This document shows, piece by piece, positions 1-64,000 of a stretch of 64,000 nucleotides of DNA; positions within the stretch are counted from its first letter, which is position 1; each line of letters begins with the position of its first letter. The stretch lies in UHGV virus genome UHGV-0240317. One strand, written 5' to 3'. This DNA is from a virus. The notes beneath the pieces are model-generated. The model was given only the letters and a program-made list of their open reading frames with translations. It was not told the DNA's origin and searched no databases. Position numbers and translations under genes: made by a program.

Positions 1-166
1 ACGCATTGTCACTCAGTAAGAAATCCGAGTTCATTGATTATGTCAATGGATTTGGTTTTAAGTTTGATGAGAGTATGAATCTTAAAAAACTTAAGAACCT
101 ACTTAAGACCAAAGCTTAAGTGTGAATAGGGGCTGATGCCCCTTTAACTATTTATAAGGATATTTA

Positions 167-538
167 ATGAAAGCTAAGAGTGCAAAAGACTTTTATTGCT
201 TCCTACAATCCTATATCAATTCCGTGCAAAATGGTGAAAGGTACAACCTTAATGATGTTATCCCAACACCTTTGACATGGAGACTCAGTAAATGGCCTGA
301 AGAAGATATTACACCAACAAGCGAACAACGCACCTACAAACCTGAAATCAATATTCCAGACTCTGAGAATCTATTATATCCAATGTTCCATATTGTTGGT
401 CTTGGAAGATTCCTTATGGATATCCAGTATGTAATTGGTAAAGGTTATAAGGTTAAAGGTATCGTTGTTGGTGATGTATCTCCGCATCACAAAGGTTATT
501 TTAGACTAAACGCACATTTAGAGGCTAAAAAGAAATGA
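167..538 (+). CDS. hypothetical protein; paralog of the N-terminal domain of the next gene
   Basis: ORF track; residues resemble the first ~120 aa of the 535..1917 product (MKAKSAKDF... vs MIKAKTYPDF..., shared YKP, MDLQY/MDIQY motifs). Confidence 0.6.
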   Translation: MKAKSAKDFYCFLQSYINSVQNGERYNLNDVIPTPLTWRLSKWPEEDITPTSEQRTYKPEINIPDSENLLYPMFHIVGLGRFLMDIQYVIGKGYKVKGIVVGDVSPHHKGYFRLNAHLEAKKK

Positions 539-1917
539 TTAAAGCAAAGACTTACCCAGACTTCAAAGAGTTTGTGAAGGGTTTCATTGCAAATGTAAAG
601 GCTGGTAAGAGATATGATTTTAGAACATATCAAGAGGCTATTTTACCACTCACCTATAGCTCGTATTGGCCTGAAGCTGATATTGCAGAAGTTGAGAAGT
701 TTGACTACAAACCAGACTACAAAGTCCCATTTAGTGATGAGTTGCTTTACAGCGTTGGCGCTCAAATGAGAACTTCTGACTTCTTCATGGACTTACAATA
801 TGCAATTATCAATGGTAAAGACGTTGATACTGTTTATTGTGAATGGCTGGCAAGAGTTAAACCGTTCTCAATGTTGAATGCTAAGTTGAAGGATGCTATC
901 AAGCCACCATCAATCACTCAGCAACCAACAAATCAAACAGTAAATGAAGGTGGCACACTTACCCTAAGCGTTATTGCAACCAATGCCACTGGCTATCAAT
1001 GGAAAAAGGATGGTGAGGATATCACTAGTGCCACATCTGCAACCTACACAAAACAGTCTGTAGCACCTTCTGATGCTGGTTCTTATACTTGTGTTGTGTC
1101 TGGAGAGGCTGGGACAAGTGTTACCTCAGATGCGGCAACAGTTACTGTCAACGCACTGCCTGTGATTACACAGCAACCTTCTAGCCAGACCATCAATGAG
1201 GGTGGAAACATCAGCTTGGAAGTGACTGCAACAGGTGCAACGGGTTACCAGTGGAAGAAAGATGGCTCTGACATTCCTTCGGCTACAGAGGCTACCTATA
1301 GCAAGTCTGGTGCGCTGCCAGCAGATGCAGGTTCATACACTTGCGTTGTAACAGGTGCAGGTGGTTCTGTAACATCTAATGCTGCAACGGTTACTGTGAA
1401 TGCACTTCCTGTCATCACTCAACAGCCAACTGCAAAAACAGTTAATGAGGGTGGCACACTGACACTTGACATCGTTGCAACAGGTGCAACAGGCTACCAG
1501 TGGAGCAAAGATAATGTAAGTATTGGTGGAGCAAACTCTGCAACCTTTACCAAAGCTGGTGTAACGCCTGCTGATGCTGGGTCTTACAAATGTACGGTGA
1601 CAGGTGCTGGTGGTGCAGTGGAATCTAATGCCGCTGTAGTAACTGTGAACACGCTTCCAGTAATTACTCAACAGCCAACCAATCAAGAAATCACTGAAGG
1701 TGAGACCTTAACGCTGAATGTTGTAGCAACAGGTGCAACAGGTTACCAGTGGAAGAAAGGTGAGGAAGACATTCTCGATGCAACTACTGCAACTTACACC
1801 AAAGAAGGTGCAACCGCTGCTGATGCAGGAAGCTACACCTGTGTAGTTACTGGTGCAGGTGGTTCTGTAACATCTAATGCAGCAACGGTTACTGTTAACC
1901 CAGCAGGAGGGGCATAA
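535..1917 (+). CDS. protein with unknown N-terminal domain followed by four tandem Ig-like (I-set-like) repeats
   Basis: four ~80 aa repeats each with PVITQQPT..NEGG..ATGATGYQWKKDG..AGSYTCVVTGAGGSVTSNAATVTVN. Confidence 0.8.
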   Translation: MIKAKTYPDFKEFVKGFIANVKAGKRYDFRTYQEAILPLTYSSYWPEADIAEVEKFDYKPDYKVPFSDELLYSVGAQMRTSDFFMDLQYAIINGKDVDTVYCEWLARVKPFSMLNAKLKDAIKPPSITQQPTNQTVNEGGTLTLSVIATNATGYQWKKDGEDITSATSATYTKQSVAPSDAGSYTCVVSGEAGTSVTSDAATVTVNALPVITQQPSSQTINEGGNISLEVTATGATGYQWKKDGSDIPSATEATYSKSGALPADAGSYTCVVTGAGGSVTSNAATVTVNALPVITQQPTAKTVNEGGTLTLDIVATGATGYQWSKDNVSIGGANSATFTKAGVTPADAGSYKCTVTGAGGAVESNAAVVTVNTLPVITQQPTNQEITEGETLTLNVVATGATGYQWKKGEEDILDATTATYTKEGATAADAGSYTCVVTGAGGSVTSNAATVTVNPAGGA

Positions 1918-2381
1918 TGCAACTCTCACAGAAAGGTTTAGAAGCTATTAAGTTCTTTGAAGGTCTTAAGTTAGAGGCTTACGAAGATTCTGCTGGAATC
2001 CCAACAATTGGGTATGGGACAATCCGTATTGGTGGTAAACCTGTTAAGATAGGTATGGAAATTACTGCTGAGCAAGCTGAACAGTATCTTCTCGCAGATG
2101 TTGAAAAGTTTGTTGCAGCAGTGAACAAAGCTATCAAGGTTCCAACTTCTCAGAATGAGTTCGATGCACTTGTAAGTGAAACATACAACATCGGTATCAC
2201 AGCTATGCAGGATTCTACATTTATCAAGCGCCACAATGCTGGTAATAAGGTAGGTTGTGCAGAAGCTATGCAGTGGTGGAACAAGGTTACAGTCAAAGGT
2301 AAGAAGGTCACTTCAAACGGACTGAAAAACAGACGTAGAATGGAAGCTGACATTTATCTTGACAGTGTATATCCAAAGTAA
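1917..2381 (+). CDS. endolysin, GH24 (T4 lysozyme-like) muramidase
   Basis: EGLKLEAYEDSAGIPTIGYGT aligns with T4 lysozyme [21 protein letters not shown] (catalytic Glu/Asp/Thr); 154 aa. Confidence 0.9.
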   Translation: MQLSQKGLEAIKFFEGLKLEAYEDSAGIPTIGYGTIRIGGKPVKIGMEITAEQAEQYLLADVEKFVAAVNKAIKVPTSQNEFDALVSETYNIGITAMQDSTFIKRHNAGNKVGCAEAMQWWNKVTVKGKKVTSNGLKNRRRMEADIYLDSVYPK

Positions 2382-2389
2382 TATCTTCA

Positions 2390-2417
2390 TAGGCTCCTTC
2401 GGGAGCCTTTTTATTTT
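2390..2417 (+). terminator. rho-independent terminator
   Basis: hairpin AGGCTCC-ttcg-GGAGCCT followed by T-run. Confidence 0.7.
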
Positions 2418-2431
2418 CTAAGGAGAAAACT

Positions 2432-2830
2432 ATGAAACTTTGGGCTAGTGACTTTGGAACTTTTAAGTACACTCGTGATGGTTCAATGGTGAGGATTATT
2501 GGCAGCCAGATTGTAGTAAGTGGTGATGAGGTTTGTACAAAGTTCACTGTAGAGTTAGCTGAGCTATCGCCTATTACCCGTTCTAAAAATGGGTTTTTCA
2601 GGTTCGAGATTTACAAAGTAGATGAGTACGGTCGGTTCAACCCTCTTGGGGAAAGTGGATTAGACATTATTTCTGAACACCCATTGACAGCAGAGCAATT
2701 GTCGGGTTATTATAAAACTCTACTTGAAAGAGAGTTAGCAACCCATGAGTGTGAAGCAAAATATCATATAGAGCGTTGCGAAACTCTCAAAGAAAAGATA
2801 AAACTAGCAGAGAGAGGTGATTATGAGTAA
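2432..2830 (+). CDS. hypothetical protein
   Basis: ORF with AGGAG RBS upstream; operon context. Confidence 0.6.
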   Translation: MKLWASDFGTFKYTRDGSMVRIIGSQIVVSGDEVCTKFTVELAELSPITRSKNGFFRFEIYKVDEYGRFNPLGESGLDIISEHPLTAEQLSGYYKTLLERELATHECEAKYHIERCETLKEKIKLAERGDYE

Positions 2831-3221
2831 AGAAATCCCAGTATTAGTTGATGTTACACCTTATGCAAACTGGCTTGATGCAGCATATGCAGAAGCAAAG
2901 ATTTTTGAATTTGACGGTATTCTAAGATTAAAATTTATTAATAATGGTAAAACCCTGTTCCATGTACGTGATGATGCAGATGGTTGTCCTGTTTTTGGAA
3001 TCTTTGATGAAGTATACCCGAAATACGCAATCCACTACCCAGATGGCGGTGAAGACTGGACAACCAAATCAATCTTTGATGAGCTTAATGGTGTTCCATT
3101 TGAGCAAGAAGAAGAAGAAGCGGAAGAACCTGTTGAACTCACCTTCACTTTTATCAAAGAAGAGAAAGTGGGTGACTTATCAGTAACTGAAGCAATTCAA
3201 GTCTCACAGGTTATTCGTTAA
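2817..3221 (+). CDS. hypothetical protein (acidic)
   Basis: ORF with GAGGTGA RBS; overlaps neighbours by a few nt. Confidence 0.6.
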   Translation: MIMSKEIPVLVDVTPYANWLDAAYAEAKIFEFDGILRLKFINNGKTLFHVRDDADGCPVFGIFDEVYPKYAIHYPDGGEDWTTKSIFDELNGVPFEQEEEEAEEPVELTFTFIKEEKVGDLSVTEAIQVSQVIR

Positions 3222-3514
3222 TGAGTAAAGTACAGGTTATTTTCCCAATTTGTGACTTCTCACTAGAGCGTGAACTTGACCTGTATGAAGAAATTACTGA
3301 CGAAATCATCTGGTCTGTTGTAGAAGAGGCTATCAAGAAACTGTATGGTGGCCTCTTAAACCCATCAAGTAAAAAGCTCAATACTAAACAAGTAGCTGAT
3401 ACGTACACTTCATATGATGCCTACAACAAACCTTTTGAGAATACCTGCTTTGACCTTATGGTAGGTAATAACAAAGTCAACTATTTCTTCGTCAGAGAGT
3501 TTAACGATGAGTAA
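3221..3514 (+). CDS. hypothetical protein
   Basis: ORF track; tight packing. Confidence 0.5.
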   Translation: MSKVQVIFPICDFSLERELDLYEEITDEIIWSVVEEAIKKLYGGLLNPSSKKLNTKQVADTYTSYDAYNKPFENTCFDLMVGNNKVNYFFVREFNDE

Positions 3515-3851
3515 GCTCCATGTCACAGTGTACAAAAACTTCTCAGACATCAAAGAGTCTTTAACAAATAAGCTTGACTTACAACGTAAAAGACTCTTTT
3601 TAATGTATGACATAGACAACTACGACCATCCTAAAGAGTTTAACTACAAAGATGGTACAAAGGTTGTTGAATTTGAAGATTCTGTAACAGTGTATGTCAA
3701 ACATGACTTACCAGCAAAGTACATAGGGATGTTAGAGTACTATATATTCAAACATACAGGTATGCGCGGTGAATCTGTCAAGATATCTTCTATAGAAGTT
3801 TTTGAGAAACCTAACACACAACTTAAAAAGTATTTAATGAGGAAACTGTAA
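3507..3851 (+). CDS. hypothetical protein
   Basis: ORF track; tight packing. Confidence 0.55.
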   Translation: MSKLHVTVYKNFSDIKESLTNKLDLQRKRLFLMYDIDNYDHPKEFNYKDGTKVVEFEDSVTVYVKHDLPAKYIGMLEYYIFKHTGMRGESVKISSIEVFEKPNTQLKKYLMRKL

Positions 3852-4432
3852 TGTCCGAAGAGCAACAGAATATTACCCCACAAGTAACACTAGTCCAACA
3901 TTTTGGGAACATTGAAGGTTGTGTTGCACTTTTTCAACCAAGTATCAATTCTCCTGCAAAAGTCTGTAAGTTGACTATGAATGTCAACAATATCAGTGTT
4001 TGCCTTGTTGATGAAGTACAATACTTCAAATTCAATGACAGAGAAGTTGATGCTGCACTATTGAAGTATCGAGCAAGCCTCGAAAAAGACATTGACCACA
4101 AAGAACTTGTCACACTGTTTGGTGACCTACACAAGCTTCTTGAAAAGGTTATTAAGCGTACATACTACATGAACAATGGTTCAATCATCACAACTTTGAT
4201 TTCTCCATGTATCTCAGAGCCAATTCTGACAGATGACGGTGGATACTATGTGGTAGCATCAGCAGATTCTGATTGGTGGATGAAGAACACAGCACTTAAA
4301 ACAGTGATTGAGGCTATCCGTGAACACATTCCTTCATTCAGCCCGTGGAAAGGTAAAAGTGATGATTTCATTGCACTGTTGAGTGAAGAGAGTAACAAGC
4401 GCAGTGCATTGCTGCCTAAAAAATACTCTTGA
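3851..4432 (+). CDS. hypothetical protein
   Basis: ORF with GAGGAAA RBS. Confidence 0.6.
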   Translation: MSEEQQNITPQVTLVQHFGNIEGCVALFQPSINSPAKVCKLTMNVNNISVCLVDEVQYFKFNDREVDAALLKYRASLEKDIDHKELVTLFGDLHKLLEKVIKRTYYMNNGSIITTLISPCISEPILTDDGGYYVVASADSDWWMKNTALKTVIEAIREHIPSFSPWKGKSDDFIALLSEESNKRSALLPKKYS

Positions 4433-4457
4433 CCGAGTATACAATATTGATTATGAT

Positions 4458-4487
4458 GGGAACTATCGAGAGGTAGTTCCCTTTTTA
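4458..4487 (+). terminator. rho-independent terminator-like hairpin
   Basis: GGGAACTA-tcgagagg-TAGTTCCC followed by TTTTT; a TTGACC-17-TATGAT promoter-like sequence lies immediately upstream (4429-4457). Confidence 0.55.
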
Positions 4488-4504
4488 GTTTCTGGAGAGT
4501 AGAT

Positions 4505-5050
4505 ATGGCTAAAGTAAAAGAACACGATAAAATTATTTTGTATGTTAAACAGAATCCTTCAAAAAGTGTTGAGGCTGTTGTAACACATATCTCACACAAT
4601 GGTACAGTTTATTTCCGACCACTGAAGAACTTAGACTTTGACACAACACCAAACCACACATTCAGTACTTCCGCAAGACTGTGTGCAGGGACTGTATACT
4701 CAACTGCTGAGATTGATTCCTTATCTTTCACAGGTGCTTACAAAAACTTTATAGGGATTGCCCTAAAGGACTCTGAAGAATCTTTTAAATTTTTCATGGA
4801 GACTAATAAATGTTGCTACGCACATGTTATGCCAGTCTATAAGAAAGTTGATACAGAACTTACCAGTAAGTGCGAAGAGATTAGTAGTGACCTGAAGGAG
4901 CGCAAAACAGCTATTCAGAATGCCATTTACATCATTGAGAGGAACCATTTAGAAGTTCTTTTCAGAGATATGCTAAAAGCTGGTTTTACTCCAAACGAAA
5001 TTACAAGAGAAACACAACGCCAGTTCAGAAATGCTATGGTGAAAGAATGA
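4505..5050 (+). CDS. hypothetical protein
   Basis: ORF with GGAGAG RBS. Confidence 0.6.
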   Translation: MAKVKEHDKIILYVKQNPSKSVEAVVTHISHNGTVYFRPLKNLDFDTTPNHTFSTSARLCAGTVYSTAEIDSLSFTGAYKNFIGIALKDSEESFKFFMETNKCCYAHVMPVYKKVDTELTSKCEEISSDLKERKTAIQNAIYIIERNHLEVLFRDMLKAGFTPNEITRETQRQFRNAMVKE

Positions 5051-5265
5051 AAAAACTAACTACAGTTGAAGACTACTACAAACTGTCCCTGTTAGAGCAG
5101 TATCATAGGAGCCAGAATATCAGAAAATGCTACGGTAAACACGCTGAAGGTGACTTTTACCGTTGCTACGATGCAGATTTAAAAGGTGTAACACCTAGAG
5201 GGAAAGTCCTGCAAAGACTTGTTGACCTTGAGTGGAACAAACGATTGAGGGGGGTTGGAAAATGA
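5047..5265 (+). CDS. hypothetical protein
   Basis: ORF track. Confidence 0.5.
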   Translation: MKKLTTVEDYYKLSLLEQYHRSQNIRKCYGKHAEGDFYRCYDADLKGVTPRGKVLQRLVDLEWNKRLRGVGK

Positions 5266-5765
5266 TTTACGAAGAAAGATACAAGATAGATTATCAGAAG
5301 ACTGGTCATCATACTTCACTAAGAGTAACCAAACCAAATGGAGATACTGGTATCATAGCACATTTTGGTGGTGATTATTGGTACGGTACAGGTTGCTTTG
5401 AAGGCTACACTCAAGAATACTTGAAAGCTTTCTACAGAGACTTTACAAATGACTACAACAGGGTTGTTGAAGAGAAGAATAAGTGCATTAAGCATGAATA
5501 TCATGCCAGAGGTTGTCTGAATATTGTTATGATACTGGTTTTCTTCTTAGCAACATTACTATCCGTATCAGCAATCAGCTACATAGCTCAAGACTTGACC
5601 ACTACACAGATTAATGCAAAGGTACATGATGTTTGGTACTTGTATGCTGTTCCTTTAGCTGGTATCATCATCTCACTAATGAGGTTCAGAGTTCATAAGA
5701 AACGACTTAAGAATTCTGAGGTTAAACTTGAAGAGGTAAGTAAAGAATGCAACCTACAATTATAG
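5262..5765 (+). CDS. hypothetical membrane protein
   Basis: ATG at 5262 preceded by GGGGG RBS; two hydrophobic segments near C-terminus. Confidence 0.55.
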   Translation: MIYEERYKIDYQKTGHHTSLRVTKPNGDTGIIAHFGGDYWYGTGCFEGYTQEYLKAFYRDFTNDYNRVVEEKNKCIKHEYHARGCLNIVMILVFFLATLLSVSAISYIAQDLTTTQINAKVHDVWYLYAVPLAGIIISLMRFRVHKKRLKNSEVKLEEVSKECNLQL

Positions 5766-5841
5766 CTGTATGTGTTCGTTTTGCAATCGCTGAAATGATT
5801 AACAAGGCAATCTTAAAAGATGCCTATGGAGAGACTAAGTA

Positions 5842-6066
5842 ATGATTAAGACACCTGTACCAATTTTTGGATTTCCTTCTATTGAAGAGTTCAAAGTTTA
5901 TCTTGACAAAAACTTCTACAATGAGCAGCCTGTTACTTTGCTGAAGAGCGACTTATCAGAACTTCTTGATATGGTTATTAAGGCAACTTCTGAGAAGGAG
6001 CCTGAACAGAAAGCTGAGAAGAAGACTAGTAAGAAATCCGATAAGAAGACTGAAAAGTCTGAGTAG
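5842..6066 (+). CDS. hypothetical protein with lysine-rich C-terminal tail
   Basis: ORF with GGAGAG RBS. Confidence 0.5.
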   Translation: MIKTPVPIFGFPSIEEFKVYLDKNFYNEQPVTLLKSDLSELLDMVIKATSEKEPEQKAEKKTSKKSDKKTEKSE

Positions 6067-6120
6067 TAGCTTGAGGGGGTTACTTGATAGCCCCTTTGTA
6101 GAAACTTAGAAGGTAGCGAA

Positions 6121-6549
6121 ATGAAAGAGTATGTAGGTAAAGAGCTTGACATTGTAGATGCAAAGACACAGAGGTATATAACCACTGTTAAGTTTCTTGG
6201 AATTAGTGATATGAGTGATTTTTATCCTCTCCACTGCATAGTGCTAGACAAATTTGAGGTCTGTGGTATTAATTTTAATGAGGATAACTTTATAAGCTTT
6301 GATAAGGACGGTTTCTGGCGTGGTAAGAATCATCCTCAAGCAAATGATTTTGATATGCGTCTAGTGATACCACAAAAAGGTAACCAACAAAACGTAAAAG
6401 ATATCCTTGTAGAAGCCTATGCAGAAGGTATAATAGATGTTGTGAATGATGTTGAAAAAGCTTTAAAACTCATCATGCCACATTTAGAATCTGGAAAGCT
6501 GACTTTAGAGATGCTTAATAGGGTTATTCGGAGAGCTTATGAAAATTAA
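6121..6549 (+). CDS. hypothetical protein
   Basis: ORF with RBS. Confidence 0.6.
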   Translation: MKEYVGKELDIVDAKTQRYITTVKFLGISDMSDFYPLHCIVLDKFEVCGINFNEDNFISFDKDGFWRGKNHPQANDFDMRLVIPQKGNQQNVKDILVEAYAEGIIDVVNDVEKALKLIMPHLESGKLTLEMLNRVIRRAYEN

Positions 6550-7003
6550 AGAAGTAGTCCAAAAAGCAATGCTTGACAACTCAACTAAAGACGAAATGTA
6601 CAAAGAAATTTGTGATAAGTTGAATTGCTCAAGACATGCTGCTAAGGTTCTTGTACATTGTTTTATCTGGGAATGTTCAGAAGCTTATATGCAATATGTA
6701 GCGTTTGAAAGTTCTCACTTACTAGGTGATGTAGAAGCTGGTGAGAAGCTAAAAGAACCTGAGATGAAAACAGTCCCTAGAGTCGGTAATACATACCCTC
6801 TTAAAGATTTCAAGACTGGAAAGATTGTTGCAAAAGGTGTAGTAGAGTCTGTCTACCATGATGGTAAATACTTACTTAAAATATTTGAGTATGATAGCTA
6901 CTATACGCACTTATGTGGGATTACATTCTTGGTAACAGAAGAAGACCTCATTAAGAACAATGACAACAAGTTTGCAGTACCAGATTACCAAGTTTTACGA
7001 TAA
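6539..7003 (+). CDS. hypothetical protein
   Basis: ORF track. Confidence 0.6.
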   Translation: MKIKEVVQKAMLDNSTKDEMYKEICDKLNCSRHAAKVLVHCFIWECSEAYMQYVAFESSHLLGDVEAGEKLKEPEMKTVPRVGNTYPLKDFKTGKIVAKGVVESVYHDGKYLLKIFEYDSYYTHLCGITFLVTEEDLIKNNDNKFAVPDYQVLR

Positions 7004-7016
7004 TGGTGTGATAGAT

Positions 7017-7565
7017 ATGGAAAAAGATAACTTAAAAGAAGTTGAAGGTAACTACCTAGTCCTTGACTGGAGTGATGCTCAAGAAGCACTCTCTGAAGAA
7101 AGTCTTGACAGATTAAAACAGATTGTTTTTGCAGTACGTGGTTACAGAGAAGTTAAAAATGGTAAAGAGCCACTTGAAGGAATCTTTGTAGAGAAGTCTT
7201 ATCCGTTCTATGAAGACACTTTACAGAAAGTTAAGATGTACTTTAGACAGAAGAACCGTAAAGTAGTCACTATGGTATCTCTTGGTGGACAGAGTATGTC
7301 TGTGATGGAAGATATCAACCCTAAGAGACCGAGTAAAGGTGTTTGTATAAAAATCACAGGTCATGAAGAGTATATCTCAGTGGATGACTTTAGAGCATTC
7401 TGTAGTGGTTCTTGTGTCTTTAATGGTTTTCACTATGATATCCGAGTTTACCCAATCAAGGGTGATGGTATCATGATGCAGGTATTTGATAACAACAATG
7501 GATTTACTCATTTTTATCAGACAACCAAGTCATCATTAAAAACAGTTCTGGAAACACTGATTTAA
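7017..7565 (+). CDS. hypothetical protein
   Basis: ATG at 7017 just after the upstream stop; track ORF extends further 5'. Confidence 0.55.
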   Translation: MEKDNLKEVEGNYLVLDWSDAQEALSEESLDRLKQIVFAVRGYREVKNGKEPLEGIFVEKSYPFYEDTLQKVKMYFRQKNRKVVTMVSLGGQSMSVMEDINPKRPSKGVCIKITGHEEYISVDDFRAFCSGSCVFNGFHYDIRVYPIKGDGIMMQVFDNNNGFTHFYQTTKSSLKTVLETLI

Positions 7566-7575
7566 AATATCTTAA

Positions 7576-7601
7576 GAGCCTCCTTAATTGGGGGCTTTTT
7601 A
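7576..7601 (+). terminator. rho-independent terminator
   Basis: AGCCTCC-ttaatt-GGGGGCT followed by T-run; ends the plus-strand cluster. Confidence 0.6.
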
Positions 7602-7609
7602 ATTTTTAT

Positions 7610-9225
7610 AAAATTTTATCGGTTGTTCCAACCTCTGGGTCACCATCATATGTGAATAAAAATATCTATCCTTCTTAACAACCTTCTTAAGCTTACTCTC
7701 TATATATAGTTATATAGTACTATATAGTATCTTAGTATCTATCTAGTGGTCTTAATAGCCCCTCTGTATAGCCCTTCTAAACACTCTTCTAACAAGCCTT
7801 CTTAACAACCTATACAATCACCTTAACCATCTCTCTACACTCTCTTAGAAGCTCCTATACACCTCTTAATCTCTATGTCAGCTATGTTACTCTCTATAGA
7901 TGTTCACTAGGTATTACTAAGCCTCTATATAGACTTTTTTAACAAACTTAACAGGAGTATCTTTACAGACCTTATCTCACAAGGTCTAACACGGTACTAA
8001 CAAGGTATCTTATAAGCCTGTTATTACCTGTATTTTTAAAAGGCTGTATAGGTAATTATTCAGAATCTTAAAATTTTTATAAAATAGGACTATCAAGTCA
8101 TTTTTTAGGGTCTTTGAAGGAACTGAAAAATATCTGTCTAGGATGTATATCTGCTTGGTAGCCCTTAACAGCTCCCTTACAAGTACTTTGCAGAATTTTA
8201 AAGTATCCTTAACAATCTCTTAACAGTTCTCACACCTTCTTAACAACTCTTCAAAGGTCTTAACAGATTCTTAACAGAACTAACAAGGCTGTAACAAGTT
8301 CTTAACAGTCAATACATGGTATTTATAGTTTCTTAACAGATGACTAATAAGAGCTAACAAGTTAATTTTTAAGAGTTATTTTGTAGGGATTGGTAACAAT
8401 ACCAATTAAGATAATTAACAAGTTTCTAACAAGTGTTTAATCTTTTTAACAAGCTATTAACATGGTCACAGTGGTTGGTTACAAACACAACTTCTCTTTC
8501 TTATCGTTCCCTTTGCTTCTTAGTGATTCTTTAAACATACCTCTTAAAAGCTCTGTACAGCTCTGTATAGCCTCTTTTAAGTCTCTTCCTAGTAGTTACA
8601 CCCCAACTGTACAGATAGCTCTTTATAGGGCTTTACAGGGGCTTTTAAGGCTATGTCAAAGACTCTTACAAGGCTTTTACGTGGTCTTAACAGAGATTTA
8701 ACAAGGGGCTAACAAGTTGCTAACAAGTGCCTTAAAAGCATAACTATGTAGGGTTTGTTAAGAAATTGTTGAGAAAATGTTAAGGGGGCTAGCATTTACG
8801 TAACTTTGAAGATACATTTACGTAACTTTATAGCCCCTTTTACGTAACTTCAAAGTAACTTTAAAGCCCCTATAACATACTTTTTAGTGACTATCAAGGG
8901 GTTGTTTAGTTATTCACAAGATAGCTAACGAGATAATAAAGCTTACACCCTTATAAGATTCTTTTAAGGCTCTAGGAAGCTTTATAAAGGGCTTTTTAGG
9001 GTGAGTTAATGCAATCCCTTAAGTTAGGTTGATAAGGCTGTTATAGAGCTTTATAGAGCGTTTAAATGGGCCATCCCCTTTCTGGGGGTTATTGGCTTTT
9101 ATTTAAGTTGATTTGATAAGAGGTTATAGAGTAGACTATAGAGTTATTGCTTTTAAGGTCTGATAAGATTCTGGAAAGGTGAGGAAAGGGATTGTATAGG
9201 GGTTTGATAAGACGTAAAAAAAAAA
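7610..9225. repeat. ORF-free repeat-rich region (iteron-like motifs)
   Basis: many copies of CTTAACA(A/G)/CTAACAAG, three TTTACGTAACTT (8810-8860), four TGATAAG + TATAGAG (9040-9220); no credible ORF. Confidence 0.6.
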
Positions 9226-9282
9226 GCCCCTATGAGAAGGAGCTTTGAAGGTATCTGGGGCTATTTAGCCCCGCTGCGTCGA
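9225..9282 (-). terminator. terminator-like hairpins ending the minus-strand small-gene cluster
   Basis: GGGGC/GCCCC hairpins followed on the minus strand by a T10 run. Confidence 0.45.
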
Positions 9283-9531
9283 TTAGTTATAATCTTGTTT
9301 GTTGTAGTACAGGGAGACGATTTTTTCTCCCCAATAGTGATAAGTGTGACCATGCGTAAGAACTTCCTGTTTTGTTTCCTCCCAGAACTCATCCGAAGGA
9401 TTATAATCTTTGATGGTCTGACTGATAATACCTTTCACCATTTCAAAGGTGTTATCAGTGCCTGCAATGTCAAATTTAACATCCAGAGAGGAAAAACCGA
9501 ACTCGTTAACAGTAGCGCGGATAGTTGCCAT
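9283..9531 (-). CDS. hypothetical protein
   Basis: ORF preceded by class A conserved upstream element with GGAGA RBS. Confidence 0.55.
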   Translation of the reverse strand: MATIRATVNEFGFSSLDVKFDIAGTDNTFEMVKGIISQTIKDYNPSDEFWEETKQEVLTHGHTYHYWGEKIVSLYYNKQDYN

Positions 9532-9595
9532 TTTTGAATCTCCTAGTTTAAGGGTTTTATTTAGTGGGGGAGGTCATCCCCCGTTGATTGACAAT
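9532..9595 (-). repeat. class A conserved inter-genic element
   Basis: GAATCTCCTAGTTTAAGG..TTTAGTGGGG(G/A)AGGTCAT..CCCCGTTGATTGACAATTTAC. Confidence 0.7.
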
Positions 9596-10126
9596 TTACC
9601 GACTTTTAATTGTCTCGTCAATATCTTTTTCAATGTCTTTTAAAGTTTTTTCTAAGTTCTTGATATTAAAGGTTAAACCTTCACCAAGAGTCTTAGAGTA
9701 ACCACTAGGACGTAAATTATACAGCTTAATTTCTTCCACTTTAAAGAGGCTAACTAACTCACCGTTTACATCATAAGCCATTGAAACAGTATTTGCAGGT
9801 GCATTGTAAAACTTGTTTAGTGACTTGATAGAACGTTCATAAGCCATTTTATAACCGTTTAAAAGGTTTTTAACGTGGTTGTGAACGTTTTTACACTCAT
9901 CTAGATAAATCTCTAAGAATAACGGTAATAATTCCGCTACAGCTTGCATAAAGTGAGAGGCTACAACGGTAGAAACATTACGACGATGAACGTAATAAGC
10001 CCCGTTTTCTGATTTAGTGATGGTTGCAAAGTGTACACCATTGCAACGAAATTCATAGGTATCTTTAACAGGCTTTGACATGACATGAATTGAACGGATG
10101 TAGTTGATAGCTTTGAACTTGTTCAT
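9596..10126 (-). CDS. hypothetical protein
   Basis: ORF; class A element upstream. Confidence 0.6.
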   Translation of the reverse strand: MNKFKAINYIRSIHVMSKPVKDTYEFRCNGVHFATITKSENGAYYVHRRNVSTVVASHFMQAVAELLPLFLEIYLDECKNVHNHVKNLLNGYKMAYERSIKSLNKFYNAPANTVSMAYDVNGELVSLFKVEEIKLYNLRPSGYSKTLGEGLTFNIKNLEKTLKDIEKDIDETIKSR

Positions 10127-10200
10127 TTTAGAATCTCCTAGTTTAAGGGCTTTGTTTAGTGGGGAAGTTCATTCCCTCCCCGTTGATTAGTAATTTACTT
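10127..10200 (-). repeat. class A conserved inter-genic element
   Basis: same consensus as 9532-9595. Confidence 0.7.
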
Positions 10201-10351
10201 GTTTTGATATCTGATTGCAAGCAATTTTTTAAGTTTATCTATAAAGAATCTTTTAAGTTAATCCCTTTAAGATAAACCCCCCTCGAACAAAGTTACCAAT
10301 GTCAATAGGTATTGTCAACATTTTTTTAAAAGTTTTTTTGTAAGTCATTGA

Positions 10352-10693
10352 TTAACTGATGAATATTTTTTCAGGTTTTACATAGCTGATACGTTGGTTT
10401 TTTAGCAGGTCATCCCATAACAAGGCGGCAATGTGCCCATATCCGGCCTCACGCAGACCCTTCATCGTTTCAACTCGACTCTCAAAACGATTTGCGTAAT
10501 ACTCGCTATTAAGTGTCGTTTTGTTCCCTTCGTTATCTGTATGGATGATTTGCATCACTTGAAAGGGGCTGACATCCTCGCCTTTGTTCCACTGCTCAAA
10601 GTATTTTAGGCACTGCATAGGTGACATCTTATCACTTACTTGAGTTGACCAAGATGAATCTTCTTTATCGGTAATTATAGTTACATAAGCCAT
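10352..10693 (-). CDS. hypothetical protein
   Basis: ORF; class A element upstream. Confidence 0.6.
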   Translation of the reverse strand: MAYVTIITDKEDSSWSTQVSDKMSPMQCLKYFEQWNKGEDVSPFQVMQIIHTDNEGNKTTLNSEYYANRFESRVETMKGLREAGYGHIAALLWDDLLKNQRISYVKPEKIFIS

Positions 10694-10765
10694 TTTAGAA
10701 TCTCCTAGTTTAAGGACTTTATTTAGTGGGGAAGGTCATTCCCTCCCCGTTGATTGACAATTTAC
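10694..10765 (-). repeat. class A conserved inter-genic element
   Basis: same consensus. Confidence 0.7.
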
Positions 10766-10784
10766 AGACTTTTATCAGGCTTGT

Positions 10785-11018
10785 CTAGTCTTTTTCAATG
10801 ATAATTTCATATTGACCATCGACACTGTCAAAATAGACGCCGTCTTCATCTTCTGTCTTAAAGTAGCATTGAATATCATCACTGGCGGGATAGTCTTGTC
10901 TTGCTATCTGGCAAACTTGAATAGCATTTTCTTTACTTCCTGTGAACTCCTCAAGCCCTTTAAAATCACATGAATGGCCATTACAAATTGAGAGGATGAG
11001 ATAAACGGTTGTTAGCAT
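10785..11018 (-). CDS. hypothetical small cysteine-rich protein with hydrophobic N-terminus
   Basis: ORF; GCCCCTTGTAGGGGC hairpin just upstream. Confidence 0.5.
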   Translation of the reverse strand: MLTTVYLILSICNGHSCDFKGLEEFTGSKENAIQVCQIARQDYPASDDIQCYFKTEDEDGVYFDSVDGQYEIIIEKD

Positions 11019-11084
11019 GATTTAAGCCCTCTAAAAGCCCCTACAAGGGGCTGATTAGTGTTTATAAGGTGATTGCATAGGTTT

Positions 11085-11627
11085 TTAGAAAAAGCTCTTT
11101 AAATCCTCTTCTGCAATGTTTCCTGTCAGTGTATCCATGATGTCACAAAAAACCTGAATACTGTCGGACTGTTGAACACTTTTAGCAAGAAGCTCCAGAG
11201 ACTCATCAAGATAGTTTAAATTTGGATTATCCAATGAAGGAAGACAAAAAGGTGAATACATAGCGTTAAACTCTGTTGTATAGACCTTTTTAATCCAATT
11301 TACATCAAAGTACTCTGTAAAACTTGCTACACTCGACATATTATCACAAGAATAATCATCGTTTAGCTCATCCTCTGGAATATCGAGTTCTAAGATAACA
11401 ATATTTTGAGTCTTCATCTGAAAAGCTGCGGTGATAGTGGCATTGCCTAGAGCCTGCTGGATACCTTCAGAGATTATCTCTTCCTCATCGTCGCCATAGA
11501 TTTTATTTTCTGGGTACACGTAAAAATTGCCGTCCATATCCGAACAATTCCATGCGCCAGATGGTTTATCACCGTTATTAATCAGGTTGAGGAAATTTTC
11601 TTGAGTAGTACCGTGAAAGCATTTCAT
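11085..11627 (-). CDS. hypothetical protein (acidic)
   Basis: ORF; class B element upstream. Confidence 0.6.
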   Translation of the reverse strand: MKCFHGTTQENFLNLINNGDKPSGAWNCSDMDGNFYVYPENKIYGDDEEEIISEGIQQALGNATITAAFQMKTQNIVILELDIPEDELNDDYSCDNMSSVASFTEYFDVNWIKKVYTTEFNAMYSPFCLPSLDNPNLNYLDESLELLAKSVQQSDSIQVFCDIMDTLTGNIAEEDLKSFF

Positions 11628-11712
11628 TTTTGAATCTCCAGTTTAGGATTTAGTGGTAAAGCTCTTTATCTGGGGCTTACTTTATCGAACTGTAAGCCCC
11701 TTGTAAAGTACT
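11628..11712 (-). repeat. class B conserved inter-genic element
   Basis: GAATCTCCAGTTTAGGATTTAGTGGTAAAGCTCTTTATCTGGGGCTTAC...GTAAGCCCCTTGTAAAGTACTTTA with perfect hairpin. Confidence 0.7.
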
Positions 11713-11916
11713 TTATTTGTTATTTTTTACAACTTTTAAAACCGCACGATAACCTAAGCAATAGGAATCACCGAAGAGCGACCGGCCCATGAAGGAGTCC
11801 TCTGTAATATCTTTCGCCGTGACGGTTTTTTCTACGCCGTGAAATAGGACTACATCACCAACTTTAATATCTTTGATGTGCGTTGTTTCAATGGTTAAAC
11901 CGTTAATAATAGCCAT
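11713..11916 (-). CDS. hypothetical protein
   Basis: ORF; class A element upstream. Confidence 0.55.
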   Translation of the reverse strand: MAIINGLTIETTHIKDIKVGDVVLFHGVEKTVTAKDITEDSFMGRSLFGDSYCLGYRAVLKVVKNNK

Positions 11917-12015
11917 TTTTGAATCTCCTAGTTTAAGGGTTTTATTTAGTGGGGAGGTTATCGCCCCCGTTGATGTGTAATTTAATCTATCTAAAAACCA
12001 GTGTCAACAAAATTT
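11917..12015 (-). repeat. class A conserved inter-genic element (long variant)
   Basis: shares a 41 bp tail GTTGATGTGTAATTTAATCTATCTAAAAACCAGTGTCAACA with the copy at 12780-12867. Confidence 0.7.
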
Positions 12016-12420
12016 TTAGAGTTCTGCATAAATTGCATCGCAGATACCACGAAAATCATGATTTGTCAAATTACGTTGTAACCAAGTGGCGAAAAAGTCA
12101 GCTATTGCAAAGTTAGCGTAATACTCGACAGATAGCCACACTTTAACAGCAAACCGAAACATTTTCAAATCAAGCTCTTTATTCATTACCTTAGATTTGC
12201 CTAACATGTCAGCCATTTCATATTGTGCACCGTCTAGCGTGATACCTGCTGCAACGTCAATCAATGAGATTTTCACATTTTCAACGTCTAAGATAACACT
12301 TTGAATCTTCCCGATAATGTTGTGCAATGTTTCATCAGGCGCTGATGATGTCAGAACATTAATCCTGTTGACGGTCAAACGTGCTTTTAAAATTGATAAT
12401 TCACGGTTATTAATAGCCAT
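12016..12420 (-). CDS. hypothetical protein
   Basis: ATG at 12420 (MAINN...) with GGAGAA RBS; track ORF starts at an upstream TTG. Confidence 0.55.
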   Translation of the reverse strand: MAINNRELSILKARLTVNRINVLTSSAPDETLHNIIGKIQSVILDVENVKISLIDVAAGITLDGAQYEMADMLGKSKVMNKELDLKMFRFAVKVWLSVEYYANFAIADFFATWLQRNLTNHDFRGICDAIYAEL

Positions 12421-12506
12421 TTTTAAGTTCTCCAATTTAGGATTGAGTAGTAAAGCTCTTTATCTGGGGCTTACTCTATCGAACTGTAAGCCCCTTGTAA
12501 AGTACT
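12421..12506 (-). repeat. class B conserved inter-genic element
   Basis: same consensus and hairpin as 11628-11712. Confidence 0.7.
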
Positions 12507-12779
12507 TTACATTAAATGCAGTTTTTTGCCTTTTACTATAATGTAACTCGATGCGCTATTGCTTTGCACATCCTGATAAATTCTGCGCAAACGTCCTTCG
12601 TAGTATACTTTCCAACTGGTTGGAATCTTTTTCCCGTATCCTGTAGCAGTTTTTTGGAGTCCTGCAACTTGCCAATCTAAGATATGAGTTTCAGCCTGTA
12701 AATCCTCAAAGTGCATGACACCATCTACATAGTGACGTAGTGTGACATTTAAAGTACGACCGTTGTTAGTAGTATACAT
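12507..12779 (-). CDS. hypothetical protein
   Basis: ORF; class A element upstream. Confidence 0.55.
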   Translation of the reverse strand: MYTTNNGRTLNVTLRHYVDGVMHFEDLQAETHILDWQVAGLQKTATGYGKKIPTSWKVYYEGRLRRIYQDVQSNSASSYIIVKGKKLHLM

Positions 12780-12867
12780 TTTGGAATCTCCAGTTTAGGA
12801 CTTTATTTAGTGGGGAAGGTCATTCCCTCCCCGTTGATGTGTAATTTAATCTATCTAAAAACCAGTG
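12780..12867 (-). repeat. class A conserved inter-genic element (long variant)
   Basis: same consensus; shared 41 bp tail. Confidence 0.7.
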
Positions 12868-13200
12868 TCAACAGTTTTGTTTTCGTTTGCTCAATTCTTG
12901 AACAATTACAGCGTAGTAGTCTTTTAAGTCACTGACATTTAAAGCATTTATCAGAGAATTATAATCATCAACTAACTGAAAATCATCTTTGAAGATGTCA
13001 CTTATCTGATAGGTTTTCGCTTTGTATCTGAAGCTCATCTCTAGCCGCTTTATTTGCTCATCACTTAAACGCTCCAGAAAGCTCCCTACAAGGTTATTGC
13101 TAACCTGTTGTGTGATTGCCTTACTTGCCAGATTATAGGCGCTATAAGCCTTATAGAGCGCCAGAATAGCGATGATTGCAGTTATGCCCATCATTAACAT
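12868..13200 (-). CDS. hypothetical membrane protein
   Basis: N-terminal hydrophobic helix MLMMGITAIIAILALY. Confidence 0.55.
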   Translation of the reverse strand: MLMMGITAIIAILALYKAYSAYNLASKAITQQVSNNLVGSFLERLSDEQIKRLEMSFRYKAKTYQISDIFKDDFQLVDDYNSLINALNVSDLKDYYAVIVQELSKRKQNC

Positions 13201-13490
13201 GGTGCTTCCTCTTTACGTGACACTTTGCCATTTACAGTTATCTCATAAGAATCTAGTAAATCGCTTTTAGATTTGACAGGATTTTTAAGAGTATCATCAT
13301 AGATATTAACTTGCAATACAGGTTTTTTATACTCCCTGCAACTATTCCATAAGCAAATCACTACACGACGACCTTTTATTTTGCCGTGTAACCATTCCAT
13401 AACATCATGGCTGTTTCTTGATGTTTCAATGAAATCAATTTTGTTGAGTAATTTGCTTAGATTTTCACGCACTTGATTTGATAATTTCAT
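13194..13490 (-). CDS. hypothetical protein
   Basis: ORF; hybrid A/B element upstream. Confidence 0.55.
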   Translation of the reverse strand: MKLSNQVRENLSKLLNKIDFIETSRNSHDVMEWLHGKIKGRRVVICLWNSCREYKKPVLQVNIYDDTLKNPVKSKSDLLDSYEITVNGKVSRKEEAPC

Positions 13491-13582
13491 TTTAGAATCT
13501 CCTAGTTTAAGGGCTTTATTTGATAAATCTCTTTATCTGGGGCTATCCTACCAGCTTGATAACCCCGTGTAAAGAAATCTGT
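13491..13582 (-). repeat. hybrid class A/B inter-genic element
   Basis: class A 5' part (CTCCTAGTTTAAGGGCTTTATTT) fused to class B-like CTCTTTATCTGGGGCT hairpin. Confidence 0.6.
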
Positions 13583-14095
13583 TTAGTTCTTAAAGATATT
13601 CATCACTGAATCTTTTAATGCTTCCAAGCGTTCTAATACTTCAGTTTCTGCGTCTGAATTGTTCACCTCTTCTTTTAGTCTATCCTCTAAATCATCGCCG
13701 TCACTATAGCACCAATCAAAGGCATATCCTAGATAAAAACTCTCTAAAACCGTGTTGCCATTTGCATCGATAACTTTCGCGGCAAGGTTGTATTCTGAAG
13801 CCTCTAAATCTCTTTCTAGTTCTTTCTGTAAGCTGGTGTAAGCCTCTTTTGATGGGTTTTCCCGGCCTTGTTTTGCATAGTCACTAGAAAGCTGTTTAAG
13901 GTTATAATTTAAAGGGATTGCATATTTAAAATCGTTACGCTGACAGTTAGGGTTTTTAATAGTCACGCCGCCTTGATGGTCATCTGTAAACTTCCAATTA
14001 TCAAGATTATGGCTTGCTTCGTAGCAATTAACAGCTTCATAAATAATGGTGAATTTTTCTTTTACAACTTCAAAGGTAGCGTCTACAGTTTTCAT
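13583..14095 (-). CDS. hypothetical protein
   Basis: ORF; class B element upstream. Confidence 0.6.
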   Translation of the reverse strand: MKTVDATFEVVKEKFTIIYEAVNCYEASHNLDNWKFTDDHQGGVTIKNPNCQRNDFKYAIPLNYNLKQLSSDYAKQGRENPSKEAYTSLQKELERDLEASEYNLAAKVIDANGNTVLESFYLGYAFDWCYSDGDDLEDRLKEEVNNSDAETEVLERLEALKDSVMNIFKN

Positions 14096-14180
14096 TTTGG
14101 AATCTCCAGTTTAGGATTTAGTGGTAAAGCTCTTTATCTGGGGCTTAAGATATCAGCTTTTAAGCCCCTTGTAAAGTACT
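14096..14180 (-). repeat. class B conserved inter-genic element
   Basis: GGGGCTTAA-gatatcagctt-TTAAGCCCC hairpin plus conserved leader. Confidence 0.7.
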
Positions 14181-14474
14181 TTATTTGTTAATTTTTAGCT
14201 TTGCATAACTTCTCATTGTACGAATGAAGGATGTTAATGCTACGCGTCTAATATATGCCTTTTTCGTGTATACATTTGTCTTCCCGATAGTGTTTACACA
14301 TGTAAAAAGGTTTATCAGTGAATTTTTTAACTTCAACTGTTTATCAACCTTCACGCCCCACCTTACAGCAGTTTGTTTTCCGTTGTCAACCACTTTCCCG
14401 CCTAACTTTTTCGCCATGATGCGAGCGTCATCACGAGTTTTTGCAGGAATTACAACGTTTTTGATAATAGCCAT
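14181..14474 (-). CDS. hypothetical basic protein
   Basis: ATG at 14474 (MAIIKN...) with GGAGAA RBS. Confidence 0.55.
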   Translation of the reverse strand: MAIIKNVVIPAKTRDDARIMAKKLGGKVVDNGKQTAVRWGVKVDKQLKLKNSLINLFTCVNTIGKTNVYTKKAYIRRVALTSFIRTMRSYAKLKINK

Positions 14475-14562
14475 TTTTAAGTTCTCCAATTTAGGATTGA
14501 GTGATAAAGCTCTTTATCTGGGGCTTAAGATATCAGCTTTTAAGCCCCCTGTAAAGTACTTT
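14475..14562 (-). repeat. class B conserved inter-genic element
   Basis: near-identical to 14096-14180. Confidence 0.7.
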
Positions 14563-14769
14563 TTATTTATCGTAGTAGTAAATTGCTGTCTGTCTTGTAA
14601 ACTTCTTAGTGTTTATTGTAAGGTAGCAATTAGAATTAATAGCCGTTTCTACATAGTTGCAATAGTCAGTTTCTGAAATTCTACGCCATGCGCCGCACAC
14701 TTGCATGTAAAAACGTTTTACATTTGTATTAACGTTGGTTGTAACCATCAATTCACGACTGTAAAGCAT
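14563..14769 (-). CDS. hypothetical protein (first gene of the cluster)
   Basis: ORF preceded by conserved leader CCCACTTCCTAAACTGGAGAATCAAAA and the promoter below. Confidence 0.55.
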   Translation of the reverse strand: MLYSRELMVTTNVNTNVKRFYMQVCGAWRRISETDYCNYVETAINSNCYLTINTKKFTRQTAIYYYDK

Positions 14770-14809
14770 TTTTGATTCTCCAGTTTAGGAAGTGGGCTTG
14801 ATTGCCCGT

Positions 14810-14838
14810 CTGATGCAAATATTAGATAACCATACTCA
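14810..14838 (-). promoter_or_regulatory. sigma70-like promoter for the small-gene cluster
   Basis: minus strand TTGACT - 17 nt - TAATAT with AT-rich upstream region; ~35 nt before the ATG at 14769. Confidence 0.65.
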
Positions 14839-14984
14839 AAGAGTCAATAGGAATTTTAAAAATATTTTTGCAAAAATTGTAATGAAACGGGTGCGCGCGA
14901 CTACCACAAAACAGAACTACAATCAAGAATTATTTTTCAATCCGCTACAAATTTTTCTGTTGACTTTTATTTCCAGATGTGGTA

Positions 14985-15240
14985 GCCTTGTGAGAAATGG
15001 CGACATCCCCACCTGTACCCACCTACCTGCACAATTCTAAAATGATTTTTCTTGCCCGACCTGAGCGGGGTCTGCACGTTTTGAAAATGAAAAAGCTCTT
15101 TGGAGATTACCTGCACAGTTTGAAAATGAATTTTCTCTTTGGAGTTCAAAACTTTCTCTATAGATTTCTCTACAGAACTCTACCTGCACAATCCTGAAAT
15201 GAAAAAGCCCTCCTTACCTGAAAAATTTACCAGATAAGAA
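14985..15240. repeat. four copies of a ~38 bp direct repeat
   Basis: ACCTGCACA(A/G)TT(C/T)TGAAAATGA(A/T)TTTT..CTTTGGAG repeated; no credible ORF. Confidence 0.6.
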
Positions 15241-15275
15241 AGGCTTAGTCTATTGTGAATATCTTACAGAGTTTC

Positions 15276-16061
15276 TTAGTTCTTTGCGTCTAAGAAGGTA
15301 ACTTCTGATGATGAGAAAATTTCTTCGATATCCTCATCAGTTCTTGCATAGATGTAGGTGTCTGCATCGTTACCAAATGTCACGGCAATTCTATGATTGC
15401 TCTTCGACAGGTGGGTAACTAGAGCGTTACTTAGAGACATCTTTTCAACCGGAGGGTTACTTTGATGTATCTTACCTTTTCTTCGTCTGAAGAGGGTAAC
15501 TTCATTATCTGCGAACACTGCTACACCTGCAAAGTATTCTGGTTCACAGTAGTTCTTCCAACCTGAGCGTAACTTATGGTACATCTCTCCTTCGTAGACA
15601 TATAGATAAACATCTACACTCTTCATTGCCTGATTGATAATAACTGTGACAGCTTGAGGGTCAAGTCCACCAATACCTGCACCAATCATAGGTAAACCAA
15701 CTTTCTTCAACTGATTAACTTCACAGTATCTGTTAAGCTGTTTCAAAGATGACTCTAAAGCACTGTATCGGGCATCTTTACCAGTCTTAAGCTGAGTGTA
15801 AAGGTTAGCTATACGACCTTGTTTTAAACGTGCTACAGAGAAATTACCCAGTAAATTTTCACAGGGTTTGTGTCCTATACCACCTGCATATAGATAAACT
15901 TCTGTATCGGTCTCATATGCTTTTGGGTAAAGTTTAGAAATCTTGTCAGCGATACCTGCACCCATTAAATTCATACAGTTGCAACCGTGACCGATGATGT
16001 CAAACTTACCTTTATCAAATGCGGCAAAGATATCACCATTGATTATTTTTACAATACCCAT
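15276..16061 (-). CDS. macrodomain protein (TARG1/DarG-like) with unknown C-terminal domain
   Basis: NGDIF..DIIGHGCNCMNLMGAGIA and GLPMIGAGIGGLD match TARG1-type macrodomain motifs as recalled. Confidence 0.7.
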   Translation of the reverse strand: MGIVKIINGDIFAAFDKGKFDIIGHGCNCMNLMGAGIADKISKLYPKAYETDTEVYLYAGGIGHKPCENLLGNFSVARLKQGRIANLYTQLKTGKDARYSALESSLKQLNRYCEVNQLKKVGLPMIGAGIGGLDPQAVTVIINQAMKSVDVYLYVYEGEMYHKLRSGWKNYCEPEYFAGVAVFADNEVTLFRRRKGKIHQSNPPVEKMSLSNALVTHLSKSNHRIAVTFGNDADTYIYARTDEDIEEIFSSSEVTFLDAKN

Positions 16062-16262
16062 TTAACATCTCTCCCAAGACTCTTTATCTTCTGAAGGTTT
16101 TACACGCTGTCCTTCGTGGTCTACCCAGATACATCCACAACCTTCACAGATTACTGGCATTGCGTAGCCAGCTTTAAAGTCATCCTCAGTGATAAGACCT
16201 TTTAAGTCACCTGTATCACGTCCAAACATTTCTATAGAACAGTCTTTGCAGAAGTCAGCCAT
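16062..16262 (-). CDS. hypothetical zinc-ribbon protein
   Basis: CKDC...CEGCGC cysteine pairs; start taken at MADFCKDC. Confidence 0.45.
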   Translation of the reverse strand: MADFCKDCSIEMFGRDTGDLKGLITEDDFKAGYAMPVICEGCGCIWVDHEGQRVKPSEDKESWERC

Positions 16263-16482
16263 TGATAATTGCCTCTTGAATGATGATACCTTTACCACAA
16301 CGGCTTTTAAAGTCTTCCAATGGTTGGGAGATGAAGCCACGCAAGCAATCACTAAATACTAAGTTTTTCCTGTAGGCTATCACATCGTTTGCTGTAAACG
16401 GGATGACTTCATTTCTTCCAATGAATACTGCTGACCGGATGAGTTTCCGTGTCTTTTTATCTCTGGCTAGAATTACTCTCAT
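16255..16482 (-). CDS. hypothetical protein
   Basis: ORF track. Confidence 0.5.
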   Translation of the reverse strand: MRVILARDKKTRKLIRSAVFIGRNEVIPFTANDVIAYRKNLVFSDCLRGFISQPLEDFKSRCGKGIIIQEAIING

Positions 16483-16783
16483 AATTTACCTTCTCAGTTA
16501 GCTCATATAAATCAACATGCTCAATACTATCAATGTTGATATCAATCTTTTTGAAGCGTTCTATCACTTCATTGTCAGTCATCCATATCAGACACCAATG
16601 ATTCTGGATGGATTCTTCAAGAAGTTCAACACAATCTTTAAAAGTTTTTGTATCACTTCTTGTGCCTACTACTGCGATTGTTCCATATAGCCACTTACCA
16701 TTGCCATAAGATACTTGTGCTACGCCAACTTCTTTACCTTTCTCGTAGTAAACGGCTACAAAGTCTCTTCCATTAATCTGCAT
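16457..16783 (-). CDS. hypothetical protein
   Basis: ORF track. Confidence 0.55.
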   Translation of the reverse strand: MQINGRDFVAVYYEKGKEVGVAQVSYGNGKWLYGTIAVVGTRSDTKTFKDCVELLEESIQNHWCLIWMTDNEVIERFKKIDINIDSIEHVDLYELTEKVNYESNSSQR

Positions 16784-16785
16784 AG

Positions 16786-17058
16786 TTACTTCCTCGTTTT
16801 GAGAACTGCTAAGATTTCTTTAGAGTCTGGTAAGAACCATGTGTAGTGATTCTCTTTGATTTCTGGATGAGTGTCAACCTTTATTTTGCACTCTTTACCA
16901 ACATGCTTAAGCTGTGCTGTGATACCTTGCATAAAGATGTGACACATTACATTATCCATAATCGTAGGTAAGAAATCAATCCTCATGTAAGTATCTTTCG
17001 GTCTCGGTAGAAGTAAGTAACCTTCTGTGTAGAAAGTTTCATCATTACTTTGTGTCAT
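16786..17058 (-). CDS. hypothetical protein
   Basis: ORF track. Confidence 0.55.
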   Translation of the reverse strand: MTQSNDETFYTEGYLLLPRPKDTYMRIDFLPTIMDNVMCHIFMQGITAQLKHVGKECKIKVDTHPEIKENHYTWFLPDSKEILAVLKTRK

Positions 17059-17324
17059 TACTGCTTATTCCCTAATAAAATCATATCAATAAGGTTATTA
17101 GCTTTGATTGTGCACTGGTAAAATCCATCACGATAGAACTCAAGGGCTGCTGCCACATCACTACCAGTATTACCTTTGATAGTAAATCTTGAATCTTCTT
17201 GAGTATACTTATCACTCTCACTTACTTGGGAGTTTTTGAATGTACTGTTCACTTTGTTCGTTGAACACCCTGACATAATTATCAGTAACACAAACATTAT
17301 AAAACTCTGGCTTAGTTTTTTCAT
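17058..17324 (-). CDS. putative o-spanin (Rz1-like outer-membrane lipoprotein)
   Basis: signal peptide with lipobox-like MSGC; 5' end overlaps the 3' end of the i-spanin ORF in another frame. Confidence 0.6.
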   Translation of the reverse strand: MKKLSQSFIMFVLLIIMSGCSTNKVNSTFKNSQVSESDKYTQEDSRFTIKGNTGSDVAAALEFYRDGFYQCTIKANNLIDMILLGNKQ

Positions 17325-17565
17325 ACGTTAGTACCTCTTTTGTGTGCTTATTCTTAGCAAGCACATCTTTCAAATCATTTTTGTAATTGGTGCTGAGTGT
17401 GGCTAAACCTTCCTGATAAGCATCTTTGGCAACACTTATTAGTTTCTCATTATTTAGCTCAGTTTCAGCAACTTGGTAGTCTCTGTAAGAGTATCCTCCC
17501 CAGACACCTGTCCCAACTAAGAAAACAATTATGAAAGTAGCTTGACAGAACTCTTTAAATGTCAT
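17218..17565 (-). CDS. putative i-spanin (Rz-like)
   Basis: N-terminal TM helix then predicted coiled-coil; overlapped by lipoprotein ORF. Confidence 0.6.
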   Translation of the reverse strand: MTFKEFCQATFIIVFLVGTGVWGGYSYRDYQVAETELNNEKLISVAKDAYQEGLATLSTNYKNDLKDVLAKNKHTKEVLTYEKTKPEFYNVCVTDNYVRVFNEQSEQYIQKLPSK

Positions 17566-17583
17566 TTAACAATCTCCTGAAAT

Positions 17584-17606
17584 GAAAAAGGCTCCCGAAG
17601 GAGCCT
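17584..17606 (-). terminator. rho-independent terminator
   Basis: GGCTCC-cgaa-GGAGCC with T-run on the minus strand. Confidence 0.65.
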
Positions 17607-17617
17607 GTATCTTAACC

Positions 17618-18082
17618 TTAACCGAGGACTTTAGCAAGGATATTCGCAGCCATCGAAGAAGCTTTTGCAGCAGCAACTACGCCAGCTTTGACAGTGCTAT
17701 CCTTAATAGCAGATACCGTTGCAGCATCAGTAAAGAGATAAGTGATTGTTTTGGAACCACTTGTAAAGGAAAGCATAAGAGTAGTTTCCAGATTGAAAGA
17801 GCGATACGGAGCACCTTCTTTAACGATACCTTCAGCACCTAACTCTGAAGCCTTACCCATATCATAGATAGTCATCAGGTTTTCTTTGTGTGCAGTCGTT
17901 GAACCAACACCTTTTACGTGCTTCTTAACGTTCAACAATGCACGATATTCACGAATGCTACCATCAGCTTTTACATTAACAGCACGGAAAATTTTACCTT
18001 CAAAGTTACCTTGAATCATTTTACGAACTACTTCAGATTTGTTTGCCGTATCGTCCAGTGCTACCGTAATGATATTATTCAT
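17618..18082 (-). CDS. hypothetical protein
   Basis: ORF track. Confidence 0.6.
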   Translation of the reverse strand: MNNIITVALDDTANKSEVVRKMIQGNFEGKIFRAVNVKADGSIREYRALLNVKKHVKGVGSTTAHKENLMTIYDMGKASELGAEGIVKEGAPYRSFNLETTLMLSFTSGSKTITYLFTDAATVSAIKDSTVKAGVVAAAKASSMAANILAKVLG

Positions 18083-18092
18083 AAGTTTTCTC

Positions 18093-18788
18093 TCAATGTT
18101 TAACTAACATGGTTTTAATGTGTGGAAGGATTCTGTTCACCTTCTGCACATTCTTCTCTGTATCTTCTATAAAACATACTATATTAAAGTAAGGCAGAAT
18201 GCAAGACTGAATCATCCTCACTTTCAAACTTTCTGCACTTATAGAGTTAGTTCCAAAACCACGCATAAAAAGCATGTAGTCATGCTCTATGTTATGCCTT
18301 AAGAACATCTCAGTAGGTATTCTCTGAGATTCACCTCTTGCTGTCAAGAGTCCAATGGCAGCATGATTAGCGATTGCATCAATAATACTAAAAACATACG
18401 TTGGTTTTGCTCTTACAGAGTCAAGAAGATTAGTGTACTGTGAGAATGACCCGTCAGTCAATTCCGTTGAGCAATCTTCGTGATTAAAATTTGTAAGAAC
18501 ACCATCAATATCTGCTAAGATGAGGTTACCTTTTTCTACAAGGTCTTTATTGACTATGACTAAACTGTCACGTCTTACACCTATAGATTGCCCCGTCTCT
18601 TTATCCACAACGTTCACAATTGGTTGTGATGTGTGGAACTCTTCAAGTGAACATACAACTTCTCTTGCAGTATCTTCAAAATCCCTGCACTGTTCTGAAG
18701 TCCATACACAGGAATCAAGACCTAACTCATGAGGATGCAAGTCATAAGCATGACACAATACTTCATCAGACTTTCTTAATTTTTTCAT
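18093..18788 (-). CDS. HAD-superfamily phosphatase-like protein
   Basis: LILADIDGVLT motif (DxDG[TV]) typical of HAD hydrolases. Confidence 0.55.
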   Translation of the reverse strand: MKKLRKSDEVLCHAYDLHPHELGLDSCVWTSEQCRDFEDTAREVVCSLEEFHTSQPIVNVVDKETGQSIGVRRDSLVIVNKDLVEKGNLILADIDGVLTNFNHEDCSTELTDGSFSQYTNLLDSVRAKPTYVFSIIDAIANHAAIGLLTARGESQRIPTEMFLRHNIEHDYMLFMRGFGTNSISAESLKVRMIQSCILPYFNIVCFIEDTEKNVQKVNRILPHIKTMLVKH

Positions 18789-19314
18789 GGTTTACCTTAG
18801 AAATGTTTGTTGCAAATTCACATTGAGCGATGGCTTTCATATTGTTGTAGACATCTTGAGAGTATTTCTTAGCTTTAGGGATTTTGTACGAATACCCAGC
18901 ATTATATGATGCTAAAACTTTTTGTAAAGTCTTTTTTGACTTTGGCTGACCATGCACCTTTGTCCAAAACTCAAGCTCTTTATGTGTTTCTTTAGCGGCA
19001 TAATCAAAATCTTTTAAGAGTTTCTTTTTAGCCACATTAGGACTGATTTTGTTACGCTTTACAACAGTCTTCAAGTGATTCTGGAAAATACCATAGTCAT
19101 GGGTCTTTTTGTTCTCTACCTTCAGACCTAACTCTGACTCTTGTAAGGCTATAGCTGCTAGAGTGATACCCCAACCTTTACCCATGTTGTTCTCACCATA
19201 CTGGTAAGCCTTTAACATGTTCACTTTTTGGCTAATTGATAGCTCTGGGCAGTCAACTGCATAAGCTAATTGTGCTGTAAACATTAAGCACAAACCTAGA
19301 ATCAATTTCTTCAT
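18766..19314 (-). CDS. secreted protein, possibly lytic transglycosylase-like
   Basis: cleavable signal peptide; AIALQESELG and YNAGYSY weakly resemble SLT-domain motifs. Confidence 0.45.
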   Translation of the reverse strand: MKKLILGLCLMFTAQLAYAVDCPELSISQKVNMLKAYQYGENNMGKGWGITLAAIALQESELGLKVENKKTHDYGIFQNHLKTVVKRNKISPNVAKKKLLKDFDYAAKETHKELEFWTKVHGQPKSKKTLQKVLASYNAGYSYKIPKAKKYSQDVYNNMKAIAQCEFATNISKVNHEKIKKV

Positions 19315-19375
19315 TGGTTCTCCTGTTTAGTTTATCGTGACAACAATTATACAGCACTCTGCACAAAATACAAAT

Positions 19376-19401
19376 AAAAAAGGCCGCCGGAGCAGCCTTT
19401 T
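19376..19401 (-). terminator. rho-independent terminator
   Basis: GC-rich hairpin GGCCGCCGGAGCAGCC followed by T-run on the minus strand. Confidence 0.6.
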
Positions 19402-19414
19402 AAGAAATTACTTA

Positions 19415-20524
19415 TTAGATTTCACGTTTACGCTGAGAGATAAGTTCACCAGCAGTGCCAACGATGACATGCAGAGCTTCAGTCTTGCCATCCCACGCTT
19501 TCAGTACCTTACGTTGATTATCAACGATTGCTGCAACTTCATAACGAGACGAGCGCATCTTCATATCATTGTAATCAGTTGGAACAGATACAACATCTCG
19601 TGGATGGACACGAACCTTCAGAATTGTATCACCTGAGAAGCAACGAACATAATCCCAAGCACCAACGTGAAGACCTTGAGAGCAAGTCACGTTACGGTTA
19701 TTATCAACCATCCAACGTGGCATTTCTACAACGTTACCCAAATCATTAGGTACTTTGTAGGTGTGGGAGTCAACCAGCTTGCCTTCACGAGTGGATACTT
19801 TCTTCCAACCAATGATGTAGCCTTCCTCATCAATTTCGACATCAAGGTGAGATACGAAGCCCCAAAGTTGTTCTACAGAGTCTTTAGATGGGTTTTCCAT
19901 CAGTTTTTCGAAGAACATCACAAGGCGTTCAAAGCCTTTGTCTCCAGTCTTCATCATGTGAAGAATACGGTCAACCAGAGTAGAACGCATCTCAACAGCA
20001 CCGTAGAATAGCTTGTCGCCTTTGATTGTGATAGCACCCTGAGTGAAGTTTTCGATAAACTTACGAATGTTCATCAGTTCAAATGCTTTCTTGAACTCAC
20101 CTTTCACAACATGAACTACAATCTCTTGATAGTTCGGATGAGTAGACTCAACAATTTCAGATTCTGAACCATAAGTCATAATTACAGAATCACCAGTAAT
20201 CATGTACTCAATCTTGTCATCTTTCTGCATAGCTTCGTGCAGTTTATTTACTGGAGCTTTCTGTACAGCGTCTTTAACTACCTTTTCAACTGGTTTTCCA
20301 GCTTTCTTCTTAAAGGTCTTAGCAACTTGTTTCAAAGTCTTCGTAGCTGGTGTAGAAGTTGCCTTCTTATTCCCTTTTAAGGTTGCTTCATGACGCTCTA
20401 CAGCACGACCAACTGAACGGGTTGAAGTATTGAACTTCTGTGCAATAGCTGTTTTAGTCAGCTTACCTTCTTTAACCAGTTCGTAAATTTCTGCGTCAAT
20501 CTGTGCTTTAGTTTTAGTAGTCAT
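19415..20524 (-). CDS. rIIB: rIIB-like protein
   Basis: directly downstream of the rIIA-like gene on the same strand; size and position only. Confidence 0.45.
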   Translation of the reverse strand: MTTKTKAQIDAEIYELVKEGKLTKTAIAQKFNTSTRSVGRAVERHEATLKGNKKATSTPATKTLKQVAKTFKKKAGKPVEKVVKDAVQKAPVNKLHEAMQKDDKIEYMITGDSVIMTYGSESEIVESTHPNYQEIVVHVVKGEFKKAFELMNIRKFIENFTQGAITIKGDKLFYGAVEMRSTLVDRILHMMKTGDKGFERLVMFFEKLMENPSKDSVEQLWGFVSHLDVEIDEEGYIIGWKKVSTREGKLVDSHTYKVPNDLGNVVEMPRWMVDNNRNVTCSQGLHVGAWDYVRCFSGDTILKVRVHPRDVVSVPTDYNDMKMRSSRYEVAAIVDNQRKVLKAWDGKTEALHVIVGTAGELISQRKREI

Positions 20525-20603
20525 CTTATTACTCTCTCTTGTTAGTTAATAAATCATTTTGTAAGGCTATTCTAAGGGGCTTTGAAGCCCCTTGTCAAAC
20601 ACT

Positions 20604-22970
20604 TTAATCGTAAGTTGTAGTCCCTTCTGGAACACACTTCACATCAAAGCCTAAGAACTTACTCACTTCGATGGGTGACACTTTATTCCAATCTAAATGA
20701 GAAAGCAAGAAGTTTTCTTGTTTTCTTTTTGAAAGGTAGTTTGTCACCTTAATGACCATGCGGTCACCAGCTTTCTTAATTTTCTTGTACAGCTTTGTAT
20801 CATTGTCAAGGCAGTCTTTCAAAGTTTGCAACCTACTAATAGTGTAAGTATATGCAAACGGTGCAGCAACGTATTGGATTTTACCAAACATTGCCTCTAC
20901 AGCATCTTCATTACCTTCTAAGAAGATAGTTTTGTTTGTATCCCGTGAATAACAATAGCCACGAGAAATCTTCCTGTTATTGAACGTAAAGTTTCTGGCA
21001 ATAATCCAACTGCTTGTAAGGTCGAGGACACCATTCATATAGATACGTGTCATATACCTGTTATGATTAATCCAATGAACATCAGTTAAGCTGTCGTTCA
21101 AGAGTTTCTCATCTACTTCAATCCAGTCTTCTGGTATCTTTTTCCAATTTGCTTTTCGGAAAACATAGACTGTCTTACCTGTAACATTGGCAACTGACTT
21201 AGCTACATCTTCTGGAGATGAGCAAAAACATTCACCATCAACGGTATCACCTACCGCCTTAATGTAAAGCTGAGGCTCTTCAATTGTATCAAAGTCCTCT
21301 GAAACCTCTTTATAGGAAGCTACACCTTCTGCTGGAACAGCTTTCCAGAGTTTTACAACACCTCTTACAGCTTCTTTACGCTGATAATGATGTTCCTTAT
21401 CAGACATCTTCACAATCTTTAACAAGCTTTTATCAAGTTTGTGTAGATTGATTAGGTCGTCTAACTCTTTTTCAGTCGAGAATACAAAGACAATACCATT
21501 GTATCTGTGAAACAGATTCGACTCACTGGCATAGTCTCGACATGCACCACGCAAGATTTGATTGCGTCCTACAGTCTTCTCAGTACCGTTTTTATTGCGA
21601 CGGTCATTTATAACAAACAAAAACTGTTCAATTTGGCTTTTACGCATTGCGCCAAAGATATTGAACATACTTGCCTCTTGAGTGTAGGAAAGCGATGTTG
21701 CACGAATCTTACTCTCTAAAGAGTTGAACTTGACATAAGCAACTGGGTCATAAAGATAATCCACTTTAGGGATATTGTTCCCGTTCCTATCAACCTTAAT
21801 ATTACCTTTACCGTCACGTTCGTAAATGACTGAGCCGTCTTCTGCGTAGATAATTCCACGACGAATGTTTAGTAATTCTTCTTCCAGAGAATCAAGCTTA
21901 ACACCACCCCACTCTAGCTTTGGGCACACAGCATTAAACATCTCTCGTGAGTTCAAACGTAACTCAGCATAAGCCTGTGCAGCATCCATGAGTGTAGGTT
22001 GGCTATTAACTTTCTTGATAACATCCTTTGTAATCGCTTCAGTTATCTTTTTAGTAGCCTCAATGATAACATTTTTTGTCGTATCATTCATCTGCAATGC
22101 TTCACGAGAAGCTGCAATAGCAACTGAACCAATAGGCATGTAGATGTTTACAAGGTCTACGCTCCTACGGAAAAACTCTGGCAAGACTTTGAAGAAATCA
22201 TCACCAAGTAATGCTTCCATGTTCACTGGATAGGCAATATTACCCATAACCACGTTAAACTCTGTTCTATTGCTGCTTGAACGCCAGCTATGCTTATGAG
22301 TCATGGCATCATAGACACCTTCTTCACGAGCAATCACATACATATCTGCTAATATATCATTATACTCCACATTACTCTCTGGTTTTACAGCAAAGTATGA
22401 GTATACATTACCAGCCTCTTCAAAGAACTTTGAAATACGGTGGTCAGCAACTGCCACACGTACAGCTAAACCATTAGGTTCTTTTGTTGGGTTAGTGGTC
22501 AGTTTAGTTACTTGAGGGATACCATTCTCAAGATAAACAGAGTACTTATTAACAACACCGTCAACATAGCTAGACACTGTGAATGACTGAGCAATTGCAA
22601 ATAGTGATTTTGAGCCGATACCCATTGCACCAATGTAGTCATCAGAGTCATTCTTCGTAGAAGCCCCATAGTTTAGGTACAAACTCATAACTTTATCATG
22701 AGTTAATCCAGTTCCAAAATCACGAACTTCAAAGTAAGGCTCAAAACGAGTAGGTAAATGCACATGGAACGGGATGTTCTCTTTTCCAGCCTCTTTCTGA
22801 GCATCTACTGCGTTACATGACAGTTCACGAATCACTGCCCTTTCTTTAAAGGTATATACACCAGAACTCAAAAGGCTGAACATTTCAGGTGTCATTGTAA
22901 TCTGTGCTTGAGACGTCTCTAAAGAAGTTGAACTCTTAATCACTTCTGCGTGGTCGTTTACCATGCGCAT
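20604..22970 (-). CDS. rIIA: rIIA-like protein with GHKL-type ATPase domain
   Basis: N-box RELSCNAVDA, G1 box VRDFGTGL, G2 box GAMGIGSKS; 788 aa. Confidence 0.6.
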   Translation of the reverse strand: MRMVNDHAEVIKSSTSLETSQAQITMTPEMFSLLSSGVYTFKERAVIRELSCNAVDAQKEAGKENIPFHVHLPTRFEPYFEVRDFGTGLTHDKVMSLYLNYGASTKNDSDDYIGAMGIGSKSLFAIAQSFTVSSYVDGVVNKYSVYLENGIPQVTKLTTNPTKEPNGLAVRVAVADHRISKFFEEAGNVYSYFAVKPESNVEYNDILADMYVIAREEGVYDAMTHKHSWRSSSNRTEFNVVMGNIAYPVNMEALLGDDFFKVLPEFFRRSVDLVNIYMPIGSVAIAASREALQMNDTTKNVIIEATKKITEAITKDVIKKVNSQPTLMDAAQAYAELRLNSREMFNAVCPKLEWGGVKLDSLEEELLNIRRGIIYAEDGSVIYERDGKGNIKVDRNGNNIPKVDYLYDPVAYVKFNSLESKIRATSLSYTQEASMFNIFGAMRKSQIEQFLFVINDRRNKNGTEKTVGRNQILRGACRDYASESNLFHRYNGIVFVFSTEKELDDLINLHKLDKSLLKIVKMSDKEHHYQRKEAVRGVVKLWKAVPAEGVASYKEVSEDFDTIEEPQLYIKAVGDTVDGECFCSSPEDVAKSVANVTGKTVYVFRKANWKKIPEDWIEVDEKLLNDSLTDVHWINHNRYMTRIYMNGVLDLTSSWIIARNFTFNNRKISRGYCYSRDTNKTIFLEGNEDAVEAMFGKIQYVAAPFAYTYTISRLQTLKDCLDNDTKLYKKIKKAGDRMVIKVTNYLSKRKQENFLLSHLDWNKVSPIEVSKFLGFDVKCVPEGTTTYD

Positions 22971-23002
22971 AATACTTTCCTCTTAGTTTACTGTTAAATT
23001 AC

Positions 23003-23175
23003 TTATTAAACATTTTACCAGAACCACCACACATAGGGCAACAACCTGCTCTTGTATAGCCTTCTCCGTTACAGAAGTCACACTTCTTGTGTTCTGCATA
23101 GTACTTGCAAAGAAGGTAAACAAATACTGCTACACTACCAAGTGACAGTAAAATTTCTATCCAATATGCTTGCAT
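23003..23175 (-). CDS. small membrane/zinc-ribbon protein (not in ORF track; coordinates approximate)
   Basis: own translation: hydrophobic N-terminus then CDFCNG...CCPMCGG. Confidence 0.35.
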
Positions 23176-23492
23176 GACTCACCTCTCATATTCTTGTAAA
23201 GGATAAAGCTTCTGTCATGGACGATACTTGTAGATACTGCAAAGTTACTTTCAAGTATCTGTTTGTTTGGATTGTAGAAGCTTTCTTTAAACTCGTCAAG
23301 TGCAAATTGGTGATTGTCTGGAAGACCTTTTACACAGACTTTTATTGTGATTGCTGCTGCAATCTTGCCAGTCAGTTCTTCTTTAGCTGCTACTAAAATT
23401 TTGTTAAGGAACTTTTTACCATCTTCAGGTTTCTTAATGTTCTCCCAACGTTCTTCTAGGACAACGTTAATGTTCATTTCTTTGATTTTCAT
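23157..23492 (-). CDS. hypothetical protein
   Basis: ORF track. Confidence 0.55.
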   Translation of the reverse strand: MKIKEMNINVVLEERWENIKKPEDGKKFLNKILVAAKEELTGKIAAAITIKVCVKGLPDNHQFALDEFKESFYNPNKQILESNFAVSTSIVHDRSFILYKNMRGESCKHIG

Positions 23493-23509
23493 AGTCTTCT
23501 CCAGAAATT

Positions 23510-23532
23510 AAAAAGGCTCCCGTAGGAGCCTC
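23510..23532 (-). terminator. rho-independent terminator
   Basis: GGCTCC-cgta-GGAGCC with T-run on the minus strand. Confidence 0.65.
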
Positions 23533-23545
23533 TTATCATATACTT

Positions 23546-25327
23546 TTAAAGCTGCTTGTCAATATTATTTCGAATATCACCAAGAGTTGTGTAGCCGAAC
23601 TGCTCAGAGTCGCTAAAGACTAGACGTAAAGCACAAGCTGGATGTTCAAGTGCATCTGCAAAGCTCTGGAACCCATAGCCATCTACAGCTTTCAGGTTTT
23701 CACCATCCCACATAGGTGCTACACCACCAAAAGCAGACTTCTTAACACCACTATCTGTTTTAGGGTCTTTTGCAAGCATAATCTCTTTACCACCAATGCT
23801 TGCAAGAGTTGCTTTAACAGCAAATGCAAAGGTGTCACGAGTCATGTACTGGTAAGTGTAAGAGCCTACGCCAAACACTACGTTAGAGCTTGCAAAACCC
23901 ATTTCATACAGACGCTTCAGGATTTCGTTTGCACGTTCCAGCGTGATAGAGTCGCCATAGATAAGGCCAATGTGCTCATCCAGTACCTTAAAACCTTTAG
24001 AGTTAATAGTTCCTCCAAAGATGTTATACAGTGTCTTGATAGCTCCATCAATCTCTGCTACAGGGCGTGTTACAACGTTTGCAGAACCAACCATATAAGC
24101 GTTCTTCAACATCACTGTATCAGCAACTTCAAAGTCTTCTCTGTCAACAACCATTTCGTAGCCTTCTGACAGTAGCCATCCAGCAATACCATAGTTGATG
24201 TTTTCAAGCTTCATGTTCAGAACAGCATTCAACATTGTGTCACTGGCTTCCAGCTTGCTTAGGTGCTCGTAATAAGCCTTCTTAGCACATTCTAAGTGGA
24301 TTGCTTTATAACCTGTGACAATATGTACAGGGTCTCCAGAGTCAGGACGAATTACCAGTTTGCCATCACGTTCCATAATTTCTTTACGAAGTGCTGGTAA
24401 AATTTCTGACACAGTTCTCCAGAAGTTATAAGTGTCTGAAACAACACTTGCAATACCAGTTGTGTAAGTTTCTGTTAAGAAACGACGGAAGGTTTGTAAC
24501 TCACCTTTAAAGCGTCTTTCATCTTCAATCAATTCATTACCACCCTCCCAAGCAATGTTTGCACACATTACAGAGTGTTCAGTGGCTGGTACAGAACTGC
24601 CAATATCAGAGATTGGGTAAGACTGACCATAGATTCGTTTAGCCGTATACACAGCAGGGAAGCTATCAGTTCCTTTAAAGCTGGTTAAGTGGCCTACAGC
24701 ATTAAATGCGTCATCAGTAAAGCCGGACATACCACGCATAGCAAAGTCATGGCACTGATAAGGCAAATGTAAGTCGTTGTCACAAGTAAGGTCAGCCCAC
24801 TTCTTACAGATACGTTTGTAGTGCAATGCAATAGTTGCAATGGTACAAGCCTTCCAAATCTCAGCAGAGAAAGCATCTTCCAGATAACCTGCTACCCAAT
24901 GGAAACCTGAAACAGTGTTCTGAAAAACAATCATCGGAACACGCATAGGGACAACCGTGCCTTCTTCTACAGCGTATACTTCAACTGGTAGATAACCTAA
25001 GTCGTGAAGTGCTTCCCAATGCTCTCGACCGATAGCATCTTTACCCAGAACACCATTCATGACTTCTAAGATTTCGTCAATTGCTTCTTTTTTATCACGT
25101 TCAAAGAAGGTGGCATTCCAATGGTCTATCAAGTAATCTTTAACGAAACGTTGAATACCAAAAGCCACTACACCATCAATTACTAAGGGGCTGTTAAACC
25201 ACTTATCACTACGTGGTGTCAGGTTCAACATAAGATATTGCGTAGCATCTGGATACTGATATATATGTGATGCCTTGTAAGCATCTGCATTAAGACCTGC
25301 TGGTACTGCATAAAGTGATTTAGTCAT
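23546..25327 (-). CDS. nicotinamide phosphoribosyltransferase family protein (NadV/NAMPT-like)
   Basis: aligns with human NAMPT at DSYK, FKGTD, SVPAxEHS, SVVSDxY, IRPDSG(D/N)P. Confidence 0.85.
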   Translation of the reverse strand: MTKSLYAVPAGLNADAYKASHIYQYPDATQYLMLNLTPRSDKWFNSPLVIDGVVAFGIQRFVKDYLIDHWNATFFERDKKEAIDEILEVMNGVLGKDAIGREHWEALHDLGYLPVEVYAVEEGTVVPMRVPMIVFQNTVSGFHWVAGYLEDAFSAEIWKACTIATIALHYKRICKKWADLTCDNDLHLPYQCHDFAMRGMSGFTDDAFNAVGHLTSFKGTDSFPAVYTAKRIYGQSYPISDIGSSVPATEHSVMCANIAWEGGNELIEDERRFKGELQTFRRFLTETYTTGIASVVSDTYNFWRTVSEILPALRKEIMERDGKLVIRPDSGDPVHIVTGYKAIHLECAKKAYYEHLSKLEASDTMLNAVLNMKLENINYGIAGWLLSEGYEMVVDREDFEVADTVMLKNAYMVGSANVVTRPVAEIDGAIKTLYNIFGGTINSKGFKVLDEHIGLIYGDSITLERANEILKRLYEMGFASSNVVFGVGSYTYQYMTRDTFAFAVKATLASIGGKEIMLAKDPKTDSGVKKSAFGGVAPMWDGENLKAVDGYGFQSFADALEHPACALRLVFSDSEQFGYTTLGDIRNNIDKQL

Positions 25328-25372
25328 CTTTTAATCTCTCTCAAAATGGGGCTTTCAAGCCCCTATAAACTT

Positions 25373-26254
25373 TCAATCAAGGTTTGCTACAGTAACTTGA
25401 CCATAATGTGTTAAGCCACGGTCTTTAGCTTCGCCTAAAGAGTTTGTAGTGTAAATATGGTCGATACCGTTGTCAAGAAGGTTTTCAACACCTTTAGAGA
25501 AGATACCATGTGTTACATAAAGCTCAACACGTTTTGCACCTGCTTCACGTAGGTGTTTAGCTGCCTCTACGAAGGTTCGACCACCATCACAGATATCATC
25601 AAGAATCATGACGGTTTTATCGGTCAAATCAACATCGTCAAGGATTCGCATACCAGTGATTTCTCCAGTCTTAAGATTTCGCACCTTAGACATTGTGATA
25701 TATGGTTTATCCACCTCTTTAGCAGTCTCTGCAATCTTCTTAGAAGCACCTGCATCTGGGGCTACTAAGTAATCAATTAGAGGGTCATTTGCATAGTGGA
25801 CTGCAATCTCCTTTTGAGGAATACTTTGGAAGCAGTTAAACAGGTTATCTGGTACATAACTGTGAGGGTCAACTGCACAGACTGCACCAAATCCCATTGC
25901 ATTTACCTGTTTAGCAAAAACCTTTAAAGCTGCTGCGTCGCCTTTAAACATGTGACGGTCATATCGTGCATTTGGTAAGTAGTAAAAGATGACAGTCTTC
26001 ATGGCATAATCATGAGGAACTAAATCATCAATTGCTTCTTTAGCAAGTGCCACAGCAAACAATGTGTCTTTGTCATAACCCTTTACAATCATAACCACAT
26101 TGTTAATAGATGATGCTGCATAAGCAGTAAAATCAACAAGCTCTTGTGAAAAGTGTCCACCAATCTCACCAGAAGGAAATTGGATAATGTTAAACTCTTC
26201 TTCATGAGTTCCTTTAGTTGGTGAATGAACTGTAACACGGATAGATGTTTTCAT
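25373..26254 (-). CDS. ribose-phosphate pyrophosphokinase family protein (PRPP synthetase-like)
   Basis: ILDDICDGGRTFVEAAKHLREAGAKRV matches the Prs PRPP-binding loop. Confidence 0.8.
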   Translation of the reverse strand: MKTSIRVTVHSPTKGTHEEEFNIIQFPSGEIGGHFSQELVDFTAYAASSINNVVMIVKGYDKDTLFAVALAKEAIDDLVPHDYAMKTVIFYYLPNARYDRHMFKGDAAALKVFAKQVNAMGFGAVCAVDPHSYVPDNLFNCFQSIPQKEIAVHYANDPLIDYLVAPDAGASKKIAETAKEVDKPYITMSKVRNLKTGEITGMRILDDVDLTDKTVMILDDICDGGRTFVEAAKHLREAGAKRVELYVTHGIFSKGVENLLDNGIDHIYTTNSLGEAKDRGLTHYGQVTVANLD

Positions 26255-26383
26255 AGTTTTCTCTCTCTCTCAATCAAAGGTTACGTTTGTTACTGATATT
26301 GCAGCAGAACGTTTTAGGTTTGACAGATACATATCATCTCCAAAATAAAAAGGGAACCTTTACAGTTCCCCTATAGTATCTGT

Positions 26384-26704
26384 TTACTGAGCTACTTTCA
26401 AGATGCTTGTGAATGAAATCTCACTCTCATCCATAAACTCTTTTGCTTCCCCAGTAACTTTTACAAAGTTATCTAGGCAGATAATCTTCTTATCTTTCTT
26501 GCTGTAGGTTAGCTTAACCTTTTCAATATCTTTCTTAGAGCTTTTCTCTTCATTAAAGAGCTTCACAGCTTCTTTGAATGGAAGGTATGAGCCATCATCA
26601 TCGCTAATAAAACCTGTACCACAATAGTAGAAGTTATACTCTTTAGCCATAAACTTGCACAGTACGAAAATCTGTAATTTACGAGTGTTATAAACTTTGC
26701 TCAT
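26384..26704 (-). CDS. hypothetical protein
   Basis: ORF track. Confidence 0.55.
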   Translation of the reverse strand: MSKVYNTRKLQIFVLCKFMAKEYNFYYCGTGFISDDDGSYLPFKEAVKLFNEEKSSKKDIEKVKLTYSKKDKKIICLDNFVKVTGEAKEFMDESEISFTSILKVAQ

Positions 26705-26706
26705 GA

Positions 26707-26964
26707 TTATTTAGCCTTCTTATTACGTTTACGGTTACGAGATTTCTTAGCTGCTCGTTTAATAGCTGCTGCACCAGACGGACGATGGGCTTGTTTCTTA
26801 CCACCTTTGCCACGGCCTACATAGATACTTTTCATAATCTCACTAGCCATCTTCTCATCCATCTTGAAGTTCTGCATAAGATGAGTCACATCAACACCAG
26901 TGAGCATACCTAATGAAGCTAGTGCTGCTTTTACTTTTGATTTAAAACTGTTCCAGAGTCCCAT
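26707..26964 (-). CDS. hypothetical protein with basic C-terminal tail
   Basis: ORF track; K/R-rich C-terminus. Confidence 0.5.
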   Translation of the reverse strand: MGLWNSFKSKVKAALASLGMLTGVDVTHLMQNFKMDEKMASEIMKSIYVGRGKGGKKQAHRPSGAAAIKRAAKKSRNRKRNKKAK

Positions 26965-27308
26965 TTCGTATCTCTCTCAACCTTTTCACAAAAGGTTTTA
27001 AGTTCTTCTTCAGTGACACCAACAATATTGTCGCCGACGTTTAAATTTGTTTTGTAGAACATTGTGTAGTTACCTTTACCGACAACTTCAAATGCTCCAG
27101 CCTTCTCAATCTCTGCTAAGGCTTCCATTCCAACATTACCGAAAAGGAAGTTTGTATACTTTCTCCATTCATCAAGTAGCTCGGTCTTAACTTTATAAGT
27201 ACCCAATAAAGCACTGTTAAAAGAAAGAACCATTACCTCACCTTTTCCGTAACCCACTTTACGACGAGACTTACTCGGCTCTCCACTGACAATCACCTTG
27301 CCACCCAT
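26931..27308 (-). CDS. hypothetical protein
   Basis: start moved to internal ATG with GGAGAAAAG RBS to limit overlap with nrdG. Confidence 0.45.
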   Translation of the reverse strand: MGGKVIVSGEPSKSRRKVGYGKGEVMVLSFNSALLGTYKVKTELLDEWRKYTNFLFGNVGMEALAEIEKAGAFEVVGKGNYTMFYKTNLNVGDNIVGVTEEELKTFCEKVERDTKWDSGTVLNQK

Positions 27309-27756
27309 ACTCTTTTCTCCAGAGGTTTTGGTTATCAGAACCACGATATGGTTTAACTGTTGGTTTAGATGAATCATACTTACCATCAATCACCACGTCA
27401 ACATATTTCATTACATCTAGGTGAATTTTTTCGTGTAACTGAAAACCTGTCCAAAGCCATATAGACTTTTCTGGATAAACAGTTTTAATACGCTTGCATA
27501 TGTTGGTGACCTCTTGAATGTTTCTGTCATCCAGAGGTTCTCCACCAAGTATTGACAGCCCACTGACGGCATTATCATCCATTAACTTAATGATGCCATA
27601 AAGGTTTGCATAAGTGAACTCTTTACCAGCATTAAACTTCCAAGACTCCCTGTTAAAGCAGCCTTCACAGTGATGCTTACAACCAGCTACGAAGAGGCTT
27701 ACACGAACCCCTTCACCATTAGCTGTGTCAAATGGTCGAATCTCCATGTAATTCAT
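27271..27756 (-). CDS. nrdG: anaerobic ribonucleotide reductase activating protein
   Basis: radical-SAM CKHHCEGC motif; ~160 aa; next to nrdD. Confidence 0.85.
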   Translation of the reverse strand: MNYMEIRPFDTANGEGVRVSLFVAGCKHHCEGCFNRESWKFNAGKEFTYANLYGIIKLMDDNAVSGLSILGGEPLDDRNIQEVTNICKRIKTVYPEKSIWLWTGFQLHEKIHLDVMKYVDVVIDGKYDSSKPTVKPYRGSDNQNLWRKEYGWQGDCQWRAE

Positions 27757-27765
27757 CTAGTTACC

Positions 27766-28065
27766 TCACCAATACATATAAGTGTTCTTAGCGGCTTTCT
27801 TTGGAGACTTGCTATCAATGTCAAAGTCTTCATCTAAGAAGGCTGTCTTAGAAAGCTGCCTGATTTGTGTTCTTGTAAGACGTTTAGTAGCCTTCTTAAT
27901 CTCCCTACAAGGTTGACTTGTAAAGTCATAAGAGCCACCTTTTCTGGACATCATATCAGAATGGAAGTAGACATCTGAAGCATTTTCTCTGTTACGTACC
28001 TCATTTCTCCACTCATAGAGTCCATGAACGTTCTTTAAACCTTTTCTTCGAATTGTTTTACTCAT
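27766..28065 (-). CDS. hypothetical basic protein
   Basis: ORF track. Confidence 0.5.
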   Translation of the reverse strand: MSKTIRRKGLKNVHGLYEWRNEVRNRENASDVYFHSDMMSRKGGSYDFTSQPCREIKKATKRLTRTQIRQLSKTAFLDEDFDIDSKSPKKAAKNTYMYW

Positions 28066-28457
28066 TTAAACACCACCTGACAAGGAACCTGTTTAGTAAT
28101 AAATTCTTCACAGTGCTCTTTAATGAAGTTTTGTAGTGGCACACAGTCTTGTGCACAAGTCATTAGCATAATGTACTCTGGATTCATGATGTTTTCAAGA
28201 CTGTAGAAGACAACATCATCAGATAGTTCGTGACCATCTTCTTCAGACCAAGTTCCAGTGACTACAGCTAATTTGTCAAGCAATTCATTAGGCAATGCTA
28301 CACCATCTTCTACAGAATCACTTAGAACGTTGTCGCCGATATACAATGTGAAGACCGTGTGGAATGTTGAGTATCTTACATGATTCTTTTCACAAGAGCC
28401 ACACTCTGAGGCATAATCTTTAATCCACTCTAACTGTTTTTGGCTCAACTTAATCAT
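28062..28457 (-). CDS. hypothetical protein
   Basis: ORF track. Confidence 0.55.
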   Translation of the reverse strand: MIKLSQKQLEWIKDYASECGSCEKNHVRYSTFHTVFTLYIGDNVLSDSVEDGVALPNELLDKLAVVTGTWSEEDGHELSDDVVFYSLENIMNPEYIMLMTCAQDCVPLQNFIKEHCEEFITKQVPCQVVFK

Positions 28458-28654
28458 AATTTCACCTTAGTTGGTAATGCACTGAATGCTATGACTAACC
28501 CTAAAAATGGTTTGAAGCATGACCATAAATCCATCTGACCATGATATGAGAAACTCCATTGTGGGTCTGAAAAACCCCATACCATAACACTAACCCCAAA
28601 GAAGAAGACTAGAATATGGAGTATGTATATCAACGCTTTTGATATCTTAAACAT
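28454..28654 (-). CDS. hypothetical small membrane protein
   Basis: two hydrophobic segments. Confidence 0.45.
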   Translation of the reverse strand: MFKISKALIYILHILVFFFGVSVMVWGFSDPQWSFSYHGQMDLWSCFKPFLGLVIAFSALPTKVKL

Positions 28655-28807
28655 TTTAACTTACCTTTCAATTCGCAATAAGAGAGTCATAAAAAGAACC
28701 CTAGTAAGACAGAACCTATGAACAACCCAATAATACTCTCTGCCATATCTAACATCCAATAAAAAGGTGATGTAAGCCTATCAAGACTCACACCACCATG
28801 TCAAGTT

Positions 28808-29755
28808 TTACATAGAAACCCTATCCTTAATTTCTGCCATCTTAGCGTCATTCATTCGAGACTGACCTTTAATTTTTGTGAATGACAAGTACCCGCACAC
28901 CCTGTTAATCACAGAGATATCGTGTGAATGGCAAACCTCACACTCTTCAACATCAGCCTTTGGTCTGTTACCACAATGTTCACAGATTGCTAAGTCAAAG
29001 TTAAGTCCCTGATAGAAACCTTTCAACATCCCTCTTGTAATACAACTTTTAAGTGCTGATAAGTTTTCTGGATTAGCTACCCTTACATACTGGATTCTGC
29101 CGCCTCTACAGATATGGAAGAAGGGTTCTTCTAAGTCCTGCTTCTCAAATGGTGAGATGTTTGCTGCAACATTCATATGGAAACTGTTTGTGAAGTATTC
29201 CTTGTCAGAAACACCTTTAATAATCCCAAACATCTCTCTGAACTGTTTTAGCTGAGTTCCGCAAAGTGATTCTGCTGGAGTACCATAGACGGCATATAAG
29301 AAGCCATCTTCATTTTTAAACTCTTCGGTTTTCATGTTGATGTATGCCAGAACATCATATGCAAAGCTATAGTTTCCAACTTCATGAAGTCGTTTACCTT
29401 CAGCAAGAACAGACAACTCATCAAGCGCAGTAACACCAAAAGAAGCTGTGAAGGACTTCACAATATCCCAACCAACCTTGTCAGTAGGCTTCTTAGTTCC
29501 TTTGTACAGACCACCTTGTGTAAATGCAAGAGGGTTAGAACTTGCTGGCATATTAGCAATCATTTCATAGCGTTTCTTGTGGAAACTACGAATCATCTCT
29601 AGGTACTTATCAAGCTCTTTCCAGAAATCTAAACCATTCTCTTTAGAGTACTGGTAAATCATCGGTAAGTTCAAAGATACAGCACCAATGTTTGCACGAC
29701 CTACATAAAACTCTTCACCATATTCGTTATGGTATGGTGATAAAAATGCTCTACA
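28808..29755 (-). CDS. nrdD: anaerobic ribonucleoside-triphosphate reductase, exon 2
   Basis: begins CRAFLSPY..., matching T4 NrdD ...SPMG|CRSFL; C-terminal Zn site CEHCG..CEVC and glycyl-radical RVCGYL. Confidence 0.85.
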   Translation of the reverse strand, partial: CRAFLSPYHNEYGEEFYVGRANIGAVSLNLPMIYQYSKENGLDFWKELDKYLEMIRSFHKKRYEMIANMPASSNPLAFTQGGLYKGTKKPTDKVGWDIVKSFTASFGVTALDELSVLAEGKRLHEVGNYSFAYDVLAYINMKTEEFKNEDGFLYAVYGTPAESLCGTQLKQFREMFGIIKGVSDKEYFTNSFHMNVAANISPFEKQDLEEPFFHICRGGRIQYVRVANPENLSALKSCITRGMLKGFYQGLNFDLAICEHCGNRPKADVEECEVCHSHDISVINRVCGYLSFTKIKGQSRMNDAKMAEIKDRVSM

Positions 29756-30497
29756 CTTGTTGTTCAGGTAAGTTCGCTAAGCTTACCCCGCTTTATTCAA
29801 GCTGCTTACTGTCGCCAGTAAGTCCAGACTATATCTTCTACTTATTTCTAAGTAGCGTACCATTTCGAGTCGCTTGACCCTACACCGCTACATTCATCAC
29901 GGTTAGTCGTTCGGCATTTAGATGTATTCAAACTCATATTCGAAGTTATTATGCTCTTTTACACCCTTCAATATTGAAGAGATGGTCTTGCGATTGTGTC
30001 CAAGTATATTGGATAACTCTCGTATTGACTTAGTAACAATAACTTCCTTTGTCACTTTGTGTGTGGCTTTCACGGCATATGAACGCTTGTGGAACTTGTA
30101 GCACCCGTTCTCATAACCCTCTTTAGCATTCTCAGAATGAGTACCCCATTCTAAGTTGGATGCGTGGTTATTTAGTTTGTTATCGTCCTTATGTTTTACA
30201 ATTGGAAGATTATTTGGGTTAGGTACATATTTCTCAGCAACTAACCTGTGGACATACATGTCACGATTCTTCTTACCGTAAAACCTCACTTTCATATACC
30301 CAGTGTTGGATTTCCACTGCGTAAGCTCTACACCATTTTCCCTAAAGACTTTTCTATCTTCAGTGACGTGATAGTTTGGCATGTAAGACTCCTATGTTGT
30401 ATAGTTTCTTACATCGTACATCATTTAGCACAGGATTGTCTACATCTGTAGAGTTTCCCTGTTTAGGCACGTTTTAGATGAGCTATAGAGCTTGTTA
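29756..30497 (-). mobile_element. group I intron in nrdD carrying an HNH endonuclease ORF
   Basis: exon 1 ends with U, intron ends with G, S-like element GAAGATATAGTCTGG; boundaries inferred. Confidence 0.75.
29918..30382 (-). CDS. intron-encoded HNH homing endonuclease
   Basis: HRLVAEKYVPNPNNLPIVKHKDDNKLNNHASNLEWGTHSEN HNH motif. Confidence 0.85.
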   Translation of the reverse strand: MPNYHVTEDRKVFRENGVELTQWKSNTGYMKVRFYGKKNRDMYVHRLVAEKYVPNPNNLPIVKHKDDNKLNNHASNLEWGTHSENAKEGYENGCYKFHKRSYAVKATHKVTKEVIVTKSIRELSNILGHNRKTISSILKGVKEHNNFEYEFEYI

Positions 30498-31694
30498 ACC
30501 CATCGGTGAAATAACCTTACCAGAACGCTCAAAAGCCTCTGCTACAGCACCATGACCAGATACACTTAAGAAGTCTGGATACATTGCTTTAGAGCAACAC
30601 TCAATAGCTTTACTGTACAGGTGACTTTGACAGATATTTTCATCATGTCTCTTCTGGTCATAAATATAAACCAGTTTAGGGAATACAACAGGTTTTTTGC
30701 TCTTGCCTTGTCCATTCATACGAACATCTAGGAGAGTACTTGCAATCATGTATTGTAGTCGATTATCCTCATTAGACATATCTGAGTCAAGTAAACCAAA
30801 TGTTAAAGTTGTGAATGCAAAATCACCACGGCTACAAGGTACGGTATTTAGTTTCATCTCAAGTGACTGAAAACCTTGAGTCAGTTCAATTTGTAACTGC
30901 TCCATTACATAATTGTGGTAATGCTCTTTAGGAATACCATAAGATGATGCTTTCTCAGCATGATAGCGTAGAGACTTCTTAGCATACGGTACAAGTACCT
31001 TATCAATCTCTGCTAAAGTAAAACCACCAAATTGCTGTGCAGTTGCTGAAAGTACTACGTCACCAATAACCTGCAACGCTGACAGTACAGATTTAGGTTC
31101 ACAGTACTCAATGCCGGACATTTCAAAGCCACCTTTTAGTACTTTACCAATGTCAAACAGGCAACAGTTAATACCACCAAAAATCAGGTCTCTCAAATCG
31201 TGGATATAGATAAAGCCTTTCTCAATGGCTTCAAGTTCCTCTGGTGTTAGATGATACTGTTTAAAGATTTCTTTAGTCAGGTAACCACGGATAATTGAAC
31301 CTTTCGTAGAAATTAAACTGCTGTCAAAGTTAGCATTTTCACGGTCACCTAAGAAGAGTGTATCTTTGGTCTTCTGGTAAAGCTCATCCCAATTTTGAGC
31401 AACTTCTTTACGGTAATTTCTATATGTTGAGTAAGACTCATAAATCTCGTGATTGACTTCTGCCAAAGCACCCTCAACAATACTGTGAATATCATTTACA
31501 GAAATTAGCAAATTATTCTGCTTAGTGGACTTTACCAGAATCCTCATAAATGCTGACTCAAGAGCTTGGGTAACATCTGGTGGAAGTTCTTTATATCCAA
31601 CCCTGTTAGCTGACTTTGTGACTGCTGCTAAAACTTTTTTGATATCAGGTTCTTCAAGTGAGCCATTCTTTTTAATAATCTGTACTTTGTTCAT
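30498..31694 (-). CDS. nrdD: anaerobic ribonucleoside-triphosphate reductase, exon 1
   Basis: GGINCCLFDIGKVL and ...AMYPDFLSVSGHG...KVISPMG align with T4 NrdD. Confidence 0.85.
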
Positions 31695-31713
31695 TATTAC
31701 CCCTTTACATGCT

Positions 31714-31736
31714 AAAAAGGTCTCCGAAGAGACCCT
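31714..31736 (-). terminator. rho-independent terminator
   Basis: GGTCTC-cgaa-GAGACC with T-run on the minus strand. Confidence 0.6.
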
Positions 31737-31742
31737 TTCATT

Positions 31743-31949
31743 TTAAATCTTTTTAGAAAACTTCGCAAAGAGTTCTCTTAGTTTTTCAGCGATACCTAAC
31801 TGTATCTCTAATATTTCGAAGATAACCCATAGTAACATGGCTCCAAACAATGAACCTTGTTCAAAGTCAGTAAATAGGTTAACGATAAGCATACCAATCA
31901 CAATAGCTGGTGCATCAACAACCAAACCTTCCCAAATGCGTTTAAGCAT
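31743..31949 (-). CDS. hypothetical small membrane protein
   Basis: hydrophobic helices. Confidence 0.5.
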   Translation of the reverse strand: MLKRIWEGLVVDAPAIVIGMLIVNLFTDFEQGSLFGAMLLWVIFEILEIQLGIAEKLRELFAKFSKKI

Positions 31950-32184
31950 TATTCACCTCTGCCATAAAATTCTGTAGCGTACCAACAGGTTTTAGGTTTT
32001 GTCCATCAGTTTTCATGATGAATGGCATCTGACGAACTGGCATCTGTGCAATATCCATCAGGTCTGATAGTTCATAGTCCTGCCCTAACATTCTCACAAC
32101 ATGGTCAATACCACGAGCTTTTGCAAAATTCTTTGCAGTCTCACACTGAGGGCATCCAGTTTTGGAGTAAATTACATAAGTCAT
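31942..32184 (-). CDS. glutaredoxin/NrdH-like redoxin
   Basis: CPQC active-site motif in an ~80 aa protein next to nrdB. Confidence 0.75.
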   Translation of the reverse strand: MTYVIYSKTGCPQCETAKNFAKARGIDHVVRMLGQDYELSDLMDIAQMPVRQMPFIMKTDGQNLKPVGTLQNFMAEVNNA

Positions 32185-33257
32185 TAAGGAACCTCTAAAA
32201 ATCCACTATTCAAATCATCTACAACAGTATTCAACAGGTACGCACCGTTCTGTTGCTCCTGATTAGCATTCTGCTCTTTATCAATTTCCATCTTCTTAAT
32301 CATGTACTTCAAAGGTGGTTCTTTAGGAGCTACAAAATCTCTGGGAATGCCAAACATATCATACAGTGGTGCAGCATTATAGTAAACCCACTCATGAAGA
32401 AGCTTTGTATTTAAGCCAACTACAGCACGTCCTTCGGAGAAGATATAATACGACCATTTCTCTTCACTTTCAACTACTTCATCTAAGATTACTTTAATCT
32501 CTGGAAGAATTTGTTGAAAAGCTTTCTGCCATTCATCATCTCTTAAAGTTTCTTTTAAAACTTCAATATCAATTTTAGTGTGAAGGATTTCGTCAAGCAT
32601 AATTTTCTGAACAGCTTGAGCAATACCCTGAAATTTATCTTGAGCATCAAGTGCAAAAGTACATGCAAAGGATGCCATAAAAGATATGCCTTCAAGTGCA
32701 GTCACTGCAAATAGACCTTTCAGAATCACTTTATGGAAGTGTAAAGGGTCTTTGTCCAGAAGTGAATCACGGACATAACTCAGTCGATAGTTTATACCTT
32801 CATCCAGTAATTCTTCAAGAACACGATTCACAGTTTTTAATCGGTCTTGTACAGCAATGTTCTGGTTAATCTCATCTAAGATTGTTTCAGGATTTTTAAT
32901 ACACTGTCTTACAATCTCCGAGTAAGTAAGAGCATGTAGGTTTTCAATCTCAGACTGCTTCATAATTGCAGTTGCATAGATGTCATCAGAGATGAATGGT
33001 GCAAAAGCAAACGCTAAACTCTTAGCAACTTGGGTATCTGCTTCCCACTGCCACTTAAGAATCTCAAGCATTACACCTGACATTGATGCTGGTACACTCT
33101 CAAAATCAAGACGTGATTGTTCAAAAGGGAACTCATCTTCTGACCAGTCTTGTGCTTTTTGTTGTTTATAGAGTTCAAAGATTTTTGGGTAGTGCTTGTT
33201 AAGTGAGTCAAATGTCTTTCTCTCACCACCTAAAAAGATTGGGTGCTGGTTAATCAT
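32184..33257 (-). CDS. nrdB: ribonucleotide reductase class I small subunit
   Basis: ~357 aa, adjacent to nrdA; start taken at MINQHP with AAGGAG RBS. Confidence 0.75.
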   Translation of the reverse strand: MINQHPIFLGGERKTFDSLNKHYPKIFELYKQQKAQDWSEDEFPFEQSRLDFESVPASMSGVMLEILKWQWEADTQVAKSLAFAFAPFISDDIYATAIMKQSEIENLHALTYSEIVRQCIKNPETILDEINQNIAVQDRLKTVNRVLEELLDEGINYRLSYVRDSLLDKDPLHFHKVILKGLFAVTALEGISFMASFACTFALDAQDKFQGIAQAVQKIMLDEILHTKIDIEVLKETLRDDEWQKAFQQILPEIKVILDEVVESEEKWSYYIFSEGRAVVGLNTKLLHEWVYYNAAPLYDMFGIPRDFVAPKEPPLKYMIKKMEIDKEQNANQEQQNGAYLLNTVVDDLNSGFLEVP

Positions 33258-33595
33258 AGCGTGATTTCTCCTTTCTTTATCATTTCTAAGGCTTGTTTTC
33301 TGTCTAAAACTTCCCAATTTTCTTTGTTAAACATCTCATAAGGTCTTGCATAGATTTTACCATCTGCTGTAGAGATGTAAGAGATACCAGCAACCCATGA
33401 GTCATCATTTTGTTTTATCATCATGTCTGTGCTACTCACATAGTACATCGTTTTCCGAGGCTTGTGGAGCAAGTATATTGGTCGCTCATGTTTTTCTATT
33501 AAATCTTTCATGGTCTCTCCAAAGTTATTTTTAGAGGGTCTTTTACGACCCTCATAGTTATTAAAACTAAACACCACAACCCTCGCAATAGGCAT
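33254..33595 (-). CDS. hypothetical protein
   Basis: ORF track; overlaps nrdA stop and nrdB start. Confidence 0.5.
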   Translation of the reverse strand: MPIARVVVFSFNNYEGRKRPSKNNFGETMKDLIEKHERPIYLLHKPRKTMYYVSSTDMMIKQNDDSWVAGISYISTADGKIYARPYEMFNKENWEVLDRKQALEMIKKGEITL

Positions 33596-35801
33596 CTTGC
33601 AGTGCAGACTTACCTACACCGATGCGACTGTTAAGGTAGTACATGGTTTTCATACCTACCGAGTTGGCATAAATCATGTACTTCAAAGCTTGAGCCAATG
33701 ATACCTTCTTAGACTTTGCATAGTCAACATAGAAGTCTGAAGAGATAGCTTGACCAGTGAACTTTTGAACAATTGCATAACAATCAATCAGGTCAAAGGT
33801 GTCAATACCCCAAGCAATTTCATATACATACTTCAACTCTTCATAATCTGGAACAATAAACAGTACATTACCAGTTGCAGACTTTTTAGTTAAAATAAAG
33901 TCACGAATTGGGTACAATCCATTTGTTGTATTAGTCGCCAGTGAAGAACTCTCATTAGGCATATAAGCCTCAAGTACAGAGTTTCGGATTCCACCATTTT
34001 CTTTGATACGTTGTGCTAAGTCATCCCAATCATATCGTAGTTTTGCATCATGCTTTTCATCAATCTTCTTGTTGGCTGTCTTTGGAGGAACCCAGCCTTC
34101 AGGATACTTAGTGAACTTCATGTACTCTGGAACTCCACGCTCTTTAGCAAGTCTCAGAGAGGCTTCGTGTAAGTAGTAAGAGTGCATTTCAGCAAGCTCA
34201 TGAAGCTTCGTCTTACCTGCTCTTGAAGAGTAGTTCACGTAGTTTTTTGCAAGGTAATGAGCCACATTTGTAAGGCCAATACCAACAGAACGACGCTTCT
34301 GAACATGGTTACGCATCGACGGATACGGATAATCCATAAGGTCAATAACGGAGTCAACCATTGCAAGAGCATAATAAGCAACGTCAGCGTATTCATCTTC
34401 TGAAATTCTCCCTGCAACCAAACTAGCTAGGAAGCAAAGAGCTACCTCACCATCCTCTTTCACAGCATCATCTCTGTAAAGGTCTGTCTCTTTCTCAAAG
34501 CCGTACACTGGCAACACAATTTCCATACAAAGATTTGACATCTTCAAAGGTTCTTTAAATGGCGTATGTGTGTTTGCATTATTCGTGAAGAATGGGTACA
34601 CACGGCCTGTTGCATAACGCTGCTGGATAAACAGTTTAGCAATTTCACGAGCCTTTACTCGTCTGTGCTTAACACCTGAATGGACTGCGTGACCAACTGC
34701 CATAGCAAACTCATCAGCAGATGCTGTGTAGAACATGTCATAGAGTTTTGGTGCATCCTTGTAAGAGAATAGCAACCAGTCTGTATCATATTGAACACAC
34801 TGCCAGAAATAATCATTTGTACCAAATGAGTAGTCCATCTCGTTAATACGTTTCGAAGGAACCGTTGTAGGGTGCTTCAAACGCAGTAAATCTTCAATCT
34901 GCGGGTCTAGAGCAGTATAGAAGTTGTTAGCTGAACCACCACGACTCTTCTGTTTGTTTGCCTCTACAGATGAACGTACAAGCTTGTAATAAGGTAGCTT
35001 ACCCATGTGTTCAATAGTATTTTGACGGATACCATCACCAATAGTGCGAGTCTCCATCAGCATCCCGATACCAGCTTGCTTTGTAGTCATATCATAAGCA
35101 ACCTTTGCAGCAATACCGAGAGATTCAGCGGTATCATTCGCCTTAATCAAACAGCATGACGCATAACCTGATTTAGTGGCTCTTAAACCATTCAGGTAAG
35201 GAGTAGGAGCGTTAATCTTCAGGTCAGATAGGTAAGTGTACAGCTTGATAACATCTTGCAGTCTACGGTGCTTTGGTTGCTTCTCAAAGGCTTTCATAGC
35301 CATACCCATAAACATAAATTGTGGTGACTCAAAAAGTCTTCCCGTTTTAATATCACGGATACCATACTTGTCTCTGAACTGTTTCAGGACTGCATAACCA
35401 TAAGAGATATCTTTTGAGTGCACAATGTACCCTTGCAGGTATTCAAGCTCTTCCTGAGAATAGTCCATCTTCTCCCAAAGTCCTGCTCTCTCCATATTTT
35501 TAACGAAGGTAACCAGCGTAGGAACCTTAGTAAAACCTCCAAAGGCTTCTTTGTAGATAATTCCCAGAAGTAGCCGTCCAGCCATATCTGAGTACTCTTG
35601 AGTTTGTTTATCAACACAAACATCAATCATGGCTTGGTGCATCTCTTTTGTAGTGCAACCTTCATAGACACGTTTCATGGCTTCCATAGTGACTTCTGAC
35701 CAGATGATTCCGCGCTTATCTGCCCATGATGCCCACTTATTCAGTCTTTCTGGGTCAAAGCTTACTACTGTACCGTTTGATTTTTTAATTGTCTTAATCA
35801 T
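33567..35801 (-). CDS. nrdA: ribonucleotide reductase class I large subunit
   Basis: N-terminal ATP-cone-like region; SNLCMEIVLP active-site motif; 744 aa. Confidence 0.9.
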   Translation of the reverse strand: MIKTIKKSNGTVVSFDPERLNKWASWADKRGIIWSEVTMEAMKRVYEGCTTKEMHQAMIDVCVDKQTQEYSDMAGRLLLGIIYKEAFGGFTKVPTLVTFVKNMERAGLWEKMDYSQEELEYLQGYIVHSKDISYGYAVLKQFRDKYGIRDIKTGRLFESPQFMFMGMAMKAFEKQPKHRRLQDVIKLYTYLSDLKINAPTPYLNGLRATKSGYASCCLIKANDTAESLGIAAKVAYDMTTKQAGIGMLMETRTIGDGIRQNTIEHMGKLPYYKLVRSSVEANKQKSRGGSANNFYTALDPQIEDLLRLKHPTTVPSKRINEMDYSFGTNDYFWQCVQYDTDWLLFSYKDAPKLYDMFYTASADEFAMAVGHAVHSGVKHRRVKAREIAKLFIQQRYATGRVYPFFTNNANTHTPFKEPLKMSNLCMEIVLPVYGFEKETDLYRDDAVKEDGEVALCFLASLVAGRISEDEYADVAYYALAMVDSVIDLMDYPYPSMRNHVQKRRSVGIGLTNVAHYLAKNYVNYSSRAGKTKLHELAEMHSYYLHEASLRLAKERGVPEYMKFTKYPEGWVPPKTANKKIDEKHDAKLRYDWDDLAQRIKENGGIRNSVLEAYMPNESSSLATNTTNGLYPIRDFILTKKSATGNVLFIVPDYEELKYVYEIAWGIDTFDLIDCYAIVQKFTGQAISSDFYVDYAKSKKVSLAQALKYMIYANSVGMKTMYYLNSRIGVGKSALQDAYCEGCGV

Positions 35802-35817
35802 TTTTGAATCCTACAGA

Positions 35818-35842
35818 TGAAAAGAGCCTCCGAAGAGGCTCC
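35818..35842 (-). terminator. rho-independent terminator
   Basis: GAGCCTC-cgaa-GAGGCTC with T-run on the minus strand. Confidence 0.6.
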
Positions 35843-35847
35843 CTAGT

Positions 35848-36183
35848 TTAAATCTTGAAAATTTGCTCATTCTGCCACATATCGTAAAACTTATCACTTA
35901 CTTTTGTGACTGAAGAGGCGTGCATACAATTTAGGAACCATGACGGTGTACTAGCATCCATAATTGTTTCAAGTTTTTGTGTGACATTCACATCCATGTC
36001 TGCAACAACGTAATTGCCTCGCATCTTGCAAACAATTCTTCCAAACAAGATTGCACTTCTACCTCTTCTGTCGTCACAGTACATAACTGTGTCTCCGTGC
36101 TTAACATCTTGTCCGATACTATCAACACCTAATTTAGCACCTGAGATAATGTCATCATAAGATAGCTTTTTTGCTTTAGGCAC
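35848..36183 (-). CDS. hypothetical protein
   Basis: ORF track. Confidence 0.55.
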   Translation of the reverse strand: MPKAKKLSYDDIISGAKLGVDSIGQDVKHGDTVMYCDDRRGRSAILFGRIVCKMRGNYVVADMDVNVTQKLETIMDASTPSWFLNCMHASSVTKVSDKFYDMWQNEQIFKI

Positions 36184-36508
36184 GGTATTTCTCCAAGTTT
36201 CTTTTTAGATATAACCAACCATAGTCAGTTCTTTCTACACCCATGAAGAGTGGAGCCATTACAACTTTACCAAAAGTATTCCTGTGTTGACAGATTTCAA
36301 AAGAATACTCTTTCTCAATATCAATCCCGTATTTGTACAGGACTGCTTTTAAAACTTGTTCATTATCCAGAAGTGTATCTGGAGTCTCACCATACTTCTC
36401 AAGTAACGGGTCATTCATAAACACCGTCATAGAGATATTGTAGTTTGAGAAGTGGCTCTTCTGAGACACACCTTCTTTATTAATGTTCTGTGAATCCATT
36501 ATAACCAA
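36176..36508 (-). CDS. hypothetical protein
   Basis: ORF track. Confidence 0.55.
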   Translation of the reverse strand: MVIMDSQNINKEGVSQKSHFSNYNISMTVFMNDPLLEKYGETPDTLLDNEQVLKAVLYKYGIDIEKEYSFEICQHRNTFGKVVMAPLFMGVERTDYGWLYLKRNLEKYRA

Positions 36509-37235
36509 CCCCTTTTAACCAGCACTTCAGGTTATTAGCATCATAATTCAGTTTCGGGTATGAGGTTACATGGAACTGCTCACCATCATAGTAGACAATA
36601 TCTGCAATCCATAGTCCATTCTCTTTACAGAAGTCTTTATCTGCTTTAGAGGTAATTGGATTAACTTCTACAAAACCATCTACACCCAAATCCTTTAAGC
36701 TACATACAATACCTTTGCAGATAACGCATGTGTCAGATACTACCACAAAAAGTTCTTGGCTTTCAAGTTCTACAATGTATTCACCAAGCTGAACTTTAGG
36801 GAGATTAGATTGCTTCATAATCTTCCCATCGGCTGCGCGAACAATTGCATACCACTCTTTACCATCAACTACTGACATTCTGATGATACACTCTTGACCA
36901 GTACGCTTCTCAATATCTGCAAGACGTTTTAAAGCTTCTTCATAGTCGTCTGTGTACTTCAGGTCATTATTATGGCAAACGGCTTCCATAGCGCCATTGT
37001 GGTCATGCTGTGACAGGTAAATCAAACCGTCAAGAACATATTGCAAATCTGCCTGAGCATCCAATGTCTCAATGGGGTCTTTCTCTTCAATTGCTTTTAC
37101 AAGCTCTTTTGCTTCTTCAAGCATACACAGAGATTGAGATTTCAAAGATTCCCAATACTCATTACTGTAGGGTTGCTTTTGAGTGTTTCCACAACGAAGG
37201 TTCCAGTTTTTTACTGATTCTCTTGAGTTAAACAT
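36480..37235 (-). CDS. hypothetical protein, possible MazG-like N-terminal region
   Basis: EEAKELVKAIEEKD...DLQYVL weakly MazG-like. Confidence 0.4.
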   Translation of the reverse strand: MFNSRESVKNWNLRCGNTQKQPYSNEYWESLKSQSLCMLEEAKELVKAIEEKDPIETLDAQADLQYVLDGLIYLSQHDHNGAMEAVCHNNDLKYTDDYEEALKRLADIEKRTGQECIIRMSVVDGKEWYAIVRAADGKIMKQSNLPKVQLGEYIVELESQELFVVVSDTCVICKGIVCSLKDLGVDGFVEVNPITSKADKDFCKENGLWIADIVYYDGEQFHVTSYPKLNYDANNLKCWLKGVGYNGFTEH

Positions 37236-37459
37236 TCGGACTCCTTAAAATATCTGTTAACTTTTAGCTCTCGTGTTTCAATATATTCTAGATGCTCACG
37301 TAGCTCTTGGCGTTTAAGCATTAGGTGCTGCATTTGAGATTCAACAGCTTCAACTTCTTTAATTATCGACTCTCTAGCATTTGCAAGAGTTCGCTCAAGT
37401 TCTTCAATCTTGCTGTCAACCTTTGCTACATGACTCACAGCTTTATTTTTGTTAAACAT
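37211..37459 (-). CDS. hypothetical coiled-coil protein
   Basis: start at MFNKNK with GAGAGAG RBS. Confidence 0.5.
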   Translation of the reverse strand: MFNKNKAVSHVAKVDSKIEELERTLANARESIIKEVEAVESQMQHLMLKRQELREHLEYIETRELKVNRYFKESECLTQENQ

Positions 37460-37480
37460 TTTATTCTCTCTCAATAGTTA

Positions 37481-37978
37481 TCAAGCACAATTTGCTTTCA
37501 TTACCTTATGGATTCTTTTTTCAGCATCTTCATAAGTTTCTTTAGTAATAAACTTAATTGCTGCAATATTGGCATTGTAGAAGAGCCTGAGCTTCGAGTC
37601 AATCCTTTTTGTCATTACATCGAATTTATGTTGAAGGTTTGCTTCACCATAGACTAGACCACCTTTTGTGTAGTAGGTTTGAATAATGTAAAAATCAAAA
37701 GATTCTTTTCCAAAGCTTTCAATATCTTTTTTAATATACTCAGAAGAGGTTTCGTAAGTCATCCAATCACTCTCCTTAGTGACTACCTTCTTCCGAGTCT
37801 TCCCAGCAACTTTTCTTTTTGTCACACTGTTAAGCTGTTTCTTTCCGATATAATATTGTCCAGTCTTCTTACAGTGCACTAAATAGACAAAGCCAAAATG
37901 TTTAGTGGGGTCAACTTCCCCACATAAAGATACCCAATGACCGTAGGTAGGGCAATTGCCAAATCCTTTAATCTTCAT
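37481..37978 (-). CDS. GIY-YIG domain protein (putative Seg-like endonuclease)
   Basis: FVYLVHCKKTGQYYIGKK resembles the GIY-(10-11)-YIG motif. Confidence 0.45.
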   Translation of the reverse strand: MKIKGFGNCPTYGHWVSLCGEVDPTKHFGFVYLVHCKKTGQYYIGKKQLNSVTKRKVAGKTRKKVVTKESDWMTYETSSEYIKKDIESFGKESFDFYIIQTYYTKGGLVYGEANLQHKFDVMTKRIDSKLRLFYNANIAAIKFITKETYEDAEKRIHKVMKANCA

Positions 37979-39008
37979 TCATACACGGCTCCCAATTATA
38001 TTTCTTGAAAGAGAAATTGTCTTTTGGATTTCTCTCTTGATATGCTATCCAGAAATGCTGTTCCATTAACTCTAATGGTGTTTTGGTAACAGTCTGTCCA
38101 TCCCATGACACATAGGTATAAGAATCTTTTTTAGCATAAAGTTCATAGATAGCGTCAAGACACTCTTTGTAGGTCTCTTTACCCTCTAAAGCATTCATCA
38201 CAGCTACTTTACCAGCACCTTTTAGGCCGAAGTAGTTGTCTGCATTATCTCCAGCAACAGCCTGATAGCACAAGAATTTAAAACCTACACCAACTGTTTT
38301 TGCAGCTTTTGGTTTTGATTTGATAGGACAATCCCAGATATCACCAACATTATTGTCAGCAATAAAGATTAGTGGTGATTTTTCATAGGTCATATCAATG
38401 CAGTAAGTCCCTTCAGCTTGTCGAAGGTCTTTGTCAATGCTCATAAGAGCAGCTTTCTTACCCATCTTTTCAGCTTTAGCAATTACGATTGAATCGGCTT
38501 CGAAGCCACCCTTTAAGAGTTTGAATTCTGGTCTTGACAGAAGATACTCACGACAAGCAACTAAGTGTGTTGGTGTGACAGCATCTTTACGGTTACCTTG
38601 ATATTGGTGCTCAAGACCTTTAATGTCTTTATGTTTATGCACACCTTTCTCTGTTAAATAACCTACCCAAGTTCTCTCTTTACCAACAATCTTAAGCCAT
38701 TCCTGAAGCACCTGTTGAGTAGCCATGATAGCTTCTTTTTCACTCTTAGCTTCTTTCCAAGTCTGTCTTTCCCATTCATCTTCATCAAATGTCAGGCCAA
38801 GCTCTTCCACAAGGATTCTCTGGTCTGCTAACCATCTTGCAGCATCTTTCGCATTATCAAATGGCTCAGATTCTTCTGCTGTGAGTTTATTGATGTATTT
38901 ATATTTTGCTTTCTCAACTACACAAGCACCTTTATAGGCAATACTGTCAGAGTCGATAAAAACATGTGTAACTGAATCGGGAAGTTTTGTTAATGTGTAC
39001 TTCTCCAT
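37968..39008 (-). CDS. RNase H / 5'-3' exonuclease (T4 RNase H-like)
   Basis: VFIDSDSIA, FEADSIVIA, MSIDKDL align with T4 RNase H ICLIDFSQIA, YEADDHIAV, ISSDGDF. Confidence 0.7.
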   Translation of the reverse strand: MEKYTLTKLPDSVTHVFIDSDSIAYKGACVVEKAKYKYINKLTAEESEPFDNAKDAARWLADQRILVEELGLTFDEDEWERQTWKEAKSEKEAIMATQQVLQEWLKIVGKERTWVGYLTEKGVHKHKDIKGLEHQYQGNRKDAVTPTHLVACREYLLSRPEFKLLKGGFEADSIVIAKAEKMGKKAALMSIDKDLRQAEGTYCIDMTYEKSPLIFIADNNVGDIWDCPIKSKPKAAKTVGVGFKFLCYQAVAGDNADNYFGLKGAGKVAVMNALEGKETYKECLDAIYELYAKKDSYTYVSWDGQTVTKTPLELMEQHFWIAYQERNPKDNFSFKKYNWEPCMNED

Positions 39009-39070
39009 TATGGCTCTCCATATGAAAAAGCCCCATACTAAGTACAGGGCTTTAAAGTAACTTTTAGAGA

Positions 39071-39928
39071 TTAGTCTTCTGTATCGAAGTCTTCATCTTC
39101 TTCGTCATCTGGGTCTGGCAAGTCTTCATCGTCACCATCATCAGAATCATTCGAAGATTTATGGTCTGTTGCGTCTTCTTCAGTGATTTCACCGTTATCT
39201 TCGACACCATCAAGACCAAGCATAGCCAGTTCATCTTCATCCAGTTCAGGTTCACCGTTAGCACCGTTACCACCAGTGTAAGGTACAAGAGTATCAATGA
39301 TAAACTGTTCCTGAATAGGTTTTGTCAGAACATTGTTCTCAAAGGTGTAGAAGTGAGTAGAAAGAATCACACTACCAAAAGAACCGTTACCAACTGCAAT
39401 ATCTGGATGAATTACATCATAGTTCTTGTCATCTTCATGTTTATCAGATGCTTGAGCTTTGATTTTCTTCATCGGCTGCTTAACAGCTACACGCTTACCA
39501 TTTACTTCTTCAATCAGCATTACAGGGAATGACTGTTTAGCTGTCCATACAGCACCATCTTTATAAGCTGCTGCACGACTTACTTTCAAGATGTAGTAAG
39601 TGTCTGCTTCAAAAGGTGGTTTGCAACCAAACTTCTCTTCGAAGTCATCTGCATCAACTGCTTCAGTAGTAACTTTATCCCAACCTTCTGGGTTCTTCTT
39701 AGACTTAGTAAACTCTTTAAACAGTTTGTTACCGTCTTCTGCCAGAATTGATACGCTGTAGTTACAGTCCTTGCCTGGGAATTTCTTATCAATAGACTTA
39801 CCTTTTCCCGGACGTGGTGAAGTGTTCAGGTAATAAAACCAGACATCTTTCAGGAGGTAACGCAGAGTTTGACGTTCAGTACCGTTGTACTTCTCTACCG
39901 GAGCTTTCATTTTAACAACTTTAGACAT
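39071..39928 (-). CDS. putative single-stranded DNA-binding protein
   Basis: ~200 aa body then highly acidic tail; located in the replication module. Confidence 0.5.
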   Translation of the reverse strand: MSKVVKMKAPVEKYNGTERQTLRYLLKDVWFYYLNTSPRPGKGKSIDKKFPGKDCNYSVSILAEDGNKLFKEFTKSKKNPEGWDKVTTEAVDADDFEEKFGCKPPFEADTYYILKVSRAAAYKDGAVWTAKQSFPVMLIEEVNGKRVAVKQPMKKIKAQASDKHEDDKNYDVIHPDIAVGNGSFGSVILSTHFYTFENNVLTKPIQEQFIIDTLVPYTGGNGANGEPELDEDELAMLGLDGVEDNGEITEEDATDHKSSNDSDDGDDEDLPDPDDEEDEDFDTED

Positions 39929-40000
39929 TATTTAAACCTCTATCTCAATTTATGAAGAGTACCAATTCTAATTTGTTGATACTCTATTGTCAAATATTAA

Positions 40001-40150
40001 TTACTGGAAGTTGTGCTTATCTTTAGAAGCTGCTTTACGTGCAGTTTTTCCAGTTCTTACACGCTTCTCTTCATAGTATTTTGCTGGTTTTCCAGCAGTG
40101 GCTTTTAAGGAATCCCCAAAAACTTTTTCAAATGCTTTAGAGTGTTTCAT
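40001..40150 (-). CDS. small basic protein (not in ORF track; coordinates approximate)
   Basis: own translation MKHSKAFEKVFGDSLKATAGKPAKYYEEKRVRTGK... Confidence 0.3.
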   Translation of the reverse strand: MKHSKAFEKVFGDSLKATAGKPAKYYEEKRVRTGKTARKAASKDKHNFQ

Positions 40151-40440
40151 GATATTCTCCGATATACTTGATATTCAAACACATTTTCTTTTATTACAAA
40201 CAGCCAACCAATATTATGTTCAGGTATAGCGATGATGACTGTGACAGTATTGTGATAGGACTTTTTCTCTACTTCGACACCACCATCACATTTCATGTAG
40301 AGCATTCTATAGAACCTATCAACCTTTGTCAAACACTCTTCCTGAAATTCATTTAAACTTTTTTCTCCAAAGAAGGGTATGAACCCCTCTCTTTTATAAC
40401 TATCACTCAGTTTCAAACGGGCAGTCATCTGCATCCTCAC
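40147..40440 (-). CDS. hypothetical protein
   Basis: ORF track; overlaps primase-helicase 3' end. Confidence 0.4.
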   Translation of the reverse strand: MRMQMTARLKLSDSYKREGFIPFFGEKSLNEFQEECLTKVDRFYRMLYMKCDGGVEVEKKSYHNTVTVIIAIPEHNIGWLFVIKENVFEYQVYRRIS

Positions 40441-42394
40441 TTAATACAGGTGGAATCGTTGAGCTTTGACGCTGTTCTTCAGTATAGACTTCACCAGTCT
40501 CACGGTCAAACACTTCATCTTCATAATGAGGTAGAGAGTCATCATAATGGTCTTCAGCTTCACCAATACCAAACTGTTGACGAATATTTTCTGCTGCACC
40601 ATCAATGTCAACACCACATCCAGAAGCTTTGATAAGACGTCCTGTGTCGGGATTGTACCAAGTATGACCAGCAATACCTGTTGACTTACCATGACGACGA
40701 CACTTAGTTAACTTGATTTTTGTCAAGTTTTTCTTAACAGGGTCTGGGTCAACCTTGTTACGCATTAACAGAATGTTGTTCATAGAAATCTGGAAATACG
40801 CACCAGAACCTTTAATATCCTCTTCAGAGATATCTCCACCTTCGGAGTTAGCCTTCTGACCACCTGCACTCTTACGAACGTGACAGACGTTCACCTGTGC
40901 ATACTGGTAGCGTTTGCAACGGCGCAATAGCTCAGACAAAACTTCCTCTTCATCCGTATCTGAACGTGACAGAGCCAACGTAATAGGGTCAAGAATAATA
41001 ATCTTACAGTCTAAGCTGTTAACAAGATAGTCAACAAACTCCAGCAAGTTATCTTGGTCAATTGCCCCTTGATGGTCTACGATGTGGATACGACGACCTT
41101 TAGACAGTTCTACGTGTGCTTCCTTCAATTCATCCCAATCACGTTCGTCATAAGGAATCTCAGAAATCTGCTTGCTAAGGTGGATTGCACAGAGCATCTC
41201 CATCAACTCTTCATAGGTATCTTCTACAGGAATTACACCAATATTGTAATCGGTATCTTTCCAAGCAGTGTAAATCATTTCACGAGTGTATGCTGATTTA
41301 CCCACTGAAGATGGTGCTGCCAGAGTTGTAATCTCTCCTAAACCGTAACCACCATAAGTCAGCCTGTTCAAATCTCCGAAAGATTCTGGGAAAGGAATCA
41401 ATGGAATCTGACCACGATTCTTCATTGCCTCAAAACCATCTGCGAAGTTCTTGATACCAGCAGGACAGTAACGAGGTGCATTGTAGATACGCTGCTTAAA
41501 TCCTTCCAGAACTGTATCTTTCTCTTTATAGAACTTTGTCCACCATTCGTTAAGGTCTTTTACACCTTCTGGATACTGGAATAAACGAACCTTCTCGATA
41601 GGGAGAATGCCAGCAGCCTCTTTGGTAGCTTTAGCACCTGCTTCATCGTTATCAAAGCACAAGTAAATCTCATCAAATGATGTGATGTACTGATAGTTGT
41701 CTTTGATAGACTTAATGTTTGCACCTGATGGAACAGATACGTGACAGTAATTCTTACGACGAGACTTGTCCTTAATCGCAAGAGAAGTCATATAGATTGC
41801 TGTCGCACATTCCATCTCACCTTCCCAGATGAATAGACGGTTACCACCTTCTGGAGCAATCCATGAACCGAACATTGCCAGCTCACCTTTAATGTCTCCA
41901 ACACCACCTGAGAAGTCTTTTAGCTTACCTCGTAGGTGTTCTTTTGGATGGTCTTCTGGATAACGATGACGTACACGGTAACCAACGTGCTCTAGCTTAC
42001 CATCTTCATTACGTTTGTAAGTTGGATAGAAATGCGCATCAATTTCACCATCACTGTCAATGTCAACCTTGATACCTAAACGCTCAAGAACTTTTGCAGG
42101 AATCTTCCTGTCTTTTAAGTCCATTGCTTCAAGGTTTTCTTTCACATCGTCTAAATCCATTCCACGGAAAGTACGGTTTTTATTGTCTGAACCAGTAGAA
42201 TAAGTGCTCACGATTTGTCCTTTATCAAAATCCCACTCTGGGAAGCCTTTGTTACAACTAAAGCAAGTCATCGAATAAGAATCATCGTCATGATGATAGA
42301 TTGAACCAGCATCTGATGAACCACAACGTGGACATGCACAATGACCAATAAACTGACCAGCCTCTTTCAATTTACGACCTTTAGACATTAACAC
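40403..42394 (-). CDS. DNA primase/helicase (T7 gp4-like)
   Basis: N-terminal zinc ribbon CACPRCG...CFSCNKG, central TOPRIM-like region, Walker A AAPSSVGKSAY. Confidence 0.85.
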   Translation of the reverse strand: MLMSKGRKLKEAGQFIGHCACPRCGSSDAGSIYHHDDDSYSMTCFSCNKGFPEWDFDKGQIVSTYSTGSDNKNRTFRGMDLDDVKENLEAMDLKDRKIPAKVLERLGIKVDIDSDGEIDAHFYPTYKRNEDGKLEHVGYRVRHRYPEDHPKEHLRGKLKDFSGGVGDIKGELAMFGSWIAPEGGNRLFIWEGEMECATAIYMTSLAIKDKSRRKNYCHVSVPSGANIKSIKDNYQYITSFDEIYLCFDNDEAGAKATKEAAGILPIEKVRLFQYPEGVKDLNEWWTKFYKEKDTVLEGFKQRIYNAPRYCPAGIKNFADGFEAMKNRGQIPLIPFPESFGDLNRLTYGGYGLGEITTLAAPSSVGKSAYTREMIYTAWKDTDYNIGVIPVEDTYEELMEMLCAIHLSKQISEIPYDERDWDELKEAHVELSKGRRIHIVDHQGAIDQDNLLEFVDYLVNSLDCKIIILDPITLALSRSDTDEEEVLSELLRRCKRYQYAQVNVCHVRKSAGGQKANSEGGDISEEDIKGSGAYFQISMNNILLMRNKVDPDPVKKNLTKIKLTKCRRHGKSTGIAGHTWYNPDTGRLIKASGCGVDIDGAAENIRQQFGIGEAEDHYDDSLPHYEDEVFDRETGEVYTEEQRQSSTIPPVLSEDADDCPFETE

Positions 42395-42581
42395 CTCTTC
42401 GTTGTAGTTCTGCCTTCAATCCATTTTCAATCTTGTCCAGTTCATGAATCTCATCTGCAATCTCTTTCCTTCGTGATTCAACTCTCTTAAGACGTTCAAT
42501 CATTACCTCATTGGAAAGAGATGAGAGTTCCACTAAACGGTGGTCAATAACTTTAAAATTGTCTTTTACTCTCATCTTCAT
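42381..42581 (-). CDS. hypothetical coiled-coil protein
   Basis: ORF track. Confidence 0.45.
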   Translation of the reverse strand: MKMRVKDNFKVIDHRLVELSSLSNEVMIERLKRVESRRKEIADEIHELDKIENGLKAELQRRGVNV

Positions 42582-42589
42582 TCTCTCTT

Positions 42590-43333
42590 TTAAATCTTCA
42601 GGATAGCTCTTAGCTTGCTCTCAAGGTCTGCAAGAGTACCATTATTATGAATAATGTCACGCTCATATTTTGTAGAAATCCCATTTTCTGAAACATGTGA
42701 TGAAACTTTGTCCACATTGTCTCTTTTTACTTCAATGGTTTGGTGTGCAAATCTACTCAGCCACTCAGCTTCAGAGTCAAATCTTAAATCACTGATTAAA
42801 ACAACACCTTCTTGATTTCTAAGTGAGCAAACATCAAAGAAATTTACCATTCGTTTTTCGAGGTCTTTAGCCCAGAACTTGTCACCCATAACTTTACGGA
42901 TAACTTCAGTGCCCCAAATCTGTTGGATTTGTCTTGATGAGAATTTATACTTTTTACTAAATCCCAGACGTGTTAATAGGGTCGGCTTAGCAACCTTCTT
43001 AAGTTCCATGATTAATCGTCCGGTTAACTCTGACATAAGCTTAAAATCCATATGGTAACGCTCACCTTTGAAGGTGAACTCCATAGCCTCTGTAACTTTG
43101 GACATCAGTTCAGGATATGATAAATCAAAAACCTGTGGAGTCTCTTTAGTTTCACCATACAGGTCATTCCAAGTCAGGTCAAATATCTTTGATGCAGATA
43201 GCTTAAGGTTGTCTGCATAGGCCATTACTGCAACATTGTAGCCGTACTCATCCTCTAAGATGTTCTTCACAATAGAACATGAGGTGTCTTTTCCAGAGCG
43301 TGCCTTTCCAGTAAATGCGATAATATTACTCAT
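42590..43333 (-). CDS. deoxynucleoside monophosphate kinase (T4 gp1-like)
   Basis: P-loop FTGKARSGKDT matches T4 gp1 LSGVKRSGKDT. Confidence 0.65.
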   Translation of the reverse strand: MSNIIAFTGKARSGKDTSCSIVKNILEDEYGYNVAVMAYADNLKLSASKIFDLTWNDLYGETKETPQVFDLSYPELMSKVTEAMEFTFKGERYHMDFKLMSELTGRLIMELKKVAKPTLLTRLGFSKKYKFSSRQIQQIWGTEVIRKVMGDKFWAKDLEKRMVNFFDVCSLRNQEGVVLISDLRFDSEAEWLSRFAHQTIEVKRDNVDKVSSHVSENGISTKYERDIIHNNGTLADLESKLRAILKI

Positions 43334-43351
43334 TTTATCTCCCTTAATTAC

Positions 43352-43378
43352 TAAAAAGCCCCCAACTAAGGAGGCTTG
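43352..43378 (-). terminator. terminator-like hairpin
   Basis: imperfect GC hairpin with T-run on the minus strand. Confidence 0.45.
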
Positions 43379-43394
43379 TAAGATTTATAAAGAC

Positions 43395-44195
43395 TTAGTG
43401 CAGTTGCTCAGCAGACTCTTTTTCAGACATAGCTGAGATTTGCTTCACAAAATCATCACCGAAGTTAATGCGTAGCTTCTCTTCAATGATTGAAGCACCA
43501 ATACTCACCAAAACATCATTGATTGCTTGCATACTAACGCCACCAGTCATCTCCTCAATGAACTCAATACTCACACCCATCATCTGTGACAGTTGGATTA
43601 GTGCAACGATATTCATCATCGTAGAGATAGCTGGAATCATCAGTGCAACTTTCACCTGAAGTGGTTCAATGTCAGCTACAGAGTCATTTTCAACAGCTTT
43701 TTCCAAAGACTCTTTAGTTTGCTGGATAATCTCTTTGATTCGTGGGTTTAATTCTTCTACGCCCCAATCAAGTTTTTCATATCGTGAAAGTTTCTCTTCC
43801 ATGCGCTTCTCAAGAGCAGCCATAACAGCACTAGTTGATGAAATTAACAGGTCAATTAGTTCATCATTACCTGCGAGTAGTAGCAAGTCTTTTTCTTCAG
43901 TGGTCATGGCAATATAGTCATTTTTCTGCATCTTATAAAAAATGAACTCTGCAAGAGCATCAACACCTACAACGATAGATGCTAAAGCAAGTGTTTTGTC
44001 GCAAAGCATCATGTTAACCTGTTCTGCAAAAGCACCGTTATCAAACTTGTCTTCAGGCAAGTTATAGCTTGCAGGCATAAACTGTTCTGTGTAGTTGTTG
44101 CCACGAAGAATCATAGCCATGCTTTCTACGGCATTGATTAAGAACGCTTCGTCAACACCTTTTTCTTCAAGCATCTTTTCTACATCGATATTCAT
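43395..44195 (-). CDS. hypothetical protein
   Basis: ORF track. Confidence 0.6.
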   Translation of the reverse strand: MNIDVEKMLEEKGVDEAFLINAVESMAMILRGNNYTEQFMPASYNLPEDKFDNGAFAEQVNMMLCDKTLALASIVVGVDALAEFIFYKMQKNDYIAMTTEEKDLLLLAGNDELIDLLISSTSAVMAALEKRMEEKLSRYEKLDWGVEELNPRIKEIIQQTKESLEKAVENDSVADIEPLQVKVALMIPAISTMMNIVALIQLSQMMGVSIEFIEEMTGGVSMQAINDVLVSIGASIIEEKLRINFGDDFVKQISAMSEKESAEQLH

Positions 44196-44196
44196 A

Positions 44197-44619
44197 TTAT
44201 TTCTCTCTCAGTTTGTTAAGTTTCTTTCTAGAACATTTTAAGTTTTCGGATGAAGAAAAGTCAAGTGTCTTTTCAGAACGTGGATAATAGTGCCTATCCC
44301 AAGAAGTTTCAACATCGTTAATCAGTGATGCTAGGTTACACAGGTCTGTACCACTTTGCAACCTCTTTTTAAGAGAATCTAGTAAAGCAACTGTGTCTTT
44401 AGCTTTACGTCTCGCTGTAGCAACATCTTTCATATGCTCAAATACAGAGCATTTTAAGTCATCTTCATAGTTTTCAGACAACTCTATTTCATGTTGTATA
44501 TCAACCATTCTCCTGTGATGGTGAGCATATTCCCGCTGAGCAGCAATGTCAAGTTCTTCCAACTTCTGCAAAGCTCTAACAAAGTCAGCTATGTCTGGGT
44601 GAACAAACATTTTCTGCAT
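44197..44619 (-). CDS. hypothetical protein
   Basis: ORF track. Confidence 0.6.
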   Translation of the reverse strand: MQKMFVHPDIADFVRALQKLEELDIAAQREYAHHHRRMVDIQHEIELSENYEDDLKCSVFEHMKDVATARRKAKDTVALLDSLKKRLQSGTDLCNLASLINDVETSWDRHYYPRSEKTLDFSSSENLKCSRKKLNKLREK

Positions 44620-44876
44620 GTAAGCCTCTTTTAAGTAACTATTAAGTTTTAATCTTTTATCTTAACGTATTCTATACGTTATACTTTAAAGCTTTTTAAA
44701 AGCTATTAAATAATCTTTTAAGAGTTTTAAAGTATCTGTATAGTTAAACTGTTAAGTAACCTTTTAAGTAAAAACCCACTTCGCAAAGATTAACACCTTG
44801 TCAAGTGCATTGTCAACTTGCTTTTTATAATTTTTTGCAGTAATGTATGAGGTTAATGATTTTAGAGGGAGTAAAA

Positions 44877-47019
44877 ATGGAAAACGTAGATTTTAAAAAC
44901 TTACATTTAGTTGGTGATACAGAAACTGATGGTTTACTCCTTGAGTTCACTAAAGTGCACGTAATGGCTTTCGCAGACTATAAATCTGACGATGAAGAGC
45001 CACCTGTATGGGTCTTTACAGATGAGCCTATCCTCGGTCACAAGTATACCAAGTACATTAAGGGTGGCTTACGTGAAGGTGTTGAATTTGCGTTAAAGGC
45101 AAAACGTCTTTGCATCCATAATGGTCTCGGTTATGACTGGTGGGTTTTTAATCACATTGCACCTGATTTATGGAACTTTGATAATCCAAAGTGTAAACCG
45201 TGGAGTAATTTCTTTCAGGATTCTCTTATCCAGTCTCGTGTTCAGTGGATGGATAGACCAACCCCAAAAGGTTATAAGGGTGCTCATGGCTTGGCTGCAT
45301 GGGGTGCTCGTGTTGGTGTCCGTAAACCAGAGATTGAACATTGGGGTGTGTGGAATGCAGAAATCTTCACTCGTGTTGTAGAAGATATCCGTATTAACGC
45401 CAAAACTAAACGGGCACTTGATAATGAATATCTCAAGCTTAAGAAGTGTGGCATAGATACTTATGAAACCTACATGCGAGCTAAAGAAACATCTTTTTGG
45501 ATGAGTCAACAAGCTATCAATGGCTGGAAAGCTGATAAAGAGCTTATGGAGTTCCATGTAAAGGAACTTGACAAGTTGACTAATGAGCTTGCTTCAGAGG
45601 TTGAACCACATCTACCTCCAACTATTAAGACCAAAGGTAAAGTCACTGGAGAAGAGTTTGCAAAAGCTTGGAATGAGTATGTTGAAACATTTGGTCATGC
45701 AGATGGACTGAAGAGAATTACCAAGTACCCTAAGACAAAGTATCGTCAGCAGGTACGTAATGGTGAGATGCAGACTTATGAAATCAAACCATTTGGTAAG
45801 CCAACTACAAAGATTTTTAACATTGAAAAGAGAAATTGCTATACACCAACCAACTCTGTAACTGGTGAAGAGTACAAGGAAGGTTTTGTAGCAATGAAGG
45901 ATGCTCGTGCAATTTGCAATGAGTTGAATGCAAAGATTGGTAAGAAATGCAAAGACTGGAAGCCAGCAAAAACAGTTAAGACTGTGAAGTACTATAACAG
46001 CCATGTTGTTAACCACTTTGAGCTTGAGTCAAGTCGCTACACAGGTTTGATTGATGCACCATATACACCAATCGAGTTCGAAGTTTCTCGTATGACTCAG
46101 GTAGCAGTTGTTAAAGACTACTTGAAATCAGTTGGTTGGATTCCAGATGACTGGAACTATAAGAAAGACTCTGATGGTCGTCCTGTTAAGGTTTGTCGCT
46201 TCAAAGACAACAAAAAGATGATTACAAAGCATCCTAAATGGCAGGAAATGGTTGAACGGTGTGGTTTGAGCTATGTTGAACATGAAGGCGTCCAGTACAT
46301 TGAGCATAACTGGTCTGTGAAGAAATACACAGATTTGCTTGAGCCTTGCTTAATCCGTACTTCACCAAAACTTACTGAATCATCTTATGATACGATTGAA
46401 GGTGAGCTTGGACAGAAGATTGCTAAGTACTATACTTTGATGCACCGACGCAGAACTATTGAGAACTCAAAGGATGATGAGAAAGGTTGGTTAAACCAGA
46501 TTCGTCCTGATGGTCGCCTTAGTGCTGGTGCAATGGTGTTTGGTACTTCAACTGGACGTATGACACAATATGGTATTGTAAACGTACCGTCTGGTGCTGC
46601 TGTCTATGGAGCACCTATGAGGGAGGTGTGGATTTGTGAAGAGGGGACTAACATTGTTTCTGTTGACCAGAACTCAGCCCAGCTTGTTTTACTGTGTAAC
46701 TTTATGGGTGATAAAGACTTCACCAAAGCAGTAACTGAAGGTAAAGAGTCAGTAGAGTTCACTAAGCAAGATGATGGTAGATACTACTGTAAACATCTTG
46801 ACAAGTATCTTAACCCAGAAACTGACAAGTATCTGCGTTATGATGCTGAAAATGACCTCTATGAAGTCTACACAGGGACTGATGCGCATACACTGAACAG
46901 TATTTACTTTGGTCTTAACAAGGAAGAAGATATTGTCCGTTGTAGGGAGACACAGGGTGAGGAACTTCTCCACGAGATTACAAAAGGTCGTAAGAAAGCC
47001 AAAAATGGCATTTATGCGT
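44877..47019 (+). CDS. DNA polymerase family A, exon 1
   Basis: start at MENVDF with GAGGGAG RBS; exo I DTETDGL; motif A VSVDQNSAQL; first half of motif B RKKAKNGIYA. Confidence 0.85.
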
Positions 47020-47287
47020 CAGTGGCGCATGTAAAACGTTGTGAATTGCTGGAAGCCTAAGTCTGTAAAGATATGGTAATCAGCAGCGAAGCCTCTTGAG
47101 AGGAACGTTCAGAGACTATCGAAAAGCATACTTAATGTATGAACTGAGTAGAGTAGGGTGGTAAGCTAATGACCATACCCAAGTGCAACGGTAGCATCAC
47201 TGCTACGTGATATAGTCCGACACTCCGTAGAAATGCGGAGAAGTTCATAAGAGAACTGGTACACCTTGCGAGTGTATTGACCAGATG
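47020..47287 (+). mobile_element. ORF-less group I intron in the DNA polymerase gene
   Basis: Q-like AATCAGCAG, R-like GTTCAGAGACTA, S-like GATATAGTCC; stops in the polymerase frame; boundaries inferred. Confidence 0.75.
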
Positions 47288-47844
47288 TATTGTTCGGTGC
47301 AGGTGATGAGAAGTTTGCCAAAACCATTAAGGCAGCTTCTACAGAGGAAGGTGCATTGACTAAGCAGACCTACTATATGCGTCTACCAAAGATTAAGAAA
47401 CTACTTGATAGCTTAGAAGCCGATTTTAAGGCGTCTAAAAAGGCTCTGGAAGAGGTTTTTGGGAAGAATTCTTCAATTGCTAAAGGTGGTTATATCAGAG
47501 TCGCTGGAGCATGGATATGGTGCAAATCTCCACATAAACTACTGAACTACCTCCTGATGAGTTCGGAAGCACAGATTCAGAATGAGGCCATCAACCTAGC
47601 AGCAAGAAAAGCCTGTGAAGATGGCCTGACAAAACTGAATGCTCGAAAACCAGCTATCGGAGCAAGGTTACTTCTGGCATATCACGATGAAAATAGTTGG
47701 GAATGTCCAGAGGGTATGACACAGGATATGAAAGCAATTGCTGACTGGATGTATGGACAAGCTTCAAAAAACTTAGGTTTGAGGAAAGAAACACTTGTAA
47801 CTGGTACAGCAAAGGTTGGTAAGAGCTGGTATGAGGTGCATTGA
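47288..47844 (+). CDS. DNA polymerase family A, exon 2
   Basis: continues motif B as LFGAGDEK (T7 pol FLYGAGDEK); carries the C-terminal polymerase domain. Confidence 0.8.
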
Positions 47845-48381
47845 TTGATGGATTTTATTTCACAAAAACGTTTAAAGGAGCTACTACACTATGACCCCGA
47901 AACAGGGGTCTTTACTTGGCTTCGTAGAGAAGGTAAATCAAGAGCTGTTAGTGTTTTTAACAGTAACTATGCAGGAAAGGTAGCAGGTAATGTTCAGACA
48001 GATTCAACTGGTCATAAACAGATTAGTATCTATTTTGACAAGAAAGCACATAAAGCACACAGACTCGCATGGCTTTATGTATATGGCAAGATGCCAAAAG
48101 GTATCATTGACCATATCAACGGAGACTCTCTTGACAACAGGATTGCAAACTTAAGGGAAGCAGATGACTTCCAAAGTGCTTGGAATAAAGGTAAACTAGC
48201 CACCAATAAATCTGGGTACAAGGGTGTAAGCCTTAAGAAGAAGTCTGGTAAGTGGGTCGCACAGATAAGTTATAAAGGTAAGAAGATGTTTTTAGGTTAC
48301 CATGACACCCCTGAAGAAGCCCATAAAGCTTACTGTGAAGCTGCTATGAAACTCCACGGAGAGTTTGCAAAACTAAGTTGA
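47845..48381 (+). CDS. HNH-AP2 homing endonuclease (free-standing)
   Basis: HNH motif HRLAWLYVYG..IDHINGDSLDNRIANL plus AP2-like YKGVS..KWVAQI..GYHDTPEEA. Confidence 0.85.
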   Translation: MMDFISQKRLKELLHYDPETGVFTWLRREGKSRAVSVFNSNYAGKVAGNVQTDSTGHKQISIYFDKKAHKAHRLAWLYVYGKMPKGIIDHINGDSLDNRIANLREADDFQSAWNKGKLATNKSGYKGVSLKKKSGKWVAQISYKGKKMFLGYHDTPEEAHKAYCEAAMKLHGEFAKLS

Positions 48382-48432
48382 CAAGGTGCTCATGGAAGAG
48401 TACCTTATACTATATCTTATATAGGAGGGCTT

Positions 48433-48642
48433 ATGAGCCATCGTGGAAGAACCCATGCAGCGATGATGAAAGGTGCTTCAAAGGAAACTATCAAGAACCG
48501 TAAGCAGAAGTTGTTTGAGAGAATGAATAGACTCATTGATAACACTTCCCTGTCTGGTGGTGAGAAAGTTTTCCTTAAAAGTAACCTTAAAAGCATTGCA
48601 CAAGAACTTGTAGATATTGAATATTGGGGACATCAAAAATGA
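48433..48642 (+). CDS. hypothetical protein
   Basis: ORF with RBS GGAGGG. Confidence 0.5.
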   Translation: MSHRGRTHAAMMKGASKETIKNRKQKLFERMNRLIDNTSLSGGEKVFLKSNLKSIAQELVDIEYWGHQK

Positions 48643-48857
48643 CACTTGCAGACGTTATTCAGCAACTTCATGATAACTGCTATACTCCAGAGTTGATTCA
48701 GGAGATGTGTATTGTAGTGATGCCTAGCAAGTTCGTAAAAGCCTTTAACAGTGACACTTTAAGGTCTGCACACATTCTTATTGTTGAAGGGAAGATTGCA
48801 AAAGACCGTACCGGAGTCCTTAAGGGTGAACGTATTGATATTGACTTAGCTTTTTAA
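48624..48857 (+). CDS. hypothetical protein
   Basis: ORF track. Confidence 0.5.
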   Translation: MGTSKMTLADVIQQLHDNCYTPELIQEMCIVVMPSKFVKAFNSDTLRSAHILIVEGKIAKDRTGVLKGERIDIDLAF

Positions 48858-48866
48858 GGGAAAACT

Positions 48867-49073
48867 ATGGAAGTCTTAGTAAACTATATCTATTGTTATG
48901 ATGTTGTTCACTCCACTACAACCGTAGCTCAACGTAATCCCATCATCCCACGAGAAGGTGAGTTGGTTCGCATTGATGGTTGGACTTACACTGTGGAAAG
49001 CATCATTCATAAGTTTGATGTTGCTGGCGATGTTCAAGTTATCGACGTAGAGATTGGTGGTAAGAGAAAATGA
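48867..49073 (+). CDS. hypothetical protein
   Basis: ORF track. Confidence 0.5.
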   Translation: MEVLVNYIYCYDVVHSTTTVAQRNPIIPREGELVRIDGWTYTVESIIHKFDVAGDVQVIDVEIGGKRK

Positions 49074-50170
49074 CAATCCTGTACAAACAAAATAAAGACG
49101 GTTCCTTCAACGTCTGGTCATGCGTTGCTGTAGGTGACAAAGTTATTACAACCTACGGTAAAGAAAATGGCAAGATGACGTTTGAAGAGTATACAGCAGA
49201 ACCTAAAAACATCGGTAAAAAGAATGAGCGTAACGCTGAACAGCAAGCCCTCTTTGAAGTTGCTGCTAAGTATAAAAAACAAGTTGACCGCAAAGGTTAT
49301 GCTTACACAAAAGAATCTGCACAGAATACTGAGAAGGTAGGTGTACAGCTTGCTCATGATGCTGCAAAGGTTAGTCATGCAAAGTATCTGAAGTTCCCTG
49401 CTGATGCTCAACCAAAACTTGATGGTGTCCGTTGTAGAATTTCAAGAGATGCTGATTCAGTCAGTTTCACAGCTTATTCTCGTGAGAACACTATTTATAA
49501 AATTCCTACTGAGCTAACACCTGACATTATGGCAATGTTGAGGCTCCATAAAGATGTTGATGAATTTGATGGTGAGATTTATGCTCATGGGTGGGACTTA
49601 GAAGATATTGTCTCTATGATTAAAAATGAAGACAATCCTGACAGACACTTACTTAAGTTCTACTGGTATGATATCTGTGACAGTACTAAAACGTGGCCTG
49701 AGCGTAGAGATATTATTGAGACTTCACCATTGAATGACTTTAGAGACGGCTGTAAAGTTGTTCCTGTTAAATCTCGTCGTGTAAATTCTTGGGAAGAGTT
49801 TGATGAAGCTCATGATAAGTGGGTTGAAGCTAAGTTTGAAGGTGCAATGTACCGTTCAATCTCTGAAGACTCCTTCTATGAGTGTTGTCACCGTTCATAC
49901 TTCTTGATTAAGCACAAGAAGATGCACACTGAAGAGTTTAAAGTGACTGGTGTAAAGACTGATAAGCGTGGTCATGGCAAGTTCGTTGTAGAGACTCTTC
50001 CTAACGTCTTTGTAGATGTCTCATGGAAGACTACTCATGAGAAGAAACAGTATCTTGCTGAACATCCTGAAGAGTTTATCGGGAAACCTTTGACGGTTCA
50101 GTTCCAGAAGATGACTCGTAAAGGTTCTTTACAGTTCCCTGTTGGGTTAGTTATTCGAGACTACGAATAA
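49070..50170 (+). CDS. ATP-dependent DNA ligase
   Basis: adenylation motif I PKLDGVRC; ~366 aa. Confidence 0.8.
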   Translation: MTILYKQNKDGSFNVWSCVAVGDKVITTYGKENGKMTFEEYTAEPKNIGKKNERNAEQQALFEVAAKYKKQVDRKGYAYTKESAQNTEKVGVQLAHDAAKVSHAKYLKFPADAQPKLDGVRCRISRDADSVSFTAYSRENTIYKIPTELTPDIMAMLRLHKDVDEFDGEIYAHGWDLEDIVSMIKNEDNPDRHLLKFYWYDICDSTKTWPERRDIIETSPLNDFRDGCKVVPVKSRRVNSWEEFDEAHDKWVEAKFEGAMYRSISEDSFYECCHRSYFLIKHKKMHTEEFKVTGVKTDKRGHGKFVVETLPNVFVDVSWKTTHEKKQYLAEHPEEFIGKPLTVQFQKMTRKGSLQFPVGLVIRDYE

Positions 50171-50177
50171 AAAGTTG

Positions 50178-50205
50178 TTGACATAGGAAATTTGGTGAGT
50201 ATACT
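50178..50205 (+). promoter_or_regulatory. sigma70-like promoter
   Basis: TTGACA - 16 nt - TATACT just downstream of the ligase stop. Confidence 0.6.
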
Positions 50206-50229
50206 GAGCAGCATAAACCAACGGGTACT

Positions 50230-50590
50230 CACCAGCATCACTTAAGAGTCTTTTAAAAGGGTTTTTAAGTAATGTGATGTTTGGTTTGGTGTGGTCAGGT
50301 AATGTGATGTCTGGTTTAGTGCGGTGATGTGCGGTCCGGTAAGGTCCGGTGCGGTAAAGTGCGGGTAGTTAGTCTCAGCTACATTAAAATGAGACTTACC
50401 TTTTTAAAAGGTCTTTAAGAGGGTCTTTTAATAAGGTGCTGTATGGTAAGGTGATGTCTGGTGTGGTAGGGTGAGGTTAAGTGAAGTGAAGTGAGGTGAG
50501 GTATGGGTGGATGGTAGTAGCCACGTTAAAAATCTACCAAGTTTCTAAAGAGTCTTCTGTTGAGGGTTCTTTACAAACAACTTAACAATC
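50230..50590 (+). repeat. GT-rich structured repeat array 1
   Basis: AAGAGTCTTTTAAAAGGGTTTTTAAG-type motifs, GGT-rich tracts, hairpin 50363-50400, terminal hairpin 50513-50538. Confidence 0.7.
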
Positions 50591-50596
50591 AACTAA

Positions 50597-51202
<606 letters not shown>

Positions 51203-51204
51203 TT

Positions 51205-51645
51205 ATGAATACAAAAGCATTAGCAGCAAAGTTTAGTTATGGTGACACTGTATCACACTCTGAGATGGACACCTTCTTAGGTATTGTGAAGCCAACTTAT
51301 CAAGGTGACATTGTTAAGTACGAAGATGAAATGAAGGCTTATGCGCTTACACGTCTAAACCGACTTGAGAAGTTTATTGAGAAGCTTCTTAAAGAAGAGA
51401 AGATTTATCTGGTTGCTTCAATGGGTGTTGGTTATCGTGTGGTTGAACCTAAGCATCAAGCAACTATTGCAAAACGCAAAATGTCTGGTAAGATTGGTCG
51501 TGCTTTAAAGCAAGCCACTCAAGCTATTGAGAATGTGAACACTATGGCACTTAGTCATCAAGAACGCTCACGACTGATTGAACAGCAAAACCATTTAGCT
51601 GCTATGAAAGCTAACATTAACAAGCAACGTAGAAAACCTTTCTAA
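51205..51645 (+). CDS. hypothetical protein
   Basis: ORF directly after the previous gene. Confidence 0.6.
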   Translation: MNTKALAAKFSYGDTVSHSEMDTFLGIVKPTYQGDIVKYEDEMKAYALTRLNRLEKFIEKLLKEEKIYLVASMGVGYRVVEPKHQATIAKRKMSGKIGRALKQATQAIENVNTMALSHQERSRLIEQQNHLAAMKANINKQRRKPF

Positions 51646-51654
51646 GTTGACTAG

Positions 51655-51680
51655 GTAGCCTCTTCGGAGGCTCCTTTTTA
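51655..51680 (+). terminator. rho-independent terminator
   Basis: AGCCTC-ttcg-GAGGCT followed by T-run. Confidence 0.65.
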
Positions 51681-52075
51681 AAAGGTCTTTAAGAGGGTCT
51701 TTTAATGAGGTTTGGTATGGTCAGGTATGGTGTGGTGTTGTAAGGTTTGGTGCGGTCAGGTTAGGCTTGGTATGGGTAGTTAATCGGAGCTACATAAAAA
51801 TCCGATTACATCACTTAAGAGTCTTCTAAGAGGGTTTTTAAGTGGTGTTTGGTAGGATAGAGTAAGGTAAGTTAAGGTAGGGTGAGGTCTGGTATGGTAA
51901 GGTAATGTATGGGTAGTTAATCGGAGCTACATAAAAATGAGACTCACATCACTTAAGAGTCTTTAAAAAGGGTTTTTAAGTGTTGTGAGGTGATGTAAGG
52001 TCGGGTATGGCTATGTCTTGTATGGTTTGGTATGGAAGGATGGCAGTAGCCTTATAAAAAATCTGCCAAATAAGC
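51681..52075 (+). repeat. GT-rich structured repeat array 2
   Basis: same unit as array 1; hairpins at 51773-51808 and 51910-51946; terminal hairpin 52041-52067. Confidence 0.7.
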
Positions 52076-52086
52076 TATAAAATCTG

Positions 52087-52115
52087 TTGACAGTTCAGGT
52101 GTTATAGCTTATTTT
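52087..52115 (+). promoter_or_regulatory. sigma70-like promoter (weaker -10)
   Basis: TTGACA - 17 nt - TATTTT upstream of 52154. Confidence 0.4.
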
Positions 52116-52153
52116 TATACTCAACGTCATACAAAATTTAATATAACTTTGAG

Positions 52154-52543
52154 GTGTTTATGAAAAAGATTTTATTAGCTGCTGCAATGGTTATGGCAAT
52201 GAGTTTACCAGTTAATGCAACAGAACTGCCAAATGTGAACTTATCAGGTGTCCCAGAGGATACTTGCCAGATTGTAAAAGGTGTTGCTCTAGCTAATGGT
52301 GAACTACTTAAACCAATCTCTGAAGAGTCTTTAACAGAGATGACTGACAAGGTAACTGACTATCAGTATCGTGTTCTTGCAGAGTATTTCCTGCAATCTG
52401 CAAATATTAAAGAGAAGCACCATGATGATATTGATGTACAGGCTATGCTTAATCATCGTATTCAGTTTAAAGAAGATTTGATGCAAAAAGCTATGTATGG
52501 TGTTGAGTATTTCTTAGAAAACAGAAGCTGCACAGGTATTTGA
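52154..52543 (+). CDS. hypothetical secreted protein
   Basis: N-terminal signal peptide MKKILLAAAMVMAMSLPVNA. Confidence 0.6.
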   Translation: MFMKKILLAAAMVMAMSLPVNATELPNVNLSGVPEDTCQIVKGVALANGELLKPISEESLTEMTDKVTDYQYRVLAEYFLQSANIKEKHHDDIDVQAMLNHRIQFKEDLMQKAMYGVEYFLENRSCTGI

Positions 52544-52544
52544 T

Positions 52545-52757
52545 ATGGCTCTTAAAAAGTTACATCCCAGAAGCGGTTATGGTAAGATAATTGATGATAC
52601 AGACGGCTTTACAGTCTTTACAGTTATCTGTCAAGATGATTCACAGATTGAAAAGGCTCTTGATGATTATCTTAATGATGAACGTGAAAAGGTTAGGGCT
52701 ACAAACATAGATTCATTGATTGACACTTCACGCAAACGGAAGAAGAAAGATGAATGA
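52545..52757 (+). CDS. hypothetical protein
   Basis: ORF track. Confidence 0.5.
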   Translation: MALKKLHPRSGYGKIIDDTDGFTVFTVICQDDSQIEKALDDYLNDEREKVRATNIDSLIDTSRKRKKKDE

Positions 52758-53049
52758 AGTTTTTGACCCTTATGCCCCACAAGATGATTGGGAGGCTGAT
52801 AGAGAGGCTGAAATGGAGAGTTATATTTGTCCAATGGATGTAGACGAAATGAGAGACTTCGTTGCACATCGTTTTAAGAGAGAGATTAAATCAAGAGGTC
52901 TTTCTCAAGAGCAAGTTGCTAAAATTTGTGGTATCTCTCAGTCTCGTGTATCCAACATAATCCATCTCACTGGTAATGTCTCCCTTGAGTATATGTTGGA
53001 AGTATGTGAAAAATTTGGTGTTAATTTCAATTTAAGGTTGGCAGATTAA
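52750..53049 (+). CDS. HTH-domain DNA-binding protein (putative transcriptional regulator)
   Basis: LSQEQVAKICGISQSRVSNIIH helix-turn-helix-like segment; start at MNEVFDP. Confidence 0.55.
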   Translation: MNEVFDPYAPQDDWEADREAEMESYICPMDVDEMRDFVAHRFKREIKSRGLSQEQVAKICGISQSRVSNIIHLTGNVSLEYMLEVCEKFGVNFNLRLAD

Positions 53050-53050
53050 T

Positions 53051-53410
53051 ATGAAACGTGAAAACATTATCCACTCTGAAAACTTCGCATTAGGCTTTTA
53101 TGGTGTACCTACTCACCTTGAAAAGTATTATGGTGTAAAAATTCTTTCCAATCTCATTATGGCTTACAAAGATGGTAAGATTAAGCATACTGAGAAGAAA
53201 CGTGTCATGGGCTATATGGCTGTAGGTTCAGCAATCTCGAACATTAAGCTGGAAACAACTAGCAGTCAGATTGTGAAAGACCACTTCATCAAAGAGCTTT
53301 ACCAGAATCTTGATGGTGTAGATGTTCAGGCTGTTTGGCTGGATGTTGATGGTCACAACTACACAAGTTTTGTTTTTAAAAACGATGACATCAAGTGTCT
53401 GTTCCCATAA
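53051..53410 (+). CDS. hypothetical protein
   Basis: ORF track. Confidence 0.55.
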   Translation: MKRENIIHSENFALGFYGVPTHLEKYYGVKILSNLIMAYKDGKIKHTEKKRVMGYMAVGSAISNIKLETTSSQIVKDHFIKELYQNLDGVDVQAVWLDVDGHNYTSFVFKNDDIKCLFP

Positions 53411-53422
53411 TAGGTGATTACT

Positions 53423-53938
53423 ATGATTGATATCTACTTACAAGATGCTCATGCAGATTTCCTTAAAGTGATGCTTAAAAAGTTTATGGCTTCACAGTAT
53501 GAGAATGAAGCATCTTTTAAAATAGTTACATGTGGCGATGAAGCTGGTTTTGTTGAGATTGAACATGAAGGTACTGGAAAGATTGTTTGTAAGCTACCTG
53601 ATAGTATGTTCTCTAGCACATTCTTAACAAAGACTAGTATAAATGTTAAGCTTGTGCCTCAGATTGAAACATACTCTGGTACAGATTACCCTAAAGGTTT
53701 TAAGTCACTGATGAAGCACTTCTTAGATGACTTTGTAAGTAATCTTCTGAGGGAGGTAAAAGAAAGTCGTACAGTGTTGACTGTAGAGAACATAGGAGGA
53801 ACTATCAAGGTCACTTCTGACTGTTTTGTTATGAGCCTCTTCGACTTCGTCCCTAAGAACTTTGATGGTATTCTGGATGAAGAAGATGACTGTGTAGATT
53901 TTATATTGGTTCTTGAGCCAGTTTTTGAGGTTAAATAG
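53423..53938 (+). CDS. hypothetical protein
   Basis: ATG at 53423 with AGGTGA RBS. Confidence 0.55.
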   Translation: MIDIYLQDAHADFLKVMLKKFMASQYENEASFKIVTCGDEAGFVEIEHEGTGKIVCKLPDSMFSSTFLTKTSINVKLVPQIETYSGTDYPKGFKSLMKHFLDDFVSNLLREVKESRTVLTVENIGGTIKVTSDCFVMSLFDFVPKNFDGILDEEDDCVDFILVLEPVFEVK

Positions 53939-54199
53939 ATGAAAATTGAACACTGCTATGAGTCTGATGGAACACCTATCCGTTGTCCACATTGTGGGTG
54001 TACAGACTTACAAGGTGAGGTAAGTGAAATAGTCAACGGTCATATTGCTGAAGAAAGTACCCGATGCACAGGGTGTAATGAAATTATCGCTTTCTGGGCT
54101 TATGGTTCATACCAACCATCTCCACATTTTATCTACCATCGTAGTAAAGTTGTGAAGAGTGTCATCAACTGGTTCATTAAGAAAGGGTTTACAAAATGA
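53939..54199 (+). CDS. hypothetical zinc-ribbon protein
   Basis: CPHCGC...CTGC cysteine pairs. Confidence 0.5.
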   Translation: MKIEHCYESDGTPIRCPHCGCTDLQGEVSEIVNGHIAEESTRCTGCNEIIAFWAYGSYQPSPHFIYHRSKVVKSVINWFIKKGFTK

Positions 54200-54741
54200 T
54201 TAAACTAATATTTGCAAGTGGTGAAAACGGTGAATTTGGTACACCGACTGGTATGCCGTGGCCTCGACATAAGCAAGATATGCAAGAGTTTAAGAGACTC
54301 ACTAAAAACAACTTAGTAGTGATGGGTAATGAGACTTTCAAGACTCTGGGGGGTAAGCCTTTACCAGAACGTGCAAACCTCATCTTAACAAATTCTGTAC
54401 CATACTTAGGCATAGACTTTGGCAAAGATGATGTAATGTATGCTAAAGCCAGTAAAGAGTCATTTGGAGCATTTTTGAAGTATCTTGATAGCTCTATTGA
54501 TGAAGATGTCTTTGTAATTGGTGGCGCAGGTGTCCTTGTCGATGCTTTACCGTATGCTGATGTAGTGTTCCATACTGTTTTCCATAAAGTTACTGAAGAG
54601 GTCACTGTGTATTTACCTTTTGAGAACTTCTTTGAGAAGCTGTATGATAACCGTGTATTTACAAAGGTGCAGTCAAGACCCTCAGATGATGGTAAAGCAA
54701 CCTTTGAAATTTATGTTCCACAAGTAAAAGGACACTTTTGA
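54196..54741 (+). CDS. folA: dihydrofolate reductase
   Basis: GMPWPRHKQDMQEFKRLT...VVMGNETFKTLGGKPLPERANLILT aligns with E. coli FolA. Confidence 0.85.
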   Translation: MIKLIFASGENGEFGTPTGMPWPRHKQDMQEFKRLTKNNLVVMGNETFKTLGGKPLPERANLILTNSVPYLGIDFGKDDVMYAKASKESFGAFLKYLDSSIDEDVFVIGGAGVLVDALPYADVVFHTVFHKVTEEVTVYLPFENFFEKLYDNRVFTKVQSRPSDDGKATFEIYVPQVKGHF

Positions 54742-54742
54742 T

Positions 54743-55642
54743 ATGTCACAAGCAGATTCAAGTTACAAAAATATCCTGAACCATGTTTTATCCGTTGGTG
54801 AACTGCGTACTACACGAACTGGAGACGTTATCTCTGCATTTGCTCCACCACAATTTCGTTTTGATATGAGAACTGGTTTCCCACTCTTAACATCTAAACA
54901 GGTGTTTACACGGCAAGTTATTGGGGAAGCTTTATGGTTCCTGAATGGTGAGAATAAACTTGGTGAACTCCGTTACCGTACTTGGGGTGAAAATGACGGA
55001 GAACGTTGGACTATCTGGTCAGATGATTTTAAACGATGGCTAAGTTCTAATTATTCTTCTGAACAAGATTGGTTAGAAGATGCAGGTGGGAGAATCTATG
55101 GGGTCCAGTGGAGAAACTTCGAAGGTCATAATGGTTGTGTTGTAGACCAGTTAGAGACCTTAGTAACGAAGATGAAGGGTGATATCACAGACCGTTACAT
55201 GCTTGTTAATGCTTGGAATGCAGCAGATATTGCAGCAAACTCAATGGCTTTAGCACCTTGTCATGTTCTGTTTCAGATTTATATAACTAATGAAGGTGAA
55301 GTGGATTTGCAATGGTATCAGCGTTCTGTAGACACCTTTTTAGGACTTCCGTTTAACATTGCGTCTTATGGCTTCATCTTAGAAGTTCTTTGCAAGATGA
55401 CTGGATACACTCCACGGTACTTGATAGGTGTCTTTGGAGATACTCAGATTTATCAGAACCATATGAAGCAGGTTTATGAACTGATGAACAATGAAGAGTT
55501 CCATGCACCTACTTTTGAGATTGGTGTACAGCTTAACACTTTAAGTGACTTAAAACATCTTACTGCAAGTGACTTTATTGGTGGAATTAACAACTACCAA
55601 CATGCAGGGAAGATTGAAGCACCTTTGTCAGTAGGTAAATAA
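54743..55642 (+). CDS. thyA: thymidylate synthase
   Basis: RTGTGT-like loop, ALAPCH active-site Cys, QRSVDTFLGLPFNIASY conserved block. Confidence 0.9.
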   Translation: MSQADSSYKNILNHVLSVGELRTTRTGDVISAFAPPQFRFDMRTGFPLLTSKQVFTRQVIGEALWFLNGENKLGELRYRTWGENDGERWTIWSDDFKRWLSSNYSSEQDWLEDAGGRIYGVQWRNFEGHNGCVVDQLETLVTKMKGDITDRYMLVNAWNAADIAANSMALAPCHVLFQIYITNEGEVDLQWYQRSVDTFLGLPFNIASYGFILEVLCKMTGYTPRYLIGVFGDTQIYQNHMKQVYELMNNEEFHAPTFEIGVQLNTLSDLKHLTASDFIGGINNYQHAGKIEAPLSVGK

Positions 55643-55644
55643 AA

Positions 55645-55685
55645 CAAAAAAGGCTCCCGTCAAAAGGAGCCTTAAAATTTTATTT
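55645..55685. terminator. bidirectional rho-independent terminator
   Basis: GGCTCC-cgtcaaaa-GGAGCC flanked by A-run and T-run, between convergent genes. Confidence 0.65.
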
Positions 55686-56051
55686 TTCAGTATTCTTTGT
55701 GTTCTTCTCAGTAATAGCTTGGAGGGCTGATACTGATTGAGCCAGATTATTCACACTGTCAGAGAATTTATCAAGAGTTTTGGTAAGTTTTGCGTTTTCA
55801 CCCTTAACATTCTCTAACTGAACTTTCTGGTTCTCCATCCCTAACTGAATCAGTCTCATGTCAGACTGTAAATCACGAATAGCTAAATAGTTACTTTTGG
55901 AATAATTATCGAGCTGCTGTAACTTTGTTGTGACAGACACTTCTTGTTTACCACTTGAAACTTGCATCGTGGTATACATCCCAATAACACTAAAAATACC
56001 AACTACAATTGCACCAATATTATTTTTAAAAGCTTCCTCTAGCCACTTCAT
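55680..56051 (-). CDS. hypothetical membrane-anchored coiled-coil protein
   Basis: N-terminal TM helix then coiled-coil-like sequence. Confidence 0.5.
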   Translation of the reverse strand: MKWLEEAFKNNIGAIVVGIFSVIGMYTTMQVSSGKQEVSVTTKLQQLDNYSKSNYLAIRDLQSDMRLIQLGMENQKVQLENVKGENAKLTKTLDKFSDSVNNLAQSVSALQAITEKNTKNTEK

Positions 56052-56245
56052 TTATTCTCCCCCTTAAAAGCTTTTTCTAAGTTATCTACGAACTCATCAT
56101 CAATAGGTGTGTCTGTTTTACTCGCAAGGTATCTTGCAAGCTTAAAGAACACTTTCTCAATCATGTATTCACTTAGAAGGGATAAAATGAGTTTCCAGAA
56201 GAAGCTACCTAGATTTTTTAGAAGAATTGCTAGGATTGTAGGCAT
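56048..56245 (-). CDS. hypothetical small protein
   Basis: ORF track. Confidence 0.45.
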   Translation of the reverse strand: MPTILAILLKNLGSFFWKLILSLLSEYMIEKVFFKLARYLASKTDTPIDDEFVDNLEKAFKGENK

Positions 56246-56324
56246 TTAATCACCTCATCAGCCAAGATGGTGAGAATACCCATAAAGAATATTAACACCA
56301 TCTTAACAATCAGTCAACAAGGGA

Positions 56325-58892
56325 TTAAGCAGTTCTTACCCAAGCCATTAACTTGTAGAACTGGTTAGTAACACTAAATGCTGAACCAGAACCTGTACCA
56401 CCAGTGTTACCACTAACTGTATGAGTGTGAGCACCGATACCTACAGAGTGGGAATGGTCGCCAGCACCACTTGTAGTACCAGACCATGTATGTGTATGGT
56501 TGCCAGTTGTGTTAGTGTTAGGGAATTTATTGTCCCTTCTGTCAAGCCAGTCAAGTGTTCTAGGGAGACTGTTACCAATGGTTGTATAACCGTACAAAGC
56601 ATCACCACCATTAACCAATAGTAGACCTAAGTGGTGAGCGTGGTCACCAGCAGCACTTGTTGTACCACTTACAGAGTGAGTGTGTCCACCAGTACTATTA
56701 GTTCCCTTCGTACCATAATCAAAAGATGAAGTAGTTGCAGAGAAACTATGAGTGTGTGATGGTAAGTTACCAACAGCTAACGTCACAGAATCTGAACCAC
56801 CTGTTGTAGCAACATCTGAACCGTTTGCTGCTGCAATTCTGATAGTTCTACCAACACCATTGTTCAGGTACGTCCAAGTTAACCCAGGCAACGCTGTGTT
56901 AGGGTTAACATTACTGTTAAACCACGTTACAATACCAACTGGGTAGATTTTATTAAGGTCTGTAGAGTCACTTACTGCCTGTGCAATCTTCTGGTCAGTC
57001 TCAGCTTTAGTGTATGCACCGATATCTGAAGGGGTTGGTTTTTGCATACTTGTGTAGTATTTTGCAACAGTGCCTTTAACAATACCTTGTGGTGCATCAT
57101 CAAATGTTTGTGGAGTTTCAAACAACTGTACACTTGCATTACTAGAAGACTGAACTCTTGTTGTTGTCCCATTTTGGGAATTACCAACTCTACAGTAGAT
57201 ATCATAAGTATCACCAGACGTATTCACATAACCAATGTCACTGATAAGATTATTCTTCGAGACTCTCCAAGCTACAGCGTTTAGACCCTTCGGTCTGTTA
57301 TTTGATGTTCTCAAGACAATCTCACACTTACCTGCCTGATGTGGTGTATTAGCCTTAAAACCTGACCCACCAAATACTTCAATCACCGCAGTGGATGCAG
57401 CTTGTGGCATCACAACAGTAGCAAGTTTAGCCCACTTGTCAGTGCTTCCTTTATTGAAGCCAGTACTTCTGATTCTCAAATATCTCTCATCACTAGTACT
57501 TTGGGTGAAGTATCTCCCATCAATGTTAGTCCAATCAGAAGGTCGAACTTGACCAATGATGCTCAATGTTTTATTGATAACAGCGATACTAGATAGAATA
57601 ACTTCACAATCTGTCTTGTGATTGCGAATGGTAACATCATCACTCCCTGAGCCATTACCTACATACCACCTGTAAGCACCAGTGCTGTCCTGACCTCTAA
57701 TGTACAATGGTGAGTTCTCAGAAGAGTTTTTTAACCTAATGGCTTCACCGTTTGCTTGAATAATTTGTTGGAAAGTGAAAGTGTTAGCCACATTAATCTT
57801 AGCAAGATTACTCAAAGTAGCTGCTGGAATGTATCTAGAGTCAATGTTAGCCCAATCAGAAGGTTGAACTTGACCAACGACTTTAAGTTGCTTATTAACC
57901 TTAACATAACCATTGTCGAGTCTAAGATTAGAACCATACGTATAGTTGTGGATTAATACAGCAGGTGTATTATCACCATTACCTACATACCACTTACCAG
58001 AGCCATCATTAGCTTCGCCTTTAATGTACAGTGCACCATTAGCTACAGTATTTTTTAACCTTAAGGCTGCACTATTCGTCTCAATTGATAGGATTTGATT
58101 AAATGTATTCACGCCTCTAAAGGTATTATCACCAGATAACTGTGCAAACCTCTGATTAGCTGCTGTCTGAGTAAAATACCTAGCATCTAAGTTAGTCCAA
58201 TCAGAAGGTCGAACTTGACCAGTGATTTGAATTGATTTATTCACAGAGATTAGGTTAGCTAAAATAGCTACGTATGCACCAGATTTAACGTTTTTTAAAA
58301 CAAGGTTGTCTGTGCCTTTATTATCATTGCCTAGATACCATCTGTTAGTACCATCTGCATCTTGACCACGAATATACAGCGGCATTCCTTGTGTAATATT
58401 CTTAACAATAAGAGCTTTATTGTCAGAGAGAATAGCTTGAGTACCTCTAAATGTGTTATTTACAGCTAATCTTGAGTATCTTGCATCATTTTCTTCATTA
58501 GTTCTCATCCCAAGTTCATTAGGACTTGGTTTATTCAGAGTATGATAAACAGTTGCTGACCTTGAAGCATCTGCAATAGTCAGTTTAAGACCATTTGCGT
58601 TGATTTTAAAAGTCTTTAAAACATCCCCGATATTAATCTCAGAAGAGCCTGTTGGGTTAAATACTACCTTACCACCATAAAGTAACTTAACAATTCCTAA
58701 GTCACCCGTCATAGTGCTACCAGCAATCTGAACAAATCTTTCAAGTTTAAAAGAAGCTAAGAAATCTCGATAGGTCATTCGACGGTCTTCATCGCCAAGC
58801 ATTTCAGGTCTCTTTTTAACTCTGACATGAAGAAGGTCATCTGAACGGATTGTATCGATTGAGTTTAATTCACTCAACTTGTAATCTGCCAT
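56325..58892 (-). CDS. tail fibre protein (long) with internal repeats and His-rich C-terminal domain
   Basis: three ~70 aa internal repeats (LYI(R/K)G..W..GQV.PSDW.N.D.RY); C-terminal HTHS/HSHS/HTHT motifs ending ...VRTA. Confidence 0.8.
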
Positions 58893-58911
58893 TATAAATT
58901 TTCCTCTTAAA

Positions 58912-58929
58912 AGGGGCTATCAAGCCCCT
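58912..58929 (-). terminator. inter-genic hairpin (attenuator/terminator-like)
   Basis: GGGGCT-atca-AGCCCC then TTTT on the minus strand. Confidence 0.4.
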
Positions 58930-58938
58930 GTAAAGAAA

Positions 58939-60126
58939 TTAAGCTGTTCTCTGCCATACATAAAGTACGAAGGATGGCTGCTCAATGTTAAAAGCTTGTC
59001 CACCACCAACTCTGTTAGTGTTCCCGCTATGCGTATGCTCAGAAGAAGAAACTGTTACAGTACCATTGTGTGTATGTGAACCAATACCAACCGTATGGCT
59101 GTGAGCACCAATACCAACCGTGTGGTTGTGGTTACCAGTCGTGTTAGTGGTCACACTGAAAGAGTGGGCATGTGAACCAGCAACTTCACAGACAGCATCT
59201 GCTGAGTACCATGATTGGTCATTCCTTGAAGACCAAACCATTGCAGGTCTTTCCGATAAACCACCACCTGCTTCATAGGTCAATCTGTGGTTGTGAGCAC
59301 CAGCCGCATTTGTTGACCCACTACCCACATGGTTGTGGTTACCAGTCGTGTTAGTGGTCTTTGTTCCATAGTCAAAAGAGTTGGTAGTCTTAGTTCCATA
59401 ATCAAAAGCTGAAATTGACACCGTTGCATTATGGGTGTGACCACCGCCACTAAGAGACACAGAGTGTGAGTGTTGTGGCATGTTATTAACTGACAAAGTG
59501 ACAGTTGAAGCACCAAATACAGAGCCTGCTGGTCTTGTATCAGAGTCATAACCAACCAATGCTCTACCTTTTGAAACTAACTCCCAAGTTCCTCCACAAA
59601 TTAAATACGTAGAAGGGTTTGCAGAGTTCATGGAAAGATGGATAGTACCTACTGGATAAGAAGCCTGAACAGCCTTGTACAAGTTATTTACTGCTCTTGC
59701 TGTAGCATACTTATCTGCATCTTCGTTATAAAGGTTCGATGTTGTCCAGTTCTGGACATTGCGCAACCCTACCTGTGCCTTAGTTGTATTGTGTGGGTTG
59801 CTCTTGTCCTGAATATGCTGTTGAACAAGATTATTAACCTCTTCTGAAGACATAATCTGTAGATTTGCTCTTGCCTGAGCTACATTAGTAACGTCTGATA
59901 AGTTATTTGCAGCAACTAACTGAAGAGCATTAATAACATTATCTAAACCAATTTGTGTTTTAGTAACACCATGAGGGTTATTTCTTAGGCTTGAGTGTGG
60001 AGCAAGTAATTGCTCAAGAGTGCACCTCTTATCCTCAATACCCTGCTTAAGATGGAAGATATCACTAAGGTCAATTGGTAAGGCTGCTTGAGGCAAGGCA
60101 CTAATTTGAATTTCACCTACTGCCAT
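58939..60126 (-). CDS. tail fibre protein (short) with paralogous His-rich C-terminal domain
   Basis: C-terminus HSHS/HTHN/HNHV/HSHT motifs and ...WQRTA as in the 855 aa fibre; tandem FDYGTKTTN duplication. Confidence 0.8.
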   Translation of the reverse strand: MAVGEIQISALPQAALPIDLSDIFHLKQGIEDKRCTLEQLLAPHSSLRNNPHGVTKTQIGLDNVINALQLVAANNLSDVTNVAQARANLQIMSSEEVNNLVQQHIQDKSNPHNTTKAQVGLRNVQNWTTSNLYNEDADKYATARAVNNLYKAVQASYPVGTIHLSMNSANPSTYLICGGTWELVSKGRALVGYDSDTRPAGSVFGASTVTLSVNNMPQHSHSVSLSGGGHTHNATVSISAFDYGTKTTNSFDYGTKTTNTTGNHNHVGSGSTNAAGAHNHRLTYEAGGGLSERPAMVWSSRNDQSWYSADAVCEVAGSHAHSFSVTTNTTGNHNHTVGIGAHSHTVGIGSHTHNGTVTVSSSEHTHSGNTNRVGGGQAFNIEQPSFVLYVWQRTA

Positions 60127-60128
60127 TA

Positions 60129-64000
<3,872 letters not shown>

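What the first reader, a model, noticed from the sequence alone, without database searches (positions are those of the whole stretch)
167..1917. Tandem paralogous genes upstream of the endolysin, one expanded with four Ig-like repeats
ORF 167-538 and the first ~120 aa of ORF 535-1917 are clearly related. The second gene then adds four near-identical ~80 aa Ig-like repeats, also repetitive at the nucleotide level (about 900-1900). Ig-like domains in phages usually decorate virions and bind carbohydrates weakly. Sitting directly upstream of the endolysin, in frame-overlapping arrangement, is unusual for a capsid-decoration gene, so the role of the shared N-domain is open. The repeats may also be prone to copy-number variation.
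Basis: seen in the sequence. Interest (0 to 1): 0.45.

Follow-up and report, generated by a model that had tools for sequence, protein, structure and literature searches.

The report
Known capsid decoration gene plus small paralog
The long gene is the already solved, Hoc-like capsid decoration protein of Felix O1-type phages. The short gene upstream is an undescribed copy of its capsid-binding domain alone, which seems to be a dispensable, non-virion accessory protein.

Summary
The window is a Felixounavirus (Felix O1-like myophage) genome. ORF 535-1917 is the "Hex-Dec" hexamer decoration protein. It is 95.7% identical to Bas63 Hex-Dec (PDB 9NCF chain S) and homologous to Sf14 gp20 (PDB 9C2D chain S).

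The "open" N-domain is the published capsid-binding domain (CapBD). It plugs the centres of the 60 pentamer-proximal hexamers of the T=9 capsid. Four Ig-like domains follow it. These repeats are real but only 64-72% identical at the protein level and 63-67% at the DNA level, so they are not near-identical. Copy number runs from 1 to 4 in relatives, which is also published. The position upstream of the endolysin is conserved across Ounavirinae.

ORF 167-538 is a real paralog of the CapBD alone:
- BLASTP against ORF2 gives 6e-17.
- An AlphaFold model matches 9NCF_S and 9C2D_S at TM 0.68.
- It is under purifying selection (dN/dS 0.13).

I found no description of it in the papers searched. It lacks the two Arg residues that anchor gp20 to the capsid. 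Its ortholog is absent from the published Felix O1 virion protein list. Neither cryo-EM study reports density on the hexamers that Hex-Dec leaves free. It is deleted in 19 GenBank phages, and in one phage it has recombined with Hex-Dec. Its function is unknown.

Overall the finding is ordinary and already known, with one minor open point.

The parts
128..145 (+). Terminator-like hairpin (AGGGGC-TGAT-GCCCCT followed by TT) that ends the upstream gene's transcript. It lies just before ORF1.
   Evidence: Read from the sequence. The equivalent site in phage AYO145A is annotated as a rho-independent terminator. It was not flagged by the consensus scan because its T-run is short.
167..538 (+). ORF1, 123 aa, pI 9.1. 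A stand-alone paralog of the Hex-Dec capsid-binding domain. It is the ortholog of Felix O1 ORF37, Bas63 bas63_0125 and Sf14 FDI99_gp021.
535..903 (+). ORF2 residues 1-123, the capsid-binding domain (CapBD) of Hex-Dec. Arg79 and Arg107 are present.
   Evidence: 98.4% identical to the Bas63 CapBD. Matches PDB 9NCF_S and 9C2D_S. The anchor residues are described in PMC11821841 and are present here.
904..1914 (+). ORF2 residues 124-460, four tandem Ig-like (I-set/Ig_3) domains at nt 904-1155, 1156-1404, 1405-1653 and 1654-1914. This region is acidic (pI 4.2).
535..1917 (+). The whole Hex-Dec gene (460 aa, Hoc-like hexamer decoration protein), often mis-annotated as 'tail protein'.
   Evidence: phmmer against PDB 9ncf_S gives E = 7.5e-286. 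Global identity is 95.7%. The mis-annotation is noted in PMC12609058.
1917..2381 (+). Endolysin (GH24 phage lysozyme, 154 aa). Its start overlaps the Hex-Dec stop (TAATG), and a GGAGG Shine-Dalgarno sequence sits inside the last Hex-Dec codons.
2391..2418 (+). Intrinsic terminator (AGGCTCC-TTCG-GGAGCCT followed by TTTTTATTTTC) that closes the three-gene unit.
   Evidence: The equivalent site is annotated as a terminator in AYO145A.

Best explanation
**What the unit is.** The region is a compact, terminator-bounded unit of a Felix O1-like phage, made of ORF1, Hex-Dec and the endolysin. In Felix O1 the first two genes peak late in infection.

**ORF2 (Hex-Dec).** This part is shown by solved structures of near-identical proteins. 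The N-terminal 120-residue domain binds as a monomer into the centre of the 60 pentamer-proximal (facet-edge) hexamers of the T=9 capsid. In Sf14 gp20 it is anchored by Arg79 and Arg107 to Asp221 of the capsid protein. Four flexible, acidic Ig-like domains project outward.

By analogy with T4 Hoc, the Ig string most likely mediates weak adhesion to glycans or surfaces, or controls particle aggregation. That step is inferred, not shown. Copy number changes through in-register recombination between the diverged repeats.

**ORF1.** This is an old tandem duplicate of the capsid-binding domain alone. It keeps the fold and the hydrophobic core but has replaced both anchoring arginines and has become basic. 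The evidence points to an accessory protein that peaks late and is not a stoichiometric part of the mature virion.

My best guess, at low confidence, is that ORF1 still binds capsid-protein hexamers or Hex-Dec transiently during head maturation. In that role it would act as a chaperone, or as a gatekeeper of which hexamers get decorated. It would not be a structural plug.
For: **ORF2 identity**
- 95.7% identical to Bas63 Hex-Dec (9NCF_S, E = 7.5e-286), and homologous to Sf14 gp20 (9C2D_S, E = 3e-166).
- The structure, binding site and distribution on the capsid come from PMC12609058 and PMC11821841.
- The protein is in virions. Felix O1 gp36 was found at 44% coverage (PMC3185647), and Sf14 gp20 was detected by mass spectrometry.
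- Arg79 and Arg107 are present in ORF2.
- Ig architectures in relatives are 1-2-3-4, 1-2-4, 1-4 and a 1/4 hybrid.

**Gene unit**
- The overlaps and gene order are conserved in 27 of the related loci examined.
- Terminators flank the unit.
- Felix O1 ORFs 36 and 37 are maximally expressed at 60 min.

**ORF1**
- It is a paralog of the CapBD, and its model matches the CapBD fold at TM 0.68.
- dN/dS is 0.13, against 0.05 for the CapBD and 0.07 for the endolysin.
- It is conserved in Felixounavirus and Mooglevirus, with a more distant copy in P0099.
- The Arg79 equivalent is Gly and the Arg107 equivalent is His or Gln across the whole ORF1 clade.
- Felix O1 gp37 is absent from the virion protein list.
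- The VpaE1 virion set adds only gp54, gp58 and gp68 to the Felix O1 set, so ORF40 is inferred to be absent.
- Neither cryo-EM study reports density on the other hexamers.
- ORF1 is a pseudogene in 19 GenBank phages.
Against: **ORF2.** I found no evidence against the identity. The adhesive function of the Ig domains is untested in this phage group. A PhageMaP screen found Bas63 g124 non-essential on three E. coli hosts and more important on S17-1.

**ORF1.**
- The transient-binder idea has no direct support.
- The Felix O1 proteome listed only proteins with at least 25% coverage, so a low-copy 14-kDa protein could have been missed.
- Icosahedral averaging weakens a monomer that sits on a true three-fold axis.
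- The AlphaFold model is only moderately confident (pLDDT 67).
- The "not described" statement rests on full-text searches of open-access papers only.
Confidence: 0.85

Rival explanations
1. ORF1 is a second, Ig-less decoration protein. It would plug the 20 true three-fold (facet-centre) hexamers that Hex-Dec does not occupy, so that every hexamer of the T=9 capsid carries a CapBD-type plug.
For: - It has the same fold as the CapBD.
- It sits in the same translationally coupled unit, and the Felix O1 ortholog peaks late.
- Exactly one class of hexamers is left free by Hex-Dec.
- ORF1 is basic (pI 9.1), and the Sf14 paper describes the capsomer centres as lined with Asp residues.
- A monomer on a three-fold axis would be blurred by icosahedral averaging.
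Against: - Both cryo-EM studies report Hex-Dec/gp20 only on the edge hexamers. The Bas63 paper states that no density is seen on the others, and the Sf14 authors compared the true three-fold hexamer directly without describing an occupant.
- Felix O1 gp37 is not among the virion proteins, although the 9.7-kDa gp23 was detected.
- Both anchoring arginines are replaced.
- Nineteen sequenced phages lack the gene.
Confidence: 0.1
2. ORF1 has taken on a function unrelated to the capsid. It would use the small helix-and-sheet domain to bind a different partner, such as a host factor, a defence sensor, or the endolysin or lysis machinery.
For: - Sequence change after duplication is faster than in the CapBD (dN/dS 0.13 against 0.05; identity to Bas63 is 85% for ORF1 against 98% for the CapBD).
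- The capsid-anchoring residues are lost and the charge has shifted.
- The protein is not reported in virions.
- It is dispensable in a natural lineage, as is typical of accessory or counter-defence genes.
- It is linked to the endolysin.
Against: - No similarity to any other family was found. Pfam gave nothing, and the only PDB fold matches at E <= 0.001 are the two Hex-Dec chains.
- There is no transmembrane segment or lysis-type feature in the sequence.
- The tight coupling to Hex-Dec, and a natural in-frame ORF1/Hex-Dec chimera, suggest the two halves remain compatible.
Confidence: 0.3
3. ORF1 is a functionless duplicate on its way to being lost.
For: It is deleted in 19 phages and merged into Hex-Dec in one. 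It is also less constrained than its neighbours.
Against: - The reading frame is intact at 122-124 aa in about 233 of 253 phage records, across at least two genera.
- dN/dS is 0.13 at dS of about 0.76, which indicates clear purifying selection.
- Twenty-seven residues are invariant between the two paralog families.
Confidence: 0.1
4. ORF1 and ORF2 are joined by a programmed -1 frameshift at T AAA AAG (526-532), giving a tandem CapBD-CapBD-Ig protein.
For: An AAAAAG run lies just before the ORF1 stop, and ORF2 is in the -1 frame. The only stop in that frame (526-528) is upstream of the slip point.
Against: - The motif is not conserved. It reads GCTGAAAAG in L011 and L014, and GCTAATAAATGA or GCTAAGAAATGA in the Mooglevirus-like loci, while ORF1 and the ATGA overlap are kept.
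- The first heptamer base is T, not A.
- The ATGA overlap is the ordinary signature of translational coupling.
Confidence: 0.02

Closest known systems
Bas63 (Escherichia phage JohannRWettstein) Hex-Dec, PDB 9NCF chain S (Hodgkinson-Bean et al., Sci Adv 2025, PMC12609058)
   Same: It is the ortholog of ORF2. Both are 460 aa and 95.7% identical (CapBD 98.4%). Both have four Ig-like domains in the same 1-2-3-4 order, the same neighbours (the ORF1 ortholog bas63_0125 upstream and the endolysin bas63_0123 downstream) and the same overlaps.
   Different: About 20 substitutions, mostly in Ig3 and Ig4. The upstream paralog is only 84.6% identical. The paper does not discuss that paralog (no occurrence of 'paralog').
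Sf14 gp20, PDB 9C2D/9C3A chain S (Mooglevirus; Subramanian et al., Commun Biol 2025, PMC11821841)
   Same: It has the same CapBD (86% identical) with Arg79 and Arg107, and the same gp21-gp20-endolysin gene order.
   Different: Three Ig-like domains instead of four. They are more diverged, at 60-72% identity to the window's repeats.
[quoted passage not shown]
   Same: It works alike. It is a monomer at hexamer centres with a small globular capsid-binding domain and a string of acidic Ig-like domains, and it is dispensable in the laboratory. PHROG 'Hoc-like head decoration' families match the Ig region.
   Different: The domain order is reversed, with the capsid-binding domain at the C-terminus in Hoc. 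The Bas63 paper describes the CapBD as larger, topologically distinct and pseudo-C2 symmetric, with minimal sequence conservation. No Hoc chain appeared among the PDB sequence hits to the CapBD. According to the papers cited, Hoc decorates all hexamers, whereas Hex-Dec decorates only the 60 edge hexamers.
T5 pb10 (decoration protein; PDB 5LXK, 8ZVI)
   Same: [quoted passage not shown] Its Ig domain matches ORF2's Ig domains (E = 2e-11 and 3e-11).
   Different: It has a single Ig domain. Its N-domain gave no sequence match to the CapBD or to ORF1.
Kolesnikvirus (Erwinia phage phiEa21-4 group) CapBD plus Big_2 protein, e.g. SPARTY_111
   Same: It is a distant CapBD homolog (36% identical) placed directly upstream of the endolysin.
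   Different: It carries one Big_2-type Ig domain instead of I-set repeats. It has no ORF1-type paralog upstream and no gene overlap with the lysin.

Membership tests
Ounavirinae Hex-Dec / Sf14 gp20 hexamer decoration protein (ORF2) | N-terminal domain of about 120 aa homologous to the cryo-EM-resolved CapBD | tested here: met
   phmmer gives E = 7.5e-286 to 9ncf_S and 3.2e-166 to 9c2d_S, starting at residue 1 of both. The CapBD is 98.4% identical to Bas63.
Ounavirinae Hex-Dec / Sf14 gp20 hexamer decoration protein (ORF2) | Arg79 and Arg107, which salt-bridge to capsid-protein Asp221 | tested here: met
   Both residues are present in ORF2. Their role is described in PMC11821841.
Ounavirinae Hex-Dec / Sf14 gp20 hexamer decoration protein (ORF2) | C-terminal string of one to four Ig-like domains | tested here: met
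   Four Ig_3/I-set/Ig_2 stretches, with boundaries.
Ounavirinae Hex-Dec / Sf14 gp20 hexamer decoration protein (ORF2) | Gene lies outside the structural module, immediately upstream of the endolysin | tested here: met
Ounavirinae Hex-Dec / Sf14 gp20 hexamer decoration protein (ORF2) | Monomer bound at the centres of the 60 edge hexamers of a T=9 capsid | not testable with these tools
   Shown for the 95.7%-identical Bas63 protein and for Sf14 gp20 by cryo-EM. It is inferred for this phage.
Hex-Dec decoration protein (applied to ORF1) | CapBD fold | tested here: met
   The AlphaFold model (pLDDT 67, pTM 0.68) matches 9ncf_S and 9c2d_S at TM 0.68 over 117 columns with probability 1.00. These are the only PDB hits at E <= 0.001.
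Hex-Dec decoration protein (applied to ORF1) | Capsid-anchoring Arg79 and Arg107 | tested here: not met
   Across all ORF1 orthologs, including the distant P0099, the aligned positions are Gly for Arg79 and His, Gln or another residue for Arg107.
Hex-Dec decoration protein (applied to ORF1) | Ig-like domains | tested here: not met
   The protein is 123 aa and ends straight after the CapBD. It has no Pfam hit.
Hex-Dec decoration protein (applied to ORF1) | Presence in purified virions | not testable with these tools
   From the literature only. Felix O1 gp37 is not in the virion list although gp36 is. No extra hexamer density is reported in Bas63 or Sf14.
T4 Hoc family | N-terminal Ig domains followed by a C-terminal Hoc capsid-binding domain, with sequence homology in that domain | tested here: not met
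   The domain order is reversed. The PHROG Hoc-like hits listed cover only the Ig region (residues 121 onward). No Hoc chain appeared among the PDB hits to the CapBD or ORF1. The Bas63 paper reports a distinct topology.
Phage tail protein (the usual database annotation; phrog_3995 'tail protein') | Location in the tail | tested here: not met
   The orthologs are modelled on the capsid in 9NCF and 9C2D. The Bas63 paper calls the 'tail protein' label a mis-annotation.

The most novel reading that the evidence does not exclude
ORF1 is a previously unnoticed class of protein, a free-standing capsid-binding-domain paralog that is not itself a decoration. It would act late in infection on capsid-protein hexamers or on Hex-Dec. 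In that role it might determine that only the 60 edge hexamers are decorated, chaperone Hex-Dec before capsid expansion, or mask free capsid protein. If so, decoration patterns on phage heads could be actively regulated by a dedicated paralog, rather than set only by hexamer geometry.
Probability: 0.2. Interest if true: 0.45.

Novelty: already known. Interest (0 to 1): 0.2.

Why it matters
For the main gene it matters little. Its structure, binding site, variable Ig number and unusual genome position were all published in 2025. The practical value is a corrected annotation, since the gene is a capsid decoration protein and not a "tail protein".

The residual point is the conserved CapBD-only paralog, for which I found no published description. 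If it modulates which hexamers are decorated, it would be a simple handle on how Hoc-like proteins are loaded. That would be relevant to phage display on Felix O1-type capsids. Natural knockouts and one natural chimera already exist and would allow an inexpensive test.

Tried and rejected
1. **Programmed -1 frameshift fusing ORF1 to ORF2 at T AAA AAG.** Rejected because the motif is not conserved among relatives that keep both genes.

2. **A shared late-promoter motif upstream of ORF1 (TATTTATAAGG).** It has three matches in the window against about two expected by chance, so it is not significant. The sigma-70-type scan found no promoter-like site upstream of ORF1 and no more sites than in shuffled sequence. 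The promoter of the unit remains unidentified.

3. **Distant relatives of the CapBD.** A profile search of 1.84 billion representative proteins found only 12 at E <= 0.001. Those traced to phage records are Ounavirinae-type, so there is no link to a broader family.

4. **Ig copy-number distribution from the word-indexed search with the CapBD.** That search returned almost only one-Ig proteins of about 210 aa, so I did not use it for the distribution. I used the fetched loci instead.

5. **PhageMaP fitness for Bas63 g125.** It is not given in the text and no supplement is held.

6. **Sf14 virion mass-spectrometry evidence for gp21.** It appears in neither the table excerpt I read nor the held supplements.

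7. **Classifying ORF2 as T4 Hoc.** Rejected on domain order and on the lack of CapBD homology.
Full report
**What the window is.** The first 2.7 kb match about 250 GenBank phage records. All are Felix O1-like myophages (Ounavirinae, mostly Felixounavirus), and the best match is 93% identical (Escherichia phage pinkbiff). The annotated relatives show the same local gene order. A 196-aa hypothetical gene comes first, followed by a terminator. Next come a 123-aa gene, a "tail protein" with Ig domains and the endolysin, and a second terminator closes the unit. This block lies next to the tRNA cluster and far from the head and tail genes.

**Checking the observation.** ORF1 (167-538, 123 aa) and ORF2 (535-1917, 460 aa) exist as described.
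- They overlap by ATGA. ORF2's stop overlaps the endolysin start (TAATG), and a GGAGG sequence sits just upstream of that start.
- BLASTP of ORF1 against ORF2 gives 37% identity over 101 residues, E = 6e-17.
- Each protein also hits the other's PHROG family.
- ORF2 contains four Ig-like domains (Pfam Ig_3, I-set and Ig_2, four stretches each; Ig_3 E = 9e-44).
- Using the recurring ITQQP motif, I placed the repeats at nt 904-1155, 1156-1404, 1405-1653 and 1654-1914, giving 83-87 aa each.
- The repeats are not near-identical. Pairwise identity is 64-72% in protein and 63-67% in DNA. Tandem Repeats Finder reports only 2.3 copies of a 249-nt unit at 70% matches.

**What ORF2 is.** A sequence search of the PDB gives E = 7.5e-286 to chain S of 9NCF (Bas63 icosahedral capsid, "immunoglobulin-like domain protein", 460 aa). 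It gives E = 3e-166 to chain S of 9C2D/9C3A (Sf14 capsid, gp20). Global identity to the Bas63 protein is 95.7%, and 98.4% in the first 123 residues.

The Bas63 paper (PMC12609058) names this protein Hex-Dec and reports the following:
- The CapBD sits tightly in hexamer centres and is followed by four predicted Ig-like domains that were too flexible to resolve.
- It binds only hexamers at facet edges, and no density is seen on the other hexamers.
- The gene lies more than 10 kb outside the structural module.
- It is usually mis-annotated as a tail protein.
- The number of Ig domains varies from one to four across the genus.

The Sf14 paper (PMC11821841) adds the following:
- There is one gp20 per asymmetric unit, which means 60 per capsid.
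- gp20 was detected in virions by mass spectrometry.
- The binding domain is the N-terminal 118 residues.
- Arg79 and Arg107 form salt bridges to Asp221 of three capsid-protein subunits.
- In the true three-fold hexamers these Asp residues are shifted away.

Both arginines are present in the window's ORF2. Felix O1 gp36, the ortholog, was found in virions at 44% coverage in 2010 (PMC3185647; gene identities checked). The "open" N-domain therefore has a known and structurally defined role.

**Copy-number variation.** In the 27 sequences where ORF2 could be read through (the window plus 26 related loci), the protein is 460-461 aa in 5, 377 aa in 10, 294-298 aa in 9, and 210-211 aa in 3. These lengths correspond to 4, 3, 2 and 1 Ig domains.

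I assigned each half-repeat to its nearest repeat in the window. The results are:
- 3-Ig proteins are 1-2-4.
- 2-Ig proteins are mostly 1-4.
- The clearest 1-Ig case (L023) is a 1/4 hybrid.

This is the pattern expected from in-register recombination between repeats.

Four-Ig proteins are not unique to Bas63. The window, pinkbiff and two IMG/VR contigs (L005, L009) also have four. They fall into two architectures, 1-2-3-4 (window, Bas63) and 1-2-X-4 (pinkbiff type).

**Position next to the endolysin.** The ORF1-ATGA-ORF2-TAATG-endolysin arrangement, or a near variant with a 2-9 nt gap before the endolysin, is kept in all 27 related loci where both junctions could be read. These include the Mooglevirus-like loci. 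In Kolesnikvirus (Hafnia phage SPARTY) a distant CapBD plus Big_2 protein also sits directly upstream of the lysin. The linkage is therefore ancestral in the subfamily and not a peculiarity of this genome.

RT-PCR in Felix O1 placed ORFs 36 and 37 among the genes maximally expressed at 60 min, and the lysin ORF35 at 25 min. I could not identify the promoter. A candidate motif was not enriched, and the consensus scan found no promoter-like site upstream of ORF1.

**ORF1, the CapBD-only paralog.** This is the one part for which I found no published description. Neither structure paper contains the word "paralog". The Sf14 paper has no mention of gp19 or gp21 in its main text, and its supplement mentions only SPP1 gp21. 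The Bas63 paper numbers its proteins differently, so its gp21 is a baseplate hub protein. The PhageMaP preprint does not mention g125.

Evidence that ORF1 is a real gene:
- Intact orthologs of 122-124 aa are present in about 233 of 253 matching phage records.
- The large protein collection contains 51 clusters of orthologs.
- Median dN/dS is 0.13 at dS of about 0.76, compared with 0.05 for the CapBD and 0.07 for the endolysin.

Evidence that ORF1 has the whole CapBD fold:
- It aligns along the full domain, and 27 residues are invariant across both paralog families. Most are hydrophobic or structural.
- An AlphaFold model of moderate confidence (pLDDT 67, pTM 0.68) matches 9NCF_S and 9C2D_S at TM 0.68 over 117 columns. 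No other PDB entry matches at E <= 0.001.

Evidence that ORF1 is not simply a shorter Hex-Dec:
- The equivalents of Arg79 and Arg107 are Gly and His/Gln in every ORF1 ortholog, including a distant one (P0099). Arg79 is kept in most Ig-bearing CapBDs, including the Kolesnikvirus one.
- ORF1 is basic (pI 9.1), whereas the CapBD is near neutral (pI 6.3).
- Its Felix O1 ortholog gp37 is absent from the virion proteome.
- The VpaE1 virion set differs from the Felix O1 set only by gp54, gp58, gp68 and the missing gp23 homolog, so ORF40 was not found there either. This is an inference, with gene numbers taken.
- Neither cryo-EM study describes an occupant of the hexamers that Hex-Dec leaves free.

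Evidence that ORF1 is dispensable:
- Nineteen GenBank phages from E. coli, Salmonella and Shigella share one allele in which the start codon is lost and about 227 bp are deleted. The last roughly 75 nt upstream of the Hex-Dec start are kept. Examples are SP116, mio, REP5-12 and Z31.
- In Salmonella phage SP3_SHan-2021 the two paralogs have recombined at the shared WPE(E/A)DI motif. The result is a single gene encoding ORF1 residues 1-48 joined to Hex-Dec residues 51 onward.

**Age and breadth of the family.** A profile built from both paralogs found only 12 cluster representatives at E <= 0.001 among 1.84 billion proteins. They comprise the following:
- ORF1-type proteins.
- Hex-Dec proteins with one to three Ig domains.
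- A Kolesnikvirus type with a Big_2-like domain.
- A few remote proteins of 150-230 aa, one of which has a lysine-rich tail instead of an Ig domain.

Outgroup CapBDs resemble the Hex-Dec CapBD (36-38% identity) more than ORF1 (26-27%). This fits faster change in ORF1 after the duplication. The duplication predates the Felixounavirus/Mooglevirus split.

**Mechanism.** For ORF2 the mechanism is taken from the solved orthologs. The CapBD plugs the 60 edge hexamers, and the acidic Ig string projects outward. Its likely function is adhesion or control of aggregation, as in T4 Hoc. That is inferred by the authors of both papers and by me, and it is not demonstrated. The only functional datum is that Bas63 g124 is dispensable on three laboratory hosts and more important on S17-1.

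For ORF1 I favour a non-virion accessory protein made late in infection. It may still recognise capsid hexamers or Hex-Dec transiently, as a chaperone or gatekeeper. This is a guess. The rivals are listed separately with their evidence. They are a plug for the 20 three-fold hexamers, a function unrelated to the capsid, and a decaying duplicate. A frameshift fusion of the two genes was considered and rejected.

**Verdict.** The main feature is already known, and the window's copy is a near-identical ortholog of a solved protein. The conserved CapBD-only paralog, together with its natural knockouts and chimera, is a small and cheap-to-test open point. Interest is 0.2.

Noticed in passing
L036:2501-3379 (Salmonella phage SP3_SHan-2021, MW296865): A single 292-aa gene replaces ORF1 and Hex-Dec. 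ORF1 residues 1-48 are fused in frame, at the shared WPE(E/A)DI motif, to Hex-Dec residue 51 onward plus two Ig domains. DNA identity switches from ORF1-like to ORF2-like at about nt 150. It is a natural recombinant between the paralogs, unless it is an assembly error.
   Followed up: partly
L031:2806-2997 and L032:2806-2997, equivalent to window 167-538: Nineteen GenBank Felixounaviruses share one ORF1 pseudogene allele, with the start codon lost and an internal deletion of about 227 bp. They include Z31, SP116, P54, mio, REP5-12, EcF-vB, Tf, fBSPA4, fKMPT1 and two CECAV phages. In Z31, Hex-Dec itself is also split into pieces of 134 and 55 aa.
   Followed up: yes
window 1405-1653 compared with L001, L005 and L009: Four-Ig Hex-Dec proteins come in two architectures. 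The window and Bas63 share a distinct third repeat. Pinkbiff, the closest genome overall, carries a different third repeat that resembles repeats 1 and 2. This contradicts the published remark that only Bas63 has four Ig domains.
   Followed up: partly
window 1917-2381 (endolysin; Bas63 g123 by gene numbering): The PhageMaP preprint lists Bas63 g123 among genes that become more dispensable in several defence-system hosts, and it tested g123 expression with the retron Ec67. If g123 is the endolysin, as the numbering implies, the lysozyme may trigger defence systems.
   Followed up: no
window 2817-3221: The 134-aa ORF two genes downstream of the endolysin is annotated 'D-alanyl-D-alanine carboxypeptidase' in pinkbiff but 'hypothetical protein' in other records. 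It has an acidic E-rich tract, and the label looks unreliable. I did not check it.
   Followed up: no
P0105 (153 aa, metagenomic; found): A remote CapBD homolog carries a lysine- and serine-rich low-complexity tail instead of Ig domains. The capsid-binding module is therefore combined with different outward-facing appendages.
   Followed up: no
L001:18615-20324, corresponding roughly to window 6.6-8.3 kb: Relatives have a stretch of about 1.7 kb with no annotated genes, between converging gene blocks. Repeat regions are annotated there in pinkbiff. I did not examine it in the window.
   Followed up: no

What the first reader, a model, noticed from the sequence alone, without database searches (positions are those of the whole stretch)
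7610..9225. 1.7 kb ORF-free repeat-rich region between convergent gene clusters: candidate replication origin, packaging site or regulatory hub
No credible ORF lies between the terminator at 7576-7601 and the minus-strand cluster ending at 9283. The region is packed with short repeats: more than 15 copies of CTTAACA(A/G)/CTAACAAG (7670-8720), TATATAGT runs (7700-7760), three TTTACGTAACTT (8810-8860), and four TGATAAG plus TATAGAG repeats (9040-9220). Several families of evenly spaced short repeats suggest binding-site arrays for DNA-binding proteins, as at origins or packaging sites. It also carries AAGATTCTTTTAAGG/AAAGGGCTTTTTAGGG (8940-8990), related to the motif in the 50-52 kb arrays.
Basis: partly seen in the sequence, partly recalled or inferred. 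Interest (0 to 1): 0.6.

Follow-up and report, generated by a model that had tools for sequence, protein, structure and literature searches.

The report
Phage genome ends and packaging junction
The gene-free, repeat-packed 1.7 kb stretch is where a Felix O1-like phage cuts its replicated DNA into genome lengths: it holds the roughly 630-bp sequence found at both ends of the packaged chromosome, a feature already known for this phage group.

Summary
Window 7600-9222 has no conserved ORF, lies between two convergent terminators, and carries short repeats far above chance (T[AT]ACA[AG]: 30 copies on one strand against 4.3 in shuffles).

The window is a Felixounavirus (Felix O1-like myovirus). Four independent GenBank relatives carry exact terminal direct repeats (DTRs) of 581-628 bp. 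Their two boundaries map to the same window positions, 8156|8157 and 8789|8790, at motifs invariant across three genera. In UAB_Phi87 the motif-to-motif distance is 614 bp, against a measured DTR of 608 bp.

The region is therefore the concatemer junction:
- left unique flank, 7600-8156
- predicted DTR, 8157-8789 (633 bp)
- right unique flank, 8790-9222

It is as conserved as, or more conserved than, the neighbouring genes. Its layout (one-orientation CTTAACA arrays left of and inside the repeat, a different repeat family on the right) recurs in an Erwinia phage of the same subfamily. The closest analogue is the T7 terminal repeat with its CCTAAAG arrays.

"Origin" is untested and has little support. 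"Regulatory hub" is not supported.

What the repeat arrays do, probably binding a packaging protein, is inferred. This is ordinary biology for the genus, with some new anatomical detail.

The parts
7574..7599 (+). Rho-independent terminator ending the + strand gene cluster (last ORF 6960-7565). It is the left limit of the non-coding module.
   Evidence: 10-pair stem followed by a T run. KhF1 annotates a terminator at the homologous place.
7600..8156 (.). Left unique flank of the concatemer junction. It is non-coding and is the most conserved segment within the genus (92-95% identity to relatives). It holds 7 same-orientation TWACAR sites, the TATATAG run at 7700-7729 and an AT-rich stretch at about 8030-8100.
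7978..8017 (.). Nearly invariant block CACAAGGTCTAACACGGTACTAACAAGGTATCTTATAA(G), containing the palindrome CTTATAAG (8009-8016). In most relatives the palindrome sits a fixed 144 bp from the left repeat boundary. It is a candidate recognition element (inferred).
   Evidence: CTTATAAG occurs only twice in the 64 kb window, at 8009 and 8950.
8142..8170 (.). Left boundary motif GATGTATATCTGCTT|GGTAGCCCTTAACA, with the cut between 8156 and 8157. It is nearly invariant (two single-base variants among 18 sequences) in Felixounavirus, Suspvirus and Mooglevirus.
   Evidence: The terminal repeats of D4, ZX4221, NBEco004 and SPJ41 begin at GGTAGCCC.
8157..8789 (.). Predicted direct terminal repeat (633 bp). 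It should be present once per junction in concatemers and at both ends of virion DNA. It contains 23 TWACAR sites on the + strand (8166-8721), often 11 bp apart.
   Evidence: Homologous repeats are 569-658 bp in relatives.
8756..8789 (-). Three copies of the motif in the opposite orientation (TGTTAAG 8756, TGTTGAG 8767, TGTTAAG 8778; 11-bp spacing), followed by GGGGGC, which is the right end of the repeat. Copy number varies: one relative has five.
8790..8870 (.). Variable-number tandem array that starts at the first base outside the right boundary (TAGCATTTACGTAACTT...). Units contain TTACGTAA / GTAACTT. The window has 3 TTACGTAA, at 8796, 8818 and 8840; relatives have 1 to about 7 units.
   Evidence: It matches the "additional repeat element of 33 bp" that distinguishes VSe102 from VSe11 (PMC5968733).
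8790..9222 (.). Right unique flank of the junction. It is non-coding and has no TWACAR sites. It holds TGATAAG x4 (9030, 9114, 9161, 9205), TATAGAG x4 and a weak, poorly conserved hairpin at 9073-9089.
   Evidence: TATAGAG positions read
8938..8975 (.). Nearly invariant block AAGCTTACACCCTTATAAGATTCTTTTAAGGCTCT, containing the second CTTATAAG (8950-8957). It forms an imperfect inverted repeat with 8002-8021 (16 of 20 bases). It is a candidate recognition element (inferred).
   Evidence: pair I16
9223..9246 (-). Rho-independent terminator ending the - strand cluster (last ORF 9283-9531). It is the right limit of the module.

Best explanation
The region is the genome-end (concatemer-junction) module of a Felix O1-like phage.

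**Proposed mechanism.**
1. Replicated DNA forms head-to-tail concatemers that carry one copy of the 633-bp segment 8157-8789 per junction.
2. During packaging the terminase cuts at two fixed sites, 8156|8157 and 8789|8790.
3. The segment between them is duplicated by DNA synthesis, so every virion chromosome begins and ends with it (a short, non-permuted direct terminal repeat, as in T7).
4. The non-coding flanks (7600-8156 and 8790-9222) and the repeat arrays are the cis-acting signals for this reaction. These include the helically phased, one-orientation CTTAACA-type sites, the two CTTATAAG blocks, and the TTACGTAA array that abuts the right cut. They most likely bind the small terminase subunit or another packaging or end-organising protein and give the reaction its direction.

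**Shown.** The position of the repeat in relatives, the invariant boundary motifs, the absence of genes, the strong conservation, and the subfamily-wide layout.

**Inferred.** That this phage's own virion DNA ends there, the cut-and-copy mechanism, and which protein binds which repeat.
For: - **Identity.** 256 phage records match the region; those listed or fetched are Ounavirinae, mostly Felixounavirus. 184 cover at least 80% of it, and the best place in each record is 60-95% identical.
- **Exact terminal duplications in relatives.** D4 has 581 bp, ZX4221 591 bp, NBEco004 628 bp and SPJ41 613 bp. All four start at GGTAGCCC and end at AAGGGGGC (NBEco004: AAAGGGGC), which are window 8157 and 8789.
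- **Further record ends.** NBSal004, H12 and ECOH1 begin or end at one of these positions; SPT-1 ends within about 5 bp and MET-P1-301 within about 20 bp.
- **Experimental support from the literature.** UAB_Phi87 has a 608-bp DTR by Bal31 digestion and run-off sequencing (PMC4837284); the boundary motifs in its genome are 614 bp apart. Pr103Blw has a 581-bp DTR by PhageTerm (PMC8303462).
- **Boundary conservation.** The boundary motifs are nearly invariant across three genera: two single-base variants on the left, and a variant form of the right motif in Suspvirus and Mooglevirus.
- **Selection on the non-coding DNA.** It is as conserved as, or more conserved than, the flanking genes. In Suspvirus and Mooglevirus, 77-95% of it aligns, against 14-37% of the flanking genes.
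- **Layout in a fourth genus.** Erwinia phage phiEa104 has CTTAAC arrays left of and inside a 439-bp boundary-delimited segment, and a different array on the right.
- **Known analogue.** T7 shows the same design, with CCTAAAG heptamers in one orientation inside and beside its 160-bp repeat.
- **Transcription.** Both flanking clusters converge on the region and end at terminators, as expected if it is a pure cis element.
Against: - No reads or virion DNA of this particular phage were available, so its own ends are predicted by homology.
- The record ends of relatives come from assemblies or PhageTerm runs. Only UAB_Phi87 has wet-lab mapping, and its published length differs by 6 bp from the motif distance.
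- Motif positions are only slightly more conserved than the spacers inside the repeat: 0.89 against 0.85 within the genus (permutation p = 0.18) and 0.80 against 0.68 across genera (p = 0.04).
- No hairpin of the kind invoked for T7 repeat duplication is predicted at either boundary.
- No protein has been linked to any of the repeats. The large terminase gene was not identified among the window ORFs scanned.
Confidence: 0.8

Rival explanations
1. The arrays form a replication origin, either instead of or alongside the packaging role. Same-orientation repeats would act as iterons for a phage initiator, and the AT-rich stretch at 8030-8100 would be the unwinding element.
For: There are many directly repeated, helically phased short sites. 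A stretch of 20-24% GC lies next to them. Conservation is strong. From general knowledge, T7 has secondary origins near its ends.
Against: The two DnaA-box matches (7651, 8910) are not conserved in relatives, and boxes are not enriched. The flanking genes show no initiator or any other known domain. GC skew changes here only as expected from the switch in gene strand. The replication genes lie 30-40 kb away, around a divergent switch near 44 kb. Nothing links replication to this site in the papers searched.
Confidence: 0.2
2. The region is a regulatory hub, holding promoters, small RNAs or transcription-factor arrays that control neighbouring genes.
For: Motifs of the AAGRKTCTTTTAAGG type (8102, 8642, 8961, 8993, 9150) resemble the head of five intergenic elements at 50.2-52.1 kb. 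A weak internal hairpin followed by a T run lies at 9073-9089.
Against: Both neighbouring clusters are transcribed towards the region and terminate at its edges, so no gene lies downstream of it. Sigma-70-like sites are at chance level, 7 against 6.1. There is no Rfam match at or near a gathering score. The 9073-9089 hairpin lies in a poorly conserved 30-bp block (0.57 within the genus).
Confidence: 0.08
3. The arrays serve the DNA ends after ejection rather than packaging. They could bind a protein that protects the ends from RecBCD, pairs the two repeats for recombination into concatemers, or paces DNA entry, in the manner of the T5 injection-stop region.
For: Most sites (23 of 30) lie inside the repeat and so sit at both ends of the injected DNA. 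The PhageMaP paper suggests the relative Bas63 lacks a RecBCD inhibitor. No Chi site lies near the ends.
Against: This is purely inferential and no candidate protein is known. The most conserved blocks lie outside the repeat, in the unique flanks, which fits recognition on concatemers better than action on free ends.
Confidence: 0.1
4. The region is non-functional filler: decayed genes or slippage-prone junk between two operons.
For: Copy number of the 11-bp and roughly 22-33-bp units varies between relatives, and the repeat length ranges from 569 to 658 bp.
Against: The region is retained at 1.4-1.8 kb in every relative examined. It is as conserved as, or more conserved than, the coding neighbours. 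Some blocks are invariant across three genera, and the layout recurs in Erwinia phages.
Confidence: 0.02

Closest known systems
Direct terminal repeats of Felixounavirus phages (UAB_Phi87 608 bp; Pr103Blw 581 bp; Felix O1 and FO1a 'short terminal repeats')
   Same: It is homologous DNA: the listed full-length relatives are 84-92% identical. The boundary motifs are the same, and the predicted 633-bp repeat falls within the 569-658 bp range of relatives. This is the same element in another member of the genus.
   Different: The papers found report only the presence and length of the repeat, or mention "a noncoding region containing repeat sequences". None of those read describes its position between the convergent clusters, the boundary motifs, the CTTAACA arrays, the CTTATAAG blocks or the variable array.
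Phage T7 concatemer junction: 160-bp terminal repeat with the SRL/SRR arrays of CCTAAAG heptamers
   Same: Both have a short, exact, non-permuted terminal repeat. Both have a 7-8-bp motif repeated in a single orientation inside the repeat and in the adjacent unique DNA. T7 has 3 copies in the repeat, 8 in the array on the left and 2 exact copies on the right. Both lie in a gene-free junction region. In T7, insertions at most end loci are tolerated, except near the repeat boundary (PhageMaP paper).
   Different: The two motifs differ in sequence; sequence similarity between the two regions was not searched for. The repeat here is four times longer and holds most of the sites. T7 has early promoters and phiOL/phiOR reading out of the junction. 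Here transcription converges on the junction and no promoter signal exceeds chance. No boundary hairpin is predicted. The virus is a myovirus and unrelated to T7.
Multi-site pac regions of headful phages (P1 pac hexamer arrays; SPP1 pacL/pacR) bound by small terminase
   Same: Both have arrays of short repeated sites on one face of the helix that could wrap around an oligomeric DNA-binding protein (my comparison, from general knowledge).
   Different: Those phages make permuted, variable ends. Here the ends are fixed at two invariant positions in independent isolates.
Iteron-type replication origins (lambda ori, plasmid oriV)
   Same: Both have direct repeats in one orientation next to an AT-rich stretch.
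   Different: The sites here are 7-8 bp rather than 17-22 bp. There is no adjacent initiator gene and no conserved DnaA boxes. The region coincides with the genome ends.

Membership tests
Short direct-terminal-repeat (T7-type, non-permuted) genome ends | The same sequence is present at both ends of the linear virion genome. | tested here: met
   Met in relatives. Exact duplications of 581, 591, 628 and 613 bp lie at both ends of four GenBank records, and they are homologous to window 8157-8789. For this phage itself it is inferred.
Short direct-terminal-repeat (T7-type, non-permuted) genome ends | Ends lie at fixed, sequence-defined positions rather than being permuted. | tested here: met
   The four records share identical boundaries (GCTT|GGTAGCCC and GGGGC|TAGCATTTACG). 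More records end at one of the two sites. The motifs are nearly invariant in 18 sequences from three genera.
Short direct-terminal-repeat (T7-type, non-permuted) genome ends | Physical demonstration of the ends (nuclease time course, run-off sequencing, read-start peaks, doubled coverage). | not testable with these tools
   No reads are available for this phage. Literature for relatives: UAB_Phi87 608 bp by Bal31 and run-off sequencing (PMC4837284), consistent with the 614-bp motif distance; Pr103Blw 581 bp by PhageTerm.
Short direct-terminal-repeat (T7-type, non-permuted) genome ends | The large terminase groups with terminases of DTR phages. | not tested
   Reported for UAB_Phi87, Felix O1 and wV8 in PMC4837284. 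The large terminase was not among the ten large window ORFs scanned.
T7-like short-repeat arrays (SRL/SRR) beside the terminal repeat | A heptamer-scale motif repeated in one orientation within and next to the repeat. | tested here: met
   30 TWACAR sites on the + strand against 4 on the - strand: 23 in the repeat, 7 in the left flank, 0 in the right flank. The T7 pattern was checked directly.
T7-like short-repeat arrays (SRL/SRR) beside the terminal repeat | Sequence relationship to the T7 motif, or the T7 junction layout (outward early promoters, phiOL/phiOR). | tested here: not met
   The motif is different (CTTAACA against CCTAAAG). Transcription is convergent and promoter-like sites are at chance. 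This is an analogue, not a homologue.
Iteron-type replication origin | Repeated initiator sites together with an AT-rich unwinding element. | tested here: inconclusive
   Repeats are present. A stretch of 20-24% GC lies at about 8030-8100. Both features are equally expected at a packaging site in a 35% GC region.
Iteron-type replication origin | An adjacent initiator gene, or conserved host-initiator (DnaA) boxes. | tested here: not met
   Nine flanking proteins have no Pfam domain and only function-unknown PHROGs. The DnaA-box matches are not conserved and not enriched.
Iteron-type replication origin | Replication starts here in vivo. | not testable with these tools
   This needs marker-frequency analysis or 2D gels.
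Headful pac site | Terminally redundant, circularly permuted ends spreading from one cut region. | tested here: not met
   Both ends are fixed and identical in independent isolates.
Known non-coding RNA families (Rfam) | A covariance-model match at or near the gathering score. | tested here: not met
   The best hits score 18-26 bits against gathering scores of 47-93. Two of the three overlap the flanking terminators.

The most novel reading that the evidence does not exclude
The one-orientation, helically phased CTTAACA array is conserved across the whole subfamily Ounavirinae, although the surrounding sequence has diverged beyond BLAST recognition in Erwinia phages. Together with the two CTTATAAG blocks placed in inverted orientation outside the repeat, it could form a previously undescribed nucleoprotein machine. 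An unidentified phage protein would coat the repeat and position two opposite-strand nicks about 600 bp apart. The same complex might also serve as the replication start or protect the ends.
Probability: 0.25. Interest if true: 0.5.

Novelty: new member of a known kind. Interest (0 to 1): 0.3.

Why it matters
**For annotation.** The result gives exact coordinates (8157 and 8789) at which genomes of this genus should be opened. It explains why many records carry spurious small ORFs or unexplained "repeat_region" features here.

**For biology.** How phages with short terminal repeats recognise and duplicate their ends is only partly understood, even in T7. The Felix O1 group is widely used for Salmonella typing, biocontrol and therapy. 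This analysis gives it sharply defined, testable candidate signals:
- two boundary motifs that are nearly invariant
- two flanking palindrome blocks
- a phased site array
- a variable-number array abutting one cut

These could guide the engineering of packaging-competent vectors. They also warn against placing insertions here.

Tried and rejected
- **Coding potential.** All six frames were scanned in 18 homologous regions and no ORF of 40 aa or more is conserved. The small ORFs annotated by some depositors are therefore rejected.
- **Structured RNA.** An Rfam search at a permissive E-value returned only sub-threshold hits; two of the three overlap the flanking terminators.
- **Promoters.** Sigma-70-like sites are at chance level.
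- **tRNAs.** None in the window.
- **DnaA boxes, IHF sites, GATC.** The two TTATNCACA matches looked promising but are not conserved. One IHF core match is not significant.
- **Boundary hairpins, as in the T7 model.** Folding energies are no better than shuffles.
- **UAB_Phi87 GenBank record as a direct read-out of the ends.** The record (87,603 bp) is not opened at the physical ends, so the boundary-motif distance was used instead.
- **Other record ends inside the region** (window about 7831, 8079, 8374, 8522). They do not agree with each other and were treated as arbitrary assembly breakpoints.
- **PhageMaP fitness data for the Felixounavirus Bas63.** The library targeted genes only and no supplementary tables are held.
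- **Literature searches** for any description of this region, an origin or a pac site in Felix O1-like phages. They found only the repeat lengths and one mention of a repeat-containing non-coding region.
- **Motif against spacer conservation.** The difference is small and not significant within the genus, so it is not used as strong evidence.
Full report
**What is in the sequence**

Between the + strand terminator at 7574-7599 and the - strand terminator at 9246-9223 lie about 1.6 kb without a credible gene. The last ORFs of the two flanking clusters are 6960-7565 (+) and 9283-9531 (-), so transcription converges on the region. The only ORF of 40 aa or more inside it (8462-8701, 79 aa) is absent from all 17 relatives examined, and no ORF is shared among them.

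- T[AT]ACA[AG], the core of CTTAACAA/G and CTAACAAG, occurs 30 times on the + strand between 7676 and 8721 and only 4 times on the - strand. The background is about 2 per kb.
- A TATATAG run lies at 7700-7729.
- TTACGTAA occurs at 8796, 8818 and 8840.
- GTAACTT occurs 4 times.
- TGATAAG occurs 4 times, at 9030-9205.
- YTNTATAG occurs 11 times.

Dinucleotide-preserving shuffles of the region never reach these counts; for example, TWACAR scores 30 against a mean of 4.3 and a maximum of 11. Spacings of the main motif cluster at 11, 20-22 and 31-33 bp.

**What the window is**

The region matches 256 phage records, Felix O1-like (Ounavirinae) wherever listed or fetched and mostly Felixounavirus. 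Of these, 184 cover at least 80% of the region, and the best place in each record is 60-95% identical. Depositors leave it unannotated, or mark only "repeat_region" or terminators. The window also carries rIIA, NAMPT, ribonucleotide reductase, primase/helicase, DNA polymerase, ligase and tail-fibre genes typical of the group.

**The key result: the genome ends lie inside the region**

Published work shows that these phages have short direct terminal repeats:
- UAB_Phi87: 608 bp, by Bal31 digestion and run-off sequencing (PMC4837284).
- Pr103Blw: 581 bp, by PhageTerm (PMC8303462).
- Felix O1: "short terminal repeats" inferred (PMC3185647).

In the similarity searches, several records begin or end inside my query at the same two positions. 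I fetched both ends of five of them. Four carry exact terminal duplications:

| Phage | Exact terminal duplication |
|---|---|
| vB_EcoM_D4 | 581 bp |
| ZX4221 | 591 bp |
| NBEco004 | 628 bp |
| SPJ41 | 613 bp |

In all four the repeat starts at GGTAGCCC and ends at AAGGGGGC (NBEco004: AAAGGGGC). It is preceded by ...ATATCTGCTT and followed by TAGCATTTACG.... The fifth record, MET-P1-301, is trimmed by about 20 bp at each side.

These boundaries map to window 8156|8157 and 8789|8790, so the predicted repeat here is 8157-8789 (633 bp). In UAB_Phi87 the two motifs are 614 bp apart, against the measured 608 bp. Across 15 Felixounavirus sequences (the window included) the motif-delimited segment is 569-658 bp. 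The boundary motifs are nearly invariant in Felixounavirus, Suspvirus and Mooglevirus.

**Anatomy**

- **Left unique flank, 7600-8156.** It holds 7 main-motif sites, the TATATAG run, an AT-rich stretch at about 8030-8100, and a nearly invariant block at 7978-8017.
- **Repeat, 8157-8789.** It holds 23 main-motif sites in one orientation. Its right end carries three copies in the opposite orientation at 11-bp spacing (8756-8784), followed by GGGGGC.
- **Right unique flank, 8790-9222.** It has no main-motif sites. It begins with a variable-number array of TTACGTAA/GTAACTT units, ranging from 1 to about 7 copies among relatives. This matches the 33-bp repeat difference reported between VSe11 and VSe102 (PMC5968733). 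Further on lie a second nearly invariant block at 8938-8975 and the TGATAAG and TATAGAG repeats.
- **CTTATAAG palindromes.** This palindrome occurs only twice in the 64 kb window, at 8009 and 8950, once in each invariant block and once on each side of the repeat. All 18 sequences keep both copies. The left copy sits a fixed 144 bp from the boundary in most of them. With their flanks the two copies form an imperfect inverted repeat, matching at 16 of 20 bases (pair I16).

**Evidence of function**

Identity to five genus-level relatives:

| Segment | Identity |
|---|---|
| Left flank | 92-95% |
| Repeat | 85-87% |
| Right flank | 88-92% |
| Flanking genes | 85-94% (with lower coverage) |

In Suspvirus and Mooglevirus, 77-95% of the non-coding segments still align at about 80% identity, while only 14-37% of the flanking genes do.

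In Erwinia phage phiEa104 (Kolesnikvirus), BLAST similarity is almost gone. A 1.43-kb gene-free gap between convergent clusters nevertheless shows the same design:
- boundary-like motifs 439 bp apart
- CTTAAC arrays left of them (7 copies) and between them (7 copies), none to the right
- opposite-orientation copies near the right boundary
- a different array (TTAGAAG, 11 copies) on the right

Within the repeat, motif columns are only slightly better conserved than spacers, so I do not lean on that measure.

**Mechanism**

The best-supported reading is that this is the concatemer junction of a phage with T7-type ends. There is one copy of 8157-8789 per junction. Terminase cuts at the two invariant sites. 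DNA synthesis copies the segment between them, so that both daughter ends carry it.

The positions of the ends in relatives are shown. The cut-and-copy chemistry is inferred from established models for short-repeat phages. I infer that the phased, one-orientation sites and the flanking conserved blocks are the recognition platform for the small terminase or an associated protein. Two inverted recognition blocks would suit nicks on opposite strands.

No hairpin is predicted at either boundary, so the hairpin-primed variant proposed for T7 has no support here.

**Rivals**

- **Origin.** An origin could coexist with the packaging role but has little specific support. The DnaA-box matches are not conserved or enriched. 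The flanking proteins are all of unknown function. The skew change only follows gene orientation.
- **Regulatory or RNA role.** This is unlikely. Nothing lies downstream of the region, promoter-like sites are at chance, and Rfam finds nothing.
- **Junk DNA.** The conservation data exclude it.
- **Role at the free ends after ejection** (protection or synapsis). This cannot be excluded.

**Comparison with known systems**

This is the same element as the terminal repeat already reported for Felixounavirus, seen in another member of the genus.

Functionally it most resembles the T7 junction. I checked T7 directly. Its 160-bp repeat holds 3 CCTAAAG heptamers, with 8 more in the adjacent left array and 2 exact copies on the right, all in one orientation. 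The differences are:
- the motif is different
- the repeat here is four times longer and holds most of the sites
- transcription converges on the junction rather than leaving it

In T7, barcode insertions at most end loci are tolerated, except near the repeat boundary. No comparable data exist for the Felixounavirus Bas63.

**Novelty and verdict**

The finding is real and functional but ordinary for the genus: a new member of a known kind. None of the papers I could search or read describes the following, although absence from this library is not proof:
- the exact boundary motifs
- the subfamily-wide CTTAACA layout
- the paired CTTATAAG blocks
- the variable array abutting the right cut

Interest is about 0.3.

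Noticed in passing
window 1-64000: GATC is completely absent from the 64 kb window, against 186 +/- 12 expected from dinucleotide-preserving shuffles. This is extreme avoidance of a Dam / MboI-type site.
   Followed up: partly
window 50230-50530 and 51660-52070: There are five copies of a composite intergenic element on the + strand. Each has a ~30-nt head (such as CACTTAAGAGTCTTTTAAAAGGGTTTTTAAG), then ~90 nt of G/T-rich sequence with 8-nt periodicity, then a hairpin-like GTAGTTAGTCTCAGCTAC...GAGAC tail. They lie downstream of the DNA ligase gene and around two small ORFs. The head weakly resembles 8949-9000 in the junction region. Relatives annotate only a promoter and a terminator there. 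Its function is unexplained.
   Followed up: partly
L025, L030, L033 and SPJ41 just left of the left repeat boundary; L013 and L023 in the right flank (window equivalents about 8141 and about 8898): A related 24-27-bp insert with internal dyad symmetry appears at two different places in different relatives (TTGATTCGGTAGAATCTACCTCAT and TAGGATTCGATAGATTCCTATCTCATA). It is absent from this window. It may be a tiny mobile or recombination-derived element.
   Followed up: partly
window 8790-8870 and 8756-8789: Two minisatellite-like arrays sit at the right repeat boundary. One has ~22-33-bp TTACGTAA/GTAACTT units (1 to about 7 copies among relatives). The other has 11-bp TGTTAAGAAAA units (3-5 copies). 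They could serve as strain-typing markers in this genus.
   Followed up: yes
GenBank records of relatives (UAB_Phi87 Phi87_32-34; vB_EcoM_D4 CDS0001 and CDS0149; Michonne gene 111): Small ORFs annotated inside the homologous non-coding region differ from record to record and are not conserved, so they are probably spurious calls. Many records are also opened at arbitrary points, and the UAB_Phi87 record does not start at its published physical end.
   Followed up: yes
window 8462-8701: A 79-aa ATG ORF lies wholly inside the predicted terminal repeat. It is unique to this genome and is most likely a chance ORF.
   Followed up: yes

What the first reader, a model, noticed from the sequence alone, without database searches (positions are those of the whole stretch)
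9532..14800. Two alternating families of conserved inter-genic elements upstream of nearly every gene in the minus-strand small-gene cluster
Eleven of the twelve gaps between the 13 small genes (9283-14769) carry a conserved ~65-90 bp element in one of two classes. Class A (plus-strand) is GAATCTCCTAGTTTAAGG..TTTAGTGGGGAAGGTCATTCCCTCCCCGTTGATTGACAATTTAC, with copies at 9532, 10127, 10694, 11917, 12780. Class B is GAATCTCCAGTTTAGGATTTAGTGGTAAAGCTCTTTATCTGGGGCTTA..loop..TAAGCCCCTTGTAAAGTACTTTA, with copies at 11628, 12421, 14096, 14475. A hybrid sits at 13491. On the coding strand each gives a conserved leader CCACTAAAT...CCTAAACT(A)GGAGA(T/A)TC(T/C)AAAATG, preceded by a GC-rich hairpin. The first gene has the same leader behind a strong sigma70-like promoter. 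Conservation is far higher than in the coding sequences they separate. This looks like a modular cassette system in which unrelated small genes share a translation-initiation and processing module, or a target for cassette exchange.
Basis: seen in the sequence. Interest (0 to 1): 0.7.

Follow-up and report, generated by a model that had tools for sequence, protein, structure and literature searches.

The report
Promoter–hairpin cassettes between phage early genes
In this Felix O1-like phage nearly every small early gene of unknown function is preceded by the same ~90-base unit (a host-type promoter, a GC hairpin and a shared ribosome-binding leader), and related phages gain and lose genes exactly at these repeats, as already described for "PeSL" cassettes in T4-like phages.

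Summary
The repeats are real. Ten of the 12 gaps between the 13 minus-strand genes (9283-14769) carry a class A or class B element, and gene 1 has the same leader. No further clear copy occurs in the 64-kb window.

The window is a Felixounavirus (Felix O1-like). Each element runs from the upstream stop codon through an AT-rich stretch, a sigma70-type promoter and a GC-rich stem-loop to a conserved leader ending in GGAG and ATG.

- **Class A:** TTGnnn-17-TAAATT, followed by a hairpin near the predicted 5' end of the mRNA.
- **Class B:** an invariant TTTACA-17-TAnnnT, with the -35 in the left arm and the -10 in the loop of a 20-pair hairpin supported by covariation across four genera.

In 12 related phages the gene order is kept, but whole cassettes are present or absent. 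Every indel junction inside the cluster lies within elements of the same class.

This is the architecture and behaviour of PeSLs (promoter-early stem-loops) of T4-like phages, here in the Ounavirinae and without sequence homology. Parts were noted before, as direct repeats in Felix O1 and an "SAS-like" repeat in phage Mordin, but were not interpreted.

Promoter, terminator and processing activities are inferred, not shown.

Verdict: a new member of a known kind, of moderate interest.

The parts
14770..14847 (-). Gene 1 control region: promoter TTGACT-17-TAATAT (14847..14819), small hairpin GGGC-AATCAA-GCCC, and leader CCTAAACTGGAGAATCAAAAATG
   Evidence: Promoter scan; sequence; fold -11.1 kcal/mol, z -2.6. 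The same hairpin-and-leader type is used at several junctions in phage SUSP2.
14475..14562 (-). Class B element upstream of gene 2: TTTACA-17-TATCTT (14555..14527) inside a long hairpin, with leader CCTAAATTGGAG
   Evidence: E 1e-25
14096..14180 (-). Class B element upstream of gene 3: TTTACA-17-TATCTT (14175..14147)
   Evidence: RNA fold -23.7 kcal/mol, z -3.6
13491..13582 (-). Hybrid element upstream of genes 4-5: class B promoter-hairpin (TTTACA-17-TAGGAT, 13573..13545) joined to a class A-type leader (CCTTAAACTAGGAG)
   Evidence: fold -25.2 kcal/mol
12780..12873 (-). Class A element upstream of gene 6: TTGACA-17-TAAATT (12871..12843), hairpin GGGGAGGG-AATGA-CCTTCCCC, and a class B-type leader. 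The upstream stop codon TGA lies inside the -35 hexamer.
   Evidence: fold -17.9 kcal/mol
12421..12506 (-). Class B element upstream of gene 7: TTTACA-17-TAGAGT (12501..12473)
11917..12012 (-). Class A element upstream of gene 8: TTGACA-17-TAAATT (12007..11979), hairpin GGGGG-CGATAAC-CTCCCC
11628..11712 (-). Class B element upstream of genes 9-10: TTTACA-17-TAAAGT (11707..11679)
   Evidence: fold -26.0 kcal/mol, z -4.8
11019..11084 (-). Gene 9/10 gap with no A or B element: only the hairpin AGCCCCTTGTAGGGGCT followed by TTTT, then AGAGGG and ATG. Genes 9 and 10 always travel together.
10694..10788 (-). Class A element upstream of gene 11: TAGACA-17-TAAATT (10787..10759). The upstream stop codon TAG lies inside the -35 hexamer.
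10127..10225 (-). Class A element upstream of gene 12: TTGCAA-17-TAAATT (10220..10192)
   Evidence: Read directly from the sequence; model match
10226..10351 (-). Extra non-coding stretch in the gene 11/12 gap with a further promoter-like site TTGACA-17-TAACTT (10318..10290) and a 31-codon ORF. Probably the remnant of a lost cassette.
   Evidence: Mooglevirus phages have a 46-codon ORF at this position. The remnant reading is inferred.
9532..9623 (-). Class A element upstream of gene 13: TTGACG-17-TAAATT (9621..9593). The -35 and spacer lie inside the end of gene 12, and gene 12's stop codon TAA is the start of the -10 hexamer.
9223..9246 (-). Intrinsic terminator that closes the cluster: a 9-pair stem followed by T9
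   Evidence: It corresponds to terminator t23 of Felix O1.
9283..14769 (-). Thirteen small genes (67-180 codons) of unknown function, forming the cassettes: 14563-14769, 14181-14474, 13583-14095, 13194-13490, 12868-13200, 12507-12779, 12016-12420, 11713-11916, 11085-11627, 10785-11018, 10352-10693, 9596-10126, 9283-9531
   Evidence: The first ten genes each match a different PHROG of unknown function.

Best explanation
The elements are composite early regulatory cassettes of the PeSL type.

**Layout.** Each element starts at or overlaps the stop codon of the gene before it and ends at the ATG of the gene after it. In order it contains:
1. An AT-rich stretch.
2. A promoter for host sigma70 RNA polymerase.
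3. A GC-rich stem-loop.
4. A short conserved spacer (CCACTAAAT).
5. A leader in which CCU(U) can pair with the (A)GGAG ribosome-binding site.
6. An A-rich spacer before the ATG.

Nearly every small gene is therefore its own early transcription unit.

**Class A (inferred).** Transcription starts about 7 nt after TAAATT, so the hairpin sits 2-4 nt from the 5' end of the mRNA. There it would protect the transcript against 5'-end-dependent decay.

**Class B (inferred).**
- The -35 lies in the left arm and the -10 in the loop of the hairpin.
- RNA started at this promoter begins in the right arm and cannot form the hairpin.
- Only transcripts reading through from upstream can form it, and in them it would act as an attenuator, terminator or processing site that insulates the cassettes from one another.

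**Recombination (shown by comparison).** The ~60-90 nt shared between copies serves as substrate for homologous recombination. This deletes, inserts, duplicates or swaps gene-plus-element units and homogenises the elements themselves. Genes flanked by same-class elements vary between phages. Genes flanked by unlike elements are fixed.
For: **Identity and context**
- The window is a Felixounavirus, 90.8% identical to phage tootiki.
- The cluster lies next to the genome terminus.
- By RT-PCR, Felix O1 ORFs 16, 20, 21 and 22 of this cluster peak at 5 min after infection.

**Promoters**
- A sigma70-type site lies at a fixed place in every element.
- In 52 distinct class B copies from four genera, TTTACA is invariant. 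Exactly 17 nt later T1, A2 and T6 of the -10 are invariant, while positions 3-5 and the rest of the loop vary (TATCTT, TAAAGT, TAGGAT, TAAGAT, TAGTAT, TACCAT, TAATCT).
- In class A, about ten unrelated upstream contexts, some of them inside coding sequence, all keep TTGnnn exactly 17 nt before TAAATT or TAAAGT.
- The 20 nt upstream of the -35 are 77% AT, against 63% overall.

**Hairpins**
- Class B folds at -24 to -26 kcal/mol, z -3.2 to -4.8.
- 94.7% of pair cells are paired, against 90.6% in shuffles. The covariation score is 0.129 against 0.062, reached by 0 of 500 shuffles. Slid controls pair at 56% or less.
- Compensatory changes are G-C to U-A at pairs 5-56 and 18-43, and several pair types at 24-37.
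- RNAalifold predicts the same fold independently.
- U.G pairs at 20-41, 6-55 and 3-58 fit the coding-strand RNA. On the other strand they would be C.A mismatches.
- Class A has at least 21 different hairpin sequences, all of which fold (-6.7 to -15.6 kcal/mol).

**Recombination**
- The cassette maps show synteny with indels of whole cassettes.
- All junctions within the cluster lie inside elements, with 60-100 nt of overlapping homology.
- All five kinds of indel have same-class flanks, whereas genes 4-7, which have unlike flanks, are present in all 12 enterobacterial genomes.
- Loop, hairpin and leader variants are shuffled between orthologous junctions.
- Tandem or solo elements and a duplicated cassette occur in Mordin and Michonne.

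**Match to the published definition**
- PeSLs are defined with the same parts, the same alternative hairpin positions and the same behaviour.
Against: - No transcription start, termination or cleavage site has been mapped. All activities are inferred from sequence.
- The overall count of promoter-like sites in the region (33, against 23 +/- 4.7 in shuffles) is not striking on its own. The argument rests on fixed position and conservation.
- Neither hairpin is followed by a proper U-run on the coding strand (class B has CUUUAC, class A has ACUAAAU), so strong intrinsic termination is doubtful.
- The copies are related by descent and by gene conversion, so the covariation reflects few independent events. 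Pair 18-43 changes once, in the Erwinia lineage.
- The perfect linkage of CCT..GGAG with CCTT..AGGAG (91, 49 and 0 mixed) could simply be linkage of sites 5 nt apart.
- The RT-PCR timing in Felix O1 is mixed: ORFs 14, 17, 19 and 23 peak at 25 min.
- There is no sequence homology to the PeSLs of T4-like phages. BLAST hits are confined to records that carry this Felix O1-like sequence, all named Ounavirinae apart from a few odd record names.
Confidence: 0.8

Rival explanations
1. The cluster is one polycistronic early operon driven only by the gene 1 promoter. The elements are RNA processing and stability signals plus a shared translation leader, for example RNase III sites like those between the early genes of phage T7. 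The promoter-like hexamers are incidental.
For: - The class B hairpin has a lower stem of about 11 pairs, a 3x3 internal loop and an upper stem of 9 pairs, which is the general shape of T7 RNase III sites (own knowledge).
- It is supported by covariation, and its U.G pairs fit the sense strand.
- A single strong terminator closes the cluster.
Against: - It does not explain why T1, A2 and T6 of a -10 hexamer are invariant in an otherwise variable loop, at exactly 17 nt from an invariant TTTACA.
- It does not explain why about ten unrelated class A upstream contexts all keep TTGnnn at 17 nt.
- The class A stem, at 5-8 pairs, is too short for RNase III.
- Processing could still be an added function of class B. 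Only the exclusive version is scored here.
Confidence: 0.12
2. The inverted repeats are DNA operators for a phage-encoded (or host) dimeric regulator that shuts the early promoters off, rather than RNA structures.
For: - The repeats overlap or directly follow the promoters.
- The right arm CCCCAGATAAAGAG is invariant across four genera, including bases that do not pair.
- The authors of the PeSL work also speculated that a protein binds GGGG...CCCC.
Against: - Compensatory changes keep the pairing while the sequence changes.
- U.G pairs are tolerated on the sense strand only.
- Class A stems differ widely in sequence and length.
- No DNA-binding regulator was identified in the cluster: the ten genes scanned match only families of unknown function.
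Confidence: 0.06
3. The elements are attachment sites of a dedicated site-specific cassette-exchange system (integron-like), or are small selfish mobile elements.
For: The units are gene plus repeat, are present or absent between phages, and solo or tandem elements exist.
Against: - No integrase or recombinase domain turned up among the 18 cluster and flanking ORFs scanned, although the Pfam scan covered only 8 flanking ORFs.
- Crossovers fall anywhere along the shared 60-100 nt rather than at one point.
- The elements stay in one cluster and one orientation, and are not scattered through the genome.
Confidence: 0.02

Closest known systems
PeSLs (promoter-early stem-loops) of T4-like phages RB49, phi1, PST and nt-1 (Arbiol et al. 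2010, PMC2839356; Comeau et al. 2014, PMC4122927)
   Same: - A composite ~100-nt intergenic motif running from the stop codon through an AT-rich region, a sigma70-like promoter and a stem-loop (often polyG...polyC) to the Shine-Dalgarno sequence and ATG.
- The stem-loop lies between or over the promoter hexamers, or just after the -10.
- The motifs are concentrated upstream of small genes of unknown function in variable regions.
- Indels between related phages are bounded by the motifs.
   Different: - A different phage subfamily (Ounavirinae), with no detectable sequence homology.
- About ten copies in one terminal cluster, rather than ~50 spread over several regions.
- Two sharply defined sequence classes plus a conserved leader.
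- Promoter activity, terminator activity and mini-circles were shown experimentally for PeSLs, but nothing has been shown here.
Start-associated sequences (SAS) and extended SAS of cluster K mycobacteriophages (Pope et al. 2011, PMC3203893)
   Same: - A short asymmetric repeat that includes the ribosome-binding site, a few nucleotides before the start codons of a subset of non-structural genes.
- About half of them are preceded by imperfect 17-bp inverted repeats with a variable spacer.
- The Mordin genome announcement explicitly likened the leader repeat CCAACAATCCTAAACTGGAGAATCTA to SASs.
   Different: - Different sequence and different hosts.
- For extended SASs the authors found little support for an RNA hairpin, whereas here the pairing covaries.
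- Here the inverted repeat carries a recognisable promoter.
Direct repeats listed in the Felix O1 genome paper (Whichard et al. 2010, PMC3185647)
   Same: These are the same elements. The 57-bp repeat CTTTACATGGGGCTTAAAAGTCTGTAAAGTAAGCCCCAGATAAAGAGCTTTACCACT is class B. The 39-bp repeat TTGACACTGGTTTTTAGATAGATTAAATTACACATCAAC is the class A promoter.
   Different: They were reported only as repeats. They are not among the promoters the paper lists, and the paper states that temporal regulation is unknown.
RNase III processing hairpins between the early genes of phage T7 (own knowledge)
   Same: Long interrupted hairpins with an internal loop between small early genes transcribed by host polymerase. 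This resembles the class B hairpin.
   Different: - T7 has promoters only at the start of the early operon.
- No cleavage has been tested here.
Intergenic repeats of halovirus HF2 that carry promoters (PMC8707807; abstract seen)
   Same: Two classes of conserved intergenic repeats that were shown to be promoters.
   Different: An archaeal virus with archaeal promoters. From the abstract, neither a hairpin-plus-leader architecture nor a recombination role is evident.
The precisely conserved terminator of Erwinia phage phiEa21-4 (Lehman et al. 2009; recalled from memory, as the paper was not available)
   Same: A repeated regulatory hairpin in a phage of the same subfamily.
   Different: It is a different element, GGGACTCTTCGGAGTCCTTTTT, located outside the small-gene cluster. 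phiEa21-4 separately has four unannotated class-B-like copies inside its cluster.

Membership tests
PeSL (promoter-early stem-loop) cassettes | Contains a sigma70-consensus-like promoter (-35 and -10 hexamers) | tested here: met
   A site is present in every element, with 8-10 of 12 consensus matches. The -35 is invariant, T1, A2 and T6 of the -10 are invariant, and the spacing is fixed at 17 nt. Tested in silico only.
PeSL (promoter-early stem-loop) cassettes | [quoted passage not shown] | tested here: met
   77% AT in the 20 nt upstream, against 63% over the loci
PeSL (promoter-early stem-loop) cassettes | Stable stem-loop, often G-run...C-run, lying between or over the hexamers or just after the -10 | tested here: met
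   In class B the upper stem GGGGCTTA/TAAGCCCC lies between the -35 and -10 and overlaps the -10. In class A the hairpin GGGGAGGG/CCTTCCCC follows the -10.
PeSL (promoter-early stem-loop) cassettes | Bounded by the upstream stop codon and the downstream Shine-Dalgarno sequence and start codon | tested here: met
   Stop codons even lie inside the -35 (TGA, TAG) or the -10 (TAA).
PeSL (promoter-early stem-loop) cassettes | Concentrated in variable regions, upstream of small genes of unknown function | tested here: met
   Ten genes scanned, each matching a distinct PHROG of unknown function. Gene content varies among 12 phages. Copies occur only in this cluster within the window.
PeSL (promoter-early stem-loop) cassettes | Insertions, deletions and replacements between related phages are bounded by the motifs | tested here: met
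   All junctions within the cluster lie inside elements, with 60-100 nt of overlapping homology. Junctions outside the cluster do not.
PeSL (promoter-early stem-loop) cassettes | Demonstrated promoter and terminator/attenuator activity, and mini-circle formation | not testable with these tools
   Needs reporter assays, transcript mapping and outward-facing PCR.
PeSL (promoter-early stem-loop) cassettes | Sequence relatedness to the RB49/phi1 motifs, and occurrence in T4-like phages | tested here: not met
   BLAST of both classes against 50,697 phage records listed no T4-like phage. Hits were Felix O1-like (Ounavirinae) phages plus a few records named for other hosts, such as 'Staphylococcus phage SA1' and 'Campylobacter phage A132'. 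This is an analogue, not a homologue.
Start-associated sequences (SAS/ESAS) | 13-bp repeat GGGATAGGAGCCC a few nucleotides before start codons | tested here: not met
   The position and the inclusion of the ribosome-binding site are alike, but the sequence is CCTAAACTGGAGA or CCTTAAACTAGGAGA.
Start-associated sequences (SAS/ESAS) | Imperfect 17-bp inverted repeats with a 4-13 bp spacer upstream of about half the repeats | tested here: inconclusive
   Class B has inverted arms of about 24 nt with an 11-13 nt centre (I6-I11). Unlike ESAS, it shows compensatory pairing and carries a promoter.
Intrinsic (rho-independent) terminators | GC-rich hairpin immediately followed by a run of U on the transcribed strand | tested here: not met
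   The scan flags only 9246..9223, after the last gene, and 15246..15205 on the minus strand. The elements are followed by CUUUAC or ACUAAAU.
Known RNA families (Rfam 15) | Match to a curated covariance model | tested here: not met
   Only two sub-threshold matches to a microRNA hairpin model, at E 0.11 and 0.21.

The most novel reading that the evidence does not exclude
The elements form a two-layer insulator that has evolved independently of the T4-type PeSLs.

- **Promoter inside a conditional hairpin.** In class B a promoter is nested in a hairpin that can form only in RNA arriving from upstream. Each cassette would then end or process the incoming transcript at the very point where it starts its own.
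- **Cluster-specific translational switch.** The conserved leader folds into a small anti-Shine-Dalgarno/Shine-Dalgarno hairpin. This hairpin is kept, with different sequences, in the Escherichia/Salmonella, Citrobacter and Erwinia phage lineages.
- **Two classes set which genes are exchangeable.** Same-class flanks make a gene 'plug-and-play', while unlike flanks lock it in. The layout would thus encode which early genes are exchangeable.
Probability: 0.3. Interest if true: 0.6.

Novelty: new member of a known kind. Interest (0 to 1): 0.45.

Why it matters
- **Unanswered regulation.** Felix O1-like phages are widely used for Salmonella typing, biocontrol and therapy. Their genome paper states that temporal regulation and transcription around the terminators are not understood. 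These elements give a concrete map of about eleven early promoters and explain repeats that had only been listed before.
- **Wider reach of the PeSL mechanism.** They show that gene shuffling mediated by promoter/stem-loop cassettes, described only for T4-like phages, also operates in an unrelated subfamily. This supports the mechanism as a general route by which virulent phages exchange small host-takeover or anti-defence genes.
- **Practical use.** The elements are natural, pre-insulated landing pads for inserting genes into these phages. They also mark where engineered inserts are likely to be lost by recombination.

Tried and rejected
- **RegB-type nuclease targeting the GGAG leaders.** A related Erwinia phage record (Tian) annotates a 'RegB-like endoribonuclease' at the position syntenic to window 18766-19314. 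Pfam gives only a weak SLT lysozyme-like hit for the window protein and no RegB domain. phiEa21-4 annotates the ortholog as Vs.1. Dropped.
- **Identity with the 'precisely conserved terminator' of phiEa21-4.** That element is a different sequence at different places.
- **Known RNA family.** None found in Rfam.
- **Intrinsic terminators on the coding strand.** No U-run follows the hairpins.
- **Elements more conserved than genes between orthologues.** Not so: 88-93% against 87-91%.
- **Simple short patterns.** CCACTAAAT and CCTAAACTNGGAGA with mismatches are barely above chance over the whole window. Profile searches of the whole element were needed.
- **First chaining attempt.** A greedy chaining of BLAST pieces failed because the repeats overlap. 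It was replaced by dynamic-programming chaining.
- **Literature.** Searches for transcriptome or start-site data on Felix O1-like phages found nothing. The phiEa21-4 paper could not be read.

Full report
**What is there**

The window is a Felix O1-like myovirus (Ounavirinae, Felixounavirus). The 6.4-kb region is 90.8% identical to Escherichia phage tootiki and matches 254 phage records.

On the minus strand, 13 small genes (67-180 codons) run from 14769 down to 9283. The ten scanned each match a different PHROG of unknown function. A strong terminator at 9246-9223 closes the cluster.

- five class A copies (9532, 10127, 10694, 11917, 12780);
- four class B copies (11628, 12421, 14096, 14475);
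- a hybrid at 13491.

Profile HMMs built from these copies score them at E = 1e-19 to 1e-27. They find nothing comparable elsewhere in the 64 kb, except a weak class-B-like site in the rIIA/rIIB gap.

- Ten, not eleven, of the 12 gaps carry an element. Genes 4 and 5 overlap, and the gene 9/10 gap has only a short hairpin.
- The classes do not strictly alternate.
- Between orthologous positions in eight related phages the elements are no better conserved than the genes (88-93% against 87-91%). The striking conservation is between copies within a genome, whose flanking genes are unrelated.

**Anatomy on the coding strand**

- **Class A:** stop codon, AT-rich stretch, TTGACA-like hexamer, 17 nt, TAAATT, about 10 nt ending in ATCAAC, a hairpin such as GGGGAGGG-AATGA-CCTTCCCC, ACTAAAT, CCTTAAACTAGGAGATTCTAAA, ATG.
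- **Class B:** TAA-AGTAC-TTTACA-N-GGGGCTTA, an 11-13 nt centre, TAAGCCCC-AGATAAAGAGCTTTACCACTAAAT-CCTAAACTGGAGATTC-AAA-ATG.
- **Gene 1:** the same plan with TTGACT-17-TAATAT, a smaller hairpin (GGGC...GCCC) and the same leader.

Stop codons of the preceding genes sit inside the promoter hexamers: TGA in TTGACA, TAG in TAGACA and TAA in TAAATT. For gene 13, the -35 and spacer lie inside the end of gene 12.

**Promoters**

The consensus scan places a sigma70-type site at the same relative position in the elements: 14847, 14555, 14175, 13573, 12871, 12501, 12007, 11707, 10787 and 9621. The 10127 copy has TTGCAA-17-TAAATT, read directly from the sequence.

The total number of promoter-like sites in the region is unremarkable on its own (33, against 23 +/- 4.7 in shuffles). 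The weight comes from comparison.

I collected 74 class B and 58 class A instances from the window and 12 related loci, spanning Felixounavirus, Mooglevirus, Suspvirus and the Erwinia Kolesnikvirus.

- **Class B.** TTTACA is invariant. Exactly 17 nt later T, A and the sixth T of the -10 are invariant, while the three middle positions and the rest of the loop vary freely. This is the conservation pattern of a sigma70 -10 hexamer, not of a hairpin loop.
- **Class A.** The sequence upstream of the -10 is not part of the repeat and differs between junctions. Even so, about ten unrelated contexts all have TTGnnn exactly 17 nt upstream of TAAATT or TAAAGT.
- **Upstream region.** The 20 nt upstream of the -35 are 77% AT, against 63% overall.

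I regard promoter function as strongly supported by sequence evidence, but it is not shown experimentally.

**Hairpins**

Class B RNA folds into a lower stem of 11 pairs, a 3x3 internal loop and an upper stem of 9 pairs, at -24 to -26 kcal/mol and z -3.2 to -4.8. RNAalifold finds the same fold on 52 distinct sequences.

Pair counting gives the following:
- 94.7% of pair cells are paired, against 90.6% in shuffles.
- The covariation score is 0.129 against 0.062, reached by 0 of 500 shuffles.
- Slid controls pair at 56% or less.
- Double changes occur at pairs 5-56 (G-C 35, U-A 11), 18-43 (G-C 47, U-A 5, the Erwinia lineage) and 24-37 (five pair types).

The frequent U.G pairs at 20-41, 6-55 and 3-58 are acceptable only in coding-strand RNA. 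This argues for an RNA role rather than a cruciform or an operator.

One caveat applies. The copies are related by descent and by conversion, so the number of independent events is small.

Class A hairpins occur in at least 21 different sequences, all of which fold (-6.7 to -15.6 kcal/mol). The stem is kept while its sequence changes: GGGGAGG/CCTTCCCC, GGGAGG/CCTCCC, GGGGG/CCCCC, GGGGC/GCCCC and GGGGAAG/CTTCCCC.

Neither hairpin is followed by a U-run on the coding strand, and no Rfam family matches.

**Inferred mechanics**

- **Class A.** A start about 7 nt after TAAATT puts the hairpin 2-4 nt from the 5' end. This is the arrangement known to stabilise E. coli mRNAs against 5'-end-dependent decay (own knowledge: Emory, Bouvet and Belasco 1992).
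- **Class B.**
  - The predicted start is the A of CCCC-AGATAAAG, inside the right arm, so the promoter's own RNA cannot form the hairpin. A transcript beginning near that start has no significant structure (z 0.08).
  - Only read-through RNA can form the hairpin, and in it the hairpin could attenuate, terminate or be cleaved.
  - Its shape resembles T7 RNase III sites (own knowledge).

These steps are inference.

**Leader**

The shared leader can form a small hairpin in which CCU(U) pairs with (A)GGA of the ribosome-binding site.
- Across the loci, CCT-AAAYT-GGAG occurs 91 times and CCTT-AAACT-AGGAG 49 times, and the mixed forms never occur. This could be plain linkage of sites 5 nt apart.
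- The Erwinia phage phiEa21-4 has different leaders with the same property: CCTT-ATA-AAGG and CCTT-AAA-GAGG.
- In the window, CCY lies 3-11 nt before the ribosome-binding site in 11 of 13 cluster genes, against 4 of 59 other ORFs.

The function of this leader is unknown. A weak translational control is the simplest reading.

**Recombination**

Cassette maps of the 12 related loci keep the gene order but differ by whole units:
- A 126-codon gene (x6) lies between genes 1 and 2 in eight phages.
- Gene 2 is absent from Felix O1 and Alf5.
- Genes 2 and 3 are absent from Alf5.
- Genes 8-10 are absent from Felix O1.
- An 87-codon gene (x23) lies between genes 12 and 13 in two phages.
- Michonne has a duplicated gene 2 cassette with two adjacent elements.
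- Mordin has a solo tandem element.

When the window is chained against seven phages, every junction inside the cluster has both homology ends inside elements. One element in the shorter genome aligns to both flanking elements of the longer one, with 60-100 nt of overlap. The junctions outside the cluster do not fall in elements.

All five kinds of indel are flanked by elements of the same class. The cassettes flanked by unlike classes (genes 4-5, 6 and 7) are present in all 12 enterobacterial genomes.

At orthologous junctions, different phages carry different loop, hairpin and leader variants, and these same variants occur at other junctions. The hybrid at 13491 and the 12780 copy combine the parts of the two classes. 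Together this indicates ordinary homologous recombination and gene conversion between the repeats, with crossovers spread along the shared core.

**Context**

- The homologue of the annotated 618-bp direct terminal repeat of phage UAB_69 maps to window 8155-8791. The cluster therefore sits at a genome end and is transcribed toward it.
- In Felix O1, RT-PCR put ORFs 16, 20, 21 and 22 of this cluster in the 5-min class and ORFs 14, 17, 19 and 23 in the 25-min class.
- In Bas63, a knockout screen describes this part of the genome as small hypothetical genes of varying essentiality. The gene 9 homologue (gp107) is conditionally important in one host.

**Comparison with what is known**

The description of PeSLs in RB49 and phi1 matches point for point:
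- a sigma70-like promoter with an AT-rich upstream region;
- a stem-loop, often polyG...polyC, placed between or over the hexamers or just after the -10;
- a motif beginning at the upstream stop codon and ending at the Shine-Dalgarno sequence and ATG;
- ~100 nt of conservation;
- location before small genes of unknown function in variable regions;
- indels bounded by the motifs.

Those authors also showed promoter activity, terminator activity and mini-circles, and noted that no evidence yet existed outside T4-like phages.

The present elements share no detectable sequence with PeSLs. BLAST hits are confined to Felix O1-like (Ounavirinae) phages and a few records named for other hosts that carry the same sequence. 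They are therefore an analogue in another subfamily.

Parts of them were noticed before:
- The Felix O1 paper lists the 57-bp and 39-bp repeats without interpretation, and says that temporal regulation is unknown.
- The Mordin announcement reports a 26-bp repeat before eight start codons, 'reminiscent of SASs', with unknown role.

SAS/ESAS of cluster K mycobacteriophages are similar in position and in having upstream inverted repeats. They differ in sequence and lack evidence for a hairpin.

The conserved terminator of phiEa21-4 is a different element.

I found no paper that describes these elements as promoter/stem-loop cassettes or as recombination sites in Ounavirinae. The searchable library excludes most subscription journals.

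**Verdict**

The cassettes and their exchange are supported. However, each element is mainly a promoter plus hairpin rather than a processing and translation module behind a single promoter.
- The finding is a new member of a known kind. It is useful for understanding and engineering Felix O1-like phages and extends the PeSL idea, but it is not categorically new.

Noticed in passing
window 7570-9280: A 1.7-kb non-coding stretch just beyond the cluster's terminator is packed with short repeats. CTTAACAR occurs 12 times on the + strand in 7674-8693, with ~10 expected by chance in the whole window; ctataaag/ctatacag motifs also recur. The homologue of the annotated 618-bp direct terminal repeat of phage UAB_69 maps to 8155-8791 (82.6% identity), so the physical genome end probably lies here.
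   Followed up: partly
window 20525-20603 (minus strand), rIIA/rIIB gap: TTGACA-AGGGGCTTCAAAGCCCCT-TAGAAT is a promoter-like site with a GC hairpin filling its spacer. Its left side resembles class B (TAAAGTGTTTGACAAGGGGCTT). It may be a relative of the elements outside the cluster.
   Followed up: partly
window 50236-52031: A separate family of ~85-137-nt direct repeats (5 copies) contains long runs of GGT-spaced motifs (for example TGGTTTGGTGTGGTCAGGTAATG) next to CTTAAGAGTCTTTTAAAAGGG. It was not examined and could be an origin or iteron region.
   Followed up: no
window 15024-15217: Three direct repeats (TACCTGCACA..TGAAAATGAAAAAGC) lie between the macro-domain gene (15276-16061) and the gene 1 promoter, just downstream of a strong minus-strand terminator (15246-15205).
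   Followed up: no
window 10226-10351: The gene 11/12 gap is 225 nt long. Besides its class A element it holds an extra TTGACA-17-TAACTT site and a 31-codon ORF. Mooglevirus phages have a 46-codon ORF at this position, so this is probably a decayed cassette.
   Followed up: partly
window 9532-14790, leaders; L013 (phiEa21-4) 9700-16500: The leader CCU(U)-AAACU-(A)GGAG can pair the ribosome-binding site with an upstream CCU. The two variants never mix (91, 49 and 0). The Erwinia phage uses other sequences with the same property (CCTT-ATA-AAGG and CCTT-AAA-GAGG).
   Followed up: partly
window 18766-19314 (minus strand): The syntenic gene in Erwinia phage Tian is annotated as 'RegB-like endoribonuclease'. 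The window protein gives only a weak SLT (lysozyme-like) Pfam hit, and phiEa21-4 calls the ortholog Vs.1, so the RegB label looks like an annotation slip.
   Followed up: partly
L006 (Michonne) 6474-7335; L005 (Mordin) 4125-4268: Two phages of the same species differ by a tandem duplication of the gene 2 cassette, which leaves two adjacent class B elements (Michonne), and by a truncated-plus-full tandem element after gene 1 (Mordin). The Mordin join falls at the CTTTAC motif, which occurs twice in each element.
   Followed up: partly
window 11085-11627 (gene 9): Its Bas63 homologue (gp107) was reported as conditionally important in E. coli S17-1, with faint structural similarity to the NAD-binding domain of RNA 2'-phosphotransferase (PhageMaP preprint).
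   Followed up: no
phage collection records GU169904 and MG065664: Records named 'Staphylococcus phage SA1' and 'Campylobacter phage A132' carry this Felix O1-like cluster at ~90% identity. They are most likely contaminated or mis-assigned entries.
   Followed up: no
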